Source: an uncultured Gemmatimonadota bacterium
GTDB lineage: Bacteria; JAAXHH01
Direction of reading: 5' to 3'
Length of the DNA stretch: 64,000 nucleotides
Assembly (NCBI GenBank): GCA_951812955.1
Contig: OX638340.1
Span: 1,536,001-1,600,000 of the forward strand
Of this stretch, positions 1-64,000 are shown piece by piece. A program made the position numbers and the translations under genes. The notes below the pieces were generated by a model. The model was given only the letters and a program-made list of their open reading frames with translations. It did not search any database and was not told where the DNA came from. How positions within the stretch are numbered: position 1 is the stretch's first letter; each line of letters starts with the position of its first letter.

Positions 1-1100
1 AGGAACGTGAGGAGTTCATCCGCCGGACCATCGAGGGCGTCAAGACCAAGCAGGCCCAGGGCCGTCGCAGCCATCTGGCGCGCCTGGAACGCATCGAAAA
101 ACCGCGAACCCGGCACCGCACCGCTTCCCTTGACTTCGGAGCGATGAAGCGAAGCGGGAGGGACGTGCTCCACCTGGACGGGGTGTCCAAGAGCTACGGC
201 ATGCGGACTTTGTTCGCGGAACTGCATTTCACCCAGCACCTCGGCGACCGCGTAGGACTGATCGGGTATAACGGGGTCGGAAAGACGACGCTGCTCCGGA
301 TGATCGTCGGCCAGGAAACGCCTTCTTCGGGGACCATCCATCTGGGTACGGGCGTGGACATCGGCTACTACGACCAGGAACGGGCCAGCCTCACCGGCGA
401 GCGGTCCGTACTGAACGAACTCTGGTCCGCCAAGCCCTCCATGAACGAGGGCACGGTAAGAAACCTCCTCGGGAGGTTCCTGTTCAGCGGCGACGACGTC
501 TTCAAGCAGGTCGAGATGCTGAGTGGGGGCGAGCAGGGACGATTGGCGCTGGCCAAGCTGATCCTCGGGGAACCGAATTTCCTGGTACTCGACGAGCCGA
601 CCAATCACCTCGACATCCTCTCCAGGCAGGCCCTCGAACAGGCCCTGGCCGACTATCCCGGCACGCTCCTGGTGGCGTCCCACGACAGGTACTTCCTCGA
701 CCAGGCGGTGAACGCGCTCCTGGTCTTCGAAGCAGAAGGCGTGAGCCACTGGCAGGGAACCTACTCGGAATACCGTGCCTTCAAGGAGGAGCAGCGACGT
801 TCCGAGGCAAAGGAGAAGGAGAGGGCGAAGGAGGATAAGCCGCGCCAGAAGACCGGAGCGACATACGATCCCCGTAAGAAAGAACGCAAGGAGCAGCGGA
901 TGATGGCCGATGCGCTGGAGGCGGCCATTCGGAAGAAAGAAGCGGAGATCGCCCGTCTCGAAGGCGACCTGGGCGAGGAAGGGACTTTCACCGACCACGA
1001 AACGGTCGCCCGGGTCGGCAATGCCTATGTGCGCGCCCGGCGGGAACTGGAGGACCTCTACGTGGAGTGGGAGGTCGTCACCATGGAACTGGAAGAATAA
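1..1100 (+). CDS. ABC-F family ATPase (EttA/Uup/YheS-like), 5' end truncated by the window edge. The visible part is the inter-domain linker, the second ABC domain and a charged coiled-coil C-terminus.
   Basis: The reading frame is open from position 3 (ERE EFIRRTIEGVKTKQAQGRR...). Walker A GYNGVGKTT, signature LSGGEQGRL, Walker B FLVLDEPTNHLD, KEKERAKEDK tail. Confidence 0.85.
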   Translation, partial: EREEFIRRTIEGVKTKQAQGRRSHLARLERIEKPRTRHRTASLDFGAMKRSGRDVLHLDGVSKSYGMRTLFAELHFTQHLGDRVGLIGYNGVGKTTLLRMIVGQETPSSGTIHLGTGVDIGYYDQERASLTGERSVLNELWSAKPSMNEGTVRNLLGRFLFSGDDVFKQVEMLSGGEQGRLALAKLILGEPNFLVLDEPTNHLDILSRQALEQALADYPGTLLVASHDRYFLDQAVNALLVFEAEGVSHWQGTYSEYRAFKEEQRRSEAKEKERAKEDKPRQKTGATYDPRKKERKEQRMMADALEAAIRKKEAEIARLEGDLGEEGTFTDHETVARVGNAYVRARRELEDLYVEWEVVTMELEE

Positions 1101-1214
1101 GCGTCTGGGCCTTATGCGCTCGCGTACAGAATAGTTATTCGAAAGAGCGGGAATCAGCGGAATAACAGAAACCGGAAGAGCTGGAAACATTGGAAGAATA
1201 AGATTGGAGGCAAC

Positions 1215-2192
1215 TTGTACGACGCCGTCATTATTGGAGCCGGACCGGCGGGACTCGCCGCGGCCTACGCGGCCAAACAGGCCGGGTTGGACTACGTGGT
1301 CGTGGAACGACAGTGCATCGTCCACACCATCTACCAGTTCCCGACTGGACTGATCTTCTATTCGACCCCGGAACTGATCTCGCTGGGCGACGTGCCCATG
1401 ATCGTCCAGGGGCTCAAACCCACCCGCGAAGAAGCGCTGAATTACTACCTCAAATTCGTCGAGTCCCAGGGGATCCAGGTCAACACATACGAAGAAGTCA
1501 AAAGCATCTCCGGAGAGGACGGCGATTTCGAGATCCGGTCCGTTTCGCAGCGGGAAGGCGACAGGCTATACCGTACACGCAAAGTCATCCTGGCCACCGG
1601 CGCCTTCGACAGCGCCAATCGGATCGGCGTGCCCGGCGAGGAACTGCCCAAGGTCTTCCACTACTTCAAAGAGGGCCATCCCTACTTCGACCGGGACGTC
1701 CTCGTCGTGGGCGGCAAGAGTTCGGCGGTCGAGACCGCCCTGACCCTGTACCGCGCTGGAGCGCGCGTCACAATGTCCTACCGCCGCAGCGGGTTCCGGG
1801 GCATCAAGTACTGGGTTCTGCCCGACCTGGAGAACCGCATTAGTGAAGGTTCCATCACGGCCCACATGAATTCCACGCTGAAGGAGATCAGGCAGGCCGA
1901 GGTGGTCCTGGACTTGGCCGGATCGGAGCGCGTGATCCCGAACGACTTCGTATTCTGCATGACCGGCCACGGTCCCGACGTGCCCTTTCTGAGCGGCACG
2001 GGCGTCGAGATCCAGCCCGACAACAACGTACCGGTGCACGATCCCGACACCTTCGAATCCAACGTCCCCGGTATCTACATAATCGGCGTCATCACGGCCG
2101 GCAACGTGAGCAGCGACATCTTTATCGAGAACAGCCGGTTGCACGGACCCAAGGTCGTCGAGCATATGCTGGCGCAGAGCGGCGTTTCGTAG
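1215..2192 (+). CDS. YpdA-family FAD/NAD(P)-binding oxidoreductase (thioredoxin-reductase-like; putative bacillithiol-disulfide reductase family)
   Basis: TTG start with GGAGG RBS at 1206-1210. N-terminal IIGAGPAGLAAA Rossmann motif; IYQFPTGLIFYSTPE block resembles YpdA. Confidence 0.7.
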   Translation: MYDAVIIGAGPAGLAAAYAAKQAGLDYVVVERQCIVHTIYQFPTGLIFYSTPELISLGDVPMIVQGLKPTREEALNYYLKFVESQGIQVNTYEEVKSISGEDGDFEIRSVSQREGDRLYRTRKVILATGAFDSANRIGVPGEELPKVFHYFKEGHPYFDRDVLVVGGKSSAVETALTLYRAGARVTMSYRRSGFRGIKYWVLPDLENRISEGSITAHMNSTLKEIRQAEVVLDLAGSERVIPNDFVFCMTGHGPDVPFLSGTGVEIQPDNNVPVHDPDTFESNVPGIYIIGVITAGNVSSDIFIENSRLHGPKVVEHMLAQSGVS

Positions 2193-2408
2193 TGCGGTCT
2201 GAGCATTCCGGGACCGATCCAGGGAAAAACGAGATGAGTATACGCCTGTATTTCAATGAGAACTGCCCCGATTGCGGGACGAAGAAAACTGGGATGCAAC
2301 GGTAACGCATGCGAGATTTGAAACGATTGCCTTGCTGTTCGTGGCGACATTAAATAAGGTTGCACAGATAACCCACGGCTATACTCATGTCATTGCAGAG
2401 GTATATCC

Positions 2409-2912
2409 ATGAATGAGAACAAGTCCTCTCCCAATCCCCTCGTCGGTGTGGTCATGGGCAGTAAGTCGGACTGGGACACCATGCAGAACGTCAGGGACGT
2501 GCTCGATCAATTCGACGTGCCCCACGAATGCCGGGTCGTCTCGGCCCACCGCACGCCCCTCTGGCTCGCCGAATACGCGGCCGAAGCCGAGGGTCGGGGA
2601 CTCGAAGTCATCATCGCGGGTGCCGGCGGCGCGGCCCACCTGCCCGGCATGATGGCGGCCCAGACCCTCCTACCCGTCCTCGGCGTGCCCGTGGAAAGCA
2701 AAGCGCTCAAGGGCATGGATTCCCTGCTCTCCATCGTCCAGATGCCTCGCGGCATTCCCGTGGGCACCCTGGCCATCGGCCAGTCCGGCGCAGTCAACGC
2801 GGGCCTGCTCGCCGTGGCCATCCTGGCCAACTCGCGATCGGACCTCAGGGAGAAACTGAGAAAGTTCCGTGAAGACCAGACTGGCAAAGTCTTGGGGGAT
2901 GAGCTTCCGTGA
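2409..2912 (+). CDS. purE: N5-carboxyaminoimidazole ribonucleotide mutase
   Basis: [14 protein letters not shown] and [13 protein letters not shown] motifs typical of PurE; 4-nt overlap with downstream purK. Confidence 0.9.
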
Positions 2913-4060
2913 GCGGAATAAATGATCCCATCCTCCCCGGTTCGACCATCGGCATTCTCGGCAGCGGCCAGCTCGGCCGCATGATCGCCATCGCCGCCCG
3001 GCGCATGGGTTACCGAGTCCACACCCTCTCGCCCGAAATAGACTCGCCCACCGGCCAGGTCGCCGACCGCGAAATCGTAGCAGCCTATGACGACGTGGAG
3101 GCCGTGAAGCGATTCGCCAGCGACGTGGACGTCATCACCCTGGAATTCGAGAACATCTCGGCTGCCTGTGTCGACGCCGCGTCACCCATAGCGCCGGTTC
3201 GGCCGAAAGGAAGCGTGCTCCATACGACCCAGAACCGCCTGAGAGAGAAGACTTTTCTGGCTGATCATGGTTTTCCGGTCGCGCCGGTTCGCCATGTCAA
3301 ATCCAGAGGCGAGTTGGCAGTGGCCGTCGAGGAAATCGGCACGCCTGCCGTGCTCAAGACGGCCGGATTCGGCTACGACGGCAAGGGGCAGGTAAGGATC
3401 ACCTCGGCGGACGACGTAGACAGTGCGTGGACATCCATGGCAGGGCAAGAAGCGGTGCTTGAAGCGTTCATCGACTTCGACCTGGAAATGTCGGTGGTGG
3501 CCGCTAGAGGATTGACCGGCGACTTCGCGCACTACGGCACTGTTGAGAACAAACATACCAACCACATACTCGACGTCACGACCGCACCGGCTGACGTGTC
3601 TGGTGCCGTAAACGTCACAGCCATTAACCTAACCAGGAAGGTATTCAAGGCCCTCGACGTCGTCGGTGTCGCCTGCGTCGAATACTTCCTCGACCGCGAC
3701 GAGAACCTCATCATCAACGAAATCGCACCTCGCGTCCACAACTCGGGACACTTTACCTTCGACGCCTGCGCTACGAGTCAGTTCGAACAGCAGGTTCGGG
3801 CCGTGTGCGGCCTGCCCCTGGGATCGACCGAACAGCCCCGGCCCGCGGCGATGGCCAACCTGCTGGGAGACCTGTGGGAGAACGGGGAGCCGGATTGGGC
3901 AGCCGCTTTGGCCATCCCGGAGGTCAAGTTGCACCTGTACGGAAAGCAGGAAGCCCGGCCTGGGAGGAAGATGGGGCATTTGACGGCGATGGCAGATACT
4001 CGGGAACAGGCGGTTGAGCGGGTGGTGGAGGGGAGGGGTAAACTTAGTGGATCTGATTGA
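2909..4060 (+). CDS. purK: N5-carboxyaminoimidazole ribonucleotide synthase (ATP-grasp)
   Basis: [11 protein letters not shown]-terminus, ATP-grasp central region, translationally coupled to purE. Confidence 0.9.
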
Positions 4061-4080
4061 ATTATGAGGGATTGTTCAAT

Positions 4081-4118
4081 CCTGGTTAAAAACTGTAACC
4101 GGGTATGTTATTTTGCCT
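4081..4118. terminator. Putative bidirectional intrinsic terminator between convergent purK and the Sel1-repeat gene
   Basis: Hairpin CCUGGUUA-aaaacug-UAACCGGG (8 bp stem including one U-G pair) followed by the U-rich tract tatgttattttg. Confidence 0.45.
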
Positions 4119-5880
4119 GAGGAATGCGTTCGCGAAGAGTGTTTGTAAGGTCTTTAGCCTGTTCCAGCATGCTTTCAGTCATATTCTGTCTAACCAATTC
4201 CAGGTTATGAACCGCTTTGCTGTCTCCACGCTCCGCTGAGAGGCCGATCCAGGCATAGGCCTTCACGAGATCCCGCATGGCGCTGTCGCCGCTGAAGTGT
4301 ATGATACCCATATTCGTCATGGCTTCTATTTTTCCCTGTTCGGCGGCCTTCAGATACCAGTTTACCGCCTCACTGTCGTTTTCGGGTACTCCTCTGCCCT
4401 TGTCGTAATACAGACCGAGATTGAACTGTGCCATTTCATGACCCTGGTCTGCAGCCGCGCGAAACCACCGTAACGCTTCCGGATGGTTTGTCGGCCTGCC
4501 TTCACCGAAGGCATACATGACGCCTAGATTGTACCGGGCGCCCACGTGCCCCGCCTCAGCGGCCATGCGATACCATCGATACGCTTCGAACCAATTCTGC
4601 ACCACGCCATCTCCCATGTGGTACATATACCCCAGTCTCTCCTGCGCGTCATCGACACCCTGATCAGCAGCCAGGCGATACCATCGAACAGCTTCGGCAT
4701 TATCCTCGGGTACGCCTCTACCTCTGTCGTAAATGAATCCTAAGAGATACTGGGCTGACTTGTCACCCTGTTCCGCGGCTTTGCGAAACCAGAGGTGTGC
4801 TTCAGTTTTATCTTCGGGCACGCCATTGCCTCTGTCGTAAATCAGCGCTAAACTATACTGGGCTTCCGTATGGCCCTGCTCGGCCGCCTTGCGGTACCAG
4901 TGAGCTGCCCTGGTTGCGTCCTCCGGCACACCATCACCACGGGCATACCTGGCCGCAAGATAGTACTGGGCGTCCGCATGATCCTGCTCCGCGGCCTTAA
5001 GGTACCAGTAAGCCGCTTGATCTGAGTCCTCCGGCACACCATCGCCGAAGGCATATCGCGCTGCCAGATAGGTTTGGGCCTGGGCGTTCCCCTGCTCGGC
5101 GGCTCTGCGATACCAGTAGGCGGCCTGCGCGGCGTCCTCAGGTACGCCCTCGCCCTGCGCATACATGATGCCCAGGTTGATCTGAGCTGCATCATGATCC
5201 TGTTCCGCGGCTTTACGATACCAGTAAACAGCCTTTACATCGTCTATCGGCACGCCATCTCCGGTATCGTAAAAAAGGCCCAGAAAATACTGGGCAGAAT
5301 CAAATCCCTGTTCAGCAGCCCGGGTGAACCACGTTAATGCCTTCGCGGTTTCCGCCTCCACTCCGGTACCGTACTTATACATGTATCCGATTCTGACTTG
5401 TGCATATTCATATCCCTGTTCGGCGGCTTTTTCGAACCAGCCAAATGCCACGGAAGCATCCTCGTCGACACCGACTCCGGACATGTACATGGTACCCAAA
5501 CGGTACTGGGCTCTAGCATGATCCTGTTCGGCGGCCTTGAGGTACCACCTCGCCGCCACGGTTTCATCCTTTGCTACACCTCTGCCCCCAGCATACATGA
5601 ATCCGACATTGTACTGGGCATCCGCGTGGCCCTGATCGGCAGCTTCCGTAAACCACTTGAACGCTTCCTCGTAATCTTGATCCACTCCGGCACCGTCATA
5701 GTACATGTCACCAAGCGAGTTTTGCGCCTCGGCATCGCCTGCCAGCGCCGCTTGCCGAGTTTCCTCAAGGTTGGCTTCCTCCTGGCCAACCACCTGTGCG
5801 GGTAAAAACACCGAGACGACAAGAGCAAGTACCATGAATCCAGCCAACCGCCGAGATCGTACAATAGATTGCTTACCCAA
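4108..5880 (-). CDS. Secreted Sel1-repeat (SLR/TPR-like) protein, about 15 tandem 36-aa repeats
   Basis: N-terminal signal peptide, then the reiterated motif AQ(Y/F)xLGxMYxxGxGVxxDxxxAxxWYRKAAEQG. Confidence 0.85.
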   Translation of the reverse strand: MGKQSIVRSRRLAGFMVLALVVSVFLPAQVVGQEEANLEETRQAALAGDAEAQNSLGDMYYDGAGVDQDYEEAFKWFTEAADQGHADAQYNVGFMYAGGRGVAKDETVAARWYLKAAEQDHARAQYRLGTMYMSGVGVDEDASVAFGWFEKAAEQGYEYAQVRIGYMYKYGTGVEAETAKALTWFTRAAEQGFDSAQYFLGLFYDTGDGVPIDDVKAVYWYRKAAEQDHDAAQINLGIMYAQGEGVPEDAAQAAYWYRRAAEQGNAQAQTYLAARYAFGDGVPEDSDQAAYWYLKAAEQDHADAQYYLAARYARGDGVPEDATRAAHWYRKAAEQGHTEAQYSLALIYDRGNGVPEDKTEAHLWFRKAAEQGDKSAQYLLGFIYDRGRGVPEDNAEAVRWYRLAADQGVDDAQERLGYMYHMGDGVVQNWFEAYRWYRMAAEAGHVGARYNLGVMYAFGEGRPTNHPEALRWFRAAADQGHEMAQFNLGLYYDKGRGVPENDSEAVNWYLKAAEQGKIEAMTNMGIIHFSGDSAMRDLVKAYAWIGLSAERGDSKAVHNLELVRQNMTESMLEQAKDLTNTLRERIPQAK

Positions 5881-5977
5881 ATCCCAACTCCCATTTGGTT
5901 GGTAGTTCAGAGCTTCGTCTGATCGACGCTCGACGAACGTCAGTCTGTCGTTATCCTATCGTCGCGGGACGCGACCG

Positions 5978-8050
5978 TCATTCGATTTCAGCCTGGTATA
6001 TCCTGTCGTGATACGTCTCGGCGAGCTTTTCCGCCTGGTCGATTTGTTCGGTGGACATGTAAATCCTGAAACTTTCAATGTTGCTATTGGCCAGACTGTC
6101 GCCCTGCACTGCGGCGACTTTAGTCCAGGCATAGCCCAGTATTTCGTTCTCCGGTACCCCTTTTGCATTGAAATAAAGATATCCCATGTTAATCTGTGCA
6201 TTCACAATACCCTGTTCCGCGGCCATTCTGTACCACAGAAGTGCTTCCTCTTCATTCTTTTGCACACCCTCACCATCCTCGTACAAGACCCCGAGATTGA
6301 ACTGAGCATCCCCATCACCCTGTACAGCTGCCTTGCGATACCACGAAGCGGCCTTATCATTGTTCTCCGGAACGCCGTTACCCAAATCGTATAAAAGTCC
6401 CAGGTTGAACTGGGCACCCGGATGTCCCTGGCCTGCCGACCTTGCATACCACCGTGCCGCTTCAGTGTAATCCTGAGGAAGGCCCAATCCGTTTTCGTGC
6501 ATATATCCTATATTGTTCTGGGCGTACGGTTCGTCCTGCTCCGCAGCCAAATTATACCACCTGATCGCGTCGGCATAATTCACCGGTACTCCGTAACCCT
6601 GTTCATACATGATACCCATGTTTAACTGCGCATCCCGATCTCCTTGGACTGCAGCCTTGTTGAACCAGGCCAGCGCCGCAGAATCATCTTGTGCAACCCC
6701 GTCACCCAACCTATACAAAATGCCCATTTTGTACTGGGCGAATACGTAATCCCGCTCTGCTGCGCGTTGAAACCACTGTGCAGCAAGCGATTTATCCAAT
6801 TCAACACCCAATCCATCTTCGTACATGACACCTAAGTTGTATTGGGCGATATAGTTTCCCTGGTCTGCAGCTTTTCTAACCCATTTTGCAGCCTCATTAA
6901 AGTCTCTCGGAACACCCTCTCCATTCTTGTACATAACTCCCAAAACATTCTGGGCATCCGCGTCCCCTTGTTCGGCAGCCTTACGATACCAGAAAACAGC
7001 CTCATCGTTCTGTTCTGGAACTCCCTCACCATTATCATACATGACCCCAAGACTGTACTGTGCATTCCCATTGCCCTGGTCTGCGGATTTTCGGTACCAA
7101 TTAACCGCTTTTTCGTCGGATTCCGGTACCCCCAGTCCTTCGTCGTACATGGATCCCAGGCTGTATTGTGAGCTTGAATGTCCCTGCTCGGCCGCCAGTC
7201 GGTACCAGTAAACTGCCTGCGCATCATCCTCCGGCACTCCGGTACCCAAATCGTATATCGCTCCGAGTTTGAACTGAGCATCCGAGTGATTCTGCTCAGA
7301 GGCCATACGATACCATATAACTGACTCGGCATCATCTTTCGAAATTCCTGTACCACCAAATTCGTACATCAATCCCATGTTATACTGGGCGGACGCATTC
7401 CCTTGCACAGCTGCTTTACGGTACCAACGGACTGCCTCGGTATCGTCTTCCTCTACGCCTAACCCGTTGTCATACATCAGGCCCAGGTTATTCTGCGCCA
7501 TGTTATGATCCTGCGTAGCAGCCTTAAGATACCACTCAACGGCTTTTGAGTCATCTTGCTCAACGCCGAGGCCATTAGCATAGAAAACCCCAATACCGAA
7601 TTGTGCGTCCGCGTCATTCTGCTCTGCAGACCTTAACATCCAGCGGAAACTCACAGAAGGATCACGTTGAACGCCTTCGCCATACAGGTACGCGTATCCC
7701 AGGTTGTACTGCGCGGCTGCATTATCCTTCTCAGCGGCTCTGCGATACCACTTCACCGCTTCTGCCGGGTCTTGGGGAACGCCATGACCACTGTCAATCA
7801 TAACACCAAGCATGAACTGGGCTTTTGCGTGATCCTGATCCGCAGCCTTACGATACCACACCAGTGCCGCAGAATAGTCCTCTTCTACACCATTGCCAAA
7901 GAAGTACATATCACCGAGCAAAACCTGAGCTTCTGTATCGCCCTGGCGCGCCGCCTGAAGTGTCTCATCGAAATCCGGCGACTCCTGTGCGGCTGACTGC
8001 GTGCTGAAGGCAGTCAGAATCGCCAAGGCAAGGTGTAGTGATTTCGTCAT
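5978..8050 (-). CDS. Secreted Sel1-repeat (SLR) protein, about 18 tandem repeats
   Basis: Signal peptide MTKSLHLALAILTAFSTQSAAQ. Same Sel1 consensus as the downstream paralogue. Confidence 0.85.
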   Translation of the reverse strand: MTKSLHLALAILTAFSTQSAAQESPDFDETLQAARQGDTEAQVLLGDMYFFGNGVEEDYSAALVWYRKAADQDHAKAQFMLGVMIDSGHGVPQDPAEAVKWYRRAAEKDNAAAQYNLGYAYLYGEGVQRDPSVSFRWMLRSAEQNDADAQFGIGVFYANGLGVEQDDSKAVEWYLKAATQDHNMAQNNLGLMYDNGLGVEEDDTEAVRWYRKAAVQGNASAQYNMGLMYEFGGTGISKDDAESVIWYRMASEQNHSDAQFKLGAIYDLGTGVPEDDAQAVYWYRLAAEQGHSSSQYSLGSMYDEGLGVPESDEKAVNWYRKSADQGNGNAQYSLGVMYDNGEGVPEQNDEAVFWYRKAAEQGDADAQNVLGVMYKNGEGVPRDFNEAAKWVRKAADQGNYIAQYNLGVMYEDGLGVELDKSLAAQWFQRAAERDYVFAQYKMGILYRLGDGVAQDDSAALAWFNKAAVQGDRDAQLNMGIMYEQGYGVPVNYADAIRWYNLAAEQDEPYAQNNIGYMHENGLGLPQDYTEAARWYARSAGQGHPGAQFNLGLLYDLGNGVPENNDKAASWYRKAAVQGDGDAQFNLGVLYEDGEGVQKNEEEALLWYRMAAEQGIVNAQINMGYLYFNAKGVPENEILGYAWTKVAAVQGDSLANSNIESFRIYMSTEQIDQAEKLAETYHDRIYQAEIE

Positions 8051-8218
8051 CTTGTCGACAGGCTCTGCTCAGTAGATCAAGCGAAGATAGATGTTCGGGA
8101 GGACACTATCAATCAACAGAATCCTTAAATGGACAGCAACTTTAAATGTATCGATTTGGCAAAATTCGGAATTTAAGATCTGTGGATTGTCGTTGAAAGC
8201 AACATGACAGCCGACGGC

Positions 8219-9310
8219 TTACACCATCCCCCTCAACAACCCAACCGCTTCATCCAGATACTCATCTTGAGTCAGATCCCCTTCGACCAGGTCGGGCCTG
8301 TGACCGCCCCACTGGGTAGCCAGTACCAGCGTCTCGCCGATATCCCATAGCGTCCACGCATTCGCGAAGACCGGCAGGCAGTCCATTTCCTGCTGCGTCA
8401 ATGGACGCACCCGGTTGTAGCCTTCCAGGAAACAACGCCAGATCTCGTCGGTCAAGTGATCGGGTACCGTCTCGATGATATTGTACAGGAAGGTCGCCAC
8501 GTCGTAGGACCGCCAGCCGAACGCACACTGGTCGAAGTCCAGGATGCAGTATCCGTTCTCGGGATGGTACAGGATGTTTCCGACGTGCAGGTCGGCATGG
8601 ATGAGACCGTATATCTCCTTGCCCTTGCCGAGCCCGTTGATTTGACGGCGCATGTGATCGGCGTAATCCTTGAAAAACGACAGGTCCTCTCCGCGCCGTT
8701 CTTTGAGAATGGATCCCAGCGTTTGCAACGGACCGTCCAGCAGGTATTGCAGATCAAAATGGTGACGACAATAAGGTTTCGGAAACTGATCCGCCCGCTG
8801 GTGGATTTCAGCCACAGCCGAACCGCAGGAGATCACGACCGGTTCGTTCACCTCGGGATGCCAGGTAACGTGCTCTTCGCCCTCGAAGAAGTGAAAGAGC
8901 GCACCGCATCGGGCACCGCCCGAGGTGTCTGTGGCAGCGCGCGGAGTATCCTCCATCACACTCAATCGCTGGCCGTCCAACCTTTCCACCGGATCGGGTA
9001 CGGCCAATTCGTACTCTCCCAGATATGCCAGCAGGTCGAGTTCGTACTGATAGGCCTCGGGATTACGGACGTAGAAGTCGTGGTCCGTATAGACCCTGTA
9101 AACGTATCGCCGACCCTTTGACGTAACGAGGTAGTTCCTGTTGGCTCCAGGCTCCAGTTCATTCACATCGATAGGTTCGGCGAGGCCGTAATGGGCCGCG
9201 AGGTAAGAAGCGATGGACGAGAGGGACGATTCTTGAGAATCCGAAGAATCCGAATGTCCGGATGAAGCAGAAGATGCGGATGATGCAGAAGAATCCATAG
9301 TCATCTCCAT
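8219..9310 (-). CDS. Phosphotransferase-family kinase (APH / homoserine-kinase-II / choline-kinase fold) with a Ser-rich low-complexity N-terminus
   Basis: Catalytic loop HADLHVGNILY and the Mg-binding ILDFDQCAFG (DFD) motif. N-terminal SSASSASSASSGHSDSSDSQESS tract. Confidence 0.7.
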   Translation of the reverse strand: MEMTMDSSASSASSASSGHSDSSDSQESSLSSIASYLAAHYGLAEPIDVNELEPGANRNYLVTSKGRRYVYRVYTDHDFYVRNPEAYQYELDLLAYLGEYELAVPDPVERLDGQRLSVMEDTPRAATDTSGGARCGALFHFFEGEEHVTWHPEVNEPVVISCGSAVAEIHQRADQFPKPYCRHHFDLQYLLDGPLQTLGSILKERRGEDLSFFKDYADHMRRQINGLGKGKEIYGLIHADLHVGNILYHPENGYCILDFDQCAFGWRSYDVATFLYNIIETVPDHLTDEIWRCFLEGYNRVRPLTQQEMDCLPVFANAWTLWDIGETLVLATQWGGHRPDLVEGDLTQDEYLDEAVGLLRGMV

Positions 9311-9384
9311 GATGGCGGTTTATACGGTTTTACTGTAATGTGTTTTGCAATCTTGACCGGGACAACAAGTTTAAGTTCATTGCT

Positions 9385-9479
9385 TGAATTGCGATGAGAT
9401 GCGTGAATCGCGATGAGATGCGTGAATCACGATGTACTGTGTGTATCACGGTGAACTGCGTGAATCACGGTAGGTTGCG
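9385..9479. repeat. Five tandem copies of a 19-bp unit TGAATCRCGRTGNNNTGCG in the divergent kinase/sulfatase promoter region
   Basis: Read directly: tgaattgcgatgagatgcg / tgaatcgcgatgagatgcg / tgaatcacgatgtactgtg / tgtatcacggtgaactgcg / tgaatcacggtaggttgcg. Confidence 0.8.
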
Positions 9480-9510
9480 CGTTGGACCGTAACTTCGAGA
9501 GGAGCACCCA

Positions 9511-10971
9511 TTGCCCAAACAACCCAATATCGTCGTCCTGATGTCCGATCAGCAGCGACTCGACACGGTGAGTTGCTACGGGCTGAACGACGTGTGCCGA
9601 ACGCCCCACATCGACGCCCTGGCCGCGCGCGGCGTCCGCTTCGACTGGGCATTCACGCCGACGGCGATCTGCTCACCGGCCCGCGCTTCCTTCTACACAG
9701 GCCTCTATCCGCACAAGCACGGCGTTTCTGCCAACGGTCTGTGCCTGAACGAAGGCGTGCGCGGGGTAAATCACTACCTGGCGGATGCAGGTTACCGTTG
9801 CGGGTACGCCGGCAAGTGGCACGTGGACCAGGAGACCGGTCCGTCCGGGTATGGGTTCACCGGCAAGGATTTCATGGGCTACGGATTCCCCGGAGGCCGC
9901 CTGCTGCCAGGCCTGCAGTTTGGCGGCAGTCTGCACGGACACAATCATTATGCCGATTATCTGAAAGAACATGGATATGACCCGCCACCCACGGTCTCGC
10001 ACCGCTTTGTCGGCACCAATCCCTCCAATCAACGGCAGGAGATGTTCGCCCTGCACGAAGGGCCGGTGGAGTCGTGCATCGAGTATTTCGTCGCCGAAGA
10101 GGCCAATCGCGTCCTCGACGAGGTGGCCACCGGAGAGGAGCCCTTCTTTCTGTGGGCCAATTTCTGGGGGCCGCACAGCCCTTCGCTGGTCCCGGAGCCC
10201 TACTTTTCAATGTATGATCCGAAGGCCATTCCCGAACACCCGGGATACGCCGAGACTTTCGAGAATAAGCCCTACAGGCAGCAATTAATCGAGAAGCTTT
10301 GGGGGCTCGGCGACTATGGATGGGAGGGTTTTCAGGAAATAGCCGCGCGCTACTTCGGGCACTGCACGCTCATCGACGACATGGTGGGGCGGGTGGTGGC
10401 TCACCTGGAAAAACTGGGTGTGCTCGACGACACCATCATTGTGTATACCGCCGATCACGGAGACTGCCTCGGCGCGCACAAGCTGATCGAGAAGGGCGAG
10501 TTCATGTACGATGAGATCTACCGCATACCCCTCGTCATCGCCCATCCCGATTGCCAGGCGCCCGGCACGGCCTGCGACGAGTTCGTCTACCTGCACGAAA
10601 TCATGCTCTCATCGCTCGACGCCGCAGGGCTCGAAGTACCCGCCGAACTCGACGGCCAGTCCTTCCTCCCAGCCATCGAGGGACGACCCTTTTCGAACGG
10701 CCGGGAAGAAGTCTACTGCGTGTTCGACCGCCATTTCACCGTCGCCAACCAGCGCATGGTCCGTACCCGGAAGCATCAGTTCACCTTCAATTCGGCCGAT
10801 CCGGGTGAGCTCTACGATCTGCAGCGCGACCCCTACCAGCTCGACAACGTATACGGTAAACCGGAATATGAAACCGTGCGACAGGACCTGATGGGGCGGA
10901 TGGATCGCTACATGGAGGATTTGGGCGATCCGTTGCGCGGATGGTATGGGCGAATCAAGGGGGCGTATTAG
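9511..10971 (+). CDS. Sulfatase (Cys-type, formylglycine-dependent arylsulfatase family)
   Basis: TTG start with GAGAGGAG RBS. IVVLMSDQQR N-terminus and the C-S-P-A-R (CxPxR) formylglycine motif. No obvious signal peptide. Confidence 0.9.
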   Translation: MPKQPNIVVLMSDQQRLDTVSCYGLNDVCRTPHIDALAARGVRFDWAFTPTAICSPARASFYTGLYPHKHGVSANGLCLNEGVRGVNHYLADAGYRCGYAGKWHVDQETGPSGYGFTGKDFMGYGFPGGRLLPGLQFGGSLHGHNHYADYLKEHGYDPPPTVSHRFVGTNPSNQRQEMFALHEGPVESCIEYFVAEEANRVLDEVATGEEPFFLWANFWGPHSPSLVPEPYFSMYDPKAIPEHPGYAETFENKPYRQQLIEKLWGLGDYGWEGFQEIAARYFGHCTLIDDMVGRVVAHLEKLGVLDDTIIVYTADHGDCLGAHKLIEKGEFMYDEIYRIPLVIAHPDCQAPGTACDEFVYLHEIMLSSLDAAGLEVPAELDGQSFLPAIEGRPFSNGREEVYCVFDRHFTVANQRMVRTRKHQFTFNSADPGELYDLQRDPYQLDNVYGKPEYETVRQDLMGRMDRYMEDLGDPLRGWYGRIKGAY

Positions 10972-11092
10972 CCACTTCGTGGGTAGGTAAGGGCAGATCA
11001 AAGGGGCGTACAAGTAGGTTTGCGGGTGGTTCAGGTAGATAGGGGCGTATTAGTAAGCGTCAGTTGCGAAGTGGGACGCTAACCCAAGTGGT

Positions 11093-12007
11093 TCAACCAG
11101 ATTCCATCTCCTGCGCCCATTTTCTCAGAGGAACATCGTCCAGGTTATCCGAAAGCCAGTGCCGGGAGGCAGGATGAAAGTCCGGATCCGGACCCATCGG
11201 ATCACCTTCTGGAGACAGGGCACCCAGCAACTGCCGCCGGATCGGTGAGCTTCTTTCGATGAGTGCGGGATCCTGCACGTCGAAGTCGGTGGGCCGAAGC
11301 CAGCGGTAGTGGTATCCCACGTGCATGATCTTTCGCGTCTTTCGCGACAGGTTCGGGCCGACGCAGTGCCATACCGCTGTACGCCACAACACCGCCGAAC
11401 CGATGGGCAGCTTGAGTTCGACCGCACCTTCCGGATCGACCCCATTTTCCCGCCCGAACAATTCGACGGGCCTGCGTCGATGGCTGCCCGGCACCAGCCA
11501 CAAGTTGCCGCAGTTGGATTCGGTCATGTCGTACAGCACATAGAAGACCTTGACCTCCATGAACGGTAGGCGTCCATCCAGAGAAGGCGCCATAAACAGG
11601 TCATCGCTCGCCAGGTCGGGATGCCACCCGACATTGCGGTATCCTGCCTCGTGGTCCTCGCCCTTGCCGACACCCGAAATGCGGTCCTTCAGGTCCTCCG
11701 GATAGGGAGGCCGAACGTCCAGGTGCGTGGTCCGGATCTGGATATTCCAACCGATTGAGTCCACCACTAAAGGCAATATACGCGGATGATCGATGAGGTC
11801 GAGAAAGGCCTCGTGATGCGCCAGGGCATTTCGCACCGCAAAGGGTTCATCGGATCCCAGGCCTGTCTTCGACCGAATCCGGTCGCCAACCTCGTCGATG
11901 GCCCGGAGTAGGCGGTCAAGTTCCGGTTGGTCAAAGAATTTGTCGAGGACGACAAAGCCTTTATCGTCAAAGTCTTTGGCTTGTTGGGGTGTCATTGCGA
12001 GGGGCAT
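11093..12007 (-). CDS. Phytanoyl-CoA dioxygenase (PhyH) family Fe(II)/2-oxoglutarate-dependent oxygenase
   Basis: PhyH-like N-terminus (FxxxGFVVL) with a double-stranded beta-helix core (WHPD... H...). Confidence 0.75.
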   Translation of the reverse strand: MPLAMTPQQAKDFDDKGFVVLDKFFDQPELDRLLRAIDEVGDRIRSKTGLGSDEPFAVRNALAHHEAFLDLIDHPRILPLVVDSIGWNIQIRTTHLDVRPPYPEDLKDRISGVGKGEDHEAGYRNVGWHPDLASDDLFMAPSLDGRLPFMEVKVFYVLYDMTESNCGNLWLVPGSHRRRPVELFGRENGVDPEGAVELKLPIGSAVLWRTAVWHCVGPNLSRKTRKIMHVGYHYRWLRPTDFDVQDPALIERSSPIRRQLLGALSPEGDPMGPDPDFHPASRHWLSDNLDDVPLRKWAQEMESG

Positions 12008-12095
12008 GGGGTCCTTCTCCGCGAACTAGTCAAGGCAATGGACATTTCACCAAACTAACCAACCTGGCTAACCGCCTGCTATTAAAACGATTTCG

Positions 12096-13196
12096 TTACC
12101 TTGCCAGCCACGTGCTGAAGCGCTCGTTCATCTCTTCGCCGTTGTCGCTCCACCATTCCCAGTCGTTATGCAGGGCGCGGACCACATTCTCCGGGGCCGT
12201 GGGCATGTGCGGTTTCATGTCCACGCCCGTCTCGGCATGGGTAGAGATCAGCGGCATGGCGGAGCGGCGCGTCGGACTGTAGGCGATGTACCGGCCAAGA
12301 TCAGCCATTGACCGGGCGGTTGAAGCGAATTTGAGAAAACGGATTGCGGCTTCGAGGTTGCGCGTGCCCTCGACGATGCCATAGCCGCTCGTATTCAGGA
12401 TCTGGCTGTCCCAGAGGATGACGAAGGGTTGTCCCTCGAGTACCTGGGCATTGAAGATGCGGCCGTTGGCTGCCGTGGTCATCGTCACCTCGCCATCGGC
12501 CAGCATCTGCGGGGGGTAGGCAGCGGTCTCCCACCAGACGATGTGCTCCTTGATGGTGTCCAGTTTGCGGAACGCGCGGCGAACACCTTCCTCGGTGTCA
12601 AGCGTGGTATACACCTCTTCGTGCGGCACGCCGTCCGCCATGAGCGCGAACTCAAGATTGGCCACGGGCGTACGTTTCATACCCCGCCTGCCCGGAAACT
12701 TTTCCAGGTCGAAGAAGTCGGCTATAGTGGCGGGTTTCACGTCGCCAATCCGCTCGTCGTTGTATGCGATCATCCTCGAAAAGAAGATCTTGGTAACGCC
12801 GCATTCCGTGACCGTACCCTCGACGAAATCATCCGCCGCGGGCGTACCATCGGCACCCGGTGGCAGATCGACGACGTTAATAGGAACGAGCAACCCTTCG
12901 TCGCAACCCCGGACGAGATCGGGCATGTTCAGATCAACCACATCCCAGTACACATTTCCCATCTCCACCTGGGCGCGGATTTGCGCCAAACCCCCGGTGA
13001 AGTCCTCCAAGTTGATGTTAATGCCTGTTTCCGCTTCGAATCGTTCGTGGTAGCCTTTGTCACAGGCGCGGGCGTAAGAGCCGCCGTAGCTGACTACGGT
13101 GAGGGGTTGGGCTTGGGCTGTGACACGACCTGGGAATAGTGAGATCAGTATGATCGCCAGCGTCCCATACAACCCATTACAAATCCATCTTATCAT
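12096..13196 (-). CDS. ABC transporter periplasmic substrate-binding protein (PotD/PotF-like SBP family); no ABC permease or ATPase adjacent
   Basis: Signal peptide, followed by a periplasmic-binding-protein fold of typical size. Confidence 0.65.
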   Translation of the reverse strand: MIRWICNGLYGTLAIILISLFPGRVTAQAQPLTVVSYGGSYARACDKGYHERFEAETGININLEDFTGGLAQIRAQVEMGNVYWDVVDLNMPDLVRGCDEGLLVPINVVDLPPGADGTPAADDFVEGTVTECGVTKIFFSRMIAYNDERIGDVKPATIADFFDLEKFPGRRGMKRTPVANLEFALMADGVPHEEVYTTLDTEEGVRRAFRKLDTIKEHIVWWETAAYPPQMLADGEVTMTTAANGRIFNAQVLEGQPFVILWDSQILNTSGYGIVEGTRNLEAAIRFLKFASTARSMADLGRYIAYSPTRRSAMPLISTHAETGVDMKPHMPTAPENVVRALHNDWEWWSDNGEEMNERFSTWLAR

Positions 13197-13793
13197 TTTT
13201 GTTCCAGCCAGAGCATTTCGAATTAGGCTATGACTAAAGTGTGGATTTCGTTTGTGACTAGGTATGAGGTATGGTTATGAATCTTACACAGACCGAGTCG
13301 TCAGTTTTATCTATAAGGTATCTACGGTGAAATGCAATCTACATTTACTGGAGAATGCCAGAAGGAATCAAATCAAAGAGCCATGTATCAAGCATCAAGA
13401 AATTGTGGCGTAGGAACGTGGATCTGAATTGAATACGTCAATCGTGTACAAAATGACAGTCGGAATACTCAATAGCCGTATCCCTGGTAAAAATCATCAT
13501 CGTTAACCTATAATGTGAAAATTGACAACCATGTCGTCATAAAACTATGAAATCTTACAACATGGTATACAAAATACGTAATACCAACCTAGCCGATCGC
13601 TTGCTCCGAACATCACCCAACCGTTTGCCCAACATTCCCCGCAACTACGCAGATCAGCGCATTAGCGTGCATGCAAAATATCGATATTTATACGGATAGT
13701 TTACGAGATTATTGCTATTCCCCCGACTGGTATGATACATACCTTGTGTAGTATGAGCATGCTGGTGATATCTCATCAAAGGAACCAAGTAGA

Positions 13794-14027
13794 ATGGAAC
13801 TCGCGCAGCTACTCATCACGCCAGGCACACTGCTGACGGCCTTCATCTTCTTCTGGAAACAGGCCAAAACCGGCAGGGACGAAATGAGGCGGGAATTGAA
13901 GGCAGATATGAAGGAATTGAAGGACGAGTTAAAGGTAGAAATAACTTCCGTCCAGACAGAAGTGCACGATATGAACGGACGTCTCGGCCGCGTCGAGGGC
14001 TTGCTGAAGGCAACGGGCTCCGGTTGA
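13794..14027 (+). CDS. Small hypothetical protein (N-terminal TM helix plus a charged coiled coil) inside an AT-rich island
   Basis: 77 aa ORF with a GGAACCAAG-type RBS region. No recognisable family. Confidence 0.3.
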   Translation: MELAQLLITPGTLLTAFIFFWKQAKTGRDEMRRELKADMKELKDELKVEITSVQTEVHDMNGRLGRVEGLLKATGSG

Positions 14028-14188
14028 TTGCGGCAGAATTGCCGACGCATCGTGGTTTATCTAATGGAACCCGTTATGCTCGCCGAAGAAGATATCGAAG
14101 CCCGGCCGATTGCGCGATTCTCAGATCTGCCGGATTCCAATGATCTGTGGCCATAGAGCATGTTGAGGTGCCGTGATGGTCAATCGCA

Positions 14189-14689
14189 CTACTTTCCATT
14201 CGCCTTCCAATAATCCGCCAGCGCCCTGCCTTTGATCTCCCTAAGTGAATCTCTCATTTTCTGTCTACCGGCTTCGTCATTGGTCACGACACCGAAAGTG
14301 CTGTAGTCGCCGGGCTCCATGTGCATCCTGACGAAAACGCCTTCAGCGTGCGACTCGAATCGTACAAAGTGACCGAACGCGATATTCATGTCGTAGACGT
14401 ATCCCTGAAGCTCGCCCGCGCTATTCTCGTTCTCGATGCAGTATATGTTGACATACAACACCAGTTCATCGAAATCCCACGATCTCTTGCGATTGATCCC
14501 CGCTTTTTCCAACTCGCTATCCACGATCGGTTCGAGGTTCCATCCGCATTGGGTATCCTCATGAAATTCAACAAACAGCTCGTCGGGTTTTTCGTTCTTA
14601 AGGTGGGAAAGATCCACTTTTGACTGAGCCCGCGCGTTGTATGTGAAAACCAGAACGCAGGTGGCTAACGACATTAGCAGGTATCTCAT
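14189..14689 (-). CDS. Secreted hypothetical protein
   Basis: Signal peptide MRYLLMSLATCVLVFTYNARAQ. Lower GC than its neighbours. No recognised domain. Confidence 0.45.
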   Translation of the reverse strand: MRYLLMSLATCVLVFTYNARAQSKVDLSHLKNEKPDELFVEFHEDTQCGWNLEPIVDSELEKAGINRKRSWDFDELVLYVNIYCIENENSAGELQGYVYDMNIAFGHFVRFESHAEGVFVRMHMEPGDYSTFGVVTNDEAGRQKMRDSLREIKGRALADYWKANGK

Positions 14690-14934
14690 ATAGTCATGCC
14701 CTTTCCAAGGGTTGGTTGTTCTAAATTCGACTGCAACAGGCCACCTGTTTTACATCAAGGTAGCTGTTGACGAAAATGCGTATGTGAAGTGGTGTTATAT
14801 TGCGATGGTTTGAATATACATTCTGGTATTCTTTGCGTCAGCTCAGATTCTACCTGGTTTCCCCTACCAGACCTGCTTTAGTCCAGCCTTGTTTCTCCCC
14901 AGCCTGGCTTCCTATCAGACTGCTTCCTGCTTGC

Positions 14935-16428
14935 CTAGCTCCCCGCCAGCTTCTCCCTAAGCAACTCGTTCACCAGCTTCGGATTCGCCTTGCCCTGGGT
15001 CGCGCGCATGACCTGACCCATGAAGAAGCCCAGGAGTTTGGTCTTGCCGGCCCGGTATTCGGCCACGTCGTCGGGATGTTCTGCGAGGATGCCGTCGACC
15101 ACCCCTTCGAGCTCTCCGGTGTCGGAGATCTGCACGAGTCCCTGTTCCTCGATGACCTCGGCCGGGGCTTGGCCGGTTTCCGCCATGGTGTCGAGGACGT
15201 CCTTGCCAATCTTGCCGCTGATCTTACCATCTTTGATCTGTGCGAGAAGCTGGGCAAGGTGAGTGGGAGGTATGCGTTCTTGCAGGGTTGCCTGGTCCAT
15301 GCGGCTTTCGTGCTGAACCCGAAGCAGTTCGCTGAGCATCCAGTTACTGACCGCCCGCGCATCGCCGGATGCCTGGCTGGCTGTATCGCCGGACCCTTCG
15401 CCGGTTACATGGCCGACGCAGGCTTCGAAATAGTCCGCCCGTGTCCGGTTTTCCGTCAGTTGCCGCGCCATGTCCGGCGGTAGTCCGTATTCGTCGACGA
15501 AGCGCTGCATACGCACGTCCGGGAGTTCGGGCAGGTCTTCGCCGATATCGTCGACCCAGGTCCGAGCGATTTCGACAGTAACGAGGTCAGGATCGGGGAA
15601 GTACCGGTAGTCGTGGGCTTCCTCTTTCGACCGCATGGGAAAAGTCTCCCGTGCTTCCTCGTTCCACAGGCGAGTCTGGCGCACGACCCGTCCTCCGTCG
15701 TCAAGCACTTCGGCCTGCCGTTCGATCTCGAACTCCAGCGCGCGCTCCATGGAACGCATAGAGTTCATGTTTTTAATCTCGACGAGTTCGCCCAGGGGAT
15801 CGCCGGGTTTGCGGATGGAGATGTTGGCGTCGCATCGCAGGCTGCCTTCTTCCATGTTGCCGTCGCAGACGCCGATGTACTGCAGAATCTGCCGCAACCG
15901 GGCGAGGTAGGCCGAGGCTTCGCGGGGGCTGCGGATATCGGGTTCGCTGACGATCTCCATGAGCGGCACGCCTGTCCGGTTGTAATCGATGTAGCTCAGA
16001 TCGGGATCGTAGCCGGGCTCGTTGTGGATGGATTTGCCGGCTTCCTCCTCAAGGTGGATCCGCCGAAGCCGGACGAATCGGGGGCCGTCTTCGCCCTCGA
16101 TTTCGACGCCGCCGTACAGAGAGATGGGCTCGCCCGCCCGGTCGTACTGCGAGATCTGGTAACCCTTGGGCAGGTCCGGATAGAAGTAGTTTTTGCGTGC
16201 GAAGGCGCTGGTCTCCGCCACTTGACCGTCCACGGCTAGCGCCATGCGAATGGTGTATTCCACGGCACGACGGTTCAGGACGGGCAGGACGCCGGGCATG
16301 CCGAGGCAGATGGGGCAGACCCGGGTGTTGGGCTCGCCGCCGAATGCCACGGAACATCCGCAAAAGATCTTCGAGTTCGTCAGGAGTTGGGCGTGCACTT
16401 CCAACCCGATTACGGCTTCGTAGTTCAT
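14935..16428 (-). CDS. gatB: Asp-tRNA(Asn)/Glu-tRNA(Gln) amidotransferase subunit B
   Basis: [16 protein letters not shown]-terminus at an internal ATG (16428), which overlaps the gatA stop as ATGA. The track ORF extends upstream spuriously. Confidence 0.9.
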
Positions 16429-17945
16429 GGCCGCGTCGCCTCCTCGAAGGCATACGCCGCGCGTAGAATCCGCTCCTCCCCGAAGTGGGGACCGATGATC
16501 TGCAGTCCTATGGGCATTCCGTCGGCGTCTTGGCCGCAAGGAAGGGAGATGGCCGGCACGCCGGCGAGGTTGATGGGCACGGTGTAGATATCCTGTAGAT
16601 ACATCTGCAAGGGATCGTCGATCTTCTCGCCGATCCGGAACGCGGTTGTGGGCGTAGTAGGCGCCACCATGAGATCGACCTTTTCGAATGCCTGGTCAAA
16701 GTCTCCCTTGATGAGCGTCCGTACGCGCTGGGCCTTATCATAGTAGGCGTCGTAATATCCGGAGCTGAGGACGTAGGTACCGAGCATGATGCGGCGCTTC
16801 ACCTCGAGGCCGAATCCCTCGCTACGGACCGAGCCGTACATGGCCTCCAGGCGGTCTTCAACCGGGATTTGCGTCGCTGCGCCAGTTCCCGGCGCACCGG
16901 TATTCCCGCCAACTTCTGCATTGTTTTCCGCTCCACCATCCTCACCCCGGTACCCGTACTTCACCCCGTCATAACGCGCCAGGTTGGAGGAGGCTTCGGC
17001 CGTTACCAGGATGTAGTACGTGGCCACGGCGTACTCGGTGTGCGGCAGGTGGACGCGCTCCACGCGGGCGCCGAGCGCTTCCATGCGTTCGATCGCGCGG
17101 CCGACGCTTTCCTTCACGGTGGCGTCCAGCCCCTCTGCCAGGTATTCATCGGGCACGCCGATGCGAAGGCCTTCTATGCCCTGCTTCAGGGTTGCCGTGT
17201 AATCCGGCACCGCTTCCGGTGACGACGTGGTATCCATGGCGTCGTGACCCGCGATGACGCCCAGGAGCGCCGCGCAGTCTTCCACGTTACGTGCCATGGG
17301 GCCGACCTGATCGAAGGACGATCCATAGGCGATGATACCGTAGCGGGAGACCCGCCCGTAGGTGGGCTTGAGTCCCACGACACCGCAGAAGGCCGCGGGC
17401 TGGCGTATCGAGCCGCCTGTGTCCTCGCCCAGGGCCAGGACCGCCGTGCCCGCCGCCAGGGCCGCGGCGGATCCGCCACTTGAACCGCCCGGTACGCGGG
17501 AGGTGTCCAGCGGATTCCGGCAGATGCCGAAGCCGGAGTTCTCGTTGGAAGACCCCATGCCGAACTGGTCCATGTTGGTCTTGCCGACGATCACGGCATC
17601 CGCCTGTCGCAGCCGGGCGATGACCGTGGCGTCATAGGGCGGTACAAATCCTTCCAGGATCCTGGAGGCGCAGGTGGTTTCCAAACCCTTCGTGCAGATG
17701 GCGTCCTTGATGGCGATGGGTACGCCGGCCAGCGGCCCGGTGGGTTCGCCGGCGGCGACTCGCCGGTCCACGCCCCTTGCGTCCTCGATCACCGATTCGG
17801 GCTGGACCGCGAGGTAGGCGTTTATAGCGGGGTCCTTCTCATCGATGAGGCGCAGGACTTCCCTGGCCGCCTCTTCCGCCGTCACTTCGCCGGACTTGAT
17901 CCGCGGCGCCAGTTCATGAGCCGCCATTTCGTTAAGGTGTTCCAA
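16425..17945 (-). CDS. gatA: Glutamyl-tRNA(Gln) amidotransferase subunit A (amidase signature family)
   Basis: Amidase signature [14 protein letters not shown]. The start may instead be ATG 17927 ([15 protein letters not shown]). No gatC seen in the window. Confidence 0.9.
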
Positions 17946-18088
17946 TGGTTACTCCCGCTTCATAGATCGACCGTGCTTACTCGACGCTTCCAAACCAATG
18001 CCAAAGTTGCTACTCGCCGAACGAGCAATTCTATTCAACGAACGCGCAACCAGCCAAGTATTGCGCTCGTCGGCGGACGACCAAACCT

Positions 18089-19912
18089 TTACCGCGCGAT
18101 CAGCAGGGTCACGCGTTGGGGTTCGGTGCCCGGCAGTTCCATCGGTGCTCCGTGCGCGTCCCGCTTCGTGAACGGGTGGTGCATGACGATATCCTGGCGC
18201 CCGTCCCTGTTCAGGTCCGTCATCCAGGCGTATTCCCCGTCGTTGGGCAATTCGACCGTCACCTTCTTTGGCTGCGCGGCGAACAGTTCCGGCCCGGGCA
18301 CGCCGGCGAAAACATGCAATTCTCGGTGGGTCCACTCGACCAGTAGGTCCAAGCGGCCGTCTCCCGTCACGTCCCCGATGAACAGGTTCTTGTTGAACGC
18401 ACGCCGGTAATCATCGCGGTCGTTGCGGAGCGCATGCCTGCCACCCATGAGCACGATGTCCAGGGGAACCCAGCCCGGTTCCCGCGGGCTCGGGGCGCCG
18501 TCCAGCTGGATGCGCCGTGTTGCGTTGGGCCGATCGGGGACGCTTCCCGCTTCCATCCTGTAGAAGGCGAGATTCAGCCAGACGTCGTCTCCCATGAAGC
18601 CCTTGATCCGTTTGAAGATACTGTTTTCGAGGTACTTTTTATCGATCGAGGTGACGACCAAGCCAGGTTCGCAGTCTCCGCCAAAATCCAAACGTTCCAT
18701 GGCGAGTTGGATGTTGCTTTCGGACTGAATCGCAATGTCAACACCGGATGCGAATCGAACGCCGCCGTTGGATCCGCGCGCTCCGAAGTGCACTTCGTAA
18801 GCAGATCGTTTATCGTCAATCTGTACACCCTCCAGGCTGTAGATCACCATGTCCGCTATGCCGTCCCTGTTCATATCCGTGAAGGAATGCAGCACCCTGC
18901 CCGTCATGGCTCCCGTTGCCAGTACGGTAAAATCATCGGAGTCGAAACGCACATCGGCCGTGAAGGTCGAGGGATCGGGGTCGAAAAATCCCTGGCCGCC
19001 CTGGAGATGTGCTTCGAAGCGGTCTCCGTTCCAGGACACCAGGTCGACGCGGCCGTCGCCGTTGTAATCGAATCCGTGAATCCGGCTCACGCTCCAGGGA
19101 TCGTAACGGTATCCGTCGGCACCCAGGATCGGGTCCAGGTCGGCGGGGGGACCGGTGACCACCGGATCGGCGAATGCGCCGCTTACCGTCTGCACGAATA
19201 CCTTGAATCCTTCGGCGCCGGGCACGACCAGGTCGACCCGGCCATCGCCGTTCACGTCCCGGGTGACGTCCACGTGCGGCACCTCACCCTGGTGGGGCGT
19301 TTTAAAACTGGTCGTAACGGACACGAGTTCGTATTCAGTCGCCGAATCCGGATCCCACGCATTGAGCCGGCCCGGTTCGCCGGTGATCAGACGATCGCGG
19401 TCTCCAATACGGGCAATGTCGACGAAGGTCACGCCGGGACGCAGCCGTGCATCCATCCGCATCTTCCAGGTTCCGCCTGTCCGCTGCGGCGAGCGCTTCA
19501 CGTTTCCTTCCGGTCGTTCGCCATTCCGGATTCCTTCATCCATCCCGGTACCTTCTTCGAAAGCAAAAACTTGCACACGACGGGCGCCGTCCTCTTCGAT
19601 CTGCACCACCGCCAGATCCGCCACGTCGCCACCCAGCAGGAATCCCGTCAGCACCGTCTGTCGCAACGCCGGACCGATGTCGATGAAATGGCGGTCAAAA
19701 GTGTACTCGGCAGATTGCGCGTCGGCACGGCTCAAGACATCGACCTGGCCCTGCGCGTCGGTGCTGCCCGGGTCAAGGGCGATTAAAACCACAACCATTA
19801 ACACAAGGAGCGACAACCGGGCTAGCAATCCGGCGCGACGCGGCTGGGGATCGTGTGTCGGAGGTATTGGATTGCGGATGGGAGTTGAGCGGCTGGAAAG
19901 TGGATTCGTCAT
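18089..19912 (-). CDS. FG-GAP / VCBS-repeat secreted protein (integrin-alpha-like beta-propeller)
   Basis: N-terminal hydrophobic anchor. Repeated Ca-binding-like motifs DVNGDGRVDLV, DYNGDGRVDLV, DMNRDGIADMV, DVTGDGRLDLLV and DLNRDGRQDIVM. Confidence 0.75.
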   Translation of the reverse strand: MTNPLSSRSTPIRNPIPPTHDPQPRRAGLLARLSLLVLMVVVLIALDPGSTDAQGQVDVLSRADAQSAEYTFDRHFIDIGPALRQTVLTGFLLGGDVADLAVVQIEEDGARRVQVFAFEEGTGMDEGIRNGERPEGNVKRSPQRTGGTWKMRMDARLRPGVTFVDIARIGDRDRLITGEPGRLNAWDPDSATEYELVSVTTSFKTPHQGEVPHVDVTRDVNGDGRVDLVVPGAEGFKVFVQTVSGAFADPVVTGPPADLDPILGADGYRYDPWSVSRIHGFDYNGDGRVDLVSWNGDRFEAHLQGGQGFFDPDPSTFTADVRFDSDDFTVLATGAMTGRVLHSFTDMNRDGIADMVIYSLEGVQIDDKRSAYEVHFGARGSNGGVRFASGVDIAIQSESNIQLAMERLDFGGDCEPGLVVTSIDKKYLENSIFKRIKGFMGDDVWLNLAFYRMEAGSVPDRPNATRRIQLDGAPSPREPGWVPLDIVLMGGRHALRNDRDDYRRAFNKNLFIGDVTGDGRLDLLVEWTHRELHVFAGVPGPELFAAQPKKVTVELPNDGEYAWMTDLNRDGRQDIVMHHPFTKRDAHGAPMELPGTEPQRVTLLIAR

Positions 19913-19924
19913 TTCGTCAGGGCA

Positions 19925-20200
19925 CTAGTACCAGCGATAGTAATAGGTGGCGAAACCGATACCGAGGATGCTAATGACGTTCACTTTCAGCGTGAAACCG
20001 AACGTGATGGAGAATATCACAAAGGGCAGTGTGGCCGGGGGGAAGGTATAGATGAACGCTTCCAGGAAGAACTTTTCCACCATGCTGCCGGGCATGAAAT
20101 ACTCAAGCAGCAGTCCGATCAGTTCGCCGAGCAGTCCGCCGAGGATGGCCCCCACCAGGATATAAAGCGCCAGTTTAGCGATCTTCTTAGATTGCGCCAT
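19925..20200 (-). CDS. Small two-TM membrane protein (hypothetical)
   Basis: Internal ATG at 20200 (MAQSKKIAKLALYILVGAILGG...). The longer track ORF upstream is Trp/Arg-rich and unlikely to be coding. Confidence 0.5.
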   Translation of the reverse strand: MAQSKKIAKLALYILVGAILGGLLGELIGLLLEYFMPGSMVEKFFLEAFIYTFPPATLPFVIFSITFGFTLKVNVISILGIGFATYYYRWY

Positions 20201-20318
20201 TAAAGGGTCTCCCCGGGTGGTAATTGGTTTACTGCGCGTGCGTCGGTCAACTGGCCTCCCGGAAGTCTGGCGCGTGCGGACATGTCGGGTATTTCCATCC
20301 CACTTCCGCAGTCTCCTT

Positions 20319-21077
20319 TTATTCTTCCACAGATAGCGCGACGTCTTCGTCGTGGCGGACCATGTGCAAGCCCCAGGCCGCGATGCCAGAAAGTATATAC
20401 AGCAGCACGATGGGGAAGATCGTGAGTTTCGGATCCCAGACCAGGGCCACCAGGGCCACGGCGATGACACTCAGCTTAAGGATGGACCACTTGCTCTTGA
20501 AGGCGAGCGACGGCAGGGTGCGGTAGGACAGGGGGCTGATCATGAGGATGGACAGCACGAGCATGAATCCCATGAACGGGCCTTCCAGGTGCAGTTCCTC
20601 CCATCGGTCCCAACAGAAGATGACGTACGACGCCACGGCGATGGCCGCCACGGGTATTGGCAGTCCCATGAAGTTGTCCTTCTCCTCGTTGATCCGCTCC
20701 ACGCGGCGGAGGGTCATCACGTTGTACCGGGCCAGCCGGATGGCGCCGCACATCAGGAAAAGGAGGCAGAGCACCCAGGTGATTTCGCCGAAGGGCTTAA
20801 GGGTATATACGAGTACTATGGGCGCGACGCCGAAGGATACCACGTCCGCCAGGGAATCGAGTTCGATGCCGAACCGGGTCGCCCCCTGGCTGAAGCGCGC
20901 GACCTTGCCGTCGATGCTATCCAGTAGCGCGGCGGCCATGATGAGCCAGGGCGCGCGTCCGGGGTCGCCGGTCAGGGCGTTGAACCCGTCTATACAGTAG
21001 AAGATGGCGGAAACCCCGCAGAAGATGCTGCCGAGCGTGAACACGTTCGGTAACGCGACGCGCATCCAGGTTTTCAT
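20319..21077 (-). CDS. pssA: CDP-diacylglycerol--serine O-phosphatidyltransferase (CDP-alcohol phosphotransferase family)
   Basis: DGxxARx8Gx3Dx3D motif: DSIDGKVARFSQGATRFGIELDSLADVVSFG. Multiple TM helices. 4-nt overlap with psd. Confidence 0.85.
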   Translation of the reverse strand: MKTWMRVALPNVFTLGSIFCGVSAIFYCIDGFNALTGDPGRAPWLIMAAALLDSIDGKVARFSQGATRFGIELDSLADVVSFGVAPIVLVYTLKPFGEITWVLCLLFLMCGAIRLARYNVMTLRRVERINEEKDNFMGLPIPVAAIAVASYVIFCWDRWEELHLEGPFMGFMLVLSILMISPLSYRTLPSLAFKSKWSILKLSVIAVALVALVWDPKLTIFPIVLLYILSGIAAWGLHMVRHDEDVALSVEE

Positions 21078-21715
21078 TTCAGTACTCCCAGTATCGTTTC
21101 GCCGCCCCGGACCCGGTCCCCGTTCTTAACCCGGATTTCGGCCCCGGCCGGTACGATGACGTCTATTCTCGATCCGAAGCGTATCAGGCCGAAACGGTCG
21201 CCGATACGCACCTCGTCGCCCTCGTTGACGTTGCAGACGATCCGCCGGGCAACGAAACCGACGATCTGCTTGATCAGGACGCGGCCCTCGTCTCCTTCGA
21301 TGCCCAGGACCATCTGGGCGTTGTCGCCCGAGGCCTCGTCTTTGAACGCGAGCTTGAATTTTCCTTCGATCCGCCGGCGCAATTTGACTACGCCAGTGAT
21401 GGGAATCCGGTTGACGTGCACGTTTGCGATGGACAGGAACACGCTGATCTGCGTGGCCGGTCCGCCGATGAAGGCGTCGTTTTCGATCTTCTCGACCGTT
21501 ACCACCTTGCCGTCGCCTCCGGAGATCACCAGGCCTTCGCCCGGGGGAACCCGTCTGGCCGGATCCCGGAAGAAGAAACCGACGAACAGGGCCAGGCCTC
21601 CGAACACAGACGCCAGTATGATCCAGATTGCTCCGGGGGCCAGATATCCGATCGCCAGACTGCCCGCCGCGAGTGCGGCCAGTGGTATGACCATGACCCA
21701 ACCGTCGCGTACCAT
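21074..21715 (-). CDS. psd: Phosphatidylserine decarboxylase family proenzyme (short form)
   Basis: N-terminal TM segment; PSD fold with a GSR self-cleavage-type motif (LIRFGSRIDV). Operonic with pssA. Confidence 0.8.
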   Translation of the reverse strand: MVRDGWVMVIPLAALAAGSLAIGYLAPGAIWIILASVFGGLALFVGFFFRDPARRVPPGEGLVISGGDGKVVTVEKIENDAFIGGPATQISVFLSIANVHVNRIPITGVVKLRRRIEGKFKLAFKDEASGDNAQMVLGIEGDEGRVLIKQIVGFVARRIVCNVNEGDEVRIGDRFGLIRFGSRIDVIVPAGAEIRVKNGDRVRGGETILGVLK

Positions 21716-21786
21716 GCCTTTTCCTTGCTATCCGGTTCCCGGCCGGATGTCCGCGGTCTCGGCACCTGCCGTTCCGTCCCCACGCA

Positions 21787-23091
21787 TCACAATTCGGCGA
21801 TATGCAGGACCAGGGGTATCATGCGCCCCTCCCGCTCGACTTCCAGCTCGATGGAATCGCCCACCAGGCTGCCGTACAGGGCTTCCCGCGCGTCGGGATA
21901 GCTGGTGATCACTTCCCCGTTGATTTTCCGTATGACGTCCATGACCATGATGCCGGCCAGGTCCGCCGGGCTGTTCGGGTCGATTTCATTCACCAGCACG
22001 CCCAGGCGGTTGACAATGTCCAGTTCCTGCGCCACGTATTCCGTGATGTCTATCACCGAGAGCCCCGTCCATCCACGTCTCGGTCCGCCATACTGTATCA
22101 GTTCGTCCGCAACGCGCCGAACCCGTTCGATGGGTATGGCGAAACCCACGCCCTCCGAACCGCCGCTTTCGGAGATGATGAACGTGTTGATGCCGATGAC
22201 CTCGCCGAAGGCGTTGACCAGCGGACCGCCGCTGTTGCCCGGATTGATGGTCGCGTCGGTCTGGATCATGTCCCGGTAGACCGTCCGGGATCCCTGCTGC
22301 CGGCGGAAGTTTCGTCCCAGGGCGCTGACCACCCCGACAGCCACGGCCGGCTGTGCGTCCTCGATGGCCAGGCCCAGCGGATTGCCGATGGTAATGGCCC
22401 ACTCGCCGGTCATGATGTCGTCCGACCGTCCCAGCGCCGCCACGGGGAGGTCTTCGCCTTCCACGTGGAGCACGGCCAGATCCGTCATGACGTCCACGCC
22501 GACCAGGGTGCAAGCCAGGCTGCGTCCGTCGGTCAGGACAGCCTGGATTCGCCGCGCTGTATAGTCTCCCAGTTGCACCACGTGGGCATTGGTGACGATG
22601 TAACCCGCGTCGTCGATAATTACGCCCGACCCCGTGTTCGGCTCCTCGCGGGTATAAAGACGCGGCACCACGAAATGACCGAAGAAGGGGTCGTCGGACA
22701 TGGGGGAGAATCCGCGTCGCTGCATCTGGAAAATCGCAACGATGCTCACGACTGCGGGACCCGCCCGCTCCACTGCGGTCACGATGGACGTGCGTCGTGA
22801 CGTGCTGATCGATTCGTTGGCTTCGATCAGACCTGCCGGCATTCGGCCGGATCCTACACGGCCGTAAGCGTCTTCACCCACCCCGGGAGCTCCGGCAGCG
22901 CCACTGCGCCCAATCGACCCAGCCGATTCGGACGGTTCCCGGTTTTCCGGCGTGGACGTCAGGGCCCGGGTAGCATTCCCGCCCGCCGGTCCTCCGCCGA
23001 GCGTGCTCAGCGCTTCGGGATAGGCCACGACCAGGAAAACGATGCCCACAAGCGCGCCTATGAAGGCCGCCAGAATATACCACACGGCCAT
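21787..23091 (-). CDS. htrA: HtrA/DegP-family trypsin-like serine protease with a PDZ domain
   Basis: TNAHVV (His), catalytic Asp region, GNSGGPLVN (Ser), then a PDZ domain. Start placed at ATG 23091 (MAVWYILAAF... TM anchor); the track ORF extends to 23232. Confidence 0.85.
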   Translation of the reverse strand: MAVWYILAAFIGALVGIVFLVVAYPEALSTLGGGPAGGNATRALTSTPENREPSESAGSIGRSGAAGAPGVGEDAYGRVGSGRMPAGLIEANESISTSRRTSIVTAVERAGPAVVSIVAIFQMQRRGFSPMSDDPFFGHFVVPRLYTREEPNTGSGVIIDDAGYIVTNAHVVQLGDYTARRIQAVLTDGRSLACTLVGVDVMTDLAVLHVEGEDLPVAALGRSDDIMTGEWAITIGNPLGLAIEDAQPAVAVGVVSALGRNFRRQQGSRTVYRDMIQTDATINPGNSGGPLVNAFGEVIGINTFIISESGGSEGVGFAIPIERVRRVADELIQYGGPRRGWTGLSVIDITEYVAQELDIVNRLGVLVNEIDPNSPADLAGIMVMDVIRKINGEVITSYPDAREALYGSLVGDSIELEVEREGRMIPLVLHIAEL

Positions 23092-23618
23092 CGGGGATCG
23101 CCTGGCCTTCGGGTAGCCCGTATGGCGTTCTTCCGTGTTCCGCATCGATCGGCACCGGGCATCCGTACCGCAACCTTGCAGAATCTGAACAACGCTGATT
23201 TCAGTTCGGAAATGCCGGGAAAAGTCCTGCACTTGAATGGCCCGGAAACACCATGTCCCAACGGTTCTCCGGCTCCCAAAACAGATACCTCATTATATGC
23301 GCGGAGGGGCTTCCAGTCAATACCTTTTTCCGGGGACCGGAGCGCCGCCGCGCCCATGGTGCGCGGGAACCTCGCCGGACGGTCAAGGATGGCTTTCCTG
23401 CAAGAGCTACTAAATCAAAATCTGTGATTTAACAAGGATTTAACCTCAGAGAAACACTTGCGAAACAATAAGGTTGTATATTAGATTTCTGTGTTTGTTT
23501 CTGCGAATACGTGCAAGAGGATGTGTAAATTACCGTGGCGATCCGGACTCCTGTAACCAGGCGGCCCGGTTACCCGGGCAACGATTCATGGAATATCCAA
23601 CAGGGAGGAGCAATACTC

Positions 23619-25034
23619 GTGACCCCTAATGAAGTCATCTCTTACGCAAAGGAAAATGGAGCGAAGATGGTCGACTTCCGGTTCATCGACGTGCCAGGAA
23701 CGTGGCAGCACTTCTCGGCGCCCATCGAAACGCTGGAAGAAGAGACTTTCGAAGAAGGCGTAGGATTCGACGGTTCGAGCGTCCGTGGATTCCAGACCAT
23801 CGACAAGAGCGACATGATCCTGATCCCCGATCCGCTGTCGGCCAAGATCGATCCCTTCATGGAAGCGAAAACGCTGATCCTGATCTGCAATGTCAAGGAC
23901 CCGGTGACGCTGGAAATGTACACGCGCGACCCGCGGTACGTCGCCCAGAAGGCCGAGGCCTACATGCAGTCCGTGGGCATCGCCGACACGGCTTTCTTCG
24001 GACCGGAAGCCGAGTTCTACATCTTCGACGACGTGCGGTTCGCCCAGAAGCCGAACGCCAGTTTCCATCGGGTGGATTCCAGCGAGGGATGGTGGAACAC
24101 CGGACGGAACGAAGGACCGAACCTCGGCAACAAGATACCTTACAAGCGTGGTTACTTCCCGGTGCCGCCGGTGGATACCCACCAGGACCTGCGCACCAAC
24201 ATGGTGCTGACGCTCCGGAGCATGGGCATCGAGTCGGAAGTCCACCACCACGAGGTGGGTACGGCGGGGCAGGCGGAGATCGATATTCGGTTCAACACTT
24301 TGCTGCGCATGTCTGACGATCTGCTCATGTACAAGTACATCGTCAAGAACGTCGCCCGGCAGGCCGGCAAGACGGTGACCTTCATGCCAAAGCCCATTTT
24401 CGAGGACAACGGGTCGGGCATGCACGTGCACCAGAGCCTGTGGAAAGACGGTCGGAACCTCTTCTTCGAGGCCGGCACGTACGCCGATCTGAGCGACATG
24501 GCCCGCCATTACATCGGCGGTCTGCTCAAGCACTGCTCCTCGGTCCTGGCCTTCGCCGCGCCGACGACGAACTCCTACCGGAGGCTCGTCCCGGGTTACG
24601 AAGCGCCCATCAACCTGATCTATTCGCAGCGCAACAGAAGCGCCTGCGTGCGGATCCCCATGTATTCGAAGAGCGAGAAGGCCAAAAGGATCGAGTTCCG
24701 TACGCCCGATCCAGGCGCGAATCCCTACCTGGCCTTCACCGCCATGATGATGGCCGGCCTGGACGGTATCGAGAACCGGATCGAGCCGCCGGAACCAATC
24801 GACCTCGATCTCTACGATCTCGAGCCTGAGCAGGCCGCGGAAGTGGCCCACACGCCGCAGGATCTGGGCGAGGCGCTGAACGCCCTGGAGGACGATCACG
24901 ACTACCTCCTCAAGGGAGACGTGTTCACGCCGGACCTGATCGATACCTATATCGAGTACAAGCGGGAGAACGAGTTGGACCAGATCCGCCTGCGCCCGCA
25001 CCCGTGGGAGTTCGGTCTCTACTACGACATCTAG
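23619..25034 (+). CDS. glnA: Glutamine synthetase type I
   Basis: GTG start after a GGGAGGAG RBS (23603-23610), chosen because the N-terminus ...[12 protein letters not shown] aligns with [11 protein letters not shown] and [13 protein letters not shown] motifs. The track ORF starts at an upstream ATG (23535). Confidence 0.9.
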
Positions 25035-25306
25035 GTCGTATGAGATCAGCGTTTCATCGCAGCACGCGCGCCTCCTCCGTTTCGACGCGGGGAGGCGCGG
25101 TCTTTTTCTGCCGGATCGCGGTGAATTACGATAACGCACGTCGCGGTGCATCATTTTAAGGCACATCCCGCCGGCAACGTCCGGCTCGGCTTCGCCCATC
25201 GGACGATGAGCATTAAGTCCACACGCATCGCGGTGCATCCAGTTTCGACGCTACGCGTTCAGGAACCACTGCAGACCACACACGTGAATTCAAACAGCCA
25301 ACGCCC

Positions 25307-26878
25307 ATGACGACTATTGATTTCGATCGCGACGCACTTGCGTCGACTATGCCGGACGCGGTGTCCGACCATTTGCGGTCCTCCGGATTCGGCGACCCGG
25401 CCGACGCCTGGCGAATCCTGGAGCAAATCGACCGGCGCGTGGCCCCGCTTGCGCGCCCGGGAAATCCCTTCCCTGCGCTGGTCGAAGCGGCGGCTGCGTC
25501 CCTGGAACCCGACCGGGCCCTCATCAGCCTGCACACGCTCTTTACCCGGTGCGGTGAAGATCATGTCCCGGCCCTGCTGGACCTGTTGGCCATCCCGTCG
25601 GAATCCCGAGACGCCCTGCTCACGATCCTCTCGTGCAGCCCGTACCTCAGTAACGTGCTCATCCAGGACGCGGGGTTCCTGCTCGACACCTTTGCCGGCG
25701 ATTCGTGGCGTGCACTGCAATCCGCGGAAGAGTTGGATGCTGAACTGACGGAGATGCTGCAGGGTGTGTCATCGCCGGACGAGGCCATGAAACCCCTGCG
25801 CACGTTCAAGAAACGGACCTACCTGCGCATCGCGGTGTGCGACCTGATGAAGCAATCCGGAACTCCGGCAGTCCTGGAACGGCTCACGGACGTGGCCGAC
25901 CTTTGCCTGCAGGCCGCCCACGACGTGTGCGGCATGAAACTGGAGGCGCGGCACGGACGGCCGATGCTCGAAGGATCGAAACCGAGCGGATTCGCCGTCA
26001 TCGGCATGGGCAAGCTCGGCGGCAGGGACCTGAACTTCAGTTCGGATATCGACCTGCTTTACGTCTACGACGCCACGGACGGCCGCACCGAAAAAGACGG
26101 AACTTCCACCTACGAATTCTATCCGAAACTCGCCCGGGCCATAACGGACCTCATCGGACGGCTCACGCCGGACGGGCAAGTGTTCCGCGTCGACCTGCGC
26201 CTGCGTCCGGAGGGACGGGCCGGCGATATCGCCAACTCGATCGAGGGCTACCGCTGGCACTATGAGATCCAGGGACAGGCCTGGCAGCGGCAGGCGCTCC
26301 TGAAGGCACGGTGTTCGGCAGGAAGCAGGGAGGTGGGCGGCCGGTTCCTCGAAACGATCCAGCCCTTCGTGTTCTACCCCGCCCTCGACCAGCCGCTGAT
26401 CCTTGAAGATATCAACCACATGCGGGAACGGATCGCGAAGGCGCTGATCGAACGGGGCAGCGGCGATTACCACGTCAAGCTGGGTAAGGGGGGCATCCGG
26501 GAGATCGAGTTCATCGCCCAGGGATTCCAACTCGTCTACGGCGGATCCCAGAGTTGGCCCTGGGAACGCGGAACCCGCAGGATGCTGGCCTCGCTGGCGG
26601 AAAAGGGGTACCTGTCCGATGACGAGGCATCCGACCTGGACGACGCCTATCTCTTCCTCCGGGACCTGGAAAACCGTATCCAGATGACCTCGGGCCACCA
26701 GACCCACGAGATTCCCCAGGACCGCGGCGCCCAGACCGTCCTGGCCGGCATGATGGGCCTGTCCTGGACGACTCCTGAAGAAAGGGAGGCCGCGCCGGAC
26801 AGGATGCTGTCGGCCTACGCGAGGCACACCGCCCGCGTCCACCAGATCTACGACCGGGTCTTCCACTCGGCGATGTGA
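25307..26878 (+). CDS. glnE: Glutamine synthetase adenylyltransferase-like protein with a single GlnE nucleotidyltransferase domain (half the size of canonical bifunctional GlnE)
   Basis: GMGKLGGRDLNFSSDIDLLYVY nucleotidyltransferase motif. About 520 aa, against about 950 aa for two-domain GlnE. Adjacent to glnA. Confidence 0.7.
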   Translation: MTTIDFDRDALASTMPDAVSDHLRSSGFGDPADAWRILEQIDRRVAPLARPGNPFPALVEAAAASLEPDRALISLHTLFTRCGEDHVPALLDLLAIPSESRDALLTILSCSPYLSNVLIQDAGFLLDTFAGDSWRALQSAEELDAELTEMLQGVSSPDEAMKPLRTFKKRTYLRIAVCDLMKQSGTPAVLERLTDVADLCLQAAHDVCGMKLEARHGRPMLEGSKPSGFAVIGMGKLGGRDLNFSSDIDLLYVYDATDGRTEKDGTSTYEFYPKLARAITDLIGRLTPDGQVFRVDLRLRPEGRAGDIANSIEGYRWHYEIQGQAWQRQALLKARCSAGSREVGGRFLETIQPFVFYPALDQPLILEDINHMRERIAKALIERGSGDYHVKLGKGGIREIEFIAQGFQLVYGGSQSWPWERGTRRMLASLAEKGYLSDDEASDLDDAYLFLRDLENRIQMTSGHQTHEIPQDRGAQTVLAGMMGLSWTTPEEREAAPDRMLSAYARHTARVHQIYDRVFHSAM

Positions 26879-27007
26879 CGCTTGTTCGTTTGATTCCACC
26901 TGAATCAATCCATGCCGCTCGATAGTCAAGAAACCGACCGTCAATTCCAGCCCGCTTTACATTTACTTACCAGGTTTGTGATGCTGGTGGTGCTTATGGG
27001 TAAGCCT

Positions 27008-29233
27008 ATGAGCGATACCGATCTTTCATCTCTTGTCGTCCGTGCCCAGACCGGCGACCGCGCAGCCTACGAAGGCATCGTACACCGTTTTCAGGATATG
27101 GCGGTAGGCTACGCCTCCGCATTGCTGGGCGATTTCCACTTGGCTGAAGACGCGGCACAGGAGTCCTTTGCTGATGCCTGGACTGAACTTCCGCGTCTGC
27201 AGAAACCGGCTGCATTTCCAGGATGGTTCAAACGGATTGTCTTTATGCGCTGTAGCCGCATATCTCGCTCACGGCAACCGGTGGGACAAGTGCGAGAGAC
27301 GGCAGGGTCGCTGGTTGCTAGCGGTCCCGAGGAGGAACTAGAGGCGCGCGAAGAGAAAACCATGGTCATGGGAGCGATTGGGCGGTTGCCCGAGGAAGAG
27401 AGAATGGCGACGGTGCTGTTTTATATATCGACATATTCCCACCGGGAAGTCGGCTCGTTTCTGGGCTTGTCGCCGTCGACGGTCAACAACCGGCTGCGAT
27501 CGGCCCGCAAACGTCTGAGAAAGGAGATGCTGAAAATGGCTGAACGGGAATTGCCTGGGCAGGCGCCCTCGCGCGACGAACGCTTCAAGCAGCGGGTCGC
27601 ACAATTGCTTCAGCCCGAAGACATGAAGACCGACCGCTACCAGTATGGGATCGAAGCGGTGGACGGCTACGAGGCCTGGGCGCTATTCTGCGCCAGCGGG
27701 GCCGGCGACCTGGAACGCGTCAGTGCGATGCTGGACCGGGACCCCAGGCTGGTCAATGCCCAGTACTGGTACCAGTTCCCCATCCACATGGCAGTGCGCG
27801 AGGGACATGCGGAGGTGGTCCAGCTTCTGTTGCAGGCCGGGGCCGATCCGGGACAGTCGCGCTATACCTACAATTCATGGGATAAGTTGCTGGCCATCGC
27901 CGAGGAGCGCGGCTACAGGGGAGTACAGGCCCTGCTGGAGGCGGCGATGCGGGAGCGCTTCGGGTACGATCCCGCCTTTATCCCGTTGGCCGAGATGATC
28001 AAAGGCCGCGACCGGGCACAGGTAGAGGAGATGTTGGCAGATCATCCCGAGCTCATCCACGCTTCCGACGCATTGGGCAACGGGCCCCTGCACTGGGCGG
28101 CCGTGACGCGCCAGAACGACCTTGTGGACTTCTTCGTCGCACGGGGTGCCGGCCTGGAAGTCCGCCGCGCCGATGGTAAGACCCCGCTGCTGGTCGCGCT
28201 CATCGGAGACTACTGGTTCCGGTCACGTGACTTGCCCGCGGAAGCCCCGCAAGACCCATGGGTCGTCACCCGCCACTTACTCGCTTGCGGCGTGGATTAC
28301 GTCCTGAGCGTCGCGTGTGCGGCTGGCGATGAAGACCGGGTCGAGGCGGTGCTGGAGTCCGATCCGATCCAGGCCCGCACCCTCGATCCCGGAAGGCGCA
28401 GTCCGCTTGCTTATGCAGCTGGCAACGGCCACACCCGGATCGTCGAAAGACTGTTGGACCTGGGCGCAGACCCCAACCTGCCGGAAGAGAACGCGCCCCG
28501 TGGCGGCGCGCTATTCGGCGCGTGCTCGGGCAACCACCTGGAGACGGCCGGACTGCTGCTTGAACGAGGTGCCGATCCCAACGCCGAGGTTGACTCATCC
28601 GGCTCCTGTTTGACCATTGTCGAGTACAATCATGGCACAAAAGGACAGCGGTTACAGGCCCTGTTGCGCGAATTCGGCGCCGAGATACCACCCTTCGCCA
28701 TGGACGACGCGGCACTTGAACGGGCCGTTCGCAAAGGGGATGGCATCGTCGCCCATCCACAGTTCCTGCACGAGTTGATGGGACGGAACAATCCTGCGCT
28801 CGTCGGCGTATTCCTGGAGACTACGCCCGACGTGAGCGATCTTTTTCGACTGACGGACATCTGGGGCGGCAACTACCCGTCAGACCCCGATACGATCCGC
28901 GCCCTGGCCGACCACGGCCTCGATCTGTGCCGCGCAAACTGGATTGGGCGCACCTTTCTGCACGGTTGTGCCGAAAAGGGAGATGTCGACGCGGCCCGCG
29001 TTTTTTTGGAGTTAGGGGCAGATATTGAGGCTGTCGAGTTGGAATACGGAGGTACGCCTCTGGCTGCCGCCGCGCGCACCGGGAAGGTGGAAATGGTGCG
29101 TTTCCTGTTAGATCAAGGTGCCGATCCGGCCGCACCAGTCAAGTCGCCCTGGGCGCAGCCGATATATTGGGCGGAGAAGGAAGGACACGAGGATGTGGTA
29201 GCGCTGCTCAAGGATCGCATGAACCCTGGTTAG
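27008..29233 (+). CDS. ECF-type sigma-70 factor (regions 2 and 4) fused to a C-terminal domain of about 500 aa built from about 9 ankyrin repeats
   Basis: Sigma region 2 (LVVRAQTGDRAAYEGIVHRFQ...FxxWFKRIV), region 4 HTH (EERMATVLFYISTYSHREVGSFLGLSPSTVNNRL). Ankyrin repeats such as GNGPLHWAAVTRQNDLVDFFVARGAGLE and GRTFLHGCAEKGDVDAARVFLELGADI. Alternative upstream ATGs at 26981 and 26912. Confidence 0.75.
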   Translation: MSDTDLSSLVVRAQTGDRAAYEGIVHRFQDMAVGYASALLGDFHLAEDAAQESFADAWTELPRLQKPAAFPGWFKRIVFMRCSRISRSRQPVGQVRETAGSLVASGPEEELEAREEKTMVMGAIGRLPEEERMATVLFYISTYSHREVGSFLGLSPSTVNNRLRSARKRLRKEMLKMAERELPGQAPSRDERFKQRVAQLLQPEDMKTDRYQYGIEAVDGYEAWALFCASGAGDLERVSAMLDRDPRLVNAQYWYQFPIHMAVREGHAEVVQLLLQAGADPGQSRYTYNSWDKLLAIAEERGYRGVQALLEAAMRERFGYDPAFIPLAEMIKGRDRAQVEEMLADHPELIHASDALGNGPLHWAAVTRQNDLVDFFVARGAGLEVRRADGKTPLLVALIGDYWFRSRDLPAEAPQDPWVVTRHLLACGVDYVLSVACAAGDEDRVEAVLESDPIQARTLDPGRRSPLAYAAGNGHTRIVERLLDLGADPNLPEENAPRGGALFGACSGNHLETAGLLLERGADPNAEVDSSGSCLTIVEYNHGTKGQRLQALLREFGAEIPPFAMDDAALERAVRKGDGIVAHPQFLHELMGRNNPALVGVFLETTPDVSDLFRLTDIWGGNYPSDPDTIRALADHGLDLCRANWIGRTFLHGCAEKGDVDAARVFLELGADIEAVELEYGGTPLAAAARTGKVEMVRFLLDQGADPAAPVKSPWAQPIYWAEKEGHEDVVALLKDRMNPG

Positions 29234-29425
29234 GACATTGTTAGAAAGTAACATAAAAAACAAAAACGCCCGGCCCTGGATTAAACCGCTCCAGGACCGG
29301 GCTTTTTTCTGTATTGAACAGCGCATCTTTCGTCTCGCGCTGACGTTCAGGACAAGTCTGAGCACACGCGCACTCACGCCCACACTCTCACGCGCTCACA
29401 TCCACGCCCCCACTCACGCTTACAC

Positions 29426-32400
29426 CTACGCCCAGGCTCGCTTGACGCTCGACGTGACCCAGTTGCTCAGGTCTTCGAATATCGTATAGACCGTCGGCAG
29501 CAGGATGAGCGTCAGTATACCCGAGGTGGTCAGGCCGCCAACCAGGGCCAGGCTGACCGGACCCCACTGGTTGGCGCCGCGGTCTTCCACTGGACCGAAG
29601 AACTCGGGGAAGAGAAGCGGAGCCACCATGGGCAACAGGCCGAAGATGGTGGTCAGGGACGTCATCAGGATGGGCCGCAACCGATGCCGGCCGCCCAGGA
29701 GGAGGGCCTCGGTGCGCGTCATCCCCTCTCTGCGCAAATGGTTAACGTGATCGATGAGGACGATAGCGTTGTTTACCGCAAGTCCCGACAGAACGATGAT
29801 CCCCAGGTATGAGTTCGTGTTCAGCGTCGTGCCGGACAGGTAGAAAACGATGAAAGCGCCAACCAGTCCGCACAGTACCGACAACAGAATCGTGAAGGGC
29901 TGGATGAAGGACTCCGAAATTGCCGCCATGATCAGGTAGATGAGCACCACAGAGAGCAGGATGGCGAAGAGGAACTCGCCCTGCGATTCACGCATCATGT
30001 TGAAATTGCGCCCCATGCTCCACGTGTACCCTGGAGGCAGTTCGATACCCTCCATCATCTCGGTCACCTGGGTGTTGATGCGCCGCGTGCCCGGTCCCGT
30101 CGTGTTGCCGCCCACTTCCACCTGAGATTCCCGGTCATGCCGCTCGATGACGTCGGGTCCCTTCTGCCGCGAAAAGCTGGCCAAGTTCCCCATGGGAATC
30201 ATCCCGCCTTCAGCCCGTTCGAAAGTCATGTTCTGCAGTTTCTGCAAGCTGGCACGGTCCTCTTCCTCGAGGTGCAACAGAATGTCCACCTCGCGGTCGT
30301 CGGCCTTGAATTTGCCCCTCGCCCGGCTGCTCAGCGCAGCCTGCACGGTACGGGCCGCCTGTCTCGGGGAAATGCCGTAGGTCTGTGCCATGGCCCGGTC
30401 GACCTGCACCTGGATCTCCTCGTCGCCTCGCTCCAGGCTGGTATCCACGTCCTTCAGTCCTGGGATGACCTCCATCCGGGTACGGAGATCATCGGCGATA
30501 TTGGAAAGCACCGACATGTTGTCGCCGCGCAGTTCCACGTCCACGCCCGACTGCCCGCCGCCATATCGGCGCATCCGGCCGGGTCTCCACCGCACGCCGG
30601 CAATCTCGGGCAGCGAGCTGGTGATCCTGGTCTGAAGCTCGGTGGCAGACTCCTGCCGATCCTCGGGCGGAGTCAGCACGATGCGGAGATTTGCCCGGCG
30701 AAGGCTGCCGTAGGACGAAATGGACTCGATGTGGAATTCGTCCTTGCGGTCCAGCAGGAGTGTTTCGACGTCCGTAAAGACTTCCCTGACGTCCTCAATG
30801 CTGTAGCTGCCCGGCAGATCCGCGGCTATCGCTATATCCCGCGTAGGCGCCCTGGGCTGGAACTCCGTCTCGATGTTCTGGTACAGCCAGTAGCTACCGT
30901 AAAGGATCGTACCGAAGGCAATCACGGTTACGAACCGGTGGCGCAGGTTCCAGGCAAGGACAGACGTGTAATATCCGGAAATCCGCGCGAAGAACGCCGA
31001 GGGCTTGCCCAGTGGCCGGTTGAACAGCCTCGAGGAAACCAGCGGAATGAGCGTCAGCGCGATGAAGACCGCCGCCACCATGACAATGCAGAATGTGACG
31101 ACGAAGTCCTTCATGAAGAGCATGAACCGGCTGCCGCCACCCAGGAATACGAGGGGCATGAAGACGCAAAGGGTCGTCGCCGTGGCCGCGATGATGGCCA
31201 TGGTTACCTCGCGGGTGCCCACCACGGCTGCTATCCGCGCCGGCAGGTTGGATTCCTGCCGGTGGCGGTAGATGCTTTCAAGCACCACCACGGCAGCGTC
31301 CACGAGCATGCCCACCGCCAGCATCAGGCCCATGAGCGAGATCAGGTTGATGGATACCGTGGACCCCGCCCCCTGTCGGAGCAGATACATGAAGGTGAAG
31401 GTACAGATGATCGATATCGGTATGGCCAGGCTGATAATCAGCGTGCTACGTAAGTTGCGCAGGAAGAGAAACAACACGATGACGGCCAGCATGCCGCCCA
31501 GAAGTCCCGTGTTCCTCAGGTCAGAAAGCCGGTCCGTTATGCTCTGGGACTGGTCGAAGAATACCCGGGTTTCCAGGCCCGCGAACCGGGGCTGCGTCAT
31601 GAGTTCATCCAACACGGACTGGGTGCGTTGGGCCACGTCCACGATGTTGGCCGTGGACGTCTTGTATACCCGGATCGTGACTGCATCCACCCCGTTCAGA
31701 CGCTGGAAACTGTCGTCTTCCGGGTAGTCGAACCTCACCTCCGCCACGTCGCGCAGCGACAGGGACGTACCGGGTATGGGCAGGTTCGCCACCTCGTCGG
31801 CCGCCCGGTATTCGTTTACGGATCGGACCGAATACTTCCGTCCGCCCTCGGTGACGGTCCCGGCCGTCAGGGTGACGTTGTTCTGCACCAGGGTCTGGCT
31901 GAGATTGAACAGATCGAGGTTGTGGGACTGCAGCTTCTCGTTGTCCACGTGCACGAGCAACTGCTTCTCGACCATCCCGCTGATTTCCACGTTCGCCACG
32001 CCATCCACGCGCTGGATCTGCGGCTGGATCACCTTGGTGACGATGTTGTAGAACTCCGCGGGGTCCCCGCTCCACGCCACGCTGAAATTGTAGATGGGCA
32101 TATCGTTCGGGTTCCAGCGCCGGATCCGGATGCGTTCGACGTCGGCGGGCAGTTCGCCCCGGACCTGATCGATCCGGTCCCGGACCTCCATGGCCGCCAT
32201 GTTCATGTCCGTCCCGGTCTCGAACTCGATGCGCACCCGCGCGTTGTCGTCGCGGGAGTTGGACTCCATGCTCTTCATGTTGCTCAGCGTGCCGAAGGCG
32301 TCCTCCAGCGGCCGCGTAATCAGCCGTTCCACTTCCTCGGGCGACGAGGAGGGGTAGGGCACGCTGACGTTCAGGGACGGGAAGGACATGTCCGGCAGGA

Positions 32401-32506
32401 ACATCAACGGTAGCTTGGTGTAGGATATCATACCCAGCGTGACGACACTGACGATGATCATGATCGTCGTCACCGGGCGGTTTACGGAAAACTCGGCTAT
32501 GCTCAT
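29426..32506 (-). CDS. RND efflux transporter permease subunit (AcrB/MdtC-like, HAE-type)
   Basis: 1026 aa, 12-TM RND architecture with large periplasmic loops. GMLVDAAVVVLES in TM4. 4-nt overlap with the upstream RND gene. Confidence 0.9.
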   Translation of the reverse strand: MSIAEFSVNRPVTTIMIIVSVVTLGMISYTKLPLMFLPDMSFPSLNVSVPYPSSSPEEVERLITRPLEDAFGTLSNMKSMESNSRDDNARVRIEFETGTDMNMAAMEVRDRIDQVRGELPADVERIRIRRWNPNDMPIYNFSVAWSGDPAEFYNIVTKVIQPQIQRVDGVANVEISGMVEKQLLVHVDNEKLQSHNLDLFNLSQTLVQNNVTLTAGTVTEGGRKYSVRSVNEYRAADEVANLPIPGTSLSLRDVAEVRFDYPEDDSFQRLNGVDAVTIRVYKTSTANIVDVAQRTQSVLDELMTQPRFAGLETRVFFDQSQSITDRLSDLRNTGLLGGMLAVIVLFLFLRNLRSTLIISLAIPISIICTFTFMYLLRQGAGSTVSINLISLMGLMLAVGMLVDAAVVVLESIYRHRQESNLPARIAAVVGTREVTMAIIAATATTLCVFMPLVFLGGGSRFMLFMKDFVVTFCIVMVAAVFIALTLIPLVSSRLFNRPLGKPSAFFARISGYYTSVLAWNLRHRFVTVIAFGTILYGSYWLYQNIETEFQPRAPTRDIAIAADLPGSYSIEDVREVFTDVETLLLDRKDEFHIESISSYGSLRRANLRIVLTPPEDRQESATELQTRITSSLPEIAGVRWRPGRMRRYGGGQSGVDVELRGDNMSVLSNIADDLRTRMEVIPGLKDVDTSLERGDEEIQVQVDRAMAQTYGISPRQAARTVQAALSSRARGKFKADDREVDILLHLEEEDRASLQKLQNMTFERAEGGMIPMGNLASFSRQKGPDVIERHDRESQVEVGGNTTGPGTRRINTQVTEMMEGIELPPGYTWSMGRNFNMMRESQGEFLFAILLSVVLIYLIMAAISESFIQPFTILLSVLCGLVGAFIVFYLSGTTLNTNSYLGIIVLSGLAVNNAIVLIDHVNHLRREGMTRTEALLLGGRHRLRPILMTSLTTIFGLLPMVAPLLFPEFFGPVEDRGANQWGPVSLALVGGLTTSGILTLILLPTVYTIFEDLSNWVTSSVKRAWA

Positions 32507-35500
32507 AGCTCTGCCACCTCCTGGGACACCGGTTGCCCGGTTGTTCTTGTGAATAGCTCGTATACCTTTGCCACGGCCGTCTCGATCGTCATGTAGATGA
32601 GCGGCACGAGGACCAGCGTCACCACCGTACCGGCGATCAGGCCGCCGATCACGGTGATGGCCATGGGCGCACGCAACTCGGCGCCTTCACCCACGCCGAT
32701 GGCCATGGGCAGCAAGCCGAGCACGGTGGTTGCCGTCGTCATCATGATGGGCCACAACCGAGTCTGCGCCGCCTCGACAATGGCGTCCTGCAGTTCCGTT
32801 CCCTTCCGGCGCAACTGGTTGATGTAGTCCACCAGCACGATAGCGTTGTTTACCACGATCCCGGTCAGCATGATCACTCCGATCAGCACAACCACGCTGA
32901 TCGTCTGGCCCGTGAGCACCAGCGTCGCTACTACGCCAATGATCGAGAACGGAAAAGTGAACATAATCACGAAGGGATGGAGCAGCGATTCGAACTGCGA
33001 CGCCATGACCAGATAGACGAGAAAGATCGAGAGCAGAATGGCGAACTGCAGGCTCGTGAAAGCCACCTGCATTTCCTCGTTCTGCCCCTTTATCCCCACG
33101 ACGAAATCGATAGGAAGCATGAAGCCGTCTATGATCCCCTGAATGTCTTCGGCCGCGTCTCCGAGCGAACGGCCCGACAAACCCGCGGACACGATGGCGA
33201 CCCGTTGCTGGTTGACCCTCCTGATCTCGCTCGGGCCCTGGGCGACACGGACTTCCGCCACGGCCGAGAGCGGAACGGACACCGCGCCTTCCGGGTTTAC
33301 CACCAGCCGCCGTATGGCGTCCAGGCTCAGCCGGGTCTCGTCCTCGGCCCACACACGGATGTCGATCTTCCGGTCCCGCCTCGTTAGCTCCGTGGCCACG
33401 TTGCCCTGGACCTTGTTCTGAACGATCTGGGTGACTGTGCCCAGGTTGAGGCCCAGGTTGGCAAGCTTCCTTCTATCGAAGAGGATCTGCACCTCGGGGT
33501 TTCCGCCTTCCATGCTGGCCTTCACGTCGGTCAGGCCGGGCACCAGGGACATCTCCGACGCGAGGTCTTCGGAAACTTCCGTCAGCCGGGTAAGGTTGTA
33601 TCCGCTGACTTCCACCTCCACCGGATTCTTGAAGCTGAAGAGCGCGGGACGGGCGAACTCGGGCGCTTCGATGCCGGGTATGGGTTCGAAACTGGTCCGC
33701 AAGCGGTTCATGACTTCCTCTTCCACCGCACCGCGGAGTCCGGGTTCAAGCCGGATGTGCAACTGCCCGATGTTCTCCCGTTCCTCGCCGGCGTTGCCGC
33801 CGGACTGGCCCATGGTTCCCGCCAGCACGTACACCGTGCTCACTTCCGGGTAGTCTGAGGCGATGTCCGACATGCGAATCAACACGTCCTCGGTTACCGG
33901 CAGCGGCGTACCCACGGGCAGCTTGACATTGACGAAGAACTCGCCCTGGCTCATCTGCGGGATCAGTTCGATACCGATCGTGGGAACGACATAGAGGGAA
34001 CCTGCCAGCACGGCGGTCCCTGCGAAAAGCGTGAGCGCGCGGTTGACCAGGGCCCATCGGAGGAAGGGCGGGTAGGCCCGGCGGATGACGGGGAAGATCC
34101 GGTCGAAAACCCAGCCCGCGGGCCAGAGTACGGTGCGCACGATCGCCCATGCCGACCAGAGCGTCCATCGCACGAGATAAAACACGCCGGTTACGACATA
34201 TCCCAGTACCTGGGAGAACCCGTTCCAGATCGCGCCGAAAATGGTACGGATCTTACCCAGCGCCGTAGTCGGTTCCTGCGCGGATTGATCGTCCGCGTCG
34301 TTTATGGACGCTTCCCGGTCTCGGTGCAGGATCGACGATATCACCGGTATCAGGGTGACGGCCACCAGGGTGGCCACGATGAGCGAGAAAGTGACGGCCA
34401 GCGCAAGGTCCCGAAACAACTGACCCGCGATGCCTTCCACAAAGACGATGGGCACGAAGACGCACACCGTGGTTAGCGTTGCGGCCACGACGGCCTGTCC
34501 GACCTCCGATGCGCCGAGGCGAACCCGTTCCGCAACGGGCTGATCTCCCCCTCGTCTTCGGTGCCGGTCGATGCCCTCCAGCACCACGATGGAGTTGTCC
34601 ACCAGCATTCCGACCCCCAGGGCCAGGCCGCCGAGGGACATGATGTTCAGCGAGACGTCGAAAACATAGAGAAAGAAAAACGTGGTGACCACCGAAATGG
34701 GGATGGACACGCCGATGATGAGACTGCTCGAACTACGTAGGAAGAGATACAGGACCAGGATGGCGAGTATACCGCCGTACAAGGCCGTCTTGAGCACTTC
34801 GTCCACCGACTGCTGGATGAAAATCGACTGGTCGAAGACGACTTCCAGATTCACCCCGGCGGTGAGTCCCTCCATGTCCGCCCGCACCGAGTCCAGCCGG
34901 TCCTTGACCACGCGCCCGACCTGGATCGTATTGGTTCCGGCTTCCTTGTAGATGGCGATCTCGATACTTTCCCGGCCGTCGATCCGCGCGGAGAGCTTGC
35001 GTTCCTTGTGGCTTTTTGAGACCGAGGCTACGTCGGAAAGCAGGATGGGCACGGTGTTGACCTGGCCGACGATGATATCGCCGATCTCGTCCACGGCCTG
35101 GAACTCGTTCAGGATTCGCACCAGGTATTCCGTCTCGCCGTCCTTGATGGTACCGCCCGCGATATTGACGTTTTCCTGCTCGAGCCGGGTGGCCACCTGG
35201 GTGATGGGAATCCCGAGGCTGGCCAGCCTGGATTCGTCCAGCTCTACGTGGATTTCTTCTTCCAGTCCACCGCTGATCTTGACGGCGGCGACGCCCTCGA
35301 GGGCTTCAAGCTCGCGCTTGATCTCCTCTTCCGCCATGATCCGAAGCGCGGTAAGGCTCTCGTTACCTGACAGGGCAATGCGCAGGATCGGGTCGAGGCT
35401 CGGGTCGAAGCGAAGCAGAATGGGCTTCTCGGCCGCCTGGGGCAAATTGAGCAGGTCGATCTTCTCCCGCACGTTCAGGCTGGCGAAGTCCATGTTGGTG

Positions 35501-35793
35501 CCCCACTCGAACTCCAGGATGACGTCGGACCGTTCCGGGCGCGATATGGAGCTGACGCGCACCACGCCGGTCACCACGCCCACCGCTTCCTCGATGGGTT
35601 CGGAAACGAGGTTCTCGATCTCGTTCGGTGCGGCGCCGATGTATTCGGTCCGCACCGTCAGGGTCGGGTACGTGATGTCCGGGAGCAGGTTGATGGGCAG
35701 CCGTGAGAATGCGATGGAGCCGAAGAGCAGCATCGCCGTCATCAACATGATGATCGTTACGGGCCTGCCGATGGAAAAACCGATGATTTTCAT
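32503..35793 (-). CDS. RND efflux transporter permease subunit (second paralogous subunit, MdtB/MdtC-like pair)
   Basis: 1096 aa. GMLVDNSIVVLEG in TM4. Tandem with the downstream RND gene, suggesting a heteromeric pump. Confidence 0.9.
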   Translation of the reverse strand: MKIIGFSIGRPVTIIMLMTAMLLFGSIAFSRLPINLLPDITYPTLTVRTEYIGAAPNEIENLVSEPIEEAVGVVTGVVRVSSISRPERSDVILEFEWGTNMDFASLNVREKIDLLNLPQAAEKPILLRFDPSLDPILRIALSGNESLTALRIMAEEEIKRELEALEGVAAVKISGGLEEEIHVELDESRLASLGIPITQVATRLEQENVNIAGGTIKDGETEYLVRILNEFQAVDEIGDIIVGQVNTVPILLSDVASVSKSHKERKLSARIDGRESIEIAIYKEAGTNTIQVGRVVKDRLDSVRADMEGLTAGVNLEVVFDQSIFIQQSVDEVLKTALYGGILAILVLYLFLRSSSSLIIGVSIPISVVTTFFFLYVFDVSLNIMSLGGLALGVGMLVDNSIVVLEGIDRHRRRGGDQPVAERVRLGASEVGQAVVAATLTTVCVFVPIVFVEGIAGQLFRDLALAVTFSLIVATLVAVTLIPVISSILHRDREASINDADDQSAQEPTTALGKIRTIFGAIWNGFSQVLGYVVTGVFYLVRWTLWSAWAIVRTVLWPAGWVFDRIFPVIRRAYPPFLRWALVNRALTLFAGTAVLAGSLYVVPTIGIELIPQMSQGEFFVNVKLPVGTPLPVTEDVLIRMSDIASDYPEVSTVYVLAGTMGQSGGNAGEERENIGQLHIRLEPGLRGAVEEEVMNRLRTSFEPIPGIEAPEFARPALFSFKNPVEVEVSGYNLTRLTEVSEDLASEMSLVPGLTDVKASMEGGNPEVQILFDRRKLANLGLNLGTVTQIVQNKVQGNVATELTRRDRKIDIRVWAEDETRLSLDAIRRLVVNPEGAVSVPLSAVAEVRVAQGPSEIRRVNQQRVAIVSAGLSGRSLGDAAEDIQGIIDGFMLPIDFVVGIKGQNEEMQVAFTSLQFAILLSIFLVYLVMASQFESLLHPFVIMFTFPFSIIGVVATLVLTGQTISVVVLIGVIMLTGIVVNNAIVLVDYINQLRRKGTELQDAIVEAAQTRLWPIMMTTATTVLGLLPMAIGVGEGAELRAPMAITVIGGLIAGTVVTLVLVPLIYMTIETAVAKVYELFTRTTGQPVSQEVAEL

Positions 35794-35839
35794 GTATAGA
35801 TTACCGTGTCACCTTGGAATTTGAGTTATTGTCGCAAAT

Positions 35840-36304
35840 TTAATGCTCGTCACCGATCAGTTCGTGAATCATCTGGACCAGTGCCTTGCTCGCCTCATCC
35901 ATGTTCGCCGACTCGCGGCGGGCCCCGAGGTAAAGATCCGCATACTGCTTGCAGATCGTAAGCGATGGCGCGAAGGCGCCGGCCGAATCCAGCTCGCGGC
36001 GCACACAGTCCACCGTACGATGAAACGTCTCGACCGTATCGAGGAACCCGTCCTTCAGTTCGGCCTCGCGCACTTTGCCCCAGATATCGGCCAGCACATC
36101 GCCTATTTCGGCCGGTTCGCAAACGCACAGGGTGTGCAGTTTCGGCCAGACCGCCCGGAACCGCTTCTCGACCTCTTCAAGCTTGTCCTCGCCGGGACTT
36201 TCAAGGGTCAGGGACCGCTGGATCAGTTTCTCGTATTCCGGTCCTTCCTGTGCCGCGGCGGGGATCGATATAGACGCAATAAGGAGCAATACTAACCAAC
36301 GCAT
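35840..36304 (-). CDS. Periplasmic hypothetical protein within the efflux operon
   Basis: Signal peptide MRWLVLLLIASISIPAAAQE. Four Cys. No recognisable family. Confidence 0.5.
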   Translation of the reverse strand: MRWLVLLLIASISIPAAAQEGPEYEKLIQRSLTLESPGEDKLEEVEKRFRAVWPKLHTLCVCEPAEIGDVLADIWGKVREAELKDGFLDTVETFHRTVDCVRRELDSAGAFAPSLTICKQYADLYLGARRESANMDEASKALVQMIHELIGDEH

Positions 36305-36380
36305 AATCTACCTCCCGTGACTGGGCATGTTGATTTCGCGTTCGTGTCTGACTCTTTGTGCTCGGTGATCGGTCAATTCG

Positions 36381-37994
36381 CTACTGCGGACGTCCGCCTC
36401 CATCCATCTTTCGCATATTGCGGAACTGCTCGATCATGAAAGCACGCTGCCTCTCTTCGTCCTCCGCGAAGCTCGGATCCTCTTCCACCTGCTTGTCGTA
36501 GGCCGCCTTGATCTCGGGATTCCGGAACATCCGCTCCTTCATCTGGGCGAGATCCATGTTCATCATACGGTTGCCGCCGCGCATGCCCCCGGTTCCGCCA
36601 CCGTCACCCTGTCCCGCGCCGCCCGCACCGGTCCTGCCGGATCCGCCGATTCCTTCCTGTGCCACCGGACGCCGTTCCGCGTTGCCCTGGCCGCCATCCG
36701 GGTTCGCCGTCGATGCTGCAGGCGCATCGGTCGATTCCGCACCCGAGCCGCCCCTACCTGCCGGCCGGGCGCCTGTTCCGCCATTCGTTCCTCCGGACCG
36801 TCCGCCCATTGCACCAGGCCTGCCGGCCATTCCCGATGGATCGCCGCCCATGCCACCGTCCATGCCTGCCGCGGCGGGCGGGGTCTGTCCAGCGATGCGT
36901 ACAGGCGCGCCGTTCCGGAGTCCTTCCTGGCCCACTGTAATGATGGAATCACCGTCGGACAGACCGGACAGCACCTCGACGTATTCCCCTTCGGCGATGC
37001 CGATTTCAAGGAGCCGCTTTTCGGCCGTGCCGTCCTGGAAAAGAAAGGCGTAGGATCCCTCCGCCTCGGCCACCAGGGCCTTCTTCTCGACCTGCAGCAC
37101 TTCTTCGTGGTTTGCGATCACCAGGTTGACGGTGGTAAACATGCCGGGTCTCAGCGTGCCTTGCCGATCCCTGATTTCCACCGTGACCTTTACCGTTCCG
37201 CTCTGGGGATCCACGACGGGACTGATCCGGGCGACCCGGCCCGCGTGGGTCTGGTCCGATCCCTCGACATTAATGCGCACGGACTGACCGGGCCGAACCT
37301 GTCCGATATCCTTTTCGGGCACGTATATGCGGGCAAGTAGCGGATCGAGATCCGCCGTCCGGAATACCACGTCATTCGCGTTCACCAGGTTTCCCACCTC
37401 GATCAACCGCTCCGTGATTATGCCGGAGAAAGGACTTCGAATCGTAGCGTATTCCAGTTGAAGCTTCGCCGACTCGTACTGGGTCTGTGCGGCCTCGTAC
37501 TGGAACTTCGTCTGTTCGAATTCCTGGCTGCTGAGCAGTTCCCGATCCAGCAGTTCCTGGGACCGATTGTAGTTCGATTCCAGGCTGTTCATGTTCACTT
37601 CCCGTTCCTTGAGCGTCAATTCCAGCGTGTCGGTGTCGAGCTGGGCAAGTGGCTGCCCTTCCTCCACGCGGTCGCCCTCCTCGACCAGGATGGTTTCCAC
37701 GAGCCCTTGCGTGCGGGAGACCACGTCCACGTGCCGCTCCGCCTCCAGCGAAGTGTAGGTCAGCAGCGTCGCGGCGATATTTCCCCGGCCCACGGTTTTC
37801 ACTTCGACCGGTATGGAAGCGCCGGTGCGCGCCATCGCGCCCATGCCGGGCCTGCCGCCGCGCTGAGCCTGATCTCCGTTTTCCTCCGCCTCCTCGTCGC
37901 CGCCGCAGGCGAGCGTGCCCGCCAACGCCAGTACCATCGACCAGGAAGCCAGTTTCCCTATCCCGAACCGCTTGAACATGAACTGCTCCTTCAA
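36381..37994 (-). CDS. RND efflux periplasmic adaptor (membrane fusion protein, HlyD family) with a long Gly/Met/Pro-rich C-terminal tail
   Basis: Lipoyl/beta-barrel MFP core (RPGMFTTVNLVIANHEEVL). About 170-aa tail rich in GG(M/T)GG and MxxM-like segments (GMDGGMGGDPSGMAGRPGAMGG ... MRGGNRMMNM). Confidence 0.85.
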   Translation of the reverse strand: MKEQFMFKRFGIGKLASWSMVLALAGTLACGGDEEAEENGDQAQRGGRPGMGAMARTGASIPVEVKTVGRGNIAATLLTYTSLEAERHVDVVSRTQGLVETILVEEGDRVEEGQPLAQLDTDTLELTLKEREVNMNSLESNYNRSQELLDRELLSSQEFEQTKFQYEAAQTQYESAKLQLEYATIRSPFSGIITERLIEVGNLVNANDVVFRTADLDPLLARIYVPEKDIGQVRPGQSVRINVEGSDQTHAGRVARISPVVDPQSGTVKVTVEIRDRQGTLRPGMFTTVNLVIANHEEVLQVEKKALVAEAEGSYAFLFQDGTAEKRLLEIGIAEGEYVEVLSGLSDGDSIITVGQEGLRNGAPVRIAGQTPPAAAGMDGGMGGDPSGMAGRPGAMGGRSGGTNGGTGARPAGRGGSGAESTDAPAASTANPDGGQGNAERRPVAQEGIGGSGRTGAGGAGQGDGGGTGGMRGGNRMMNMDLAQMKERMFRNPEIKAAYDKQVEEDPSFAEDEERQRAFMIEQFRNMRKMDGGGRPQ

Positions 37995-38136
37995 ATGTTA
38001 GACCCGGTGCACACCGGTCTCTTGATTTCTCCGGCCAACCTGCCCGCCCAAAGGGCTTTCCCTGCTACTTCAAAAGGACCCGGCCATCCGGACACGCCAT
38101 TGAATGGCACGGTGCCGGCCACTTCGGCCAGCCCCG

Positions 38137-38595
38137 CTATCTTCGACGGTATCCGCTTCTGAATCGCTCCTTGATCATGGTGAAGAACTTCGTCTGCTGT
38201 TCCGGGGTCAGCACCTCTTTGTGCGCCACGATGAAATCGAATACGATGGCCTCCCGTTCCGCCTGGAGCGAATCCATCTGCGCCTTGATCCGGTCGATCT
38301 CTCCGCGGTCTGTATCCGGCGCCATGAGCAGATCGTACAACTGGTCGCGTTTTTCTCGGTAACCTTCCCGGTAAGGCGTCAGTTGATCTCCGAGTCCGGA
38401 ACGCATTTGCCTGACCTGTTCCGCCTGTGTTTCAGTGAGACCGAGCCGTTCGGTTATGGACATCCTTCCCTCGCGCCGATCCTGCCGGTCGCGCCGTTCG
38501 TCGTCACCCCAGCGGTGATAGGCGCGGGTGGCCAGAGAGGCCAGGTTGATGACGGTCAGCAGGACCACGCCCCATATGATCAGTTTCTTCTTCAT
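38137..38595 (-). CDS. Spy/CpxP/ZraP-family periplasmic protein (LTxxQ motif)
   Basis: Signal/TM anchor, then two LTxxQ motifs (LGLTETQAEQV, VLTPEQQTKFF). Confidence 0.6.
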   Translation of the reverse strand: MKKKLIIWGVVLLTVINLASLATRAYHRWGDDERRDRQDRREGRMSITERLGLTETQAEQVRQMRSGLGDQLTPYREGYREKRDQLYDLLMAPDTDRGEIDRIKAQMDSLQAEREAIVFDFIVAHKEVLTPEQQTKFFTMIKERFRSGYRRR

Positions 38596-38668
38596 CTGCC
38601 CGGTTCTTTCCTCGATTTGCCGTCAGACTGAACGGCTTTTGTACCGGTGTGTTCGCTCATCTGCCGGA

Positions 38669-39172
38669 TTAATCCCCGATTTCGTCCAGGTCCGGCAGCA
38701 GATAGTCCAGCTCGACCGTCTCGGCCGAGATTTGCTGAAGATCATCGGCAAAAGAGTACGCCAGTATACCCGTTTCCGAAGGCATCGGTTCGACTTGCGC
38801 AGCTTCTCCTTCGGTGCCGCTGCCGAGATAGGCGCCGATCACGATTCCGGCGGCCATCGTGACGGCCATCAACGCCGGCCGGACGAGCAAGGCGATCCGC
38901 GTCCCGACCGTCGGACCAGGTTCGATGGAGTCCTCGCCTCGAAGAGCCGCCTCGAAACGCGTACGCAGCCGAAGGGTAGGTCCGGTCACGTGCAGAAGGC
39001 TATCGGAATGCCAGGTTTCCCGCAGCGCGTCTACCCGTTCACGGCATCGGGGGCAGGTACGCAGGTGCGCCTCGCACTGTACCCGTTCTTCCGACGGAAG
39101 TTCTCCGTCGATGTAGAGGATGATTCGATCTTCGAGGTGACGATGATTCACGATGGAAGCCCGCCTGGTCAT
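38669..39172 (-). CDS. Anti-sigma factor, zf-HC2 type, single-pass membrane protein
   Basis: HxxxCxxC zinc motif (CEAHLRTCPRCRE), a central TM helix (IALLVRPALMAVTMAAGIVIGAYL), located just downstream of the ECF sigma gene. Confidence 0.7.
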   Translation of the reverse strand: MTRRASIVNHRHLEDRIILYIDGELPSEERVQCEAHLRTCPRCRERVDALRETWHSDSLLHVTGPTLRLRTRFEAALRGEDSIEPGPTVGTRIALLVRPALMAVTMAAGIVIGAYLGSGTEGEAAQVEPMPSETGILAYSFADDLQQISAETVELDYLLPDLDEIGD

Positions 39173-39317
39173 GGTCGTGTGGGTTAATGGGACGGTGCCA
39201 CTACCCGTCCTGTTCGGTCACTACCCGTCCTGTCCCTTCCTAATGTGCTTAGACAATCCATCCGCTTCAACCATTCGTTTTTTGTGCATTGCCCAGCGGC
39301 AGAATCGGGGCGAACGT

Positions 39318-39908
39318 CTAAAGATCGCCCAGCAGCGGCCGCAGACGCTTGCCGAGGTTCGTCTTGGCCCGGTGCAGCAGGGACTCCACCGCGGAAGGCG
39401 AACATTCCATTACCTGGGCGATGGACTTGTATGACATTCGTTCGAAATGGGAGAGGATCAGGGCGGTACGCTGTCTTTCAGGAAGCGCGTCGATCGCCTT
39501 CCCGACGATGCGTTCCCTGTCCGCCTGCTGAAGTTCCTCCTCTGCGCCGACGCTCCGGTTACCGTGCGACGTCGCTTCATCGGCGCCTTCGTTCCAGAAG
39601 TCGAGGGCAAGCCACTGTAACCGGCGTTTCCGGCGCCGGACGTTCAGGCACTGGTTTACCGCGATACGGTAGAGCCAGGTGCCCGGGTCGGCATCCCCTC
39701 TGAACCGGTCGTATGCTTCCATGGCCCGGACGAAAACCTCCTGGGTAATGTCCTCCGCCTCCTGCGGATGTTCCATGAGCCGGTAGCAGGTCTGGTAGAT
39801 GCGCGCATGCCAGGCATCGAAGAGCCTTCGAAAGACCTCCTGCCGGTCTTCGGGAGCGTCTTCCCGGCGATCTCCGGATTGCTGTTTTTCGGCCACTGGC
39901 AACGGCAC
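39318..39908 (-). CDS. ECF sigma factor (RpoE-like sigma-70 family)
   Basis: Region 2 (FRRLFDAWHARIYQTCYRL...EDITQEVFVRAMEAYDRF) and a region 4 HTH (SYKSIAQVMECSPSAVESLLHRAKTNL). Confidence 0.85.
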   Translation of the reverse strand: MPLPVAEKQQSGDRREDAPEDRQEVFRRLFDAWHARIYQTCYRLMEHPQEAEDITQEVFVRAMEAYDRFRGDADPGTWLYRIAVNQCLNVRRRKRRLQWLALDFWNEGADEATSHGNRSVGAEEELQQADRERIVGKAIDALPERQRTALILSHFERMSYKSIAQVMECSPSAVESLLHRAKTNLGKRLRPLLGDL

Positions 39909-40231
39909 CTTTCAGTCTGTCCTGGCGGATCTGGGAAAACACGTGCGCCGTCAACAATACTGCGGGACGGACCATGAATTCCGCGGGCTATCTTACCCTT
40001 GCGCCTCGAACGAACGGTCGCTATAATGAAGACGTTCGAAAAACTACTGATTCCCATGCTGACGAACGCAATGGAACGCGATGCGACGGACCGTTCGACG
40101 GAGATCCCACGTCTTCCAGGGCTTTCGCCGGACCCGGTTTCCATCCAGAATATACCATTTGAACGCAGATTTCTTGTCTATATGTTGACCCGCCCGAAAG
40201 CGGAGAAGCCACGAAGCCTGCGCGACAGGGC

Positions 40232-41218
40232 ATGACGGAGGTGGACATGTCACCCATTACCGATGAGCAGATGGCATTCTTCAAAGACCAGGGATACCTG
40301 ATGGTGAGGGGGTTGCTGGATCAGGAGGAAGTACTCGATCCCGTGATCGAGGAATACGGTACCGTGCTCGATCAGTTGGCGGAAGAGCTTTTCCTGGCGG
40401 GTAAAATCGAATCGAAATACGAAGATCTGCCATTTGGCGAACGCATCACGAAAGTCTGGGGTGAAAGCGGCAAGGTCCATGCCCAGTGTTTCGATTTCAC
40501 CCTGCCCCAGGGCAACATCAAGGAAGACACGCCGTTCTGGTGCGGTCCGGCGGTGTTCAACGTCCTGACAGATCCGCGGCTGCTCGACGCCGTGGAGGCC
40601 TTCATCGGCCCCGAAATCTACTCCAACCCGGTCCAGCATGTACGCATCAAGCTTCCTGAACACTTGACGCCCATCAATCCGGCGACTGGGCGCATTCAGC
40701 TCGGCATATCCCCGTGGCACCAGGACAACGGCGTCGTCACGAAGGAGGCCGATGACACCCACATGCTCACGGTCTGGTTCTCGCTGAGGGAAGCGACGAT
40801 CGAACAGGGATGCCTCACCGTCATTCCCGAAAGCCACCGCGACGGCCTGCTGCACCACTGCCCTGACATCTGGGGCCTCGAAATTCCCGAGAAGGTGAAG
40901 GACCGGTCCGCCGCCGTTCCCATGCCGACCAAGCCCGGTGACGTCCTGTTCCTGCACAAGCACACCTGCCACTCGTCGCTGCCCAACAAGAGCAACGAGA
41001 TCCGGTGGAGCTACGACCTGAGGTACAACCCGATCGGCCAGGCCTCCGGACGGGGCGCCTTCCCGGGATTCGTGGCCCGCAGCCGGACCAATCCAGAGTG
41101 GGTCCTGACCGATCCCGTCGCGTGGAACCAGATGTGGCTGGATGCCAGGGACGCCCTCGCCGGCATGCCCAATCCGTCCTTCAACCGCTGGAGCAAGGAT
41201 CACGAAATCTGCGCGTGA
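40232..41218 (+). CDS. Phytanoyl-CoA dioxygenase (PhyH) family oxygenase (second copy in the window)
   Basis: FFKDQGYLMVRGLL N-terminus, HQDNG and later His characteristic of PhyH. Confidence 0.75.
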   Translation: MTEVDMSPITDEQMAFFKDQGYLMVRGLLDQEEVLDPVIEEYGTVLDQLAEELFLAGKIESKYEDLPFGERITKVWGESGKVHAQCFDFTLPQGNIKEDTPFWCGPAVFNVLTDPRLLDAVEAFIGPEIYSNPVQHVRIKLPEHLTPINPATGRIQLGISPWHQDNGVVTKEADDTHMLTVWFSLREATIEQGCLTVIPESHRDGLLHHCPDIWGLEIPEKVKDRSAAVPMPTKPGDVLFLHKHTCHSSLPNKSNEIRWSYDLRYNPIGQASGRGAFPGFVARSRTNPEWVLTDPVAWNQMWLDARDALAGMPNPSFNRWSKDHEICA

Positions 41219-41386
41219 CAGGTCATCCCGTCCGGTAAATCTGCGCGTGACGCGCCATCTGTGCCAGAATCCACCCGGGCAAAGCGCGGCAGGATATGAA
41301 TGAATCCGGCGCCCGCCATTGGTGCGAGGGTGGCCGCGTCCGCAAGCTGGGGAACCACAAGCCCGGCCGGAACGATTCAACGCGAT

Positions 41387-42241
41387 TCACTGAAAACGCA
41401 CACCCGCCTTCGCTGCGGATTCCACCAGAAACCGCCTGACCTCCTCCACCTGTCCATAGTCGGTCAGGTGTTCCACGACCACACACGTCCATTCCGGCAA
41501 GGCCGAAGCGCGGCACAACAGGCGCCCGTAGTCCAGCACGCCCTGTCCGGCGGGCCGTTCCTCGAGGTGTACGATCGACTGTACCTCCCGGGCCGCCGAG
41601 TCCTTGGCGTGGACGTTCACGATTCGGCTTCCAAGGCGGTCGAAGGCATCGTCCATAAAAGCGCCCGAATCATACAGCGAAAGGGGATCGAGGATGTTGG
41701 CCGGATCGAAGTTGATGCCGACTCCGGGTTGGTCGATCTCCTCTAAAAGCGCTACGGCGCGGTCCACGGTGGACAGGATCGTCATGAGCGACATCTCCGG
41801 CGCGACGGATATGCCGAAATCGGCCGCGAACGGCGCGATTTCCTTCAACGCGACGGCCAGACGATCCAGCGCTTCCTCGCCGTGATTCTCCAGATGGGGA
41901 TACCATGCGTTCGCGGGGTGCATGCCCCCGGCCTCCGTGAGTAACACCCGGCAACCGAGGGCCGCGGCCAGGGGCACGCGATCCCGCAGGATCTGCAAGT
42001 GGGCCGCCGATTCACCAGGATCCGGACGCACGAACGGAGTGCCCACGCTCCAGACCTGGCCGATGGCGATCCCTTCCCCGTCCAGGATCTTTCGGACCTT
42101 GCCGGCAGCGTCCTTATCGACGGCGACGGACCGTTCCAGGTCCACGCCCACCGCGGAGAAACCAAGGTCCCTGATCCAGCTCGCGGTCCCCTTCGTGATC
42201 CGGTCGAGCGGCGGAACGAAACTATCCAGGCAGAGTCTCAT
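41387..42241 (-). CDS. Sugar phosphate isomerase/epimerase (xylose-isomerase-like TIM barrel)
   Basis: AP-endonuclease-2 / TIM-barrel pattern (LGCRVLLTEAGG ... INFDPANI ... HAKD). Start placed at ATG 42241 (MRLCLD); the track ORF uses TTG 42253. Confidence 0.7.
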   Translation of the reverse strand: MRLCLDSFVPPLDRITKGTASWIRDLGFSAVGVDLERSVAVDKDAAGKVRKILDGEGIAIGQVWSVGTPFVRPDPGESAAHLQILRDRVPLAAALGCRVLLTEAGGMHPANAWYPHLENHGEEALDRLAVALKEIAPFAADFGISVAPEMSLMTILSTVDRAVALLEEIDQPGVGINFDPANILDPLSLYDSGAFMDDAFDRLGSRIVNVHAKDSAAREVQSIVHLEERPAGQGVLDYGRLLCRASALPEWTCVVVEHLTDYGQVEEVRRFLVESAAKAGVRFQ

Positions 42242-42289
42242 GGGAGATTCCAAATAACTGATTAACGCTTGTTTAATGAGTTAGTTACG

Positions 42290-42399
42290 CGGATGATCGA
42301 GTGCTGCCGCACGGATGACAGAGCGCCGCCTTACGGATGATCGAGCGCTGCCGCACGGATGATTGAGTGCTGCAACACGGATGATCGGGCGCTACCGCG
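42290..42399. repeat. Five tandem copies of a 22-bp unit CGGATGATCGAGYGCTGCCGCA upstream of an AT-rich promoter
   Basis: Read directly: cggatgatcgagtgctgccgca / cggatgacagagcgccgcctta / cggatgatcgagcgctgccgca / cggatgattgagtgctgcaaca / cggatgatcgggcgctaccgcg. Confidence 0.8.
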
Positions 42400-42407
42400 T
42401 GAAGAAA

Positions 42408-42437
42408 TTGACACTTTTGTATGTAATTTCATAATAT
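42408..42437 (+). promoter_or_regulatory. Candidate sigma-70-type promoter for the methyltransferase gene at 42512
   Basis: TTGACA (42408-42413), a 17-18 nt spacer, then the A/T-rich -10-like ATAATAT. The 42400-42480 stretch is strongly AT-rich. Confidence 0.3.
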
Positions 42438-42511
42438 ATGTATATTGAACGTGCGCAATAACGTATGCAATTATATTACGATTCCGCGCGAAGGCATATG
42501 CGAAGGAGGGC

Positions 42512-43153
42512 ATGCCGGTGAGCAGCAAGGAATTCTTTGATCGCGTCGCCCCGGACTGGGACGAAATGCGCGAGGGGTATTATTCCGAGGACGTCAGGGT
42601 GGGCGCCCTGGCGGCCGCAGCGGTCGAGAAGGGCAAAATCGCCGCGGACATCGGCGCCGGTACGGGCTTTATTTCGCAGGGTCTGATCGAGGAAGGGCTT
42701 CAGATCATCGCGGTCGACCAGTCAGAGGTCATCCTGAATGAAATGAAGGAAAAGTTCGCCCGATGGTCATCGATCGAATATCGCGTAGGGAACGCCCAGG
42801 ATATACCGATTCCTGATGAAACGGTCGACTACGCCTTTGCCAATATGTGTCTCCACCACGTTGAATCACCGCCTGTCGCCATCCGGGAAATGACAAGAAT
42901 CCTGAAACCGGCAGGAAAACTGGTGATCACGGACGCGGACGAGCATGAATTCGAGTTTCTGCGCGAAGAGCACCATGACCGCTGGCTGGGTTTCAAACGA
43001 TCCGATATCAGATCATGGTATCTGGAAGCGGGACTGGGAGAGGTAAGTGTCGAAAGCATAGGCTCCCTATGCGAAGTGCAGTCTTTATGTTGTGAAGAAT
43101 TCGCCCGTATCGGGATATTCGTGGCCTCGGGAGAGAAACGCGCAGGGCGTTGA
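42512..43153 (+). CDS. Class I SAM-dependent methyltransferase
   Basis: GGAGGG RBS. Motif I DIGAGTGF, and a LKPAGKLVITD motif. Confidence 0.8.
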   Translation: MPVSSKEFFDRVAPDWDEMREGYYSEDVRVGALAAAAVEKGKIAADIGAGTGFISQGLIEEGLQIIAVDQSEVILNEMKEKFARWSSIEYRVGNAQDIPIPDETVDYAFANMCLHHVESPPVAIREMTRILKPAGKLVITDADEHEFEFLREEHHDRWLGFKRSDIRSWYLEAGLGEVSVESIGSLCEVQSLCCEEFARIGIFVASGEKRAGR

Positions 43154-43256
43154 AGGCCACGCTGCGCGCCAGGTAGTGCTTGCTTTTGTACGGGCTACCG
43201 GCAAACTGCAAGGAATATCCGTCCTGCCCATCGAACCATTGAACCGGAACGCCAGC

Positions 43257-45107
43257 ATGCATCCTGCCACCGAACATATACACCTCGCCATCTGTCCTGA
43301 TCACAAGGCGCTTTCGCGGACCGTTGCCAGGGAGATCGTCGGGTACGCCCAGGCGCGCGCCGAGGCGGGGAAGATGGCCGTACTGGGCCTTTGTACGGGA
43401 TCCACGCCCATCGACGTGTACGGGGAACTGATCGCGCTGCACCGCGGCGGCGTCAGTTTCGAGAACATCGTCACCTTCAACCTCGACGAATACTACCCCA
43501 TGTCGCGGCAGTCGACCCAGAGTTACCACCGCTACATGCAGGAGTATCTCTTCGACCATGTGAACATACCCGAAGACCAGGTCTACATCCCGTTGGGCGA
43601 CCTCGCGCCGGAGGAGATCGAGGACCACTGCGCATGGTACGAGGAACGTATCCGATCCGTGGGCGGCATCGGCATCCAGCTCCTGGGCATCGGGCGCACC
43701 GGCCATATCGGGTTCAACGAGCCCGGTTCCCTGCCGAACACGCGCACCCGGTTGATCCGCCTGGACGAGAGTACCCGCAAGGACGCCGCTTCCGATTTCT
43801 TCGGCGAGGACAACGTGCCCATCGAGGCGGTGACCATGGGCGTCGGCACCATCCTCGACGCGGAACGCATCATCCTCATGGCCACGGGCGAGCACAAGGC
43901 GCCCATCATCCGCAAGGCGGTGGAGGGCGAGGTCAGTCCGCTCGTGGCGGCCAGTTACCTTCAGAACCATCCGAACACGACGTTCTTCATCGATCCGCCC
44001 GCGTCCAGCGAACTGACCCGGGTAAAGCGGCCCTGGCTGAACAACCACGCGGTGGAATGGTCCGACCAGCTTTCGCAACGGGCCGTGCTCTGGCTTTGCG
44101 AGCAGGCGGAGAAGCCCGTATTGCACCTGCAGCGCCGGGACTACAACGCATACGACCTCTACTCCCTGGTGGATACCGTCCAGACAGTCGACGAACTCAA
44201 CCGGAAGACCTTCGACGCGGTCCGCGCCAAGATCTACGGCCGCGAGGACTTTTTCACCAACAAGCGCTGCGTCTGCTTCTCGCCTCATCCGGACGACGAC
44301 GTCATCTCCATGGGCGGCACGCTGTACCGGTTGTCCGGCGCCGGGAACGACATTACCATCGCTTACATGACCAGCGGGAACATCGCCGTATTCGACGAAG
44401 ACGTGAAGCGGCTTATCGATTTCATCGGCCTGACCTTCCGGGACCTGGGATGCGCCCACGCGAAGTTCGACGGAATCGTGGATACGGTGAGTTCCTTCAT
44501 CGAGACGAAACTGCCCGGACAGGTGGATATCCCCGAAGTCCAGATCATCAAGACCAACATCCGCCGGTCCGAAGCCATCGCGGCGGCGTCGACGCTGAAC
44601 ATCCCGCCGGAAAAGACCCGGTTCCTGGACCTGCCCTTCTACAAGACCGGGCAGGTGAAGAAGCATCCCATCGGCGATGAAGACGTGCGGATCGTCCTCG
44701 ATATCCTGAACGACGTCCGTCCGGAAGTTGTTTTCGTCGCCGGCGACCTCTCCGACCCGCACGGAACCCACCGCATATGCAAGGAAGTCATCGACCGGGC
44801 CCTCACTGTCTACGACAGGACGGACCCCGACGTGTGGCTTTACCGGGGCGCGTGGCAGGAGTGGGAAGTGGACGAGGCGGACGTGTTCATTCCCCTCTCG
44901 TACGAAGATCTCCAACGCAAGATCCAGGCCATATTCCGGCACGAATCCCAGAAGGATACCGCCATGTTCCCCGGTGCGTACGACGACAGGGAGTTCTGGG
45001 AGCGGGTGCAGGACCGGAATACCCACACGGCTCGGCGTCTAGACAAACTGGGTTTCCCCCAGTACTACGCCATGGAAGCCTTCGTCCTCGAGCGCGGCGG
45101 GGCGTGA
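43257..45107 (+). CDS. nagB: Two-domain glucosamine-6-phosphate deaminase-like protein: NagB/SIS-type deaminase N-domain fused to an LmbE/PIG-L-like deacetylase-fold C-domain (the NagB-II architecture described in Bacteroidota)
   Basis: LGLCTGSTP...TFNLDEYY...GIGRTGHIGFNEPGS (NagB), then the C-terminal PHPDDDVISMGGT LmbE-like motif. Start placed at internal ATG 43257; the track start 43092 would overlap the previous gene by 60 nt. Confidence 0.75.
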   Translation: MHPATEHIHLAICPDHKALSRTVAREIVGYAQARAEAGKMAVLGLCTGSTPIDVYGELIALHRGGVSFENIVTFNLDEYYPMSRQSTQSYHRYMQEYLFDHVNIPEDQVYIPLGDLAPEEIEDHCAWYEERIRSVGGIGIQLLGIGRTGHIGFNEPGSLPNTRTRLIRLDESTRKDAASDFFGEDNVPIEAVTMGVGTILDAERIILMATGEHKAPIIRKAVEGEVSPLVAASYLQNHPNTTFFIDPPASSELTRVKRPWLNNHAVEWSDQLSQRAVLWLCEQAEKPVLHLQRRDYNAYDLYSLVDTVQTVDELNRKTFDAVRAKIYGREDFFTNKRCVCFSPHPDDDVISMGGTLYRLSGAGNDITIAYMTSGNIAVFDEDVKRLIDFIGLTFRDLGCAHAKFDGIVDTVSSFIETKLPGQVDIPEVQIIKTNIRRSEAIAAASTLNIPPEKTRFLDLPFYKTGQVKKHPIGDEDVRIVLDILNDVRPEVVFVAGDLSDPHGTHRICKEVIDRALTVYDRTDPDVWLYRGAWQEWEVDEADVFIPLSYEDLQRKIQAIFRHESQKDTAMFPGAYDDREFWERVQDRNTHTARRLDKLGFPQYYAMEAFVLERGGA

Positions 45108-45377
45108 CGTCCCCTCGGTGCGTTCGAGGCGTTTTTAACATGCGACGCGCCGGCCTCGGCCTCCCGACGAACCCCTCGAAAAGCAGTTGCTCTCCCGATC
45201 TTCAATCCATTATATTGGCCTGCTTGCTTGACGGCACCTGACCGGGGTCGCGACGGCGCTGAGATCCCGCACGGTGACATCCGCACGTCGAACGATCAGG
45301 ATGTCGAATCAAACTGGGTGTTGAACGATCCGGAAGTAGAACCATCGCCCGGGAACCGGGGACCATCGGAGGCACAA

Positions 45378-46325
45378 GTGCGCATAGCGGTATTCGGTAC
45401 AGGAGGCGTAGGCGGCTACTATGGAGGACGGCTTGCCGAGGCAGGAGAGGAAGTCGTATTCATCGCACGCGGCGAGCATCTGGAAGCCCTGCGGCAGAAC
45501 GGCATCCGCGTGGAAAGCACGAAGGGTGATTTCACGCTGCCCTCCATCGAAGCCATCGGGGATCCAAGGGAAGCCGGCGACGTGGACGTCGTCATGCTTT
45601 GCGTCAAGTGCTGGCAGGTGCCCGAAGCCCTCGACGGTCTCCGGCCCTTGCTCGGACCCGATACCTGTATCCTGCCCATGGAGAACGGGGTGGAGACGCC
45701 GGAGCAACTCGCCGCGGAGTTCGGCTGGCGGCACGTACTCGGCGGCGTCTGCGGGATCGTCTCGTTCATCGCCGAACCGGGTCTCATCCGGCATGTCGCC
45801 TACGAACCATTTGTCAATTTCGGGGAATGGGACAACCGCAGCAGCGAACGGGTCGACCGGTTGCGCCTGGCATTCGATCGCGCCAGGGGACTCATCGTCG
45901 ATACGCCGCCGGATATTCAGGCCGCCATGTGGCGCAAGTACATCCTCATCGCTTCGTGGAGCGGGATCGGCGGCGTGACCCGCGCGCCGATTGGCATCGT
46001 CCGCAGCCAGCCCGGCACCCGGCGGCTCCTCGAGACGGCCATGGAGGAGATCCACCGCGTGGCCACCGCCGTGGGCATCAGCCTGCCGGACGACATCGTA
46101 GCCCGGACCCTGGCCATTCTGGACAGCGTCGAATACGGCGGCACCGCCTCCATGCAGCGGGATATCATGGAAGGTAGATTCTCCGAGTTGGAAGCCCAGA
46201 CTGGCGCGCTGGTCCGCATGGGCAGGGAAGCGGGCGTGCCCACGCCGGTCAACGATTTCGTGTACCATTCGCTGCGGCCGATGGAACTTCGAACCCGAAA
46301 GCAGGTATCCTTCGAGACGCCCTGA
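45378..46325 (+). CDS. panE: 2-dehydropantoate 2-reductase (ketopantoate reductase, ApbA/PanE family)
   Basis: GTG start with a GGAGG RBS. IAVFGTGGVGGYYGG Rossmann motif and the ApbA C-terminal domain. Confidence 0.75.
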   Translation: MRIAVFGTGGVGGYYGGRLAEAGEEVVFIARGEHLEALRQNGIRVESTKGDFTLPSIEAIGDPREAGDVDVVMLCVKCWQVPEALDGLRPLLGPDTCILPMENGVETPEQLAAEFGWRHVLGGVCGIVSFIAEPGLIRHVAYEPFVNFGEWDNRSSERVDRLRLAFDRARGLIVDTPPDIQAAMWRKYILIASWSGIGGVTRAPIGIVRSQPGTRRLLETAMEEIHRVATAVGISLPDDIVARTLAILDSVEYGGTASMQRDIMEGRFSELEAQTGALVRMGREAGVPTPVNDFVYHSLRPMELRTRKQVSFETP

Positions 46326-46612
46326 GTCGCGGGCAGTATACATTCAGGGTCCGGAGTCGCGGGCAGTATCGTTTCAGGCGCACTGTGGCGCCCGGGGCGC
46401 GACCCGAGACGATCCGAGACGACCCGAGACTCATCTGACGACCGAGGCGCGATGTGGCGCCCGGGGTACGACCCGAGACTCATCTGACGACCGAGGCGCA
46501 CTGTGGCGCCCGGGGTACGACCCGAGACTCATCTGACGACCGAGGCGCGATGTGGCGCCCGGGGCGCGACCCGAGACGACCCGAGATGATCCGAGACACA
46601 TCTGACGACCGA
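46324..46612. repeat. Complex intergenic repeat array. It has two copies of GAGTCGCGGGCAGTAT, then four copies of a ~49-bp unit. Each unit contains a GGCGC-n6-GCGCC hairpin and GACCCGAGAC sub-repeats.
   Basis: Units GGCGC(a/g)(c/a)TGTGGCGCCCGGGG(t/c)(a/g)CGACCCGAGACTCATCTGACGACCGA begin near 46376, 46443, 46492 and 46541. The first and last units carry extra GA(C/T)CCGAGAC copies. Confidence 0.8.
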
Positions 46613-46635
46613 ACCGGCCTGCCGGAGCAACCCGC

Positions 46636-47634
46636 ATGAAGTCATTTCTTGAACGCATTGCCGACGATCGTCCCCTCCTTTACGACGGCGGTTTCGGCAC
46701 CGAGCTCTTCGTCCGGGGCATCGAACTGGCCAACAGCGCACTGGCCAACGAACTTTACCCCGACATTGTCAGAGACATCCATTTCGATTATATTGAAGCA
46801 GGCGCGGAAGTGGTGGGAACGAATACGTTCGTGGCGTCTTATCCCCATCTCGAAATGGCCGGGAAGGACGCCTCGGAATCCGAGCAGCTGATCCGGCTTT
46901 CCTTGGAACACGCCCGAGCCGCCATCGAGCGAAGCGGCAGGGAGGTGTACCTGGCCGGTTCCATCGGACCATTGCCGGGCGCCATCGAGGCCGACAGCGG
47001 CGACACGGAGTTCGGCATTGCCAACAGCATCGCCCGGGACGCCCACGAGCGCGTGGGAACGGTCCTGGCGGCAGGCGGGGTGGATTTCTTCTGTGTCGAG
47101 ACCATGTTCTCCGCCAACGAGGCGGCCCTGGCCATCGACGTATTGAGGCAGTTCGGCCTGCCCATCGCCGTGAACCAGACGTACAAATATACGAAGGACC
47201 GCGCCACGGGCGAGGTCGTTTACAAGACCGACTGGGGTCATTCGGCAGCCGATCTCCTGGAGATCCTGGCAGGCGGCGCGCAGTCTGGCGGTGGCGACCT
47301 GCTCGAGCATGTGCAGATCGTCGGCCTGAACTGCGGGGCGGAATCCCGGCGCGACGAGCACACGGGCATGCCTTACGCCATCAGCGGCATCGGCCAGTTG
47401 AAACGCGCCATGGAAGCCAGGGCAGAGGAACCGAAACGCATGATGGCCTACCCGAACGCCGGGAAGGCGCGTCTCGATGAGCAGCACCGGACCTATTACG
47501 ACAATACCCCGGAAGAGATGGCGGCCTCCGTACCGAATCTCCTCGAGGCCGGCGCTTTCTTCATCGGCGGCTGCTGCGGCACGGGCGTCGCCCACATCCG
47601 GGCCTTCCGCGAAGCGATGGACAGGATGGCATGA
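46636..47634 (+). CDS. Stand-alone homocysteine S-methyltransferase-domain protein (Pfam S-methyl_trans, like the MetH N-terminal Hcy-binding module), with zinc-thiolate ligands conserved
   Basis: DGGFGTEL N-terminus. Conserved Cys in VGLNCGAE and the GGCCGT motif (FFIGGCCGTGV). Confidence 0.85.
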   Translation: MKSFLERIADDRPLLYDGGFGTELFVRGIELANSALANELYPDIVRDIHFDYIEAGAEVVGTNTFVASYPHLEMAGKDASESEQLIRLSLEHARAAIERSGREVYLAGSIGPLPGAIEADSGDTEFGIANSIARDAHERVGTVLAAGGVDFFCVETMFSANEAALAIDVLRQFGLPIAVNQTYKYTKDRATGEVVYKTDWGHSAADLLEILAGGAQSGGGDLLEHVQIVGLNCGAESRRDEHTGMPYAISGIGQLKRAMEARAEEPKRMMAYPNAGKARLDEQHRTYYDNTPEEMAASVPNLLEAGAFFIGGCCGTGVAHIRAFREAMDRMA

Positions 47635-47900
47635 CGAAGTACCAGGTTCTTTACTGGCGTGACATTCCGGCGCAGGTGCGCGTCTACGGAGGACGGCGTC
47701 CACTTTCACGCCAGATGCCCGACTGGTTCCAGCAGGAAATCGACCGGGTGGCCATGCGGGACGGACTCACTGGTACCGACGCCTACCTGGACGAGTGGCA
47801 CTGGTCTGAAAAACAGGAATGGACCGGCGAAGAGAAAGAACCCGATACGGTGGCGGAAGCCATTTTGAAGCGGCTCGAAGACGGGTTCGACAAGGGATAA
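47631..47900 (+). CDS. Small conserved hypothetical protein (89 aa) translationally coupled (ATGA overlap) to the Hcy-methyltransferase gene
   Basis: ORF overlaps the upstream stop by 4 nt. No family assigned from sequence alone. Confidence 0.4.
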   Translation: MTKYQVLYWRDIPAQVRVYGGRRPLSRQMPDWFQQEIDRVAMRDGLTGTDAYLDEWHWSEKQEWTGEEKEPDTVAEAILKRLEDGFDKG

Positions 47901-47904
47901 AACC

Positions 47905-47994
47905 GGACGCGACGGGCAAGGAGCAAATGCGGCGGGCAGTTATCAAGTCCGTCCGCAACCAGCCACAGCAATGGTCGGACGCGACGGGCAAGGA
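47905..47994. repeat. Two direct copies of a ~22-bp element GGACGCGACGGGCAAGGAGCA(N)GGGCAG, 67 bp apart
   Basis: ccggacgcgacgggcaaggagcaaatgcggcgggcag and tcggacgcgacgggcaaggagcaggaccgggcag, immediately upstream of the ORF at 48035. Confidence 0.7.
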
Positions 47995-48034
47995 GCAGGA
48001 CCGGGCAGCATCGAAAACGTAAGAGGCGGCAGAT

Positions 48035-48673
48035 ATGGGTCAAACAGTCGACATAGGCAGGCGCATCGAACTGGTTCCGCTGGATCCCCATTTCGGGGAC
48101 ATATCCATCGGTCTTTACCGCCAGCACGACGATACCGGGCCGGTCTACCAGGTATACACCTACAGCCGGCGGGAAGGCGTCGAGGACCGTATCGCCTTTG
48201 TGGTAAAGGCCATGGGAGTACTGGGCGGGATGGAACAGGCCAGCGGCGGACGCCTTCGGTTCCCCTGCGGCCATGAACATCACATGGGGGTAAAGCGGGT
48301 GTTTCTCGAAGCCTGCAAGCTGGACCCTGCCGGCCCCGCGGAACCGCGGCCCCTGGAGATCCTCGACAAGAAATCGGGCCTTCAAATCCAGGTCCTGAGC
48401 GAGGGAGACGGCGTGTATCGCGTCACGGCCCATGGGGAAGGCAAGGACCGCGAGCGTCGCATTTCCTTCATCGCCGGTGGTCTGATGAAGCTGGCCGAGA
48501 TAGACGAGGTAAGCGGCACGCTGGACCAGGTGGTTTTTCCCTGCGCCCGTGTCCACGACGCGATGATCGGGCAATTGCTGGTCCGCGCGCCGAACGTCCG
48601 GGCCGTCCTGCGCGAGCAAGAGGCCGTGCTGAGTAGGGGCGTCCTGGCGGCGCCCAGCCAGCAGGATGGTTAG
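48035..48673 (+). CDS. Hypothetical protein (212 aa) inside the corrinoid methyltransferase cluster
   Basis: ORF with plausible coding composition. PCGHEHHMG His-rich motif. No family assigned. Confidence 0.45.
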   Translation: MGQTVDIGRRIELVPLDPHFGDISIGLYRQHDDTGPVYQVYTYSRREGVEDRIAFVVKAMGVLGGMEQASGGRLRFPCGHEHHMGVKRVFLEACKLDPAGPAEPRPLEILDKKSGLQIQVLSEGDGVYRVTAHGEGKDRERRISFIAGGLMKLAEIDEVSGTLDQVVFPCARVHDAMIGQLLVRAPNVRAVLREQEAVLSRGVLAAPSQQDG

Positions 48674-48751
48674 TAGTAACCATAGAGCCCGAATGATGAC
48701 TACGCGATCACGCGATCGTCGAAAGCTCGATCGATCGATAAGGAGGCAGTC

Positions 48752-49795
48752 ATGAGCGACGACCTCATCAGGGAGATGAAGGGCCGGGATCGGGTGCTGG
48801 CCGCCCTCAGGCGGGAGCCCGTGGATCGCACGCCCGTATGCAATCCGACGTCTGTCGCCACGGTGGAGCTGATGGACCTGGTCGACGCCCCCTTTCCGGA
48901 TGCCAACCGGGACCCGGAACTGATGGCCCGGCTGGCGGCCACCGGGTACACCGAGCTGGGTTTCGACAGCATCATGCCGGTCTTCACCATTATCCAGGAA
49001 TCCTCCGCGCTGGGCTGCAAGATCCAGTGGGAGCAAAAGGACAACTGGCCCACGGTTAAGATGCGCGAGCCTATCTGGGAAGACGTGGACGACATCAACG
49101 TCCCGTCCGATTTCCTTACGCACCAGGACACGAAATGCGTCCTCGACGCCATCAGCCTGCTCAAAAAGGAATACGGCGACGAGGTGGCCATCATCGGCAA
49201 GACCATGGGGCCGTGGTCGCTGGGTTACCACTGCTTCGGCGTGGAGCCCTTCCTGCTCATGTCCCTGGATGACCCCGGGAAGACCCACCTCGCCCTCGAC
49301 CGTATGAAGGAGGCCACAGTGGAGTTCGGCATCGCGCAGATCGAGGCCGGGGCGGACGCCCTGACCCTGCCGGACCACGCCACGGGCGACCTGGTGAGCG
49401 GCGAGTATTACCGGCGGTTCCTGAGGGACCTGCACATCGAACTCGTCGAACGGATCCCCATCCCGCTGATCATGCACATCTGCGGAAGGACCGTGGACCG
49501 CATGGGCTACATCGCGGAGACCGGCTTCGCAGCCTTTCACTACGATTCGAAAAACAAGCCCCAGGAATCCATGGAGGCCGTGGACGGCCAGATATCCCTC
49601 GTGGGCAACATCAACAACCCCGAGACGCTCTTCGCACGGGGTCCCGAAGAGGTGACCGGGGAAGTTTGCAGAAACCTGGAGCACGGGATTCACATGGTGG
49701 GACCGGAATGCGCGGTACCCCTCCAGGCGTCCATCGAGAACCTGAAGGCGATCCCCCAGGCCGTGAAAGACTGGCACCGCACACACGCGGCTTGA
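48752..49795 (+). CDS. Uroporphyrinogen-decarboxylase (URO-D) family methyltransferase, MtaA/MtbA/CmuA-like (corrinoid-dependent methyl transfer)
   Basis: URO-D/MtaA fold. HxC zinc motif (PLIMHICGRT) plus a downstream Cys (GPECAVP). Confidence 0.8.
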   Translation: MSDDLIREMKGRDRVLAALRREPVDRTPVCNPTSVATVELMDLVDAPFPDANRDPELMARLAATGYTELGFDSIMPVFTIIQESSALGCKIQWEQKDNWPTVKMREPIWEDVDDINVPSDFLTHQDTKCVLDAISLLKKEYGDEVAIIGKTMGPWSLGYHCFGVEPFLLMSLDDPGKTHLALDRMKEATVEFGIAQIEAGADALTLPDHATGDLVSGEYYRRFLRDLHIELVERIPIPLIMHICGRTVDRMGYIAETGFAAFHYDSKNKPQESMEAVDGQISLVGNINNPETLFARGPEEVTGEVCRNLEHGIHMVGPECAVPLQASIENLKAIPQAVKDWHRTHAA

Positions 49796-49935
49796 GGCGC
49801 AAAGGAGTCAGCTGTACGCGAGGCGCAAAGGCCACGCATTGAAAACGGGATCAGCCGCAGCGGCCGGTGCGGTCCGACTCACCGCGCGGCAGGCGGCAAA
49901 ATCGGCATGAACCAGGGAGGACCGGGAAGAAGCGC

Positions 49936-50700
49936 ATGGCAGAACTCAACGATATAGCCAACGACTTTCTTAAAGACGAAATAGAAGAGTTCATCGAAAG
50001 ACCCAACGAGCGGACGCGGATCATCGATGCCTTCGCCCGGGCGACGCCGGCCATGCAGGAGATCTCCGCGGCGCTCATCGACGGGGACAACGGCACGGTC
50101 GACACGCTTACCCGGGCGGCGCTGGACGATGGTATCGAGGCCCTGGAGGTGATGGACGACGGCCTGATCAACGGCATGAGCATCGTGGGCATCAAGTTCC
50201 GGGAGAACTTCATCTTCGTCCCGGAGGTCCTGGCCTGTGCCCGCGCCATGAAGGCCGGCATGGCCCACATCGAACCCATTCTCTCCGCCTCGGGCATCCA
50301 GCCGGTCGGCAAGGTCATCATGGGCACGGTCAAGGGCGACCTTCACGACATCGGTAAAAACCTGTGCATCATGATGCTGCGCGGCGCCGGGTTCGTGGTC
50401 CATGACCTCGGTGTAGACACCTCCGAGGACGAGTTCATGGACGCCGTGGAGGAACACGAAGCCCCCCTGGTGGGCATGTCGGCCCTGCTCACCACGACCA
50501 TGCCCAACATGGGCAAGACCATCGACGCTTTCATCGATAACGACATGCGTGAAGACGTAAAGATCATGGTGGGCGGCGCGTCGGTCACCCAGGAGTTCGC
50601 CGATGACATGGGCGCCGACGGCACCGCCGAAGACGCGGTTGGATGCGTGGAACTGGCCAACCGCCTCCTCGTGGAACTCAAGCAGGAACAGGAAGCCTGA
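49936..50700 (+). CDS. Cobalamin-binding corrinoid protein (MtaC/MtbC/MttC-like; B12-binding-2 cap plus a Rossmann B12-binding domain)
   Basis: DxHxxG (GDLHDIGKN), SxL (MSALL) and GG (MVGGAS) cobalamin-binding motifs. Start placed at the internal ATG giving MAELNDIANDFLKDE. Confidence 0.85.
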   Translation: MAELNDIANDFLKDEIEEFIERPNERTRIIDAFARATPAMQEISAALIDGDNGTVDTLTRAALDDGIEALEVMDDGLINGMSIVGIKFRENFIFVPEVLACARAMKAGMAHIEPILSASGIQPVGKVIMGTVKGDLHDIGKNLCIMMLRGAGFVVHDLGVDTSEDEFMDAVEEHEAPLVGMSALLTTTMPNMGKTIDAFIDNDMREDVKIMVGGASVTQEFADDMGADGTAEDAVGCVELANRLLVELKQEQEA

Positions 50701-50845
50701 GTAAGTTAATCGCACCTCACGGCCTGGCGGACCGGCGGTCCGATCCCGTTTCGGCGCGGGTGGTTAAGTGGCACGGCCGGGAAAGCAGCCGGGCTGGCAG
50801 ATTGGCGCGGCTGGCCGCAGCAGGATCCCTTCCCTACATTAATCC

Positions 50846-52873
50846 ATGAAAAAGATCGACAAGGCGGCGTACCAGAAGCGCCTGGACCGCATCACGGCCA
50901 TCTTCAAGGACATGATGGCTCACGCGACAGAACAGGCCACCTACCGCTGCCCATACAAAAACCGTTTTGACGAATGTACCGCCCGGTTCGGGTGCCGTAA
51001 CCAGCGCAAACCGAGGGAAGCCGGCGGCCTGCTCATGTGCGGAGGGGACGACAAACTCGACTACCGCGGCGCATGGGAGACGGAGGAAGCCCCGCACGAA
51101 AGACCGGAGCAGGTACATACGACGGATCAAAAACCGGACGCACGCCCGTCTGCGGTGCGAGAAGATGTTGTGGCTACGAGCATGGATGAAGCAGATCGTA
51201 CAGGACGGGCCGCGCCGAATGTGACCATGGATACGTCCTCAGATCCACCCGGCGGCACGGTAACCGACGGCACGACGACCCGGCCCGCGGTCATCGGCAA
51301 ATCCATCTTCGATTACGCCGACGACCTCGCCGTCCAGGTGCCCACCTCCTGTTTCCGCAACGGCATATGTCACGAGTGCATCGTGGAAATCAAACAAGGG
51401 ATGGAAGGGCTCGTGCCCAGGTCCAAGCCGGAATCCTTCCTGCGCGAGAACTACCGGCTCGCCTGCCAGGCGCGCGTGATCGACCCCAATGTGGACATCG
51501 CCTTCGCTCCGCTCCGCCGAACGCCCAAGATCCTGACCGTTACCGAAGAAAAGGAAACGCCGCTCGATCCCCTGGTCACCCGGCGGGGCGATGACATCTT
51601 CTACGACGGCGAGCAGGTCGACCTGTTCCGCGGACACGTGTACGGGCTCGCGATCGACCTGGGCACGACCACGGTGGTCATGGATTTCGTGGACCTGGAG
51701 ACCGGCCGGAGCGTCCACGTCTGTTCCTTCGAGAACCCCCAGCGCTTCGGCGGCAGCGACGTGATGCACCGCATCTCATACGACGGCGGGTTCGAGGACG
51801 AACTCTGGAACGCCATCATCAACGCCGTCAACCACGAGATCATGGACTGGTGCGAGCGGACGGAAACCGCGCGGCAGGAGATCTACGAGATCGTCGTGGC
51901 GGGCAACTCCACCATGCGCGACCTCTTCTTCCGCCTCGACGTACAGAGCATCGGCCAGAAACCCTACAAGTCGCAGATCGAAAACGAATACCTCGCGGGC
52001 GAACGAGATACCACGGCGCTGACCATCGGCACCCGGCGGCTCGGCCTGCGGGCCAATCCAAAGGCCCGTGTCTACGGCCTGCCCATTATCGCCAGCCACG
52101 TGGGCGGCGACGTGACGGCCGACCTGGCCACCGTCGACCTGGCTGCGCGGCCGGGCGTATCCATGCTGGTGGACGTGGGCACCAATACCGAGGTGGTCGT
52201 GGCAGGCAACGGACGCATGGTCACGGCTTCGTGCCCCGCCGGTCCCGCCTTCGAGGGCGGCGGAATCAAGTACGGCATGCCAGGCTACGAAGGCGCCATT
52301 GAAACATTGAAGTGGGAAGACGGGCGGTTCGACTGGCGCACCATCGGAGACTCCGCGCCCCAGGGCATCTGCGGCTCCGGGCTGATCGATCTCCTCGCCG
52401 AACTGCGCCGCCACGGCATGATGAGCCCGAAGGGGGTGTTCCCCGACCGGAAACAATTCGAGGTGCCCGTCGTAGCCGAATCCGGCATCACCCTGTCCCG
52501 GCAGGACGCCAGCAACCTGGCCCAGGCCAAGGCAGCCAACTACTGCGGCCAATACATCGTCCTCCGCGCCTTCGGCGTCGCGCCGGGCGACGTGGACCGG
52601 CTCTTCCTTGCGGGCGGTTTCGCCAACTACGTGGACGTGCGAAACGCCATCGACATCGGGTTCCTGGCCCCCGTGCCCGAAGACCGCATCTTCAAGGTCG
52701 GCAACGCCGCCGTCCAGGGTGCCCGGGAGATCCTCCTCTCCCGTTCGCGCCGCAAGGAAATGGAAACGCAGGTCAAGGACATCGAGCACATCGAGCTCGA
52801 GACTACCCCCGACTTTTTCGAGATCTTCGTCGAAGCCTGCCAGTTCAAGCCTATGCCGGGCGTGCTGGTGTAG
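50846..52873 (+). CDS. RACo/RamA-like ATP-dependent reductive activator of corrinoid enzymes ([2Fe-2S] ferredoxin domain plus ASKHA ATPase, DUF4445), with an extra Cys-rich N-terminal extension
   Basis: Plant-type ferredoxin cysteines SCFRNGICHECIVE...LACQARV. ASKHA phosphate-1 motif GLAIDLGTTTVV. A C-terminal DUF4445-like region. N-terminal about 70 aa with 5 Cys (CPYKNRFDECTARFGC...CGG). Confidence 0.75.
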   Translation: MKKIDKAAYQKRLDRITAIFKDMMAHATEQATYRCPYKNRFDECTARFGCRNQRKPREAGGLLMCGGDDKLDYRGAWETEEAPHERPEQVHTTDQKPDARPSAVREDVVATSMDEADRTGRAAPNVTMDTSSDPPGGTVTDGTTTRPAVIGKSIFDYADDLAVQVPTSCFRNGICHECIVEIKQGMEGLVPRSKPESFLRENYRLACQARVIDPNVDIAFAPLRRTPKILTVTEEKETPLDPLVTRRGDDIFYDGEQVDLFRGHVYGLAIDLGTTTVVMDFVDLETGRSVHVCSFENPQRFGGSDVMHRISYDGGFEDELWNAIINAVNHEIMDWCERTETARQEIYEIVVAGNSTMRDLFFRLDVQSIGQKPYKSQIENEYLAGERDTTALTIGTRRLGLRANPKARVYGLPIIASHVGGDVTADLATVDLAARPGVSMLVDVGTNTEVVVAGNGRMVTASCPAGPAFEGGGIKYGMPGYEGAIETLKWEDGRFDWRTIGDSAPQGICGSGLIDLLAELRRHGMMSPKGVFPDRKQFEVPVVAESGITLSRQDASNLAQAKAANYCGQYIVLRAFGVAPGDVDRLFLAGGFANYVDVRNAIDIGFLAPVPEDRIFKVGNAAVQGAREILLSRSRRKEMETQVKDIEHIELETTPDFFEIFVEACQFKPMPGVLV

Positions 52874-53122
52874 GGTGGATTGTCGACCTCGGGTATTCTA
52901 TACTAGATCTGGGATGGGAATTCAACTATTGCTATAGATCGGGTTAAAGTACTCACTGATGCATGTTCAGCCTGAGGCCTCCACAAAGAAATCATCGGTT
53001 CGAAAGGTCTGCATTTTGAGTTCCTGAATGTATTGTGATGTCTTTTATGTTGCGTGTTTTCAATATGTACAGTATTCGTTAGAAATATAGATAGTGGTGC
53101 CAACATTTTCATCGAGATTGCT

Positions 53123-53347
53123 ATGCGTCGATTCAAGATCATTGTTGAAGAACATCAGGATGGTTACGTAGCGTATCCATTAGGGCTCTCCGGAATAGTT
53201 GTTGGCCAGGGTGATACGTACGACAACGCGGTAGCGGATGTCAAATCTGCTATAGAATTCCATATCGAGAGCTTTGGAACAACGGTATTTGAGGAAGAAT
53301 CTGACGTTCTTCGCGCTTTCGTCACTGATGCGGAGTTCGTAGACTGA
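53123..53347 (+). CDS. HicB-like (UPF0150) type II antitoxin
   Basis: MRRFKIIVEEHQDGYVAYPLGLSGIVVGQGDTYDNAVADVKSAIEFHIE matches the HicB/UPF0150 fold pattern. Internal ATG 53123 chosen. Confidence 0.55.
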   Translation: MRRFKIIVEEHQDGYVAYPLGLSGIVVGQGDTYDNAVADVKSAIEFHIESFGTTVFEEESDVLRAFVTDAEFVD

Positions 53348-53541
53348 TGGCAGGTTTTCCTGTCGACGCACCTCGTCAACGAGTTAAACGTACTCTGAGC
53401 AAACTGGGATTCAAGGTCGTCCGTGAAGGCAATCATATAAACAGTTCTTGTTTCCGCTCTATGCGGAATTACTGTAGTCCATGGCTTTGTTGCCAGCAAC
53501 TCGCTGAGATTCCCCCCTATCGGATATTCCAAAAACACTGA
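53347..53541 (+). CDS. HicA-like toxin gene, possibly degenerate (N-terminal HicA motif followed by a non-matching C-terminus)
   Basis: RQRVKRTLSKLGFKVVREGNHI resembles the HicA mRNA-interferase N-terminus. The rest (NSSCFRSMRNYCSPWLCCQQ) does not resemble HicA. Start overlaps the HicB-like stop. Confidence 0.35.
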   Translation: MAGFPVDAPRQRVKRTLSKLGFKVVREGNHINSSCFRSMRNYCSPWLCCQQLAEIPPYRIFQKH

Positions 53542-53550
53542 ACCCGCAAA

Positions 53551-54495
53551 ATGTTCCACCTCCGTCCCGCCCGTCCCTCGTCCGATGAATCGGGCATCGC
53601 TTCCGTCGTCAACGCCTTCGAACAGAATCCGGTTTCAGTAGATACCGTACGCGAGTGGCTGACCCATGGTGCGCCGGGCAGAATCAGCTATCGCCAGGTG
53701 GCTGTGACCCGTGACGACGTCGTTGCAGGTTACGCGGTGTCGGTGCATGAAACCTGGAATCCGGAAGGGCAGTTCTATGCCTGGGTGGGCGTGGCGCCTG
53801 CGTGGCGGGGACGAGGTATCGGCTCAGCGCTGTACATAGACTTGATGCAATTTCTGGAGCAACACGACGCCGGTACGATTACGAGCGAGGTCCGGGACGA
53901 CTGCGCCATCTCGCTGGCATTCGCCGAGCGACACGGATTCGAAAAAGACCGGCATCTGTTTCAGTCGAGCCTGGACCTCGAAGCCTTCGACGAATCACCC
54001 TATCTGGGCACGCTTGGCGGAGTCGCCGAGGCGGGTATACGTGTGCGCTCAATTGCGGATTTCGGCGACACGCCGGACGCTCGCAGGAAACTCTACGAAG
54101 TCAACGCGATAACCGACCAGGACGTGCCTGGCTGGATCGGACCCGGGCTTTCCTTTGAGGAATTCAACGAGTGGGTGTACGTTTCGGAATGGTACCGGCC
54201 GGATGGCCAGTTGCTTGCGGCCGATGGGGATCGCTGGGTCGGGATCTGTGCGGTGCGGCTATACCCCGATGCGTGCCTGGCCTTCAACGTGCACACCGGG
54301 GTGATCCGGGCGTATCGAAAGCGTCATGTCGCGGTGGCGCTGAAACTGGCCGCGATTCGCTATGCCAGGAATCAAGGCGCGCGATCACTCAGTACGCACA
54401 ACGATTCGATGAACGGCCCCATGCTGGCGCTCAACCGGAAATTAGGTTATGTCCCGGAGCCGGGACGGTATACGCTGCGTGGGACGATGACCTGA
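53551..54495 (+). CDS. GNAT-family N-acetyltransferase with tandem GNAT domains
   Basis: Acetyl-CoA-binding motif WRGRGIGSALY in domain 1 and a second GNAT-like half (RKRHVAVALKLAAIRYARNQGARSL). Confidence 0.7.
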   Translation: MFHLRPARPSSDESGIASVVNAFEQNPVSVDTVREWLTHGAPGRISYRQVAVTRDDVVAGYAVSVHETWNPEGQFYAWVGVAPAWRGRGIGSALYIDLMQFLEQHDAGTITSEVRDDCAISLAFAERHGFEKDRHLFQSSLDLEAFDESPYLGTLGGVAEAGIRVRSIADFGDTPDARRKLYEVNAITDQDVPGWIGPGLSFEEFNEWVYVSEWYRPDGQLLAADGDRWVGICAVRLYPDACLAFNVHTGVIRAYRKRHVAVALKLAAIRYARNQGARSLSTHNDSMNGPMLALNRKLGYVPEPGRYTLRGTMT

Positions 54496-54575
54496 AGCCC
54501 TCCGGTACATCTCAGTCATTCAATTCGAGAATGAAGTCCTTTCCAGGCTCACGACACGCAGAACGCGGACGCCCC

Positions 54576-54977
54576 TTACCCTCCCATCATCGCAATACGC
54601 CGTGCCATCCACTCTACGTAGGCCGTACGTGTCATTCCCCGCCTGTCTGCCTCGCTATCTATAAACACCGCCACGCCTTCGTCAATCGCCATATGTATGC
54701 GCACGCTACGCCCGGACTGACGGATTAACGGCACTGTCGTCAGGGCCTCTCCCGGCTCTGTACTAACCTGCTCCAGTTTACTTGGTTGGATTACCCTGTC
54801 CCCATCAGTTTCCGTTTCAATTACGTAATCTCGTAGTGCTTCTTCAGCGTTCAGCAATGCCTCGTCGATGGTGTCGCCCATAGCGGCGATTCCTGGAAGA
54901 TCCGGGAAGGATACGCCATAGGCACCCATTTCACCATCTATCAATGCCGGATATCGGATAGCATTAAATACCTGCAT
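54576..54977 (-). CDS. hicB: HicB-family antitoxin with a C-terminal ribbon-helix-helix-like DNA-binding tail
   Basis: YPALIDGEMGAYGVSFPDLPGIAAMGDTIDEAL HicB N-domain. C-terminal RGMTRTAYVEWMARR. Confidence 0.75.
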   Translation of the reverse strand: MQVFNAIRYPALIDGEMGAYGVSFPDLPGIAAMGDTIDEALLNAEEALRDYVIETETDGDRVIQPSKLEQVSTEPGEALTTVPLIRQSGRSVRIHMAIDEGVAVFIDSEADRRGMTRTAYVEWMARRIAMMGG

Positions 54978-55001
54978 GTCTGAACCCTCCTACATCAAGG
55001 A

Positions 55002-55244
55002 CTAGATCTGCCAGTTTGCTTTCTTCGCAATGGTTCGTACGACACCTGGCGATATTCTCCTGTGTCTCGGCAGCGTAATTACACCTCGATTACATGGATG
55101 GCGGTAAACGTCATGCTTGGCCCCATGCCGGAACAGGTACCAACCTTCCTTTTTAATCGTCGCTCGATTTTGGTCGTGTTGGATTCCATTAAGCCACGCA
55201 ATTTTGTGCAAATATATGCACATAATGAGTTTCTTGTCAATCAT
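55002..55244 (-). CDS. hicA: HicA-family mRNA-interferase toxin
   Basis: KKEGWYLFRHGAKHDVYRHPCNRGVITLPRHRRISPGVVRTIAKKA matches the HicA pattern (GW...G.H....HP......P.H). Directly upstream of hicB. Confidence 0.75.
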   Translation of the reverse strand: MIDKKLIMCIYLHKIAWLNGIQHDQNRATIKKEGWYLFRHGAKHDVYRHPCNRGVITLPRHRRISPGVVRTIAKKANWQI

Positions 55245-55366
55245 TTCTTATTCAGTCGAGTTTCTTGTTAAAACCTCGACTAATGGAGTAATGACACCGT
55301 GGTGGACACAGCCAGTGCGAGATGTACATACGCGGAGTATCTACATTGTAGACACAGGAGGCTCGA

Positions 55367-55606
55367 ATGAAATCCCGTGTGAAGAAATGGGGCAACAGCC
55401 TGGCACTTCGCATCCCGAAACCTGTCACGGTCCAGATGGGCGTCAAGGACGATTCACCCGTTGTACTCGTGCTCCGGGGCAAGGAATTGACCCTTGTACC
55501 GTTGGAACGAACTCATCTGAAACTCCCCGAGTTGCTTTCGGGCATCTCGAGACATAACCTGCACGGAAGAACTAGCATCGGAAGCCCCGGTGCCGGTGAA
55601 GCATAA
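55367..55606 (+). CDS. mazE: MazE/PemI-family antitoxin (AbrB/SpoVT-type swapped hairpin)
   Basis: KKWGNSLALRIPK signature. Stop overlaps the mazF start. Confidence 0.75.
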   Translation: MKSRVKKWGNSLALRIPKPVTVQMGVKDDSPVVLVLRGKELTLVPLERTHLKLPELLSGISRHNLHGRTSIGSPGAGEA

Positions 55607-55962
55607 TGGGTACAACGACCTACGTACCCGTTCGGGGCGAGGTGGTGTGGGTCTACTCCCGAGCGCGGGAGGGATCATACCTGCCTTCGAGGCGTCCCGC
55701 CGTTACCATATCTCCCGAACCCTACAATCGTCGGACCGGCCTGGCTCTTTTCTGCCCGGTCACTGGCGAAGAGAAGGGATATCCCTTCGAAGTCAAGATT
55801 CCACCCGGACTGCCGGTGCCCGGGGTTATCCTGTCCGATCAGTTGGAAAGCGTGGACTGGCGATCCGGTGCGATGGAACGGATCTGTGCGCTGCCCTCGG
55901 AGACGATGGATGAAGTCCTCCGAAAATCCGCGGCGCTGCTCGATGGGGAAGACCGGCCTTGA
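55606..55962 (+). CDS. mazF: MazF/PemK-family endoribonuclease toxin
   Basis: VPVRGEVVWVYS...RPAVTISPEPYNRRTGLALFCPVTGEEKGYPFEV...SDQLESVDWRS fits the PemK/MazF consensus. Confidence 0.8.
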   Translation: MGTTTYVPVRGEVVWVYSRAREGSYLPSRRPAVTISPEPYNRRTGLALFCPVTGEEKGYPFEVKIPPGLPVPGVILSDQLESVDWRSGAMERICALPSETMDEVLRKSAALLDGEDRP

Positions 55963-56032
55963 CGGGAAACAGCAATAGTGTCATTACTTCAGATGAGAGC
56001 ATTCGAGAACTGCATGGCACCGGGGAACAACC

Positions 56033-57025
56033 TTGTCTCAGCCAACCATGAAACGCGTCATCAAACCCGAAGGCCTCCACCGGATCGAGATCGAAGAGGT
56101 GCCAATACCCGAGCCGGGTGCCGGAGAAATCCGTGTGAAGGCTGCCTGCAGCCTGATCAGCCGGGGTTCGGAACTGGGTGGCCGTTATACGCGGGAACAC
56201 GCGGTTAGCCCGGACATCATGGGCTATTCCATGGCGGGGACGGTGGACGCCCTGGGGGAAGGCATCGAACACCTGGAAATCGGGGACCGCGTCGTCGCGC
56301 TGGCGCCCCACGCCCAGTACGTCGTCCGGCCTGCCCGGCTCGTTTTTCCGTGGGACCAGACTGTCGTCATGCCCATGCCGGCGGACCTTTCCTTCGACAG
56401 CGCGCCTTACTACCCGCTCACGGCCGGTGCGGTTACCTGGGTGGAAGTGGAGGATATTCAGCCCCAGGACACGGTTGTCGTGCTCGGCCAGGGTCTCGTT
56501 GGCAACCTGATCCTTCAGGTCATCAAGGCGAATGGAGCCGGCAGGGTGGTGGCCGTGGACGCACTGGCCAATCGGTGTGCCTTGGCAGCGGAGTTTGGTG
56601 CCGATACGGTAGTCAACGCCCGCGAGGAAGATCCCGTCAAGGCCGTGAAGCGCCTTACCAACGGATTAGGGGCCGACATCGTGATCTACGCCGTGGGCGG
56701 TCCGGCTGGACCTACAGCGTTTGAGCAGGGACTCGACATGCTCGCCATTGGCGGGCTGATCCACCTGATCGGACTGTACGAGGACCAGCCTCTTTCTCTG
56801 CCTTCAGGTAAGATTCAGGGACGCAAACTGCTGGGAGGTTACTTCCGGACTCAAGCGGGTGCCCGCCAGTCCCGACGCGCCATGGAACTCCTCGCCTCGG
56901 GCGCGATCCGGACCGATCGAATGACCACGCACCGCTTTACCTGGCGCCAGGCAGCCGACGCTTTTGCGCTACTTTACGAGAAACCGAGCGACGCGTTAGG
57001 CGTCCTGCTCGATTGGCAGGATTGA
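56033..57025 (+). CDS. Zinc-binding alcohol dehydrogenase-like (MDR superfamily) oxidoreductase
   Basis: GroES-like N-domain and a Rossmann VVLGQGLVGNL motif. Confidence 0.75.
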   Translation: MSQPTMKRVIKPEGLHRIEIEEVPIPEPGAGEIRVKAACSLISRGSELGGRYTREHAVSPDIMGYSMAGTVDALGEGIEHLEIGDRVVALAPHAQYVVRPARLVFPWDQTVVMPMPADLSFDSAPYYPLTAGAVTWVEVEDIQPQDTVVVLGQGLVGNLILQVIKANGAGRVVAVDALANRCALAAEFGADTVVNAREEDPVKAVKRLTNGLGADIVIYAVGGPAGPTAFEQGLDMLAIGGLIHLIGLYEDQPLSLPSGKIQGRKLLGGYFRTQAGARQSRRAMELLASGAIRTDRMTTHRFTWRQAADAFALLYEKPSDALGVLLDWQD

Positions 57026-57028
57026 GCG

Positions 57029-57922
57029 CTAAACCAATCCCAGCCTCGTCAACAGGTCGTTCAGGTCCGCCAGGGTCCCGTCGTCCAGCGGAACGAAGGG
57101 CTGGCGAGCCCGGGCGGTCTTGATGGCGCCCCGTCTCTGGTAGACGTTCTTGCGGATGGAAAGCCCGATACCGGGCTGGCCCTCGAAGCGGATCAACGGG
57201 CAATACCTGTAAAAGGTCTCGGTAGCGCCGTCGATGTCGCCGGACATGTACTTCGTGTGGATGTCCTTCAGGATGTCCGGGTAGGCGAAGCCGGTCATGG
57301 TGCCCATGCATCCATGGCGCAGTTCCTCGAGGAGCATGACGCCGCCCAGGCCGCCGAAGATCTCCATGTTCGGATTGGCCGCGAGCACCTGGCTGGCCTT
57401 CCTCGGAGATGGTTCCTCCTCCAGCTTGAGAAACCGGCACTGCGGGGAGCGGTCGGCGATGGCCGCGATGAAGTCGATGCTCATCAGGACCCCGCTGCTG
57501 GTGGGGTGATCCTGTACCACGATCGGCAACGACACGGCGTCGGCCACCTTGAGGTAGTGGGCGAGCAATGCCTCGTCCGTGCCCTTGGCCAGCTTGGACG
57601 GCGCCACCATGAGCGAGGAGGCGCCCAGTTCTTCCGCCCGTCTGCTGAGCGCAACGCAACCGTCCGTTCCCGTGTGGCTGGTTCCCACGCAGATGGGGAT
57701 GCGGCCATTCGCCGCCTCGACCACGCCGGCGATCACCTGGTCCCGTTCGGATTCCACCAGCTTGCTGGTCTCACCCATGACGCCAAGTATGGTTATACCG
57801 TCGATACCCAGATCGATCAGGAAATGGGTCAGCGTCGACAGGCTGCCCGTGTCCAGGCTGCCGTCCTCTTCGAACGGGGTTGGGGCGATGGTATACACGC
57901 CCTTAGGGTCTTGGTCTGCCAT
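57029..57922 (-). CDS. Dihydrodipicolinate synthase / N-acetylneuraminate lyase (DapA) family class I aldolase
   Basis: GVYTIAPTPF...GIDGITILGVMGE and a Schiff-base Lys region (GLGGVMLLE). Start placed at ATG 57922 (MADQDPK). Confidence 0.75.
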   Translation of the reverse strand: MADQDPKGVYTIAPTPFEEDGSLDTGSLSTLTHFLIDLGIDGITILGVMGETSKLVESERDQVIAGVVEAANGRIPICVGTSHTGTDGCVALSRRAEELGASSLMVAPSKLAKGTDEALLAHYLKVADAVSLPIVVQDHPTSSGVLMSIDFIAAIADRSPQCRFLKLEEEPSPRKASQVLAANPNMEIFGGLGGVMLLEELRHGCMGTMTGFAYPDILKDIHTKYMSGDIDGATETFYRYCPLIRFEGQPGIGLSIRKNVYQRRGAIKTARARQPFVPLDDGTLADLNDLLTRLGLV

Positions 57923-58000
57923 GCGAATTCCTTTCAAAATCAAAATTTGAAACTGAGGTTAGGAAGCTGGTTCCGTGATGCCGTGAGCCAGTTCTTTCGA

Positions 58001-59377
58001 TCAGCCGGGTTTCAGCCAGCGGCCGTGGCCTGGCCGACCCGTGATTTTGCCGTCCTCGTATACCGTCTCGCCGCGGACCATGGTACGCTGGACGCGGCCC
58101 TTCATGGGCATGCCATGCACGATGCGCATGACATCCCTTGCCTTGGTGAAGCAGGTGTTCCGGTCAAAGGTCCACCGCGCGTCCATGTCCACGAAGGTGA
58201 GATCGGCGTCGTTTCCGATCGAGATGCGCCCTTTCCCGGGGAGCCTGAAGATCTCGGCCTGGCGGGTTGACATCAGCCTGACGAGGTCGGTAATGGGCAG
58301 GCGGCCGTCATTGACCGCGGTCAGCATCAGGGGCGCCATGGATTCGAGTCCGGGCAGTCCGGGCGGAATGGCGAAGATGTCGTCCCCTTCCTTTTCCTCG
58401 GGCCGGAAGGGAGAATGGTCGCTGCCGACGAATTCCAGGGTTCCGTCATGCAGGTAGGACCAGAGCGCTTCGACCTCTTCGGCGGGACGCAGGGCGGGAT
58501 TGCACTTGGCGAAACCGCGGTGCACGGACAAGACCTGGTCGGTCAGGAAGAGATACTGGGGACAGGTCTCCGCGATGACGTCTAGCCCCCTGGCCTTGGC
58601 CTCCTTTACCATCTGTGCGGCACGCGGACTTGACAGGTGTACGACCTCCACCGGACCGCCGGCCTCGGCGGCCAGGCTCATCATGATCGCGACCGATGTG
58701 TCTTCCACGATGGACGGCCGGCTTTCGGCGTGGGCCAGGCCATCGTTGCGGCCCTCCGCGGACAATCGGGCGATGAGCGTCTCGATCATGGGCCAGTTCT
58801 CGCAGTGGAAGCTGTGGCGCAGGCCCGTGGCGGCCGTGGCCGCCATCACGTCCCGCAGCAGCGAGTAGTCCAGGCACCAGAGGCCGAAGAACTCGCCCTC
58901 GCGGTGGGTCGGCGGCGCGGTCAGGAAGGTCTTGAAGGCCACGGCACCCGCGTCGGCCACCTCGGCGATCAGGTCCACGTTCTGATGTCCGGCGGCGCCG
59001 TAGAGACCGAAATCGATCAACGTAGTTTCGCCGATGGCCTCGCCCCGTTTGCGTACGCCCTCGGCGGAACTGGCGGCAACCGGCGAGATGGGCATTTCCA
59101 GCAGGGTCGTTATGCCGCCCGCGGCTGCGGCACTCGTACCGGAGACGGGGTCCTCCCGCTCTTCGTGGCCGGGCGACCGGAGATGGACGTGGGGATCGAT
59201 CAGGCCGGGCAGGACGTGCAATCCCTTCGCTGAGATCTGCCGGGAGGAGTCGGGCCGGGCATCGGGCTCGAGTACACCGGCGATGCGGCCGTCCCGCACG
59301 GCGATCGTGGCGGCTGTTACGCCTTCCTGGTTGACCACCAGGCCATCGGTTACGATGAGGTCAAATGTGGTAGCCAT
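58001..59377 (-). CDS. Cyclic amidohydrolase (allantoinase / dihydroorotase / hydantoinase family)
   Basis: DPHVHLR metal-binding HxH, carbamylated-Lys context AFKTF, conserved downstream His/Asp pattern. Confidence 0.8.
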   Translation of the reverse strand: MATTFDLIVTDGLVVNQEGVTAATIAVRDGRIAGVLEPDARPDSSRQISAKGLHVLPGLIDPHVHLRSPGHEEREDPVSGTSAAAAGGITTLLEMPISPVAASSAEGVRKRGEAIGETTLIDFGLYGAAGHQNVDLIAEVADAGAVAFKTFLTAPPTHREGEFFGLWCLDYSLLRDVMAATAATGLRHSFHCENWPMIETLIARLSAEGRNDGLAHAESRPSIVEDTSVAIMMSLAAEAGGPVEVVHLSSPRAAQMVKEAKARGLDVIAETCPQYLFLTDQVLSVHRGFAKCNPALRPAEEVEALWSYLHDGTLEFVGSDHSPFRPEEKEGDDIFAIPPGLPGLESMAPLMLTAVNDGRLPITDLVRLMSTRQAEIFRLPGKGRISIGNDADLTFVDMDARWTFDRNTCFTKARDVMRIVHGMPMKGRVQRTMVRGETVYEDGKITGRPGHGRWLKPG

Positions 59378-59553
59378 GGCTTACTCCCGTTGGCGCAGGC
59401 GTCGACAACCGCCTGCATGTTTGAACCGCGATGGGACGCGAGAAACCCGAGTCGAAACATCAGCGTGGCGGCGGGACCAGGCGGGCTGCCCAAAGCACCC
59501 GATGCGCCGGACCGGTCGGGCAAGGCAGTCCAGGCGGGCCGCCAGCAACGGCC

Positions 59554-60570
59554 TCATCCGTCCATGTCCACAATCATCACCCAGGCCGGCGACGGTCCCA
59601 CGTCATACACGCCGATCGGCGAGAGCGCGCCCGTATCCTGATCAATACTGTAAGCGGCGAGTCGGCCCGATTCCTGGCCCGCGGCGTAGAGGAACCGGCC
59701 CCGCGGATCCAGGTTGAAGGCCCGCGGCATTTTTTCGGTCGGCGCCTGGCCAATGGCGGTCAGGAGTCCGGAGACCGGATCGATCGCGAACCCGGCGATG
59801 CTGTCGTGACCCCGGTTGCTCGCGTAAACGAACCGGCCCGAAGGATGGATGTGGATCTGCGAACAGGTGTTTTCACCAGTAAAATCCAATGGCAACGTCG
59901 ATACTGTCTGCAGCGCCTCCAGCGTTCCCCGGTCCGGGTCGAACCGATAGGCCGTCATGCTGCTTCCCTGTTCATTGTCGGCGTAGAGCACGTTCAGCGT
60001 GGGATGATGACAGTAATGACGCGGACCCGTATCCGGGGGCTGGGCGACCCTGGGCGGATCGTTTGGCGTCAGCCTGCCCGTGTTTTCGTCGAACCGGAAC
60101 TGGTAGATCATGTTCGACTCGGCCACATGGGGCACGAAGGCGAAACGGTTCGAAGCGTCGGTCTGAATGTAATGGGCGCATCGGGCCGTCTCCTGCCGGT
60201 CAACGGGCGGCGCCTGGACCATGCCGTCGTCCCCGATGGCGTGAACGCCCGCCACGGCCAGTCCATAGGAAGCGGACAGGAGAAAACGCCCGGTGTTGTC
60301 CAGGGCCATGTACGTCGTGTCCCAGTCGAAGGGCGTGGTGCCCTGCAGCGATATGCTACCTGTATTTCGATCCAGGCTATACGTCTGCACAGACGGCTCG
60401 CCACGTAGTCCGGCATACAGGTGTTCAAGGTCGGTATCCACGACCTGGGGCATCACGCCGGCCCCCGCGGCGACATCTTCTTTGTGGGCCAAACCGCCGC
60501 TTTCGGGATCCATTTCGTAGATGGCGATTTTGCCCTCGCCGGTGATGGACAGGTACAAGTAAAACGCCAT
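59554..60570 (-). CDS. Beta-propeller lactonase (6-phosphogluconolactonase / 3-carboxymuconate-cyclase-like family)
   Basis: Seven-bladed lactonase pattern with recurring G-R-F / hydrophobic-strand motifs. About 340 aa. Confidence 0.7.
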   Translation of the reverse strand: MAFYLYLSITGEGKIAIYEMDPESGGLAHKEDVAAGAGVMPQVVDTDLEHLYAGLRGEPSVQTYSLDRNTGSISLQGTTPFDWDTTYMALDNTGRFLLSASYGLAVAGVHAIGDDGMVQAPPVDRQETARCAHYIQTDASNRFAFVPHVAESNMIYQFRFDENTGRLTPNDPPRVAQPPDTGPRHYCHHPTLNVLYADNEQGSSMTAYRFDPDRGTLEALQTVSTLPLDFTGENTCSQIHIHPSGRFVYASNRGHDSIAGFAIDPVSGLLTAIGQAPTEKMPRAFNLDPRGRFLYAAGQESGRLAAYSIDQDTGALSPIGVYDVGPSPAWVMIVDMDG

Positions 60571-60779
60571 CGAATTCCCCTTCCCGCACGGCTGCGAGCC
60601 ATGGCACCGCAGTATCGGTATACCTCGTATTAAAAACGGCAGGTCTGATCGAAAAACAGGAAATCAATTTGCAGGCCGCCCGTCTGACCGTCAAGCCTCA
60701 TTTCCCGGTACAACCGTTGCCTTCCAGGTCATTCAAAACACCGCGGCGCGTTTAAATCCAGATCGCATAACACTACCCA

Positions 60780-61628
60780 TCAGCGCTTCCTGGCGATGAT
60801 GTCCTGCCGCGTCGTACTGGCGGTAGTCACCACGACGTTTTCCGCGGAGAAGGCCTCGGTGTCCTCAGTGGGTGGACCGTACAGGGCGTAGGATCCGGCG
60901 GGCATGAAGTAGGCCGAGTACTGTCCGCCTTCGTCAGAATAGACCGTCACCGAATCCGTCCTGCCGGGTTGAAACAAGGTTATGGGGTACCCACTCAGCG
61001 TCACGTCGTCCCGGAGGACCGCCGGCGTGGTGTTGTCGTGCTTGACGCTGCCTGAAACCTGGCCGGAGCTCGCCAGGTCGACCAGGCGGCCTGCCGGCGA
61101 GAACCTCATCCCGGTAATGTCGTGGACCCGTTGGATATCGCCCTCAAATGTGATCGAACGTATCAGGTCGAAATCGATTACGACGTCCGCCTTCCTGCCG
61201 CGCTCGACGACCACCGAGGTGTTTGCTTCGGCGATCATCTCCCTGCCCTGCGGATCCGTATACACTTCGTTGAACTGCACGCCATTCAACAGGGTCACCG
61301 TGACTTCGTGGATGTTGAGGCGTGCGGCGTCGTATCTACCCTCGACCAGGGAGAACACTTCCAGGACCCGCGTATCGCTTCCCCCCAGTTCGAACAGGTC
61401 GACGGTATGGGTCAAGGTGCCGGGGGTTCCGAACTCGCTGTTTGCCGTGGAACGAACGGACACGCCCGACATGACCACCACGACCGATCTGACGTGGTGC
61501 GGGATCGGAGTCTGAGCAGCCAGGCGCAACTGCAGGTCACTGATGACGCTTGATGTCGGGTCGCCGCAACCTGGGATAGCGGTCACCAGGAGCAGGATCA
61601 GAAGGCAATGACAGATTCGTTTTTTCAT
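60780..61628 (-). CDS. Lipoprotein, hypothetical (possibly a DUF4382-like beta-sandwich)
   Basis: Signal peptide with a lipobox LLVTAIPGC. Confidence 0.45.
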   Translation of the reverse strand: MKKRICHCLLILLLVTAIPGCGDPTSSVISDLQLRLAAQTPIPHHVRSVVVVMSGVSVRSTANSEFGTPGTLTHTVDLFELGGSDTRVLEVFSLVEGRYDAARLNIHEVTVTLLNGVQFNEVYTDPQGREMIAEANTSVVVERGRKADVVIDFDLIRSITFEGDIQRVHDITGMRFSPAGRLVDLASSGQVSGSVKHDNTTPAVLRDDVTLSGYPITLFQPGRTDSVTVYSDEGGQYSAYFMPAGSYALYGPPTEDTEAFSAENVVVTTASTTRQDIIARKR

Positions 61629-61933
61629 GATCCGGATAGTCCATGAAGTCCGGCACGCACTGATTTATCCAACCTGTTCCGCAATCGGTTCAGCCTGAAA
61701 AGTACAGTTTCTTGACGTCTGTGTAAACTTGTTCCTTTTAAGCAGTTAACGCGATTTCCCGGAGCTTCGGCCACCGTATCTCCTGTCGTAAGCAGGTTAG
61801 GCGCAGGGTAAGCGACGGAAGCCTTAAAGGGTCTATTGAATCAAATGACTGCGGGGTAATCACTTTCTATTGCCAAAGAGACCGCATTTACCTATATCTA
61901 TAGAATTGTGAACTTCACAGCCGGAGTTTTTCG

Positions 61934-62437
61934 ATGATCGACGCCAGCCGGAAATTTCTCTTCGCCATCGCCGCCACGCTGCTCGTGGTTACACTTAGCG
62001 TTTCGGGCGAACTCTCGGAGGCCGTCCCGGAGCCCCCGGTCGACGCACCAACGGGCGCATCAGCCAACAAACCCATCCAGGTAGACTGGAACCTCCTGTC
62101 CAGCCTCAACTACCGTACCGGCAAACCAAGCGCGGAGTTGGCGGCGCTCGATGGCAAATTCGTAAAGGTCCCCGGATTTACGGTAACGCTTGAAGACTGG
62201 GCGTCCTCTGCGAAGGAATTCCTCCTCGTTCCCTATGTCGGCGCCTGCATCCACACGCCCCCGCCCCCGCCCAACCAGCTCGTCTACATAGAGATGGTGA
62301 AGGGCAAATGGGCGTTTCTGGACGGGTGGAACCCGGTGTGGGTCGAGGGCGTACTCAAGATCGAGATGACCAAGAGCGTGTACGGCCCCGTCGGCTTCAC
62401 CATCACCGGCCAGCGGGTCTATCCGTACGAGTACTGA
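61934..62437 (+). CDS. DUF3299-like secreted protein, the usual upstream partner of ABC-FtsX transporters
   Basis: Signal peptide, a PPPPPN motif, located next to the ABC/FtsX genes. Confidence 0.5.
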   Translation: MIDASRKFLFAIAATLLVVTLSVSGELSEAVPEPPVDAPTGASANKPIQVDWNLLSSLNYRTGKPSAELAALDGKFVKVPGFTVTLEDWASSAKEFLLVPYVGACIHTPPPPPNQLVYIEMVKGKWAFLDGWNPVWVEGVLKIEMTKSVYGPVGFTITGQRVYPYEY

Positions 62438-62584
62438 TCCGCGATGCGGACACCGACGTGATCTGCAGAGCAGACACCTGTTTGACCAGCGATGCGGACA
62501 GTTGTGTGAATTTTGCGCGCGCACTCGCTGAGCCGGGTACCCGCCGTTTTTCGTGGATCTACGCTTCGAGGGGATAAGCTATAG

Positions 62585-63268
62585 ATGAGTTTCACAGTCG
62601 ACGTCCGACGCCTGCGCTTCCGCTACGGAGGCGGCCCCTGGGTGTTGGACATCCCCGAGTTGACCCTCGAGCGGGGGACACGCGCGTTCCTGTTCGGTCC
62701 CAGCGGCAGCGGCAAGACGACGCTACTCGGTGTGCTGGCGGGGGTCCTGGAAGCGACTGAGGGCGAGATCAGGGTGCTGGGCGAAGACCTTGCCTCACTG
62801 TCGGGAGCACGGCGGGACGCCTTCCGGGCGGAGCACATCGGCTATGTCTTCCAGATGTTCAACCTCATCCCCTACCTGTCGGTGCTCGACAATATCGCCC
62901 TTCCTGTTCGCATGCACGCGGGGCGCCGGGCCCGGCTGGACGGCAAGGGTGTGAAGGAGACCGCCGCGCTGCTTGCCGAACACCTCCAGATCGGAAACCT
63001 GCTGGATAACCAGGTGACCGAACTTTCGGTGGGACAGCAGCAAAGGGTTGCGGCCTGCCGTGCGCTCATCGGGGCCCCGGAGCTCATCGTCGCCGATGAA
63101 CCGACCTCCTCCCTGGACTTCGACCGCCGCGAGGCCTTCCTCGATCTGCTCTTCCAGGAATGCGAGCGTGCCGGCGCAACGTTGGTGTTCGTGAGCCACG
63201 ACCGCACGCTGGAGGGCAAGTTCTCCCGCACCATCTCGCTTCCCGACATCAACAAGGCGTTGCGCTGA
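62585..63268 (+). CDS. ABC transporter ATP-binding protein (LolD/MacB/FtsE-like)
   Basis: Walker A GPSGSGKTT, signature LSVGQQQRV, Walker B LIVADEPTSSLD. Confidence 0.9.
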   Translation: MSFTVDVRRLRFRYGGGPWVLDIPELTLERGTRAFLFGPSGSGKTTLLGVLAGVLEATEGEIRVLGEDLASLSGARRDAFRAEHIGYVFQMFNLIPYLSVLDNIALPVRMHAGRRARLDGKGVKETAALLAEHLQIGNLLDNQVTELSVGQQQRVAACRALIGAPELIVADEPTSSLDFDRREAFLDLLFQECERAGATLVFVSHDRTLEGKFSRTISLPDINKALR

Positions 63269-64000
63269 TGGTGATTCTGGACCTCGCGCTCAAGTCGCTC
63301 CGCAACCGCGCCTTCAGCACCTCGCTCACGGTAGGCTCCATCGCCCTCAGCGTCGCCCTCATGATCGGCGTCGAGAACGTGCGCATGGGCATGCGCGAGA
63401 GTTTCTCAAACACCATCAGCCAGACCGATCTGATCGTCGGTACCAAGGGCGGCACGATTCAGTTGCTATTGTATTCGGTCTTCGGCTTGGGATCACCCAC
63501 GGAGAATGTTTCGTGGGAGGCCTACAGGCAGTGGGCGGAGCATCCCGCGGTCGCTTGGACCATCCCATACAGTCTTGGGGACAGTCACAGAGGATTCCGG
63601 GTCATCGGCACGAACCAGGACTTCCATCGTCACTACCGCTACCGCGGAGGTCAGGAAATCGCGCTGGCGGAGGGAAGGGCGAACGTGGATCTATTCGATG
63701 TAACCCTGGGCGCGGACGTGGCAGCCGAGTTGAATTACGCGTTGGGCGACGAGATTGCGGTGACGCACGGGCTCGGTGAGGTGGGTTTCCTGAACCACGA
63801 CCACATGCCCTTCACGGTCGTGGGCGTCCTCGCCAAGACATTCACCCCCGTTGACCGAGCGATCTACGTGTCCCTCGAGGGCATGGAGGCCATCCACTGG
63901 GAGGGCGGTGCCCCTCCGGCGTCGGACGACGAACACGTCCACGATGAGACGGATGCGGCCACCGCGGACGATGGACACGTCCACGATGAGGCGGATGCGG
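63268..64000 (+). CDS. ABC transporter permease, FtsX/MacB-like, with a His/Asp-rich repeat in its periplasmic domain (partial, runs off the window)
   Basis: ATG overlaps the ATPase stop (TGATG). The frame is open to the window end. TM1 SLTVGSIALSVALMIGV. Repeated DDEHVHDETDAATADDGHVHDEADA. Confidence 0.7.
   Translation, partial: MVILDLALKSLRNRAFSTSLTVGSIALSVALMIGVENVRMGMRESFSNTISQTDLIVGTKGGTIQLLLYSVFGLGSPTENVSWEAYRQWAEHPAVAWTIPYSLGDSHRGFRVIGTNQDFHRHYRYRGGQEIALAEGRANVDLFDVTLGADVAAELNYALGDEIAVTHGLGEVGFLNHDHMPFTVVGVLAKTFTPVDRAIYVSLEGMEAIHWEGGAPPASDDEHVHDETDAATADDGHVHDEADA

What the first reader, a model, noticed from the sequence alone, without database searches (positions are those of the whole stretch)
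46324..46612. Array of four ~49-bp tandem repeats, each with a GGCGC-n6-GCGCC hairpin, plus GACCCGAGAC micro-repeats, between panE and the corrinoid cluster
Seen in sequence: the units are near-identical and alternate two variants (cactgtg / cgatgtg loops; cgcg / gtac after the hairpin). The end units carry extra GA(C/T)CCGAGAC copies, and a separate duplicated 16-mer GAGTCGCGGGCAGTAT lies just upstream. The units abut directly with no unique spacers, and no cas genes are present, so this is not a CRISPR. Established knowledge: REP/BIME-like palindromic repeat clusters act as terminators, mRNA stabilisers or protein-binding sites. Inference: a REP-like element or a repeated operator/attenuator in the leader of the methyltransferase operon.
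Basis: partly seen in the sequence, partly recalled or inferred. Interest (0 to 1): 0.5.

Follow-up and report, generated by a model that had tools for sequence, protein, structure and literature searches.

The report
Private variable hairpin minisatellite after panE
The repeat array is real, but it is an ordinary, dispensable tandem repeat that grew out of the stop-codon region of the upstream gene: close relatives carry 0, 1, 2 or 3 units at the same spot, and it occurs nowhere else.

Summary
Window 46324-46612 holds a duplicated 16-mer, four hairpin units (spacing 69/49/49 bp), eight GA(C/T)CCGAGA(C/T) 10-mers and four CATCTGACGACCGA tails. They fill the 310-bp spacer between panE (stop 46325) and a homocysteine-S-methyltransferase-family gene (ATG 46636) that heads a corrinoid methyltransferase cluster.

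The same spacer in 12 related assemblies holds 4, 3, 2, 2, 2, 1 or 0 hairpin units (spacers of 310 to 30 bp). The three array-less genomes sit inside the array-bearing clade (bootstrap 190/200). Their junction is what recombination between the panE end GAGACGCCCTGA and the near-identical unit tail would leave. In one relative a 31-bp unit that contains the panE stop codon is repeated four times. The array therefore arose by local tandem duplication and can be lost cleanly.

The unit occurs at no other site in a related 3.9-Mb chromosome or in 150 kb of related DNA. It has no Rfam match, no excess folding energy, no covariation, no U-tract and no promoter.

Verdict: a locus-private, copy-number-variable minisatellite. 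It looks like MIRU or REP elements in form and position but belongs to neither family. It is not an essential operator or attenuator. Neighbouring spacers carry similar stop-codon-anchored repeats. Interest is low.

The parts
45378..46325 (+). panE/ApbA ketopantoate-reductase-family gene (GTG start with a GGAGG Shine-Dalgarno sequence upstream). Its last 12 nt, GAGACGCCCTGA (46314-46325), are the template of the unit tails.
   Evidence: Pfam ApbA and ApbA_C. Relatives have a 315-aa gene call. Sequence.
46321..46378 (+). Two copies of a 28-30-bp unit holding the 16-mer GAGTCGCGGGCAGTAT (46324-46339 and 46354-46369). The first copy overlaps the panE stop codon.
   Evidence: the repeat finder family D3. 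Exact 16-mer twice. The same duplication is in sister locus L036. The homologous 31-bp unit, which includes the stop codon, is repeated 4.2 times in L041.
46376..46444 (+). Hairpin unit 1 (69 bp): AGGCGC-ACTGTG-GCGCC, CGGGGCGC, three 10-mers (46401-46430), tail TCATCTGACGACCG.
46445..46493 (+). Hairpin unit 2 (49 bp): loop GATGTG, CGGGGTAC, one 10-mer, tail.
46494..46542 (+). Hairpin unit 3 (49 bp): loop ACTGTG, CGGGGTAC, one 10-mer, tail.
46543..46611 (+). Hairpin unit 4 (69 bp): loop GATGTG, CGGGGCGC, three 10-mers (46568-46597), tail ACATCTGACGACCG.
46612..46635 (+). Unique 24-nt end of the spacer, with GGAG (46624-46627) 8 nt before the ATG. It is kept in all relatives, including those without the array.
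46636..47634 (+). Homocysteine S-methyltransferase-family gene, first gene of the corrinoid methyltransferase cluster. The cluster continues with a PF13769 gene, an unknown gene, a URO-D-like gene, a B12-binding corrinoid protein and RACo, up to 52873.
   Evidence: Pfam. The same gene order is found in relatives.

Best explanation
The array is a locus-private, copy-number-variable minisatellite in the intercistronic spacer between panE and the first gene of the corrinoid methyltransferase cluster.

Origin (inferred). It arose by serial tandem duplication of the short segment that spans the panE stop codon and a GC hairpin just downstream. The likely mechanisms are slipped-strand mispairing or unequal recombination.

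Dynamics. It expands and contracts in several registers (10, 30/31, 49, 57, 61 and 69 bp). It can be excised cleanly by recombination between the panE end (GAGACGCCCTGA) and the near-identical tail of the last unit.

Function. It is dispensable and has no dedicated regulatory role. If panE and the methyltransferase gene are co-transcribed, which is inferred and not shown, its only expected effect is to lengthen the untranslated spacer from 30 to 310 nt and add up to four 5-8-bp GC stem-loops. The Shine-Dalgarno sequence and the last 24 nt stay untouched.

Shown: presence or absence and copy number across relatives, derivation from local sequence, absence elsewhere. Inferred: the duplication mechanism, co-transcription and neutrality.
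For: 1. Copy number varies at the orthologous site. There are 4 units in the window (310-bp spacer), 3 in L036 (257 bp), 2 in L015/L042 (165 bp), L040 (150 bp) and L041 (258 bp), 1 degenerate unit in L033 (114 bp), and 0 in L032/L034/L035 (30 bp).

2. Loss is derived. In a neighbour-joining tree of 2 kb of flanking panE and methyltransferase DNA, the array-less loci group with the window and L036 in 190 of 200 bootstraps, and the in-group is recovered in 200 of 200. Every deeper in-group lineage carries the array.

3. The array is built from local sequence. In L041 a 31-bp unit CGCCCTGAGTCGCGGGCGGAACCGTTTCAGG, which contains the panE stop codon, is repeated 4.2 times starting 5 nt before the stop. 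In L040 the last unit ends in CGAGACGCCCTGA, identical to the panE terminus. The empty sites read ...GAGACGCCCTGA|CGACCGAGCCGG..., which is the expected product of recombination between those direct repeats.

4. It is not dispersed. There is one locus only in the related 3.9-Mb chromosome OY762445.1, no true relatives in the metagenome scan, and no hits outside this spacer in the window or in 150 kb of related DNA.

5. There is no sign of a structured RNA or a signal. Rfam gives nothing. Folding z-scores are +0.3 on both strands and -0.8 for a single unit. Stem pairs show no covariation above shuffles. There is no sigma-70-like promoter and no U-tract after the hairpins.

6. The same behaviour is seen in neighbouring spacers of the cluster. 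Private repeats start at the upstream stop codon and vary in copy number.
Against: - The GGCGC/GCGCC stem is intact in 12 of 14 units from six lineages. One unit has a G-U wobble and one a mismatch. At least one unit is retained in most lineages, so weak selection for a hairpin cannot be excluded. At 94-97% identity this conservation has almost no statistical power.
- Neutrality is inferred from dispensability, not measured.
- Only one related complete chromosome was scanned, and only with an exact 19-base pattern. Diverged copies elsewhere could have been missed.
- The source genome outside the 64-kb window could not be searched.
- The promoter scan covers sigma-70-type consensus only, and the organism's phylum is unresolved.
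Confidence: 0.65

Rival explanations
1. REP-like intercistronic RNA element with tunable dosage. The hairpins are transcribed within a panE-methyltransferase mRNA. They would act as barriers to 3'-exonucleases, or as partial attenuators or ribosome-stalling structures near the stop codon. Copy number would then set the expression ratio of panE to the downstream cluster.
For: - It is extragenic, palindromic and short, lies inside a probable operon and starts at the stop codon. These are the position and form reported for REPs that stabilise upstream mRNA, attenuate transcription or stall ribosomes near stop codons (PMC12306157).
- A hairpin directly after the panE stop is also present in an outgroup: GTTGC-GGAAG-GCAAC in L043.
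- The stem is kept in 12 of 14 units.
Against: - Three close relatives do without any unit.
- There are no compensatory changes and folding is no better than shuffles.
- There is no expression data.
- Arrays are identical between assemblies at 99.9% flank identity (L015 vs L042). Change is therefore slow, not contingency-like.
Confidence: 0.2
2. Array of operator sites. A dimeric regulator would bind the GGCGC-N6-GCGCC palindromes on DNA and control the methyltransferase cluster.
For: Each unit holds a 16-bp perfect inverted repeat, and at least two sites are present in most lineages.
Against: - There is no promoter-like site in or after the array, and only 24 nt remain to the ATG.
- Site spacing is 49, 57, 61 or 69 bp, which gives no consistent helical phasing.
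- No regulator gene lies in the cluster.
- Sister genomes lack all sites.
Confidence: 0.05
3. A small non-autonomous mobile element (MITE-like) inserted at CTGA after the panE stop and later duplicated.
For: Filled and empty sites differ by a clean block bounded by CTGA or CCTGA direct repeats.
Against: - No terminal inverted repeats were found.
- There are no other copies in a 3.9-Mb related chromosome or in 150 kb of related DNA.
- The direct repeat is really a 12-13-nt homology to the panE end, and the empty sites are phylogenetically derived.
- In L041 the units contain the panE stop codon itself.
Confidence: 0.04
4. Assembly artefact: the copy number, or the whole array, was created by mis-assembly.
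For: Tandem repeats can be collapsed or expanded by assemblers, and the raw reads are not available here.
Against: - The longest exact internal repeat is only 48 nt, and units differ at diagnostic positions.
- Homologous arrays with 1-3 units occur in six independent assemblies, including contigs of 0.06 to 3.9 Mb.
Confidence: 0.02

Closest known systems
MIRU-type minisatellites (mycobacterial interspersed repetitive units, MIRU-VNTR loci) of Mycobacterium tuberculosis
   Same: Both are tandem repeats with units of tens of bp. MIRUs are 46-101 bp (PMC3914561) and the units here are 49-69 bp. Both lie in a GC-rich genome, mostly in intergenic regions that are thought to be transcribed within polycistronic operons (PMC3635867). 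In both, copy number differs between strains.
   Different: MIRUs are one sequence family scattered at 41 loci. This unit is private to one spacer. The neighbouring spacers carry unrelated private repeats. The unit here is visibly derived from the adjacent gene end.
REP/BIME elements (repetitive extragenic palindromes) of enterobacteria and pseudomonads
   Same: Both are short GC-rich extragenic palindromes, often clustered, located 3' of genes or between genes of an operon. Any effect here would plausibly use the same mechanisms reported for REPs: an exonuclease barrier, attenuation, or ribosome stalling near the stop codon (PMC12306157).
   Different: REPs are defined by many near-identical copies per genome, and that is not met here. 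BIMEs alternate inverted REP orientations, whereas here all units are direct, head-to-tail. From my own knowledge, and not tested here, REPs are associated with a RAYT transposase and a conserved GTAG head, neither of which was seen.
Generic bacterial VNTR / tandem duplication hot spot
   Same: The region shows head-to-tail duplication in several registers, expansion and contraction between strains, and clean deletion between direct repeats.
   Different: Nothing essential differs. The special features are the hairpin in each unit, the anchoring on a stop codon, and the density of such arrays in this gene cluster.

Membership tests
REP/BIME | Extragenic location; seldom overlaps coding sequence (PMC12306157) | tested here: met
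   The array lies between the panE stop at 46325 and the methyltransferase ATG at 46636.
REP/BIME | Short palindrome (14-40 nt) able to form a stem-loop | tested here: met
   GGCGC-N6-GCGCC is 16 nt, or 23 nt with the CCG/CGG extension. It is predicted as a hairpin in the folds.
REP/BIME | Multiple highly similar copies dispersed over the genome | tested here: not met
   The exact hairpin pattern hits the related 3.9-Mb chromosome OY762445.1 only at this spacer. There are no other copies in the 64-kb window at up to 3 mismatches, and none in 150 kb of related DNA with an nhmmer profile. The rest of the source genome could not be searched.
MIRU-type minisatellite | Tandem repeats with units of about 46-101 bp | tested here: met
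   Units of 49 and 69 bp in the window, 57 bp in L036 and 61 bp in L015.
MIRU-type minisatellite | Copy number polymorphic between strains | tested here: met
   0, 1, 2, 3 or 4 units at the orthologous site in genomes 94-97.5% identical in the flanks.
MIRU-type minisatellite | Intergenic, within an operon, and transcribed as part of a polycistronic mRNA | tested here: inconclusive
   The flanking genes are on the same strand. The spacer is only 30 nt in array-less relatives, and no promoter or terminator consensus lies in the array. Transcription itself cannot be tested with these tools.
MIRU-type minisatellite | Same repeat family interspersed at many loci (41 in H37Rv) | tested here: not met
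   The unit is confined to one locus. Neighbouring spacers hold unrelated repeat sequences.
CRISPR array | Direct repeats separated by unique spacers of similar length | tested here: not met
   Units abut directly. All sequence between hairpins is itself repeated.
Intrinsic terminator | GC-rich hairpin followed by a U-tract | tested here: not met
   The hairpins are followed by CGGGG. The consensus scan finds only a weak site at 46349-46364 and a good one outside the array at 45113-45129.
Known cis-regulatory RNA or riboswitch (Rfam 15) | Match to a curated covariance model | tested here: not met
   There were no matches at gathering score over the whole window, and none at E up to 10 over 46100-46800.
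MITE | Terminal inverted repeats, target-site duplication and multiple genomic copies | tested here: not met
   No inverted repeats were reported in 46200-46700. It is single-locus. The flanking direct repeat is a 12-13-nt homology to the panE end, not a target-site duplication.

The most novel reading that the evidence does not exclude
The array may be one example of a lineage-wide habit. In this uncultured bacterial lineage almost every intercistronic spacer of the cluster carries its own private minisatellite. Each begins on or just before the upstream stop codon and leaves the downstream ribosome-binding site untouched. These repeats could be products of a specific stop-proximal, hairpin-driven duplication process. 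They could also be kept as evolvable 'spacers' that tune polarity or mRNA decay between genes of an operon. That would be a non-dispersed analogue of MIRUs.
Probability: 0.12. Interest if true: 0.55.

Novelty: new member of a known kind. Interest (0 to 1): 0.22.

Why it matters
The practical value is modest.

- The spacer is a ready-made VNTR marker that separates strains of this uncultured lineage (0-4 units).
- It is a clear natural example of how an intergenic repeat array is born from a gene's stop-codon region and later erased through the same short homology.
- It warns against reading tandem hairpin arrays upstream of operons as operators or riboswitches without comparative evidence.

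If the stop-codon anchoring seen in four spacers of this cluster proved to be genome-wide, it would raise two questions. One is what mechanism favours duplications at stop-proximal hairpins. The other is whether spacer length tunes operon polarity.

Tried and rejected
- **Rfam.** Searched at gathering score over the window and at E up to 10 over the region. Nothing was found.
- **Exact look-up of the window's methyltransferase and its 100%-identical database twin P0001.** Neither is on record, so the source contig could not be fetched.
- **Metagenome scan with the hairpin pattern.** It gave only two single hits, read here as chance matches lying in apparently coding sequence.
- **The other 28 genome-contig hits.** These are single matches in unrelated GC-rich genomes and are treated as chance.
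- **Whole-spacer and single-unit RNA folding, both strands.** Neither folds better than shuffles.
- **Covariation test of the stem.** It is uninformative: pairs are invariant or change on one side only.
- **Small ORFs bridging stop and start, as in MIRUs.** Every unit carries a TGA that rotates through the frames. Only a 61-codon GTG ORF (46454-46639) remains, and it is an accident of this array. Rejected.
- **Sigma-54-type GG-N10-GC promoter just before the ATG.** Read by eye, the spacing is off by one and it sits about 10 nt from the start codon. Rejected.
- **CRISPR, intrinsic terminator and MITE readings.** All rejected; see the membership tests.
- **Taxonomy.** It could not be resolved. 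The nearest named homologues are MAG labels: Zixibacteria at 90%, Gemmatimonadetes at 89%, and Latescibacteria and Poribacteria at 65-71%. The cluster look-up gave no names.

Full report

Yes.
- The 16-mer GAGTCGCGGGCAGTAT sits at 46324 and 46354. The first copy overlaps the TGA of the upstream gene.
- There are four hairpin units beginning at 46376, 46445, 46494 and 46543.
- The 10-mer GA(C/T)CCGAGA(C/T) occurs in runs of 3, 1, 1 and 3.
- Each unit ends in (T/A)CATCTGACGACCG.

The tools agree. TRF gives period 49, 3.2 copies, 94% matches and score 290. The repeat finder gives three 61-nt copies at 97-100% identity and shows that the two 69/70-nt end units match each other at 91%. The 22-nt hairpin core occurs four times against 0.02 expected, and nowhere else in the window even with three mismatches. 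The tail occurs four times and the 16-mer twice.

There are two small corrections. The end units are 69 bp, not 49. In units 2-4 the stem can extend to 8 pairs with a bulged A.

**2. Gene context**

Pfam gives this order on the + strand:
- a NagB/PIG-L fusion gene, ending at 45107;
- panE/ApbA, 45378-46325;
- the array;
- a homocysteine-S-methyltransferase-family gene, 46636-47634;
- a PF13769 gene, an unknown gene, a URO-D-like methyltransferase, a B12-binding corrinoid protein and RACo.

A hairpin with a T-run follows the NagB/PIG-L stop at 45113-45129. No sigma-70-like promoter and no hairpin with a U-tract lies in the array. The last 24 nt before the ATG, which include GGAG, are unique sequence.

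**3. Is the unit found elsewhere?**

Rfam finds nothing.

An exact scan of 185,579 species-representative genomes with GGCGCNNTGTGGCGCCCGGGG gave 29 stretches. Twenty-eight are single hits in unrelated GC-rich genomes. The other is L015, on the 3.9-Mb chromosome OY762445.1 of an unnamed MAG, with two hits 61 bp apart. L015 is the orthologous locus, 94.6-94.8% identical over 8 kb, and it is the only hit on that chromosome.

The metagenome scan gave two single hits that I read as chance matches in apparently coding sequence. An nhmmer profile of the unit, run against the window plus 13 related loci (150 kb), hits only this spacer.

The unit is therefore not a dispersed family.

**4. What do the orthologous spacers look like?**

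I fetched the same locus from relatives using homologues of the methyltransferase and their contigs. Gene order is identical in all of them. The spacer from the panE stop to the methyltransferase ATG is as follows.

| Locus | Spacer (bp) | Content |
|---|---|---|
| window | 310 | 4 hairpin units, duplicated 16-mer |
| L036 | 257 | 3 hairpin units, duplicated 16-mer |
| L041 | 258 | 2 hairpin units, plus 4.2 copies of a 31-bp unit |
| L015, L042 | 165 | 2 hairpin units |
| L040 | 150 | 2 hairpin units |
| L033 | 114 | 1 unit, stem degenerate |
| L032, L034, L035 | 30 | no unit |
| L037 (outgroup) | 36 | no unit |
| L043 (outgroup) | 43 | no unit |
| L038, L039 | 124 | unrelated GCG-rich repeat |

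**5. Direction of change**

A neighbour-joining tree of about 2 kb of flanking panE and methyltransferase DNA places the array-less L032, L034 and L035 with the window and L036. Their identity to the window is 96.7-97.5%. Every deeper in-group lineage (L033, L041, L040, L015/L042) carries the array.

The clade {window, L036, L032, L034, L035} is recovered in 190 of 200 bootstraps, and the in-group in 200 of 200. The empty state is therefore a derived deletion, not an unoccupied insertion site.

L015 and L042 come from different assemblies, are 99.9% identical in the flanks and have identical arrays. Change thus happens on the scale of about 1-3% divergence, not within clones.

**6. How was the array built and lost?**

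This part is inference from the sequences.
- In L041 the 31-bp unit CGCCCTGAGTCGCGGGCGGAACCGTTTCAGG is repeated 4.2 times, starting 5 nt before the panE stop. It contains the last codons and the TGA of panE.
- What follows the last copy, GCGCACTGCAGCGCCCGGGG, starts like a further diverged copy. By my own hand alignment, the hairpin core shares 17 of 23 positions with the GCGCCCTGAGTCGCGGGCGG unit.
- The unit tail CCGAGAC-(G/T)C(A/C)(C/T)-CTGA mirrors the panE terminus TTCGAGAC-GCC-CTGA. In L040 the two share an exact 13-mer, CGAGACGCCCTGA.
- The empty sites read GAGACGCCCTGA|CGACCGAGCCGG. That is the expected product of recombination or slippage between those two direct repeats.

Duplications are visible in at least six registers (10, 30/31, 49, 57, 61 and 69 bp). 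The region is a duplication and deletion hot spot seeded by the stop-codon region and its hairpin.

**7. Does it look functional?**

- Folding of the whole spacer is no more stable than dinucleotide shuffles (z +0.32 and +0.36 on the two strands). The same holds for single units (z -0.8).
- Across 14 units from six lineages the five core pairs are invariant, apart from one G-U wobble and one mismatch. Nothing exceeds the shuffles. At this divergence conservation says little either way.
- Site spacing has no constant helical phase. No regulator gene is nearby, and no promoter consensus is present.
- Three close relatives live with a 30-nt spacer and no unit.

The most likely account is a dispensable minisatellite whose only consequence is a longer, hairpin-studded intercistronic spacer. 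A REP-like effect on mRNA decay or polarity remains possible and is the main rival. That rival follows the mechanisms reviewed in PMC12306157.

**8. Comparison with known families**

In form, position and strain-to-strain polymorphism the array resembles MIRU minisatellites. Those are 46-101-bp units at 41 loci, mostly intergenic and presumed to be transcribed within operons (PMC3914561; PMC3635867). It also resembles REP/BIME clusters. It fails the defining multi-locus dispersal of both families. It also fails the tests for CRISPR, intrinsic terminator, Rfam RNA and MITE.

It is best filed as a new, private example of an ordinary bacterial VNTR or minisatellite.

**9. Seen on the way**

Other spacers of the same cluster behave alike.
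- Repeats of 18, 35, 51 or 53 bp start at or before the NagB/PIG-L stop. In L037 a 51-bp unit holding the last 13 codons is repeated 6.2 times.
- A 26-bp unit starts on the TGA of the URO-D-like gene. It has 1.5 copies in the window and 2.4-4.5 in relatives.
- 26-bp repeats follow the PF13769 gene.
- The more distant L043 has short spacers and no arrays.

This hints at a lineage-specific tendency toward stop-anchored tandem duplication. That is the most novel reading left open, and I give it about 12%.

**10. Verdict**

Novelty is low (new member of a known kind) and interest is about 0.2.

Noticed in passing
window 42290-42398 (and 42405-42440): Five copies of a 22-bp unit, CGGATGATCGAGCGCTGCCGCA. 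They lie directly upstream of an AT-rich stretch with a near-consensus TTGACA-N17-ATAATA promoter-like site. The array sits in the divergent spacer between a xylose-isomerase-like TIM-barrel gene (41387-42253, - strand) and a UbiE-like methyltransferase gene (42512-43153, + strand). It looks like an activator or operator site array.
   Followed up: no
window 45287-45346; L040 1788-1871, L037 1896-1979 and others: 16-bp repeats in the panE 5' leader. The consensus in relatives is CATCCGGATGTCGAAC, which contains the 10-bp palindrome CATCCGGATG. There are 3-5 copies, and the repeats are kept even in L037, which is 82% identical in the flanks. In the window they are degenerate. This array is more conserved than the one in the finding, so it is a better candidate for a real binding-site array.
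   Followed up: partly
window 49794-49832; L032 7137-7200, L033 7136-7225, L036 6137-6199, L040 6154-6270: A 26-bp unit, GAGGCGCAAAGGAATCAGCTGTACGC, starts on the TGA of the URO-D-like methyltransferase gene. It has 1.5 copies in the window and 2.4-4.5 copies in relatives. This is a second stop-codon-anchored variable repeat in the same cluster.
   Followed up: partly
L037 1429-1742; L040 1446-1620; L033 2604-2684; L041 126-243: Tandem repeats begin inside the last codons of the NagB/PIG-L gene. In L037 the unit is 51 bp, repeated 6.2 times, and includes the last 13 codons plus the stop. In the other loci the periods are 18, 35 or 53 bp. The window has a single copy followed by a hairpin and T-run terminator at 45113-45129.
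   Followed up: partly
window 9381-9469: A 19-bp unit, TGCGTGAATCACGATGAAC, repeated 4.7 times. It lies in the divergent spacer between a minus-strand ORF (8219-9310) and the ORF at 9511-10971, which looks like a sulfatase from its N-terminal sequence (my reading; no Pfam scan was run).
   Followed up: no
window 29373-29415: A 14-bp unit, CTCACGCCCACACT, repeated about 3 times. It lies 10 nt beyond the stop at 29426 of a minus-strand ORF of 1,026 aa that I take to be an RND-type efflux pump from its N-terminal sequence (not tested). A strong hairpin with a T-run at about 29267-29310 follows the convergent gene.
   Followed up: no
window 47905-47925 and 47978-47998: The 21-mer GGACGCGACGGGCAAGGAGCA occurs twice, 73 bp apart, starting 5 nt after the stop of the PF13769 gene. 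Relatives have 26-bp tandem repeats at the same place (L033 5259-5339, L040 4287-4369).
   Followed up: no
window 4700-5125: 108-bp (36-codon) repeats lie inside large minus-strand ORFs (4108-5880 and 5978-8050) with lower GC3 (0.54-0.58) than the surrounding genes. They probably encode Sel1/TPR-like repeat proteins, possibly acquired horizontally.
   Followed up: no

Follow-up and report, generated by a model that had tools for sequence, protein, structure and literature searches.

Toxin-antitoxin cassettes around a tandem GNAT gene in an uncultured Gemmatimonadota lineage: toxin loss and antitoxin retention

Described systems and the gene content of the cluster

The closest described relatives of the HicAB genes considered here are the systems of Burkholderia pseudomallei (6g26, 6g1n, 4c26) and E. 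coli (6hpb), and those of the MazEF genes are the E. coli pair (1ub4, 5ck9) and MazF 7d28. MazF cleaves RNA and is neutralised by MazE, and the two proteins together repress their own promoter. Proteins with two GNAT domains in one chain of ~310 aa include MshD (1ozp, 2c27), a Sphaerobacter protein (3tt2) and MAB_4324 (7q3a), and the same layout is found in clavulanate CBG (2wpx), a glucosamine N-acetyltransferase (5kf1) and VipF (6wqb). The GNAT-type toxins TacT, AtaT, ItaT and KacT, by contrast, are single-domain proteins of ~170 aa encoded directly after a DUF1778/RHH antitoxin. In the tandem GNATs characterised so far, catalysis takes place in the C-terminal domain only (PMC10936415). It has been reported from a population survey of Klebsiella pneumoniae that antitoxins stay in their original context after toxin loss, and anti-addiction, cross-talk and acquired regulatory functions have been proposed as roles of such orphan antitoxins (PMC7192599).

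The window analysed here is a stretch of 64,000 nucleotides from contig OX638340.1 of an uncultured Gemmatimonadota bacterium. Its 3-kb part at 52874-55962, located at the 3' end of a corrinoid-methyltransferase/RACo operon, holds a tandem GNAT gene and six toxin-antitoxin (TA) gene slots, four of which (hicB1, hicB2, mazE and mazF) are intact. With a probability of about 0.8, this stretch is an ordinary, long-resident chromosomal cluster of type II TA cassettes around an unrelated GNAT gene. A preliminary description had counted four TA-type genes in three pairs, a number that holds for the intact genes but not for the slots; its gene coordinates were reproduced, as were the dip in GC relative to the flanking metabolic genes and the AT-rich non-coding left border. 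GC was 0.44-0.50 across the hic genes and intergenic parts and ~0.60 across the GNAT gene and mazF, compared with 0.62-0.66 in the flanks, and GC3 was 0.45-0.70 in the cluster against 0.72-0.84 outside it. The left border is a non-coding leader 5' of hicB1 (52874-53122, GC ~0.44), for which an Rfam search returned no match. The proposed HicAB and MazEF family membership was also supported: HicB2, the HicA2 open reading frame (ORF), MazE and MazF passed the Pfam thresholds, but the first pair stayed below them.

Toxin loss and antitoxin retention in the two HicAB cassettes

In the first cassette the gene order is reversed relative to the described HicAB systems, with hicB1 followed by hicA1. 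The intact gene hicB1 (53123-53347, plus strand) encodes a short HicB-type antitoxin of only 74 aa, which differs from the described proteins in having the N-terminal HicB fold without a DNA-binding domain and in scoring 15.5 bits against Pfam HicB_lk (PF15919), below the cut-off of 27. A total of 813 homologues were found; the best 120 listed were 64-100% identical, and the named ones among them, called "HicB family antitoxin" by NCBI and JGI, came from several phyla. The AF2 model of HicB1 (pLDDT 88) had HicB N-domains as top Foldseek matches (6g1c, 6g26, 4p78 and 6hpb; TM 0.54-0.63), and the dN/dS of the gene was 0.10. Its partner hicA1 (53347-53541, plus strand) is a pseudogene in which HicA residues 1-31 are fused to formerly non-coding DNA. 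Alignment with sister strains revealed a 186-nt deletion with its junction near 53439, so the earlier guess that the first hicA was decayed proved right. The remnant matched Pfam HicA at its N-terminus only, with 15.1 bits (cut-off 27), and intact orthologues of 79-81 aa are present in L012, L014, L085 and L087; an intact orthologue scored 49.4 bits. The identity of the first pair was thus assigned from these orthologues together with the fold of the HicB1 model and the names of its homologues. The hicB1-hicA1 sub-block, of which the leader is a part, is variable, being present in 7 of 19 tree genomes and absent from the other 12. It is missing where the spacer between RACo and the GNAT gene measures only 52-66 bp, as in most relatives, and in L016 the spacer holds a 1.2-kb AT-rich ORF instead.

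The second cassette lies on the minus strand and has the hicA-hicB order of the described systems. The intact gene hicB2 (54576-54977) encodes a predicted 133-aa antitoxin (PF15919, 65.7 bits) which, like the described HicB, combines an N-terminal HicB domain with a C-terminal RHH-type DNA-binding domain; its homologues carry PF15919 and PF15970, and its closest solved structure is HicB 6g1n/6g26 (E 1.4e-8). The toxin is likewise a HicA of ~62 aa with the G-x-(K)-H motif, but its gene is a pseudogene (55002-55189, minus strand), with the orthologous ATG at 55189 and the stop at 55002. A HicA-homologous ORF of 80 aa (55002-55244, minus strand; PF07927, 40 bits) exists only because an upstream ATG falls over the promoter. 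One nucleotide is missing from the A-run at 55150-55154, which shifts the reading frame and leaves a 36-aa product; the HicA domain resumes in another frame up to the stop. The deletion appears as a 1-nt gap in alignments with six orthologues, which read ME....RRLKKEGWY in one frame, and the repaired protein matched the HicA structures 6g26_E and 4c26 (E 4e-6). The preliminary description had taken this cassette for a normal pair, which it is not; both hicA genes are dead in the window. The A-run, a 5-A homopolymer, is a typical site of sequencing errors.

Among strains with 95-98% DNA identity, L087 shares this hicA2 deletion and L085 has a TAG nonsense codon at that point; an intact hicA2 is found in L089 and L086. 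Unlike in the described HicAB systems, the toxin gene is deleted outright in most sister species, with at least four different deletion boundaries, and in genomes without it the last 20-30 nt of hicA2 are still present 5' of hicB2, which has become a conserved orphan. Since hicA2 is found on the deepest branches (L017/L018, L021, L015 and L006/L013), it is therefore ancestral. The antitoxin gene in the window is effectively an orphan as well. Its dN/dS was 0.067 overall and 0.07-0.14, at dS 0.27-0.54, among genomes sharing one hicA2 deletion, and strong purifying selection on hicB2 thus persists after toxin loss. Compared with the orphan antitoxins and degrading TA loci described before, one locus here records many independent toxin-inactivating events, in species and in strains, and the purifying selection that continues on the antitoxin left behind has been quantified.

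The hicA2-hicB2 promoter (55205-55240, minus strand) consists of TTGACA, an 18-nt spacer and TATATT, matching 11 of 12 consensus positions. The palindrome TGTGCA-N6-TGCACA (55205-55222), a putative HicB2 operator, encloses its -10 hexamer, and an overlap of promoter and palindrome is a further feature shared with described HicAB systems. All loci with a retained promoter share the conserved sequence ATGTGCATATATTTGCAC; in L001, L009, L014 and L016 the promoter was deleted along with hicA2. An inverted repeat, AGTCGAG-N14-CTCGACT (55254-55281), separates the divergent promoters of hicA2 and mazE. Its 7-bp arms were nearly invariant in all 13 aligned loci, including those without hicA2; only in L007 and L019 does a single position of one arm, or of both, deviate. 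The loop varied from 13 to 16 nt.

The mazEF module and the tandem GNAT gene

The mazE gene (55367-55606, plus strand) encodes a 79-aa AbrB/SpoVT-type antitoxin (PF04014, 31.7 bits) and mazF (55606-55962, plus strand) an intact, predicted 118-aa toxin of the PemK/MazF endoribonuclease type (PF02452, 67.3 bits). As in E. coli, the antitoxin gene comes first and its stop codon overlaps the mazF start, here by 1 nt; MazE shares the AbrB/SpoVT-type fold family and MazF the PemK type. MazF matched the solved structures 7d28, 5ck9 and 1ub4 with E values of 1e-18 to 3e-25, and in the alignment its segments RRPAV and T-x-x-x-KGYPFEV lie opposite the active-site region of the E. coli protein. The best NCBIfam match of MazE was MazE with 29.3 bits (equivalog cut-off 113), and MazF scored 83.5 bits (cut-off 120). 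Because these scores are under the equivalog cut-offs, both proteins were regarded as family members and not as orthologues of the E. coli pair. Both genes were found in all loci of the lineage that reach their position, with dN/dS of 0.20 for mazE and 0.23 for mazF. MazF is the only complete toxin of the cluster and mazEF its only complete module, and the term "stress/defence islet" used earlier is thus too strong for the present genome.

The GNAT gene (53551-54495, plus strand; dN/dS 0.17) encodes a predicted N-acetyltransferase of 314 aa with two Acetyltransf_1 stretches, and its AF2 model (pLDDT 92.6) has an MshD-like fold. The top Foldseek matches were tandem GNATs (3tt2, 7q3a, 1ozp, 2wpx, 5kf1 and VipF), with E values of 1e-20 to 1e-15 and TM up to 0.73/0.78 to MshD, and an R-x-x-G-x-G/A-like acetyl-CoA motif is kept in both halves. 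In contrast to this structural likeness, the protein is only 12-23% identical to any characterised tandem GNAT, and its family (573 homologues) is centred on the Chloroflexota and the present lineage. A function as mycothiol synthase was rejected, with 37 bits against the MshD equivalog model (cut-off 163). Outside the lineage, 61 of 63 GNAT loci have no TA neighbour, the only exceptions being L053 and L056, and the best recurrent neighbour occurs at 10 of the 63. The gene is independent of the TA genes, and its product most probably acetylates a small molecule or a protein amine.

Age of the cluster, alternative readings and proposed history

The order RACo, GNAT, hicB (minus strand), mazE, mazF, ADH, DHDPS is shared by ~19 species-level genomes, all MAGs of a single uncultured Gemmatimonadota/'Latescibacterota' lineage; this arrangement was found in L001-L019, L021 and L028. 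The concatenated RACo, ADH, DHDPS and amidohydrolase of the relatives are 88-97% identical to those of the window, and GC3 is equally depressed in their clusters. The order and composition common to relatives of this core identity indicate that the cluster is not a recent insertion.

A reading of the whole 3-kb stretch, GNAT gene included, as a horizontally acquired stress/defence islet between metabolic genes, as put forward earlier, is quite improbable. It would fit the GC and GC3 values, which are under those of the flanks for every gene, and the RACo-GNAT spacer, which took different inserts (hicB1-hicA1, or the AT-rich ORF of L016). The HicB1 and HicB2 homologues ~70-75% identical in unrelated phyla are likewise consistent with an ultimately horizontal origin of the cassettes, the part of the earlier proposal that stands, and with the GNAT family mostly in Chloroflexota outside the lineage an old transfer of that gene is conceivable. 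However, order and composition are identical in the ~19 genomes, and the bulk of the stretch (GNAT, hicB2 and mazEF) stands in core synteny with the same depressed GC3. No integrase, tRNA or flanking direct repeats were found at the locus, PADLOC defence models matched none of the proteins, and the GNAT gene follows RACo in most relatives at the short distance given above, like an operon member. The entire block, with the GNAT gene, may have been inserted long ago, but any such acquisition would predate the radiation of the lineage and would not be an islet of the present genome. An outgroup with RACo adjoining ADH and no block was not found.

Within the long-resident cluster favoured here, hicA2-hicB2 is unlikely to be a working module whose 1-nt deletion either arose in the homopolymer during assembly or is bypassed, at a low level, by -1 slippage of ribosomes on A-AAA-A. 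The lesion does fall within the run of five As, L089 and L086 have an uninterrupted hicA2, and no further damage affects the promoter, the Shine-Dalgarno sequence or the part of the HicA domain past the lesion. The 1-nt-shorter run recurs, however, in L087, an independent assembly from another sample; a wrong homopolymer length cannot account for the TAG substitution of L085 in the same codon; the general tendency among sister species is towards loss; and neither a known slippery heptamer nor a stimulatory structure was found. It is far less probable still that the GNAT is a TacT/AtaT-like toxin with a neighbouring HicB as its antitoxin, although such toxins exist in the GNAT superfamily, TA genes adjoin the gene here, hicB2 is its convergent neighbour in 17 of the 19 core-gene-tree genomes, and L028 lacks hicB2 and has a disrupted GNAT gene. 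This role was rejected because the protein is a tandem one of MshD-like fold and the foreign loci mostly lack a TA gene nearby. In addition, no DUF1778/RHH antitoxin is encoded upstream, the convergent arrangement means that GNAT and hicB2 do not form one operon, L005 keeps an intact GNAT gene without hicB2 or hicB1, and L086 has a nonsense codon in GNAT and keeps hicB2. The GNAT gene does not belong to the TA set and has been kept vertically.

The common ancestor of the lineage would already have carried RACo, GNAT, hicB2 and hicA2 on the minus strand, mazE-mazF and ADH. The hicB1-hicA1 cassette is found in the RACo-GNAT spacer of some lineages only. Simple vertical inheritance since one acquisition may nevertheless be too simple an account. 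The dS of the hic genes was 1.4-1.6 compared with 0.36-0.52 in the flanks, GC3 is still low after long residence, and the identity of MazF drops to 59-60% in L005 and L015, although their core identities are 96% and 91%. These facts suggest that the cassettes were repeatedly replaced by recombination or horizontal transfer. Because hicA1 and hicA2 were destroyed in the present genome, hicB1 and hicB2 persist there as orphan antitoxins. With its RHH domain nearly invariant and the sigma-70-like promoter retained, HicB2 most probably still binds the TGTGCA-N6-TGCACA operator, and in addition it may counteract HicA toxins that are produced elsewhere or brought in by mobile DNA. The cluster is a known kind of system, and what makes it distinctive is that it cleanly documents, in nature, TA decay that starts with the toxins.

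Gene content, base composition and age of the locus

Between the RACo-type corrinoid activase gene on the left border (RACo, 50846-52873) and the zinc-type alcohol dehydrogenase gene on the right border (ADH, 56033-57025), seven small or medium-sized genes account for all of the coding space. A non-coding AT-rich leader (52874-53122), which is not a known RNA since an Rfam scan of 52000-56600 at E <= 1 gave no match, is followed by hicB1 (53123-53347, + strand, 74 aa), a HicA-like ORF representing a hicA1 remnant (53347-53541, +, 64 aa), the GNAT gene (53551-54495, +, 314 aa, with two Acetyltransf_1 stretches), hicB2 (54576-54977, - strand, 133 aa), a HicA-homologous ORF referred to as hicA2 (55002-55244, -), mazE (55367-55606, +) and mazF (55606-55962, +). 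GC was 0.44-0.50 over the hic genes and two intergenic regions, about 0.60 over GNAT and mazF, and 0.62-0.66 in the flanks. GC3 was 0.45 for hicB1, 0.53 for hicB2, 0.50 for hicA2, 0.62-0.67 for mazEF and 0.70 for GNAT, and 0.72-0.84 for the flanking genes. The content and GC dip in the preliminary description were thus largely correct. Elsewhere in the window, two adjacent genes on the - strand in a lower-GC stretch (0.50-0.55) encode Sel1-repeat proteins (4108-5880, 590 aa, 14 repeats; 5978-8050, 690 aa, 17 repeats), eukaryote-like repeat proteins of a type frequently described in host-associated bacteria. GC is lowest (0.45) in the kilobase 13000-14200 of the window, which has no convincing long ORF.

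The assignment of these genes to the HicA, HicB and MazEF families held at Pfam cut-offs for the hicA2 ORF (PF07927, 40.0 bits against a gathering score of 27), HicB2 (PF15919, 65.7 against 27), MazE (MazE_antitoxin, PF04014, 31.7 against 24.7) and MazF (PemK_toxin, PF02452, 67.3 against 23.1), while HicB1 and the hicA1 remnant fell short. The mazEF genes form an antitoxin-first bicistron in which the mazE stop and mazF start overlap (TAATG, 55604-55608), the only complete module in the window genome. The NCBIfam equivalog models were not reached by MazE (PRK09798, 29.3 against 113 bits) or MazF (PRK09907, 83.5 against 120 bits), so by these scores both are best taken as family members, not as equivalogs of E. 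coli MazE and MazF. From what is known of the family, MazF would be an endoribonuclease restrained by MazE, a labile protein that would also repress the operon.

Contigs with the same neighbourhood were found through close GNAT homologues, and a scan of one genome per species gave 19 further loci (denoted, like other relatives, by L-numbers) from one uncultured lineage, titled Gemmatimonadetes, 'Ca. Latescibacterota' or simply 'bacterium'. Gene order was read by running every window protein against the loci with tblastn, and was conserved as corrinoid protein, RACo, hicB1-hicA1 (variable), GNAT, hicB2 (-), hicA2 (variable), mazE, mazF, ADH, DHDPS (-) and amidohydrolase (-), and the concatenated RACo, ADH, DHDPS and amidohydrolase of the relatives were 88-97% identical to the window. 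None of the approximately 19 species-level genomes lacks GNAT or mazEF, and hicB2 is missing from L005 and L028 alone; variation is limited to the hicB1-hicA1 sub-block and hicA2. GC3 in the relatives was as depressed as in the window (means 0.45 for HicB1, 0.48 for HicA2, 0.57 for HicB2, 0.73 for GNAT, 0.75 for MazE and 0.73 for MazF; flanks 0.81-0.87). For GNAT, hicB2 and mazEF, relatives thus share both the synteny and the GC, the very outcome that the preliminary description had named as refuting a horizontally acquired islet.

No integrase or transposase gene was present among the seven genes of the islet, no tRNA was found in the whole 64-kb window, and searches around the islet for att-like repeats, direct or inverted, gave only chance-level matches of 12-27 nt, those for flanking direct repeats being 12-15 nt long. 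The label of a 'defence' islet was not sustained either, because six islet proteins matched no PADLOC-DB model at E <= 0.01. When short RACo-GNAT spacers were aligned with the ends of the 677-bp spacer of the window, they were too divergent to define insertion junctions. The locus is old, syntenic and decaying, a known kind of system (HicAB, MazEF and a tandem GNAT) in an uncultured lineage, and the term 'acquired islet' is justified only remotely, by the ultimate mobility of TA cassettes.

Upstream of the islet (about 45000-52873, and L001:3814-9947 in a relative) lies a conserved operon-like row encoding an S-methyltransferase (PF02574), a small PF13769 protein, a 212-aa protein, a URO-D-type methyltransferase, the corrinoid protein and the RACo activase, which together make up a corrinoid-dependent methyl-transfer system. 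Most relatives lack hicB1-hicA1, and in these GNAT begins just 52-66 bp after RACo and may be co-transcribed with it.

Toxin loss in both hic pairs and turnover of the cassettes

The identity of the first pair was not apparent from profile scores. HicB1 reached 15.5 bits on HicB_lk_antitox (PF15919; gathering score 27), the hicA1 remnant reached 15.1 bits on HicA_toxin (PF07927; gathering score 27) with a match to its N-terminus only, and an NCBIfam search matched neither HicA nor HicB. PDB sequence searches with HicB1 alone and with its profile gave noise or a weak TTHA1756 match (E 0.69), and since these were uninformative a fold search was needed. For the AlphaFold (AF2) model of HicB1 (pLDDT 88), the nine best PDB matches were all N-terminal domains of HicB, a beta-beta-beta-alpha, partial RNase H/dsRBD-like fold; they included 6g1c, 6g26, 6u0i, 4p78 and 6hpb, with TM 0.54-0.63 and probability 0.94-1.0. 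The E-value was just 0.06, owing to the small size of the domain. A total of 813 homologues of HicB1 were found; among the best 120 listed, lengths are 72-117 aa and identities 64-100%, those named come from several phyla (Rokubacteria, Brocadia, Planctomycetes, Nitrospira and others), and their source names, where given, are 'HicB family antitoxin' or 'RNase H-like HicB family nuclease'. Moreover, hicB1, whose stop overlaps the hicA1 start (TGATG), is followed by an intact 79-81-aa HicA in the species L012 and L014 and in the sister strains L085 and L087 (for example MAGFPVDAPRQRVKRTLSKLGFKVVREGNHISMVRVNPDGTRTPLTMPNHSRIKSSTLRRICTQAGIARKDFLEAYESS), and the L012 orthologue scores 49.4 bits on the Pfam HicA model. 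The homologues and intact orthologues settle the HicB/HicA identity of the pair, to which the fold matches lend less certain weight.

Comparison with the intact copies in L085, L087, L012 and L014 also confirmed that the first HicA-like ORF, suspected of decay from the sequence, is decayed. The window hicA1 retains residues 1-31 (...REGNHI), and everything from residue 32 to the end was removed by a 186-nt deletion lying between the imperfect repeats GAAGGCAATCAT and GAATGCAACAAT. Past residue 31 the ORF enters the counterpart of downstream sequence that does not code for protein in L085 and L005. The same deletion is carried by L086, L089, L002 and L004.

In the second pair, hicA2 lies 24 nt upstream of hicB2. 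This pair had been described as a normal hicA-hicB module, which is not borne out by the reading frame. In six orthologues (L006, L013, L015, L017, L018 and L021) HicA reads ME(S/L/I)...K(I/L)(R/S)RRL(K/L)KEGWYL... in one frame from an ATG corresponding to window position 55189. From this ATG the window reads MESNTTKIERRLKRKVGTCSG... and stops after 36 codons, and the HicA domain goes on in another frame, as the A-run at 55150-55154 is one base short (window TTAAAAAGGAAGG, L015 TTGAAGAAGGAAGG). The 80-aa ORF scored by Pfam begins instead at an ATG at 55244, which adjoins the -35 box of a strong sigma-70-like promoter (55240-55211; TTGACA, 18 nt, TATATT; 11 of 12 positions match) conserved in every locus that retains it, so that this ATG probably lies outside the transcript.

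A single missing base in an A-run could also be a homopolymer error in the assembly of the window, or a site of programmed frameshifting, but we consider both improbable. Among strains with 95-98% identical DNA, the run is likewise 1 nt shorter in L087, which was assembled independently; L085 carries a nonsense codon, TAG, in that position, and hicA2 is uninterrupted in L089 and L086. The hicA2 lesion is thus a real polymorphism. In these strains four alleles (frameshift, TAG nonsense, Lys-to-Met and intact) fall within the same two codons at 55150-55154, which means either that the A-run is a hot spot of mutation or that the toxin has been selected against repeatedly.

The divergent promoters of hicA2 and mazE have an inverted repeat between them, AGTCGAG-N14-CTCGACT (55254-55281; arms 55254-55260 and 55275-55281). 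Across all 13 aligned loci the arms and the sequence directly beside them hardly change, the loop varies freely in sequence and length (13-16 nt), and the repeat persists even where hicA2 has been deleted together with its promoter. It may serve as the binding site of a regulator or form a hairpin in DNA or RNA.

Since the deepest branches of the core-gene tree (L017/L018, L021, L015 and L006/L013) carry hicA2, this gene is ancestral. Genomes without it retain its last 20-30 nt (...GCATCGAAGGCAAATTGGCAGAAATAG) ahead of hicB2. The promoter was kept in L002 and L012 and lost in L001, L009, L014 and L016, and other deletion boundaries were found in L007/L019 and in L008/L010. These differing boundaries imply at least four independent hicA2 deletions, besides the frameshift and nonsense alleles.

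hicB1-hicA1 was found in the clade of the window, in L012/L014 and, truncated, in L007. In L005 (7609-8000), hicB1 and the first seven codons of hicA1 are deleted and the remaining hicA1 is read in the frame of a GTG that starts two bases past the stop codon of RACo, with an apparently intact HicA domain (Pfam 47.7 bits). Since this locus has neither hicB1 nor hicB2, its hicA1 may be an unguarded toxin gene. The spacer of L016 (6773-8000) holds a different cargo, an AT-rich insert of 1.2 kb (GC 0.39) whose 313-aa ORF had no match in Pfam or PADLOC. Insertions seem to have recurred in the RACo-GNAT spacer.

Synonymous divergence (dS) is 1.4-1.6 for the hic genes, compared with 0.36-0.52 for the flanks. 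The mazEF genes of L005 (9140-9786) and L015 (9740-10326) encode MazF 59-60% and MazE 70-72% identical to those of the window, despite core genes that are 96% and 91% identical, respectively. These facts suggest that cassettes were replaced by recombination, for mazEF in place by a diverged allele, and not passed on by vertical descent alone.

The tandem GNAT

The AlphaFold (AF2) model of the GNAT (pLDDT 92.6) is a tandem GNAT. Its best PDB matches by Foldseek are all tandem, namely 3tt2 from Sphaerobacter (23% identity), 7q3a MAB_4324, 1ozp MshD (TM 0.73/0.78), the clavulanate CBG protein 2wpx, the glucosamine N-acetyltransferase 5kf1 and VipF, and the matches to the first five of these span the whole length. 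Mycothiol synthase (MshD) was ruled out, as the protein scored 37 bits on the MshD equivalog model TIGR03448 against a cut-off of 163. In characterised tandem GNATs, catalysis resides in the C-terminal domain only (PMC10936415).

An exact look-up of the GNAT of the window and of P0001 gave no match, and its context was drawn instead from proteins that are near-identical or related to it. A homologue search detected 573 members of the family, and outside the lineage these occur chiefly in Chloroflexota (38-56% identity). A TA gene was within reach of the GNAT in two of the 63 loci outside the lineage (L053 and L056). No function could be deduced from context, because even the commonest neighbour, an ABC transporter, occurred in just 10 of the 63.

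Toxins of the TacT/AtaT type have a single GNAT domain of about 170 aa, with the gene directly downstream of a DUF1778/RHH antitoxin gene. The present protein has 314 aa and two GNAT domains, and its upstream gene is the hicA1 remnant (RACo in most relatives). With this tandem fold, and with no TA neighbours in 61 of 63 outside loci, a TacT/AtaT-like toxin paired with HicB was rejected. The gene is intact in L005, which has no HicB at all. It is a pseudogene in L086 (4429-5380; nonsense codon at W229) and in L028 (8001-8703; internal deletion of residues 59-136 plus a frameshift), so the enzyme is dispensable. Taken together, these facts identify the GNAT gene as an independent, dispensable enzyme gene.

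Orphan antitoxins and the ageing of the locus

HicB1 and HicB2 remain as intact orphans in the window genome. Residues 9-122 of HicB2 align to 6g1n (E 1.4e-8). Almost all genomes encode HicB2 at its full length of 133 aa, and its C-terminal RHH-like segment hardly varies; besides its absence from L005 and L028, the exceptions are L010 (88 aa) and L008, where the match likewise ends at residue 87. The overall dN/dS of hicB2 was 0.067, and it stayed at 0.07-0.14 among L001, L009, L014 and L016, which share one common hicA2 deletion, at dS of 0.27-0.54. Judged from these rates, the orphan hicB2 is therefore maintained by strong purifying selection after toxin loss.

The promoter of hicB2 is present in the window, with its -10 box inside the palindrome TGTGCA-N6-TGCACA (55205-55222). 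By analogy with the resembling Burkholderia HicAB structures, HicB2 would bind this palindrome through its RHH domain, and as a family member it could sequester HicA. Its retention may serve regulation, the cross-neutralisation of HicA from other copies, or anti-addiction; each of these has been discussed for orphan antitoxins (PMC7192599). We put at roughly 0.45, a little under even odds, the probability that the HicBs, HicB2 above all, were domesticated after repeated independent HicA loss, with selection keeping them to regulate transcription or to give 'anti-addiction' immunity against mobile DNA that carries hicA. In that case the locus by itself would be a natural, replicated record of toxin-first TA decay, holding at least four deletion classes between species together with frameshift, nonsense and intact alleles segregating within one population.

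No new kind of system is revealed by the locus, and its added value is modest. Three annotation pitfalls were corrected: the GNAT as a TA toxin, the locus as a fresh genomic island and the frameshifted hicA as functional. The persisting low GC3 together with the high synonymous divergence hints at cassette replacement. The locus is a compact, well-replicated example of the ageing of a chromosomal TA module, in which the toxin has been hit again and again by different lesions and the antitoxin kept under strong purifying selection, an unusually clear case of replicated toxin-first decay with the antitoxin selectively retained. Through the natural intact and broken alleles of one population, the idea of an orphan antitoxin as a regulator or anti-addiction factor becomes directly testable.
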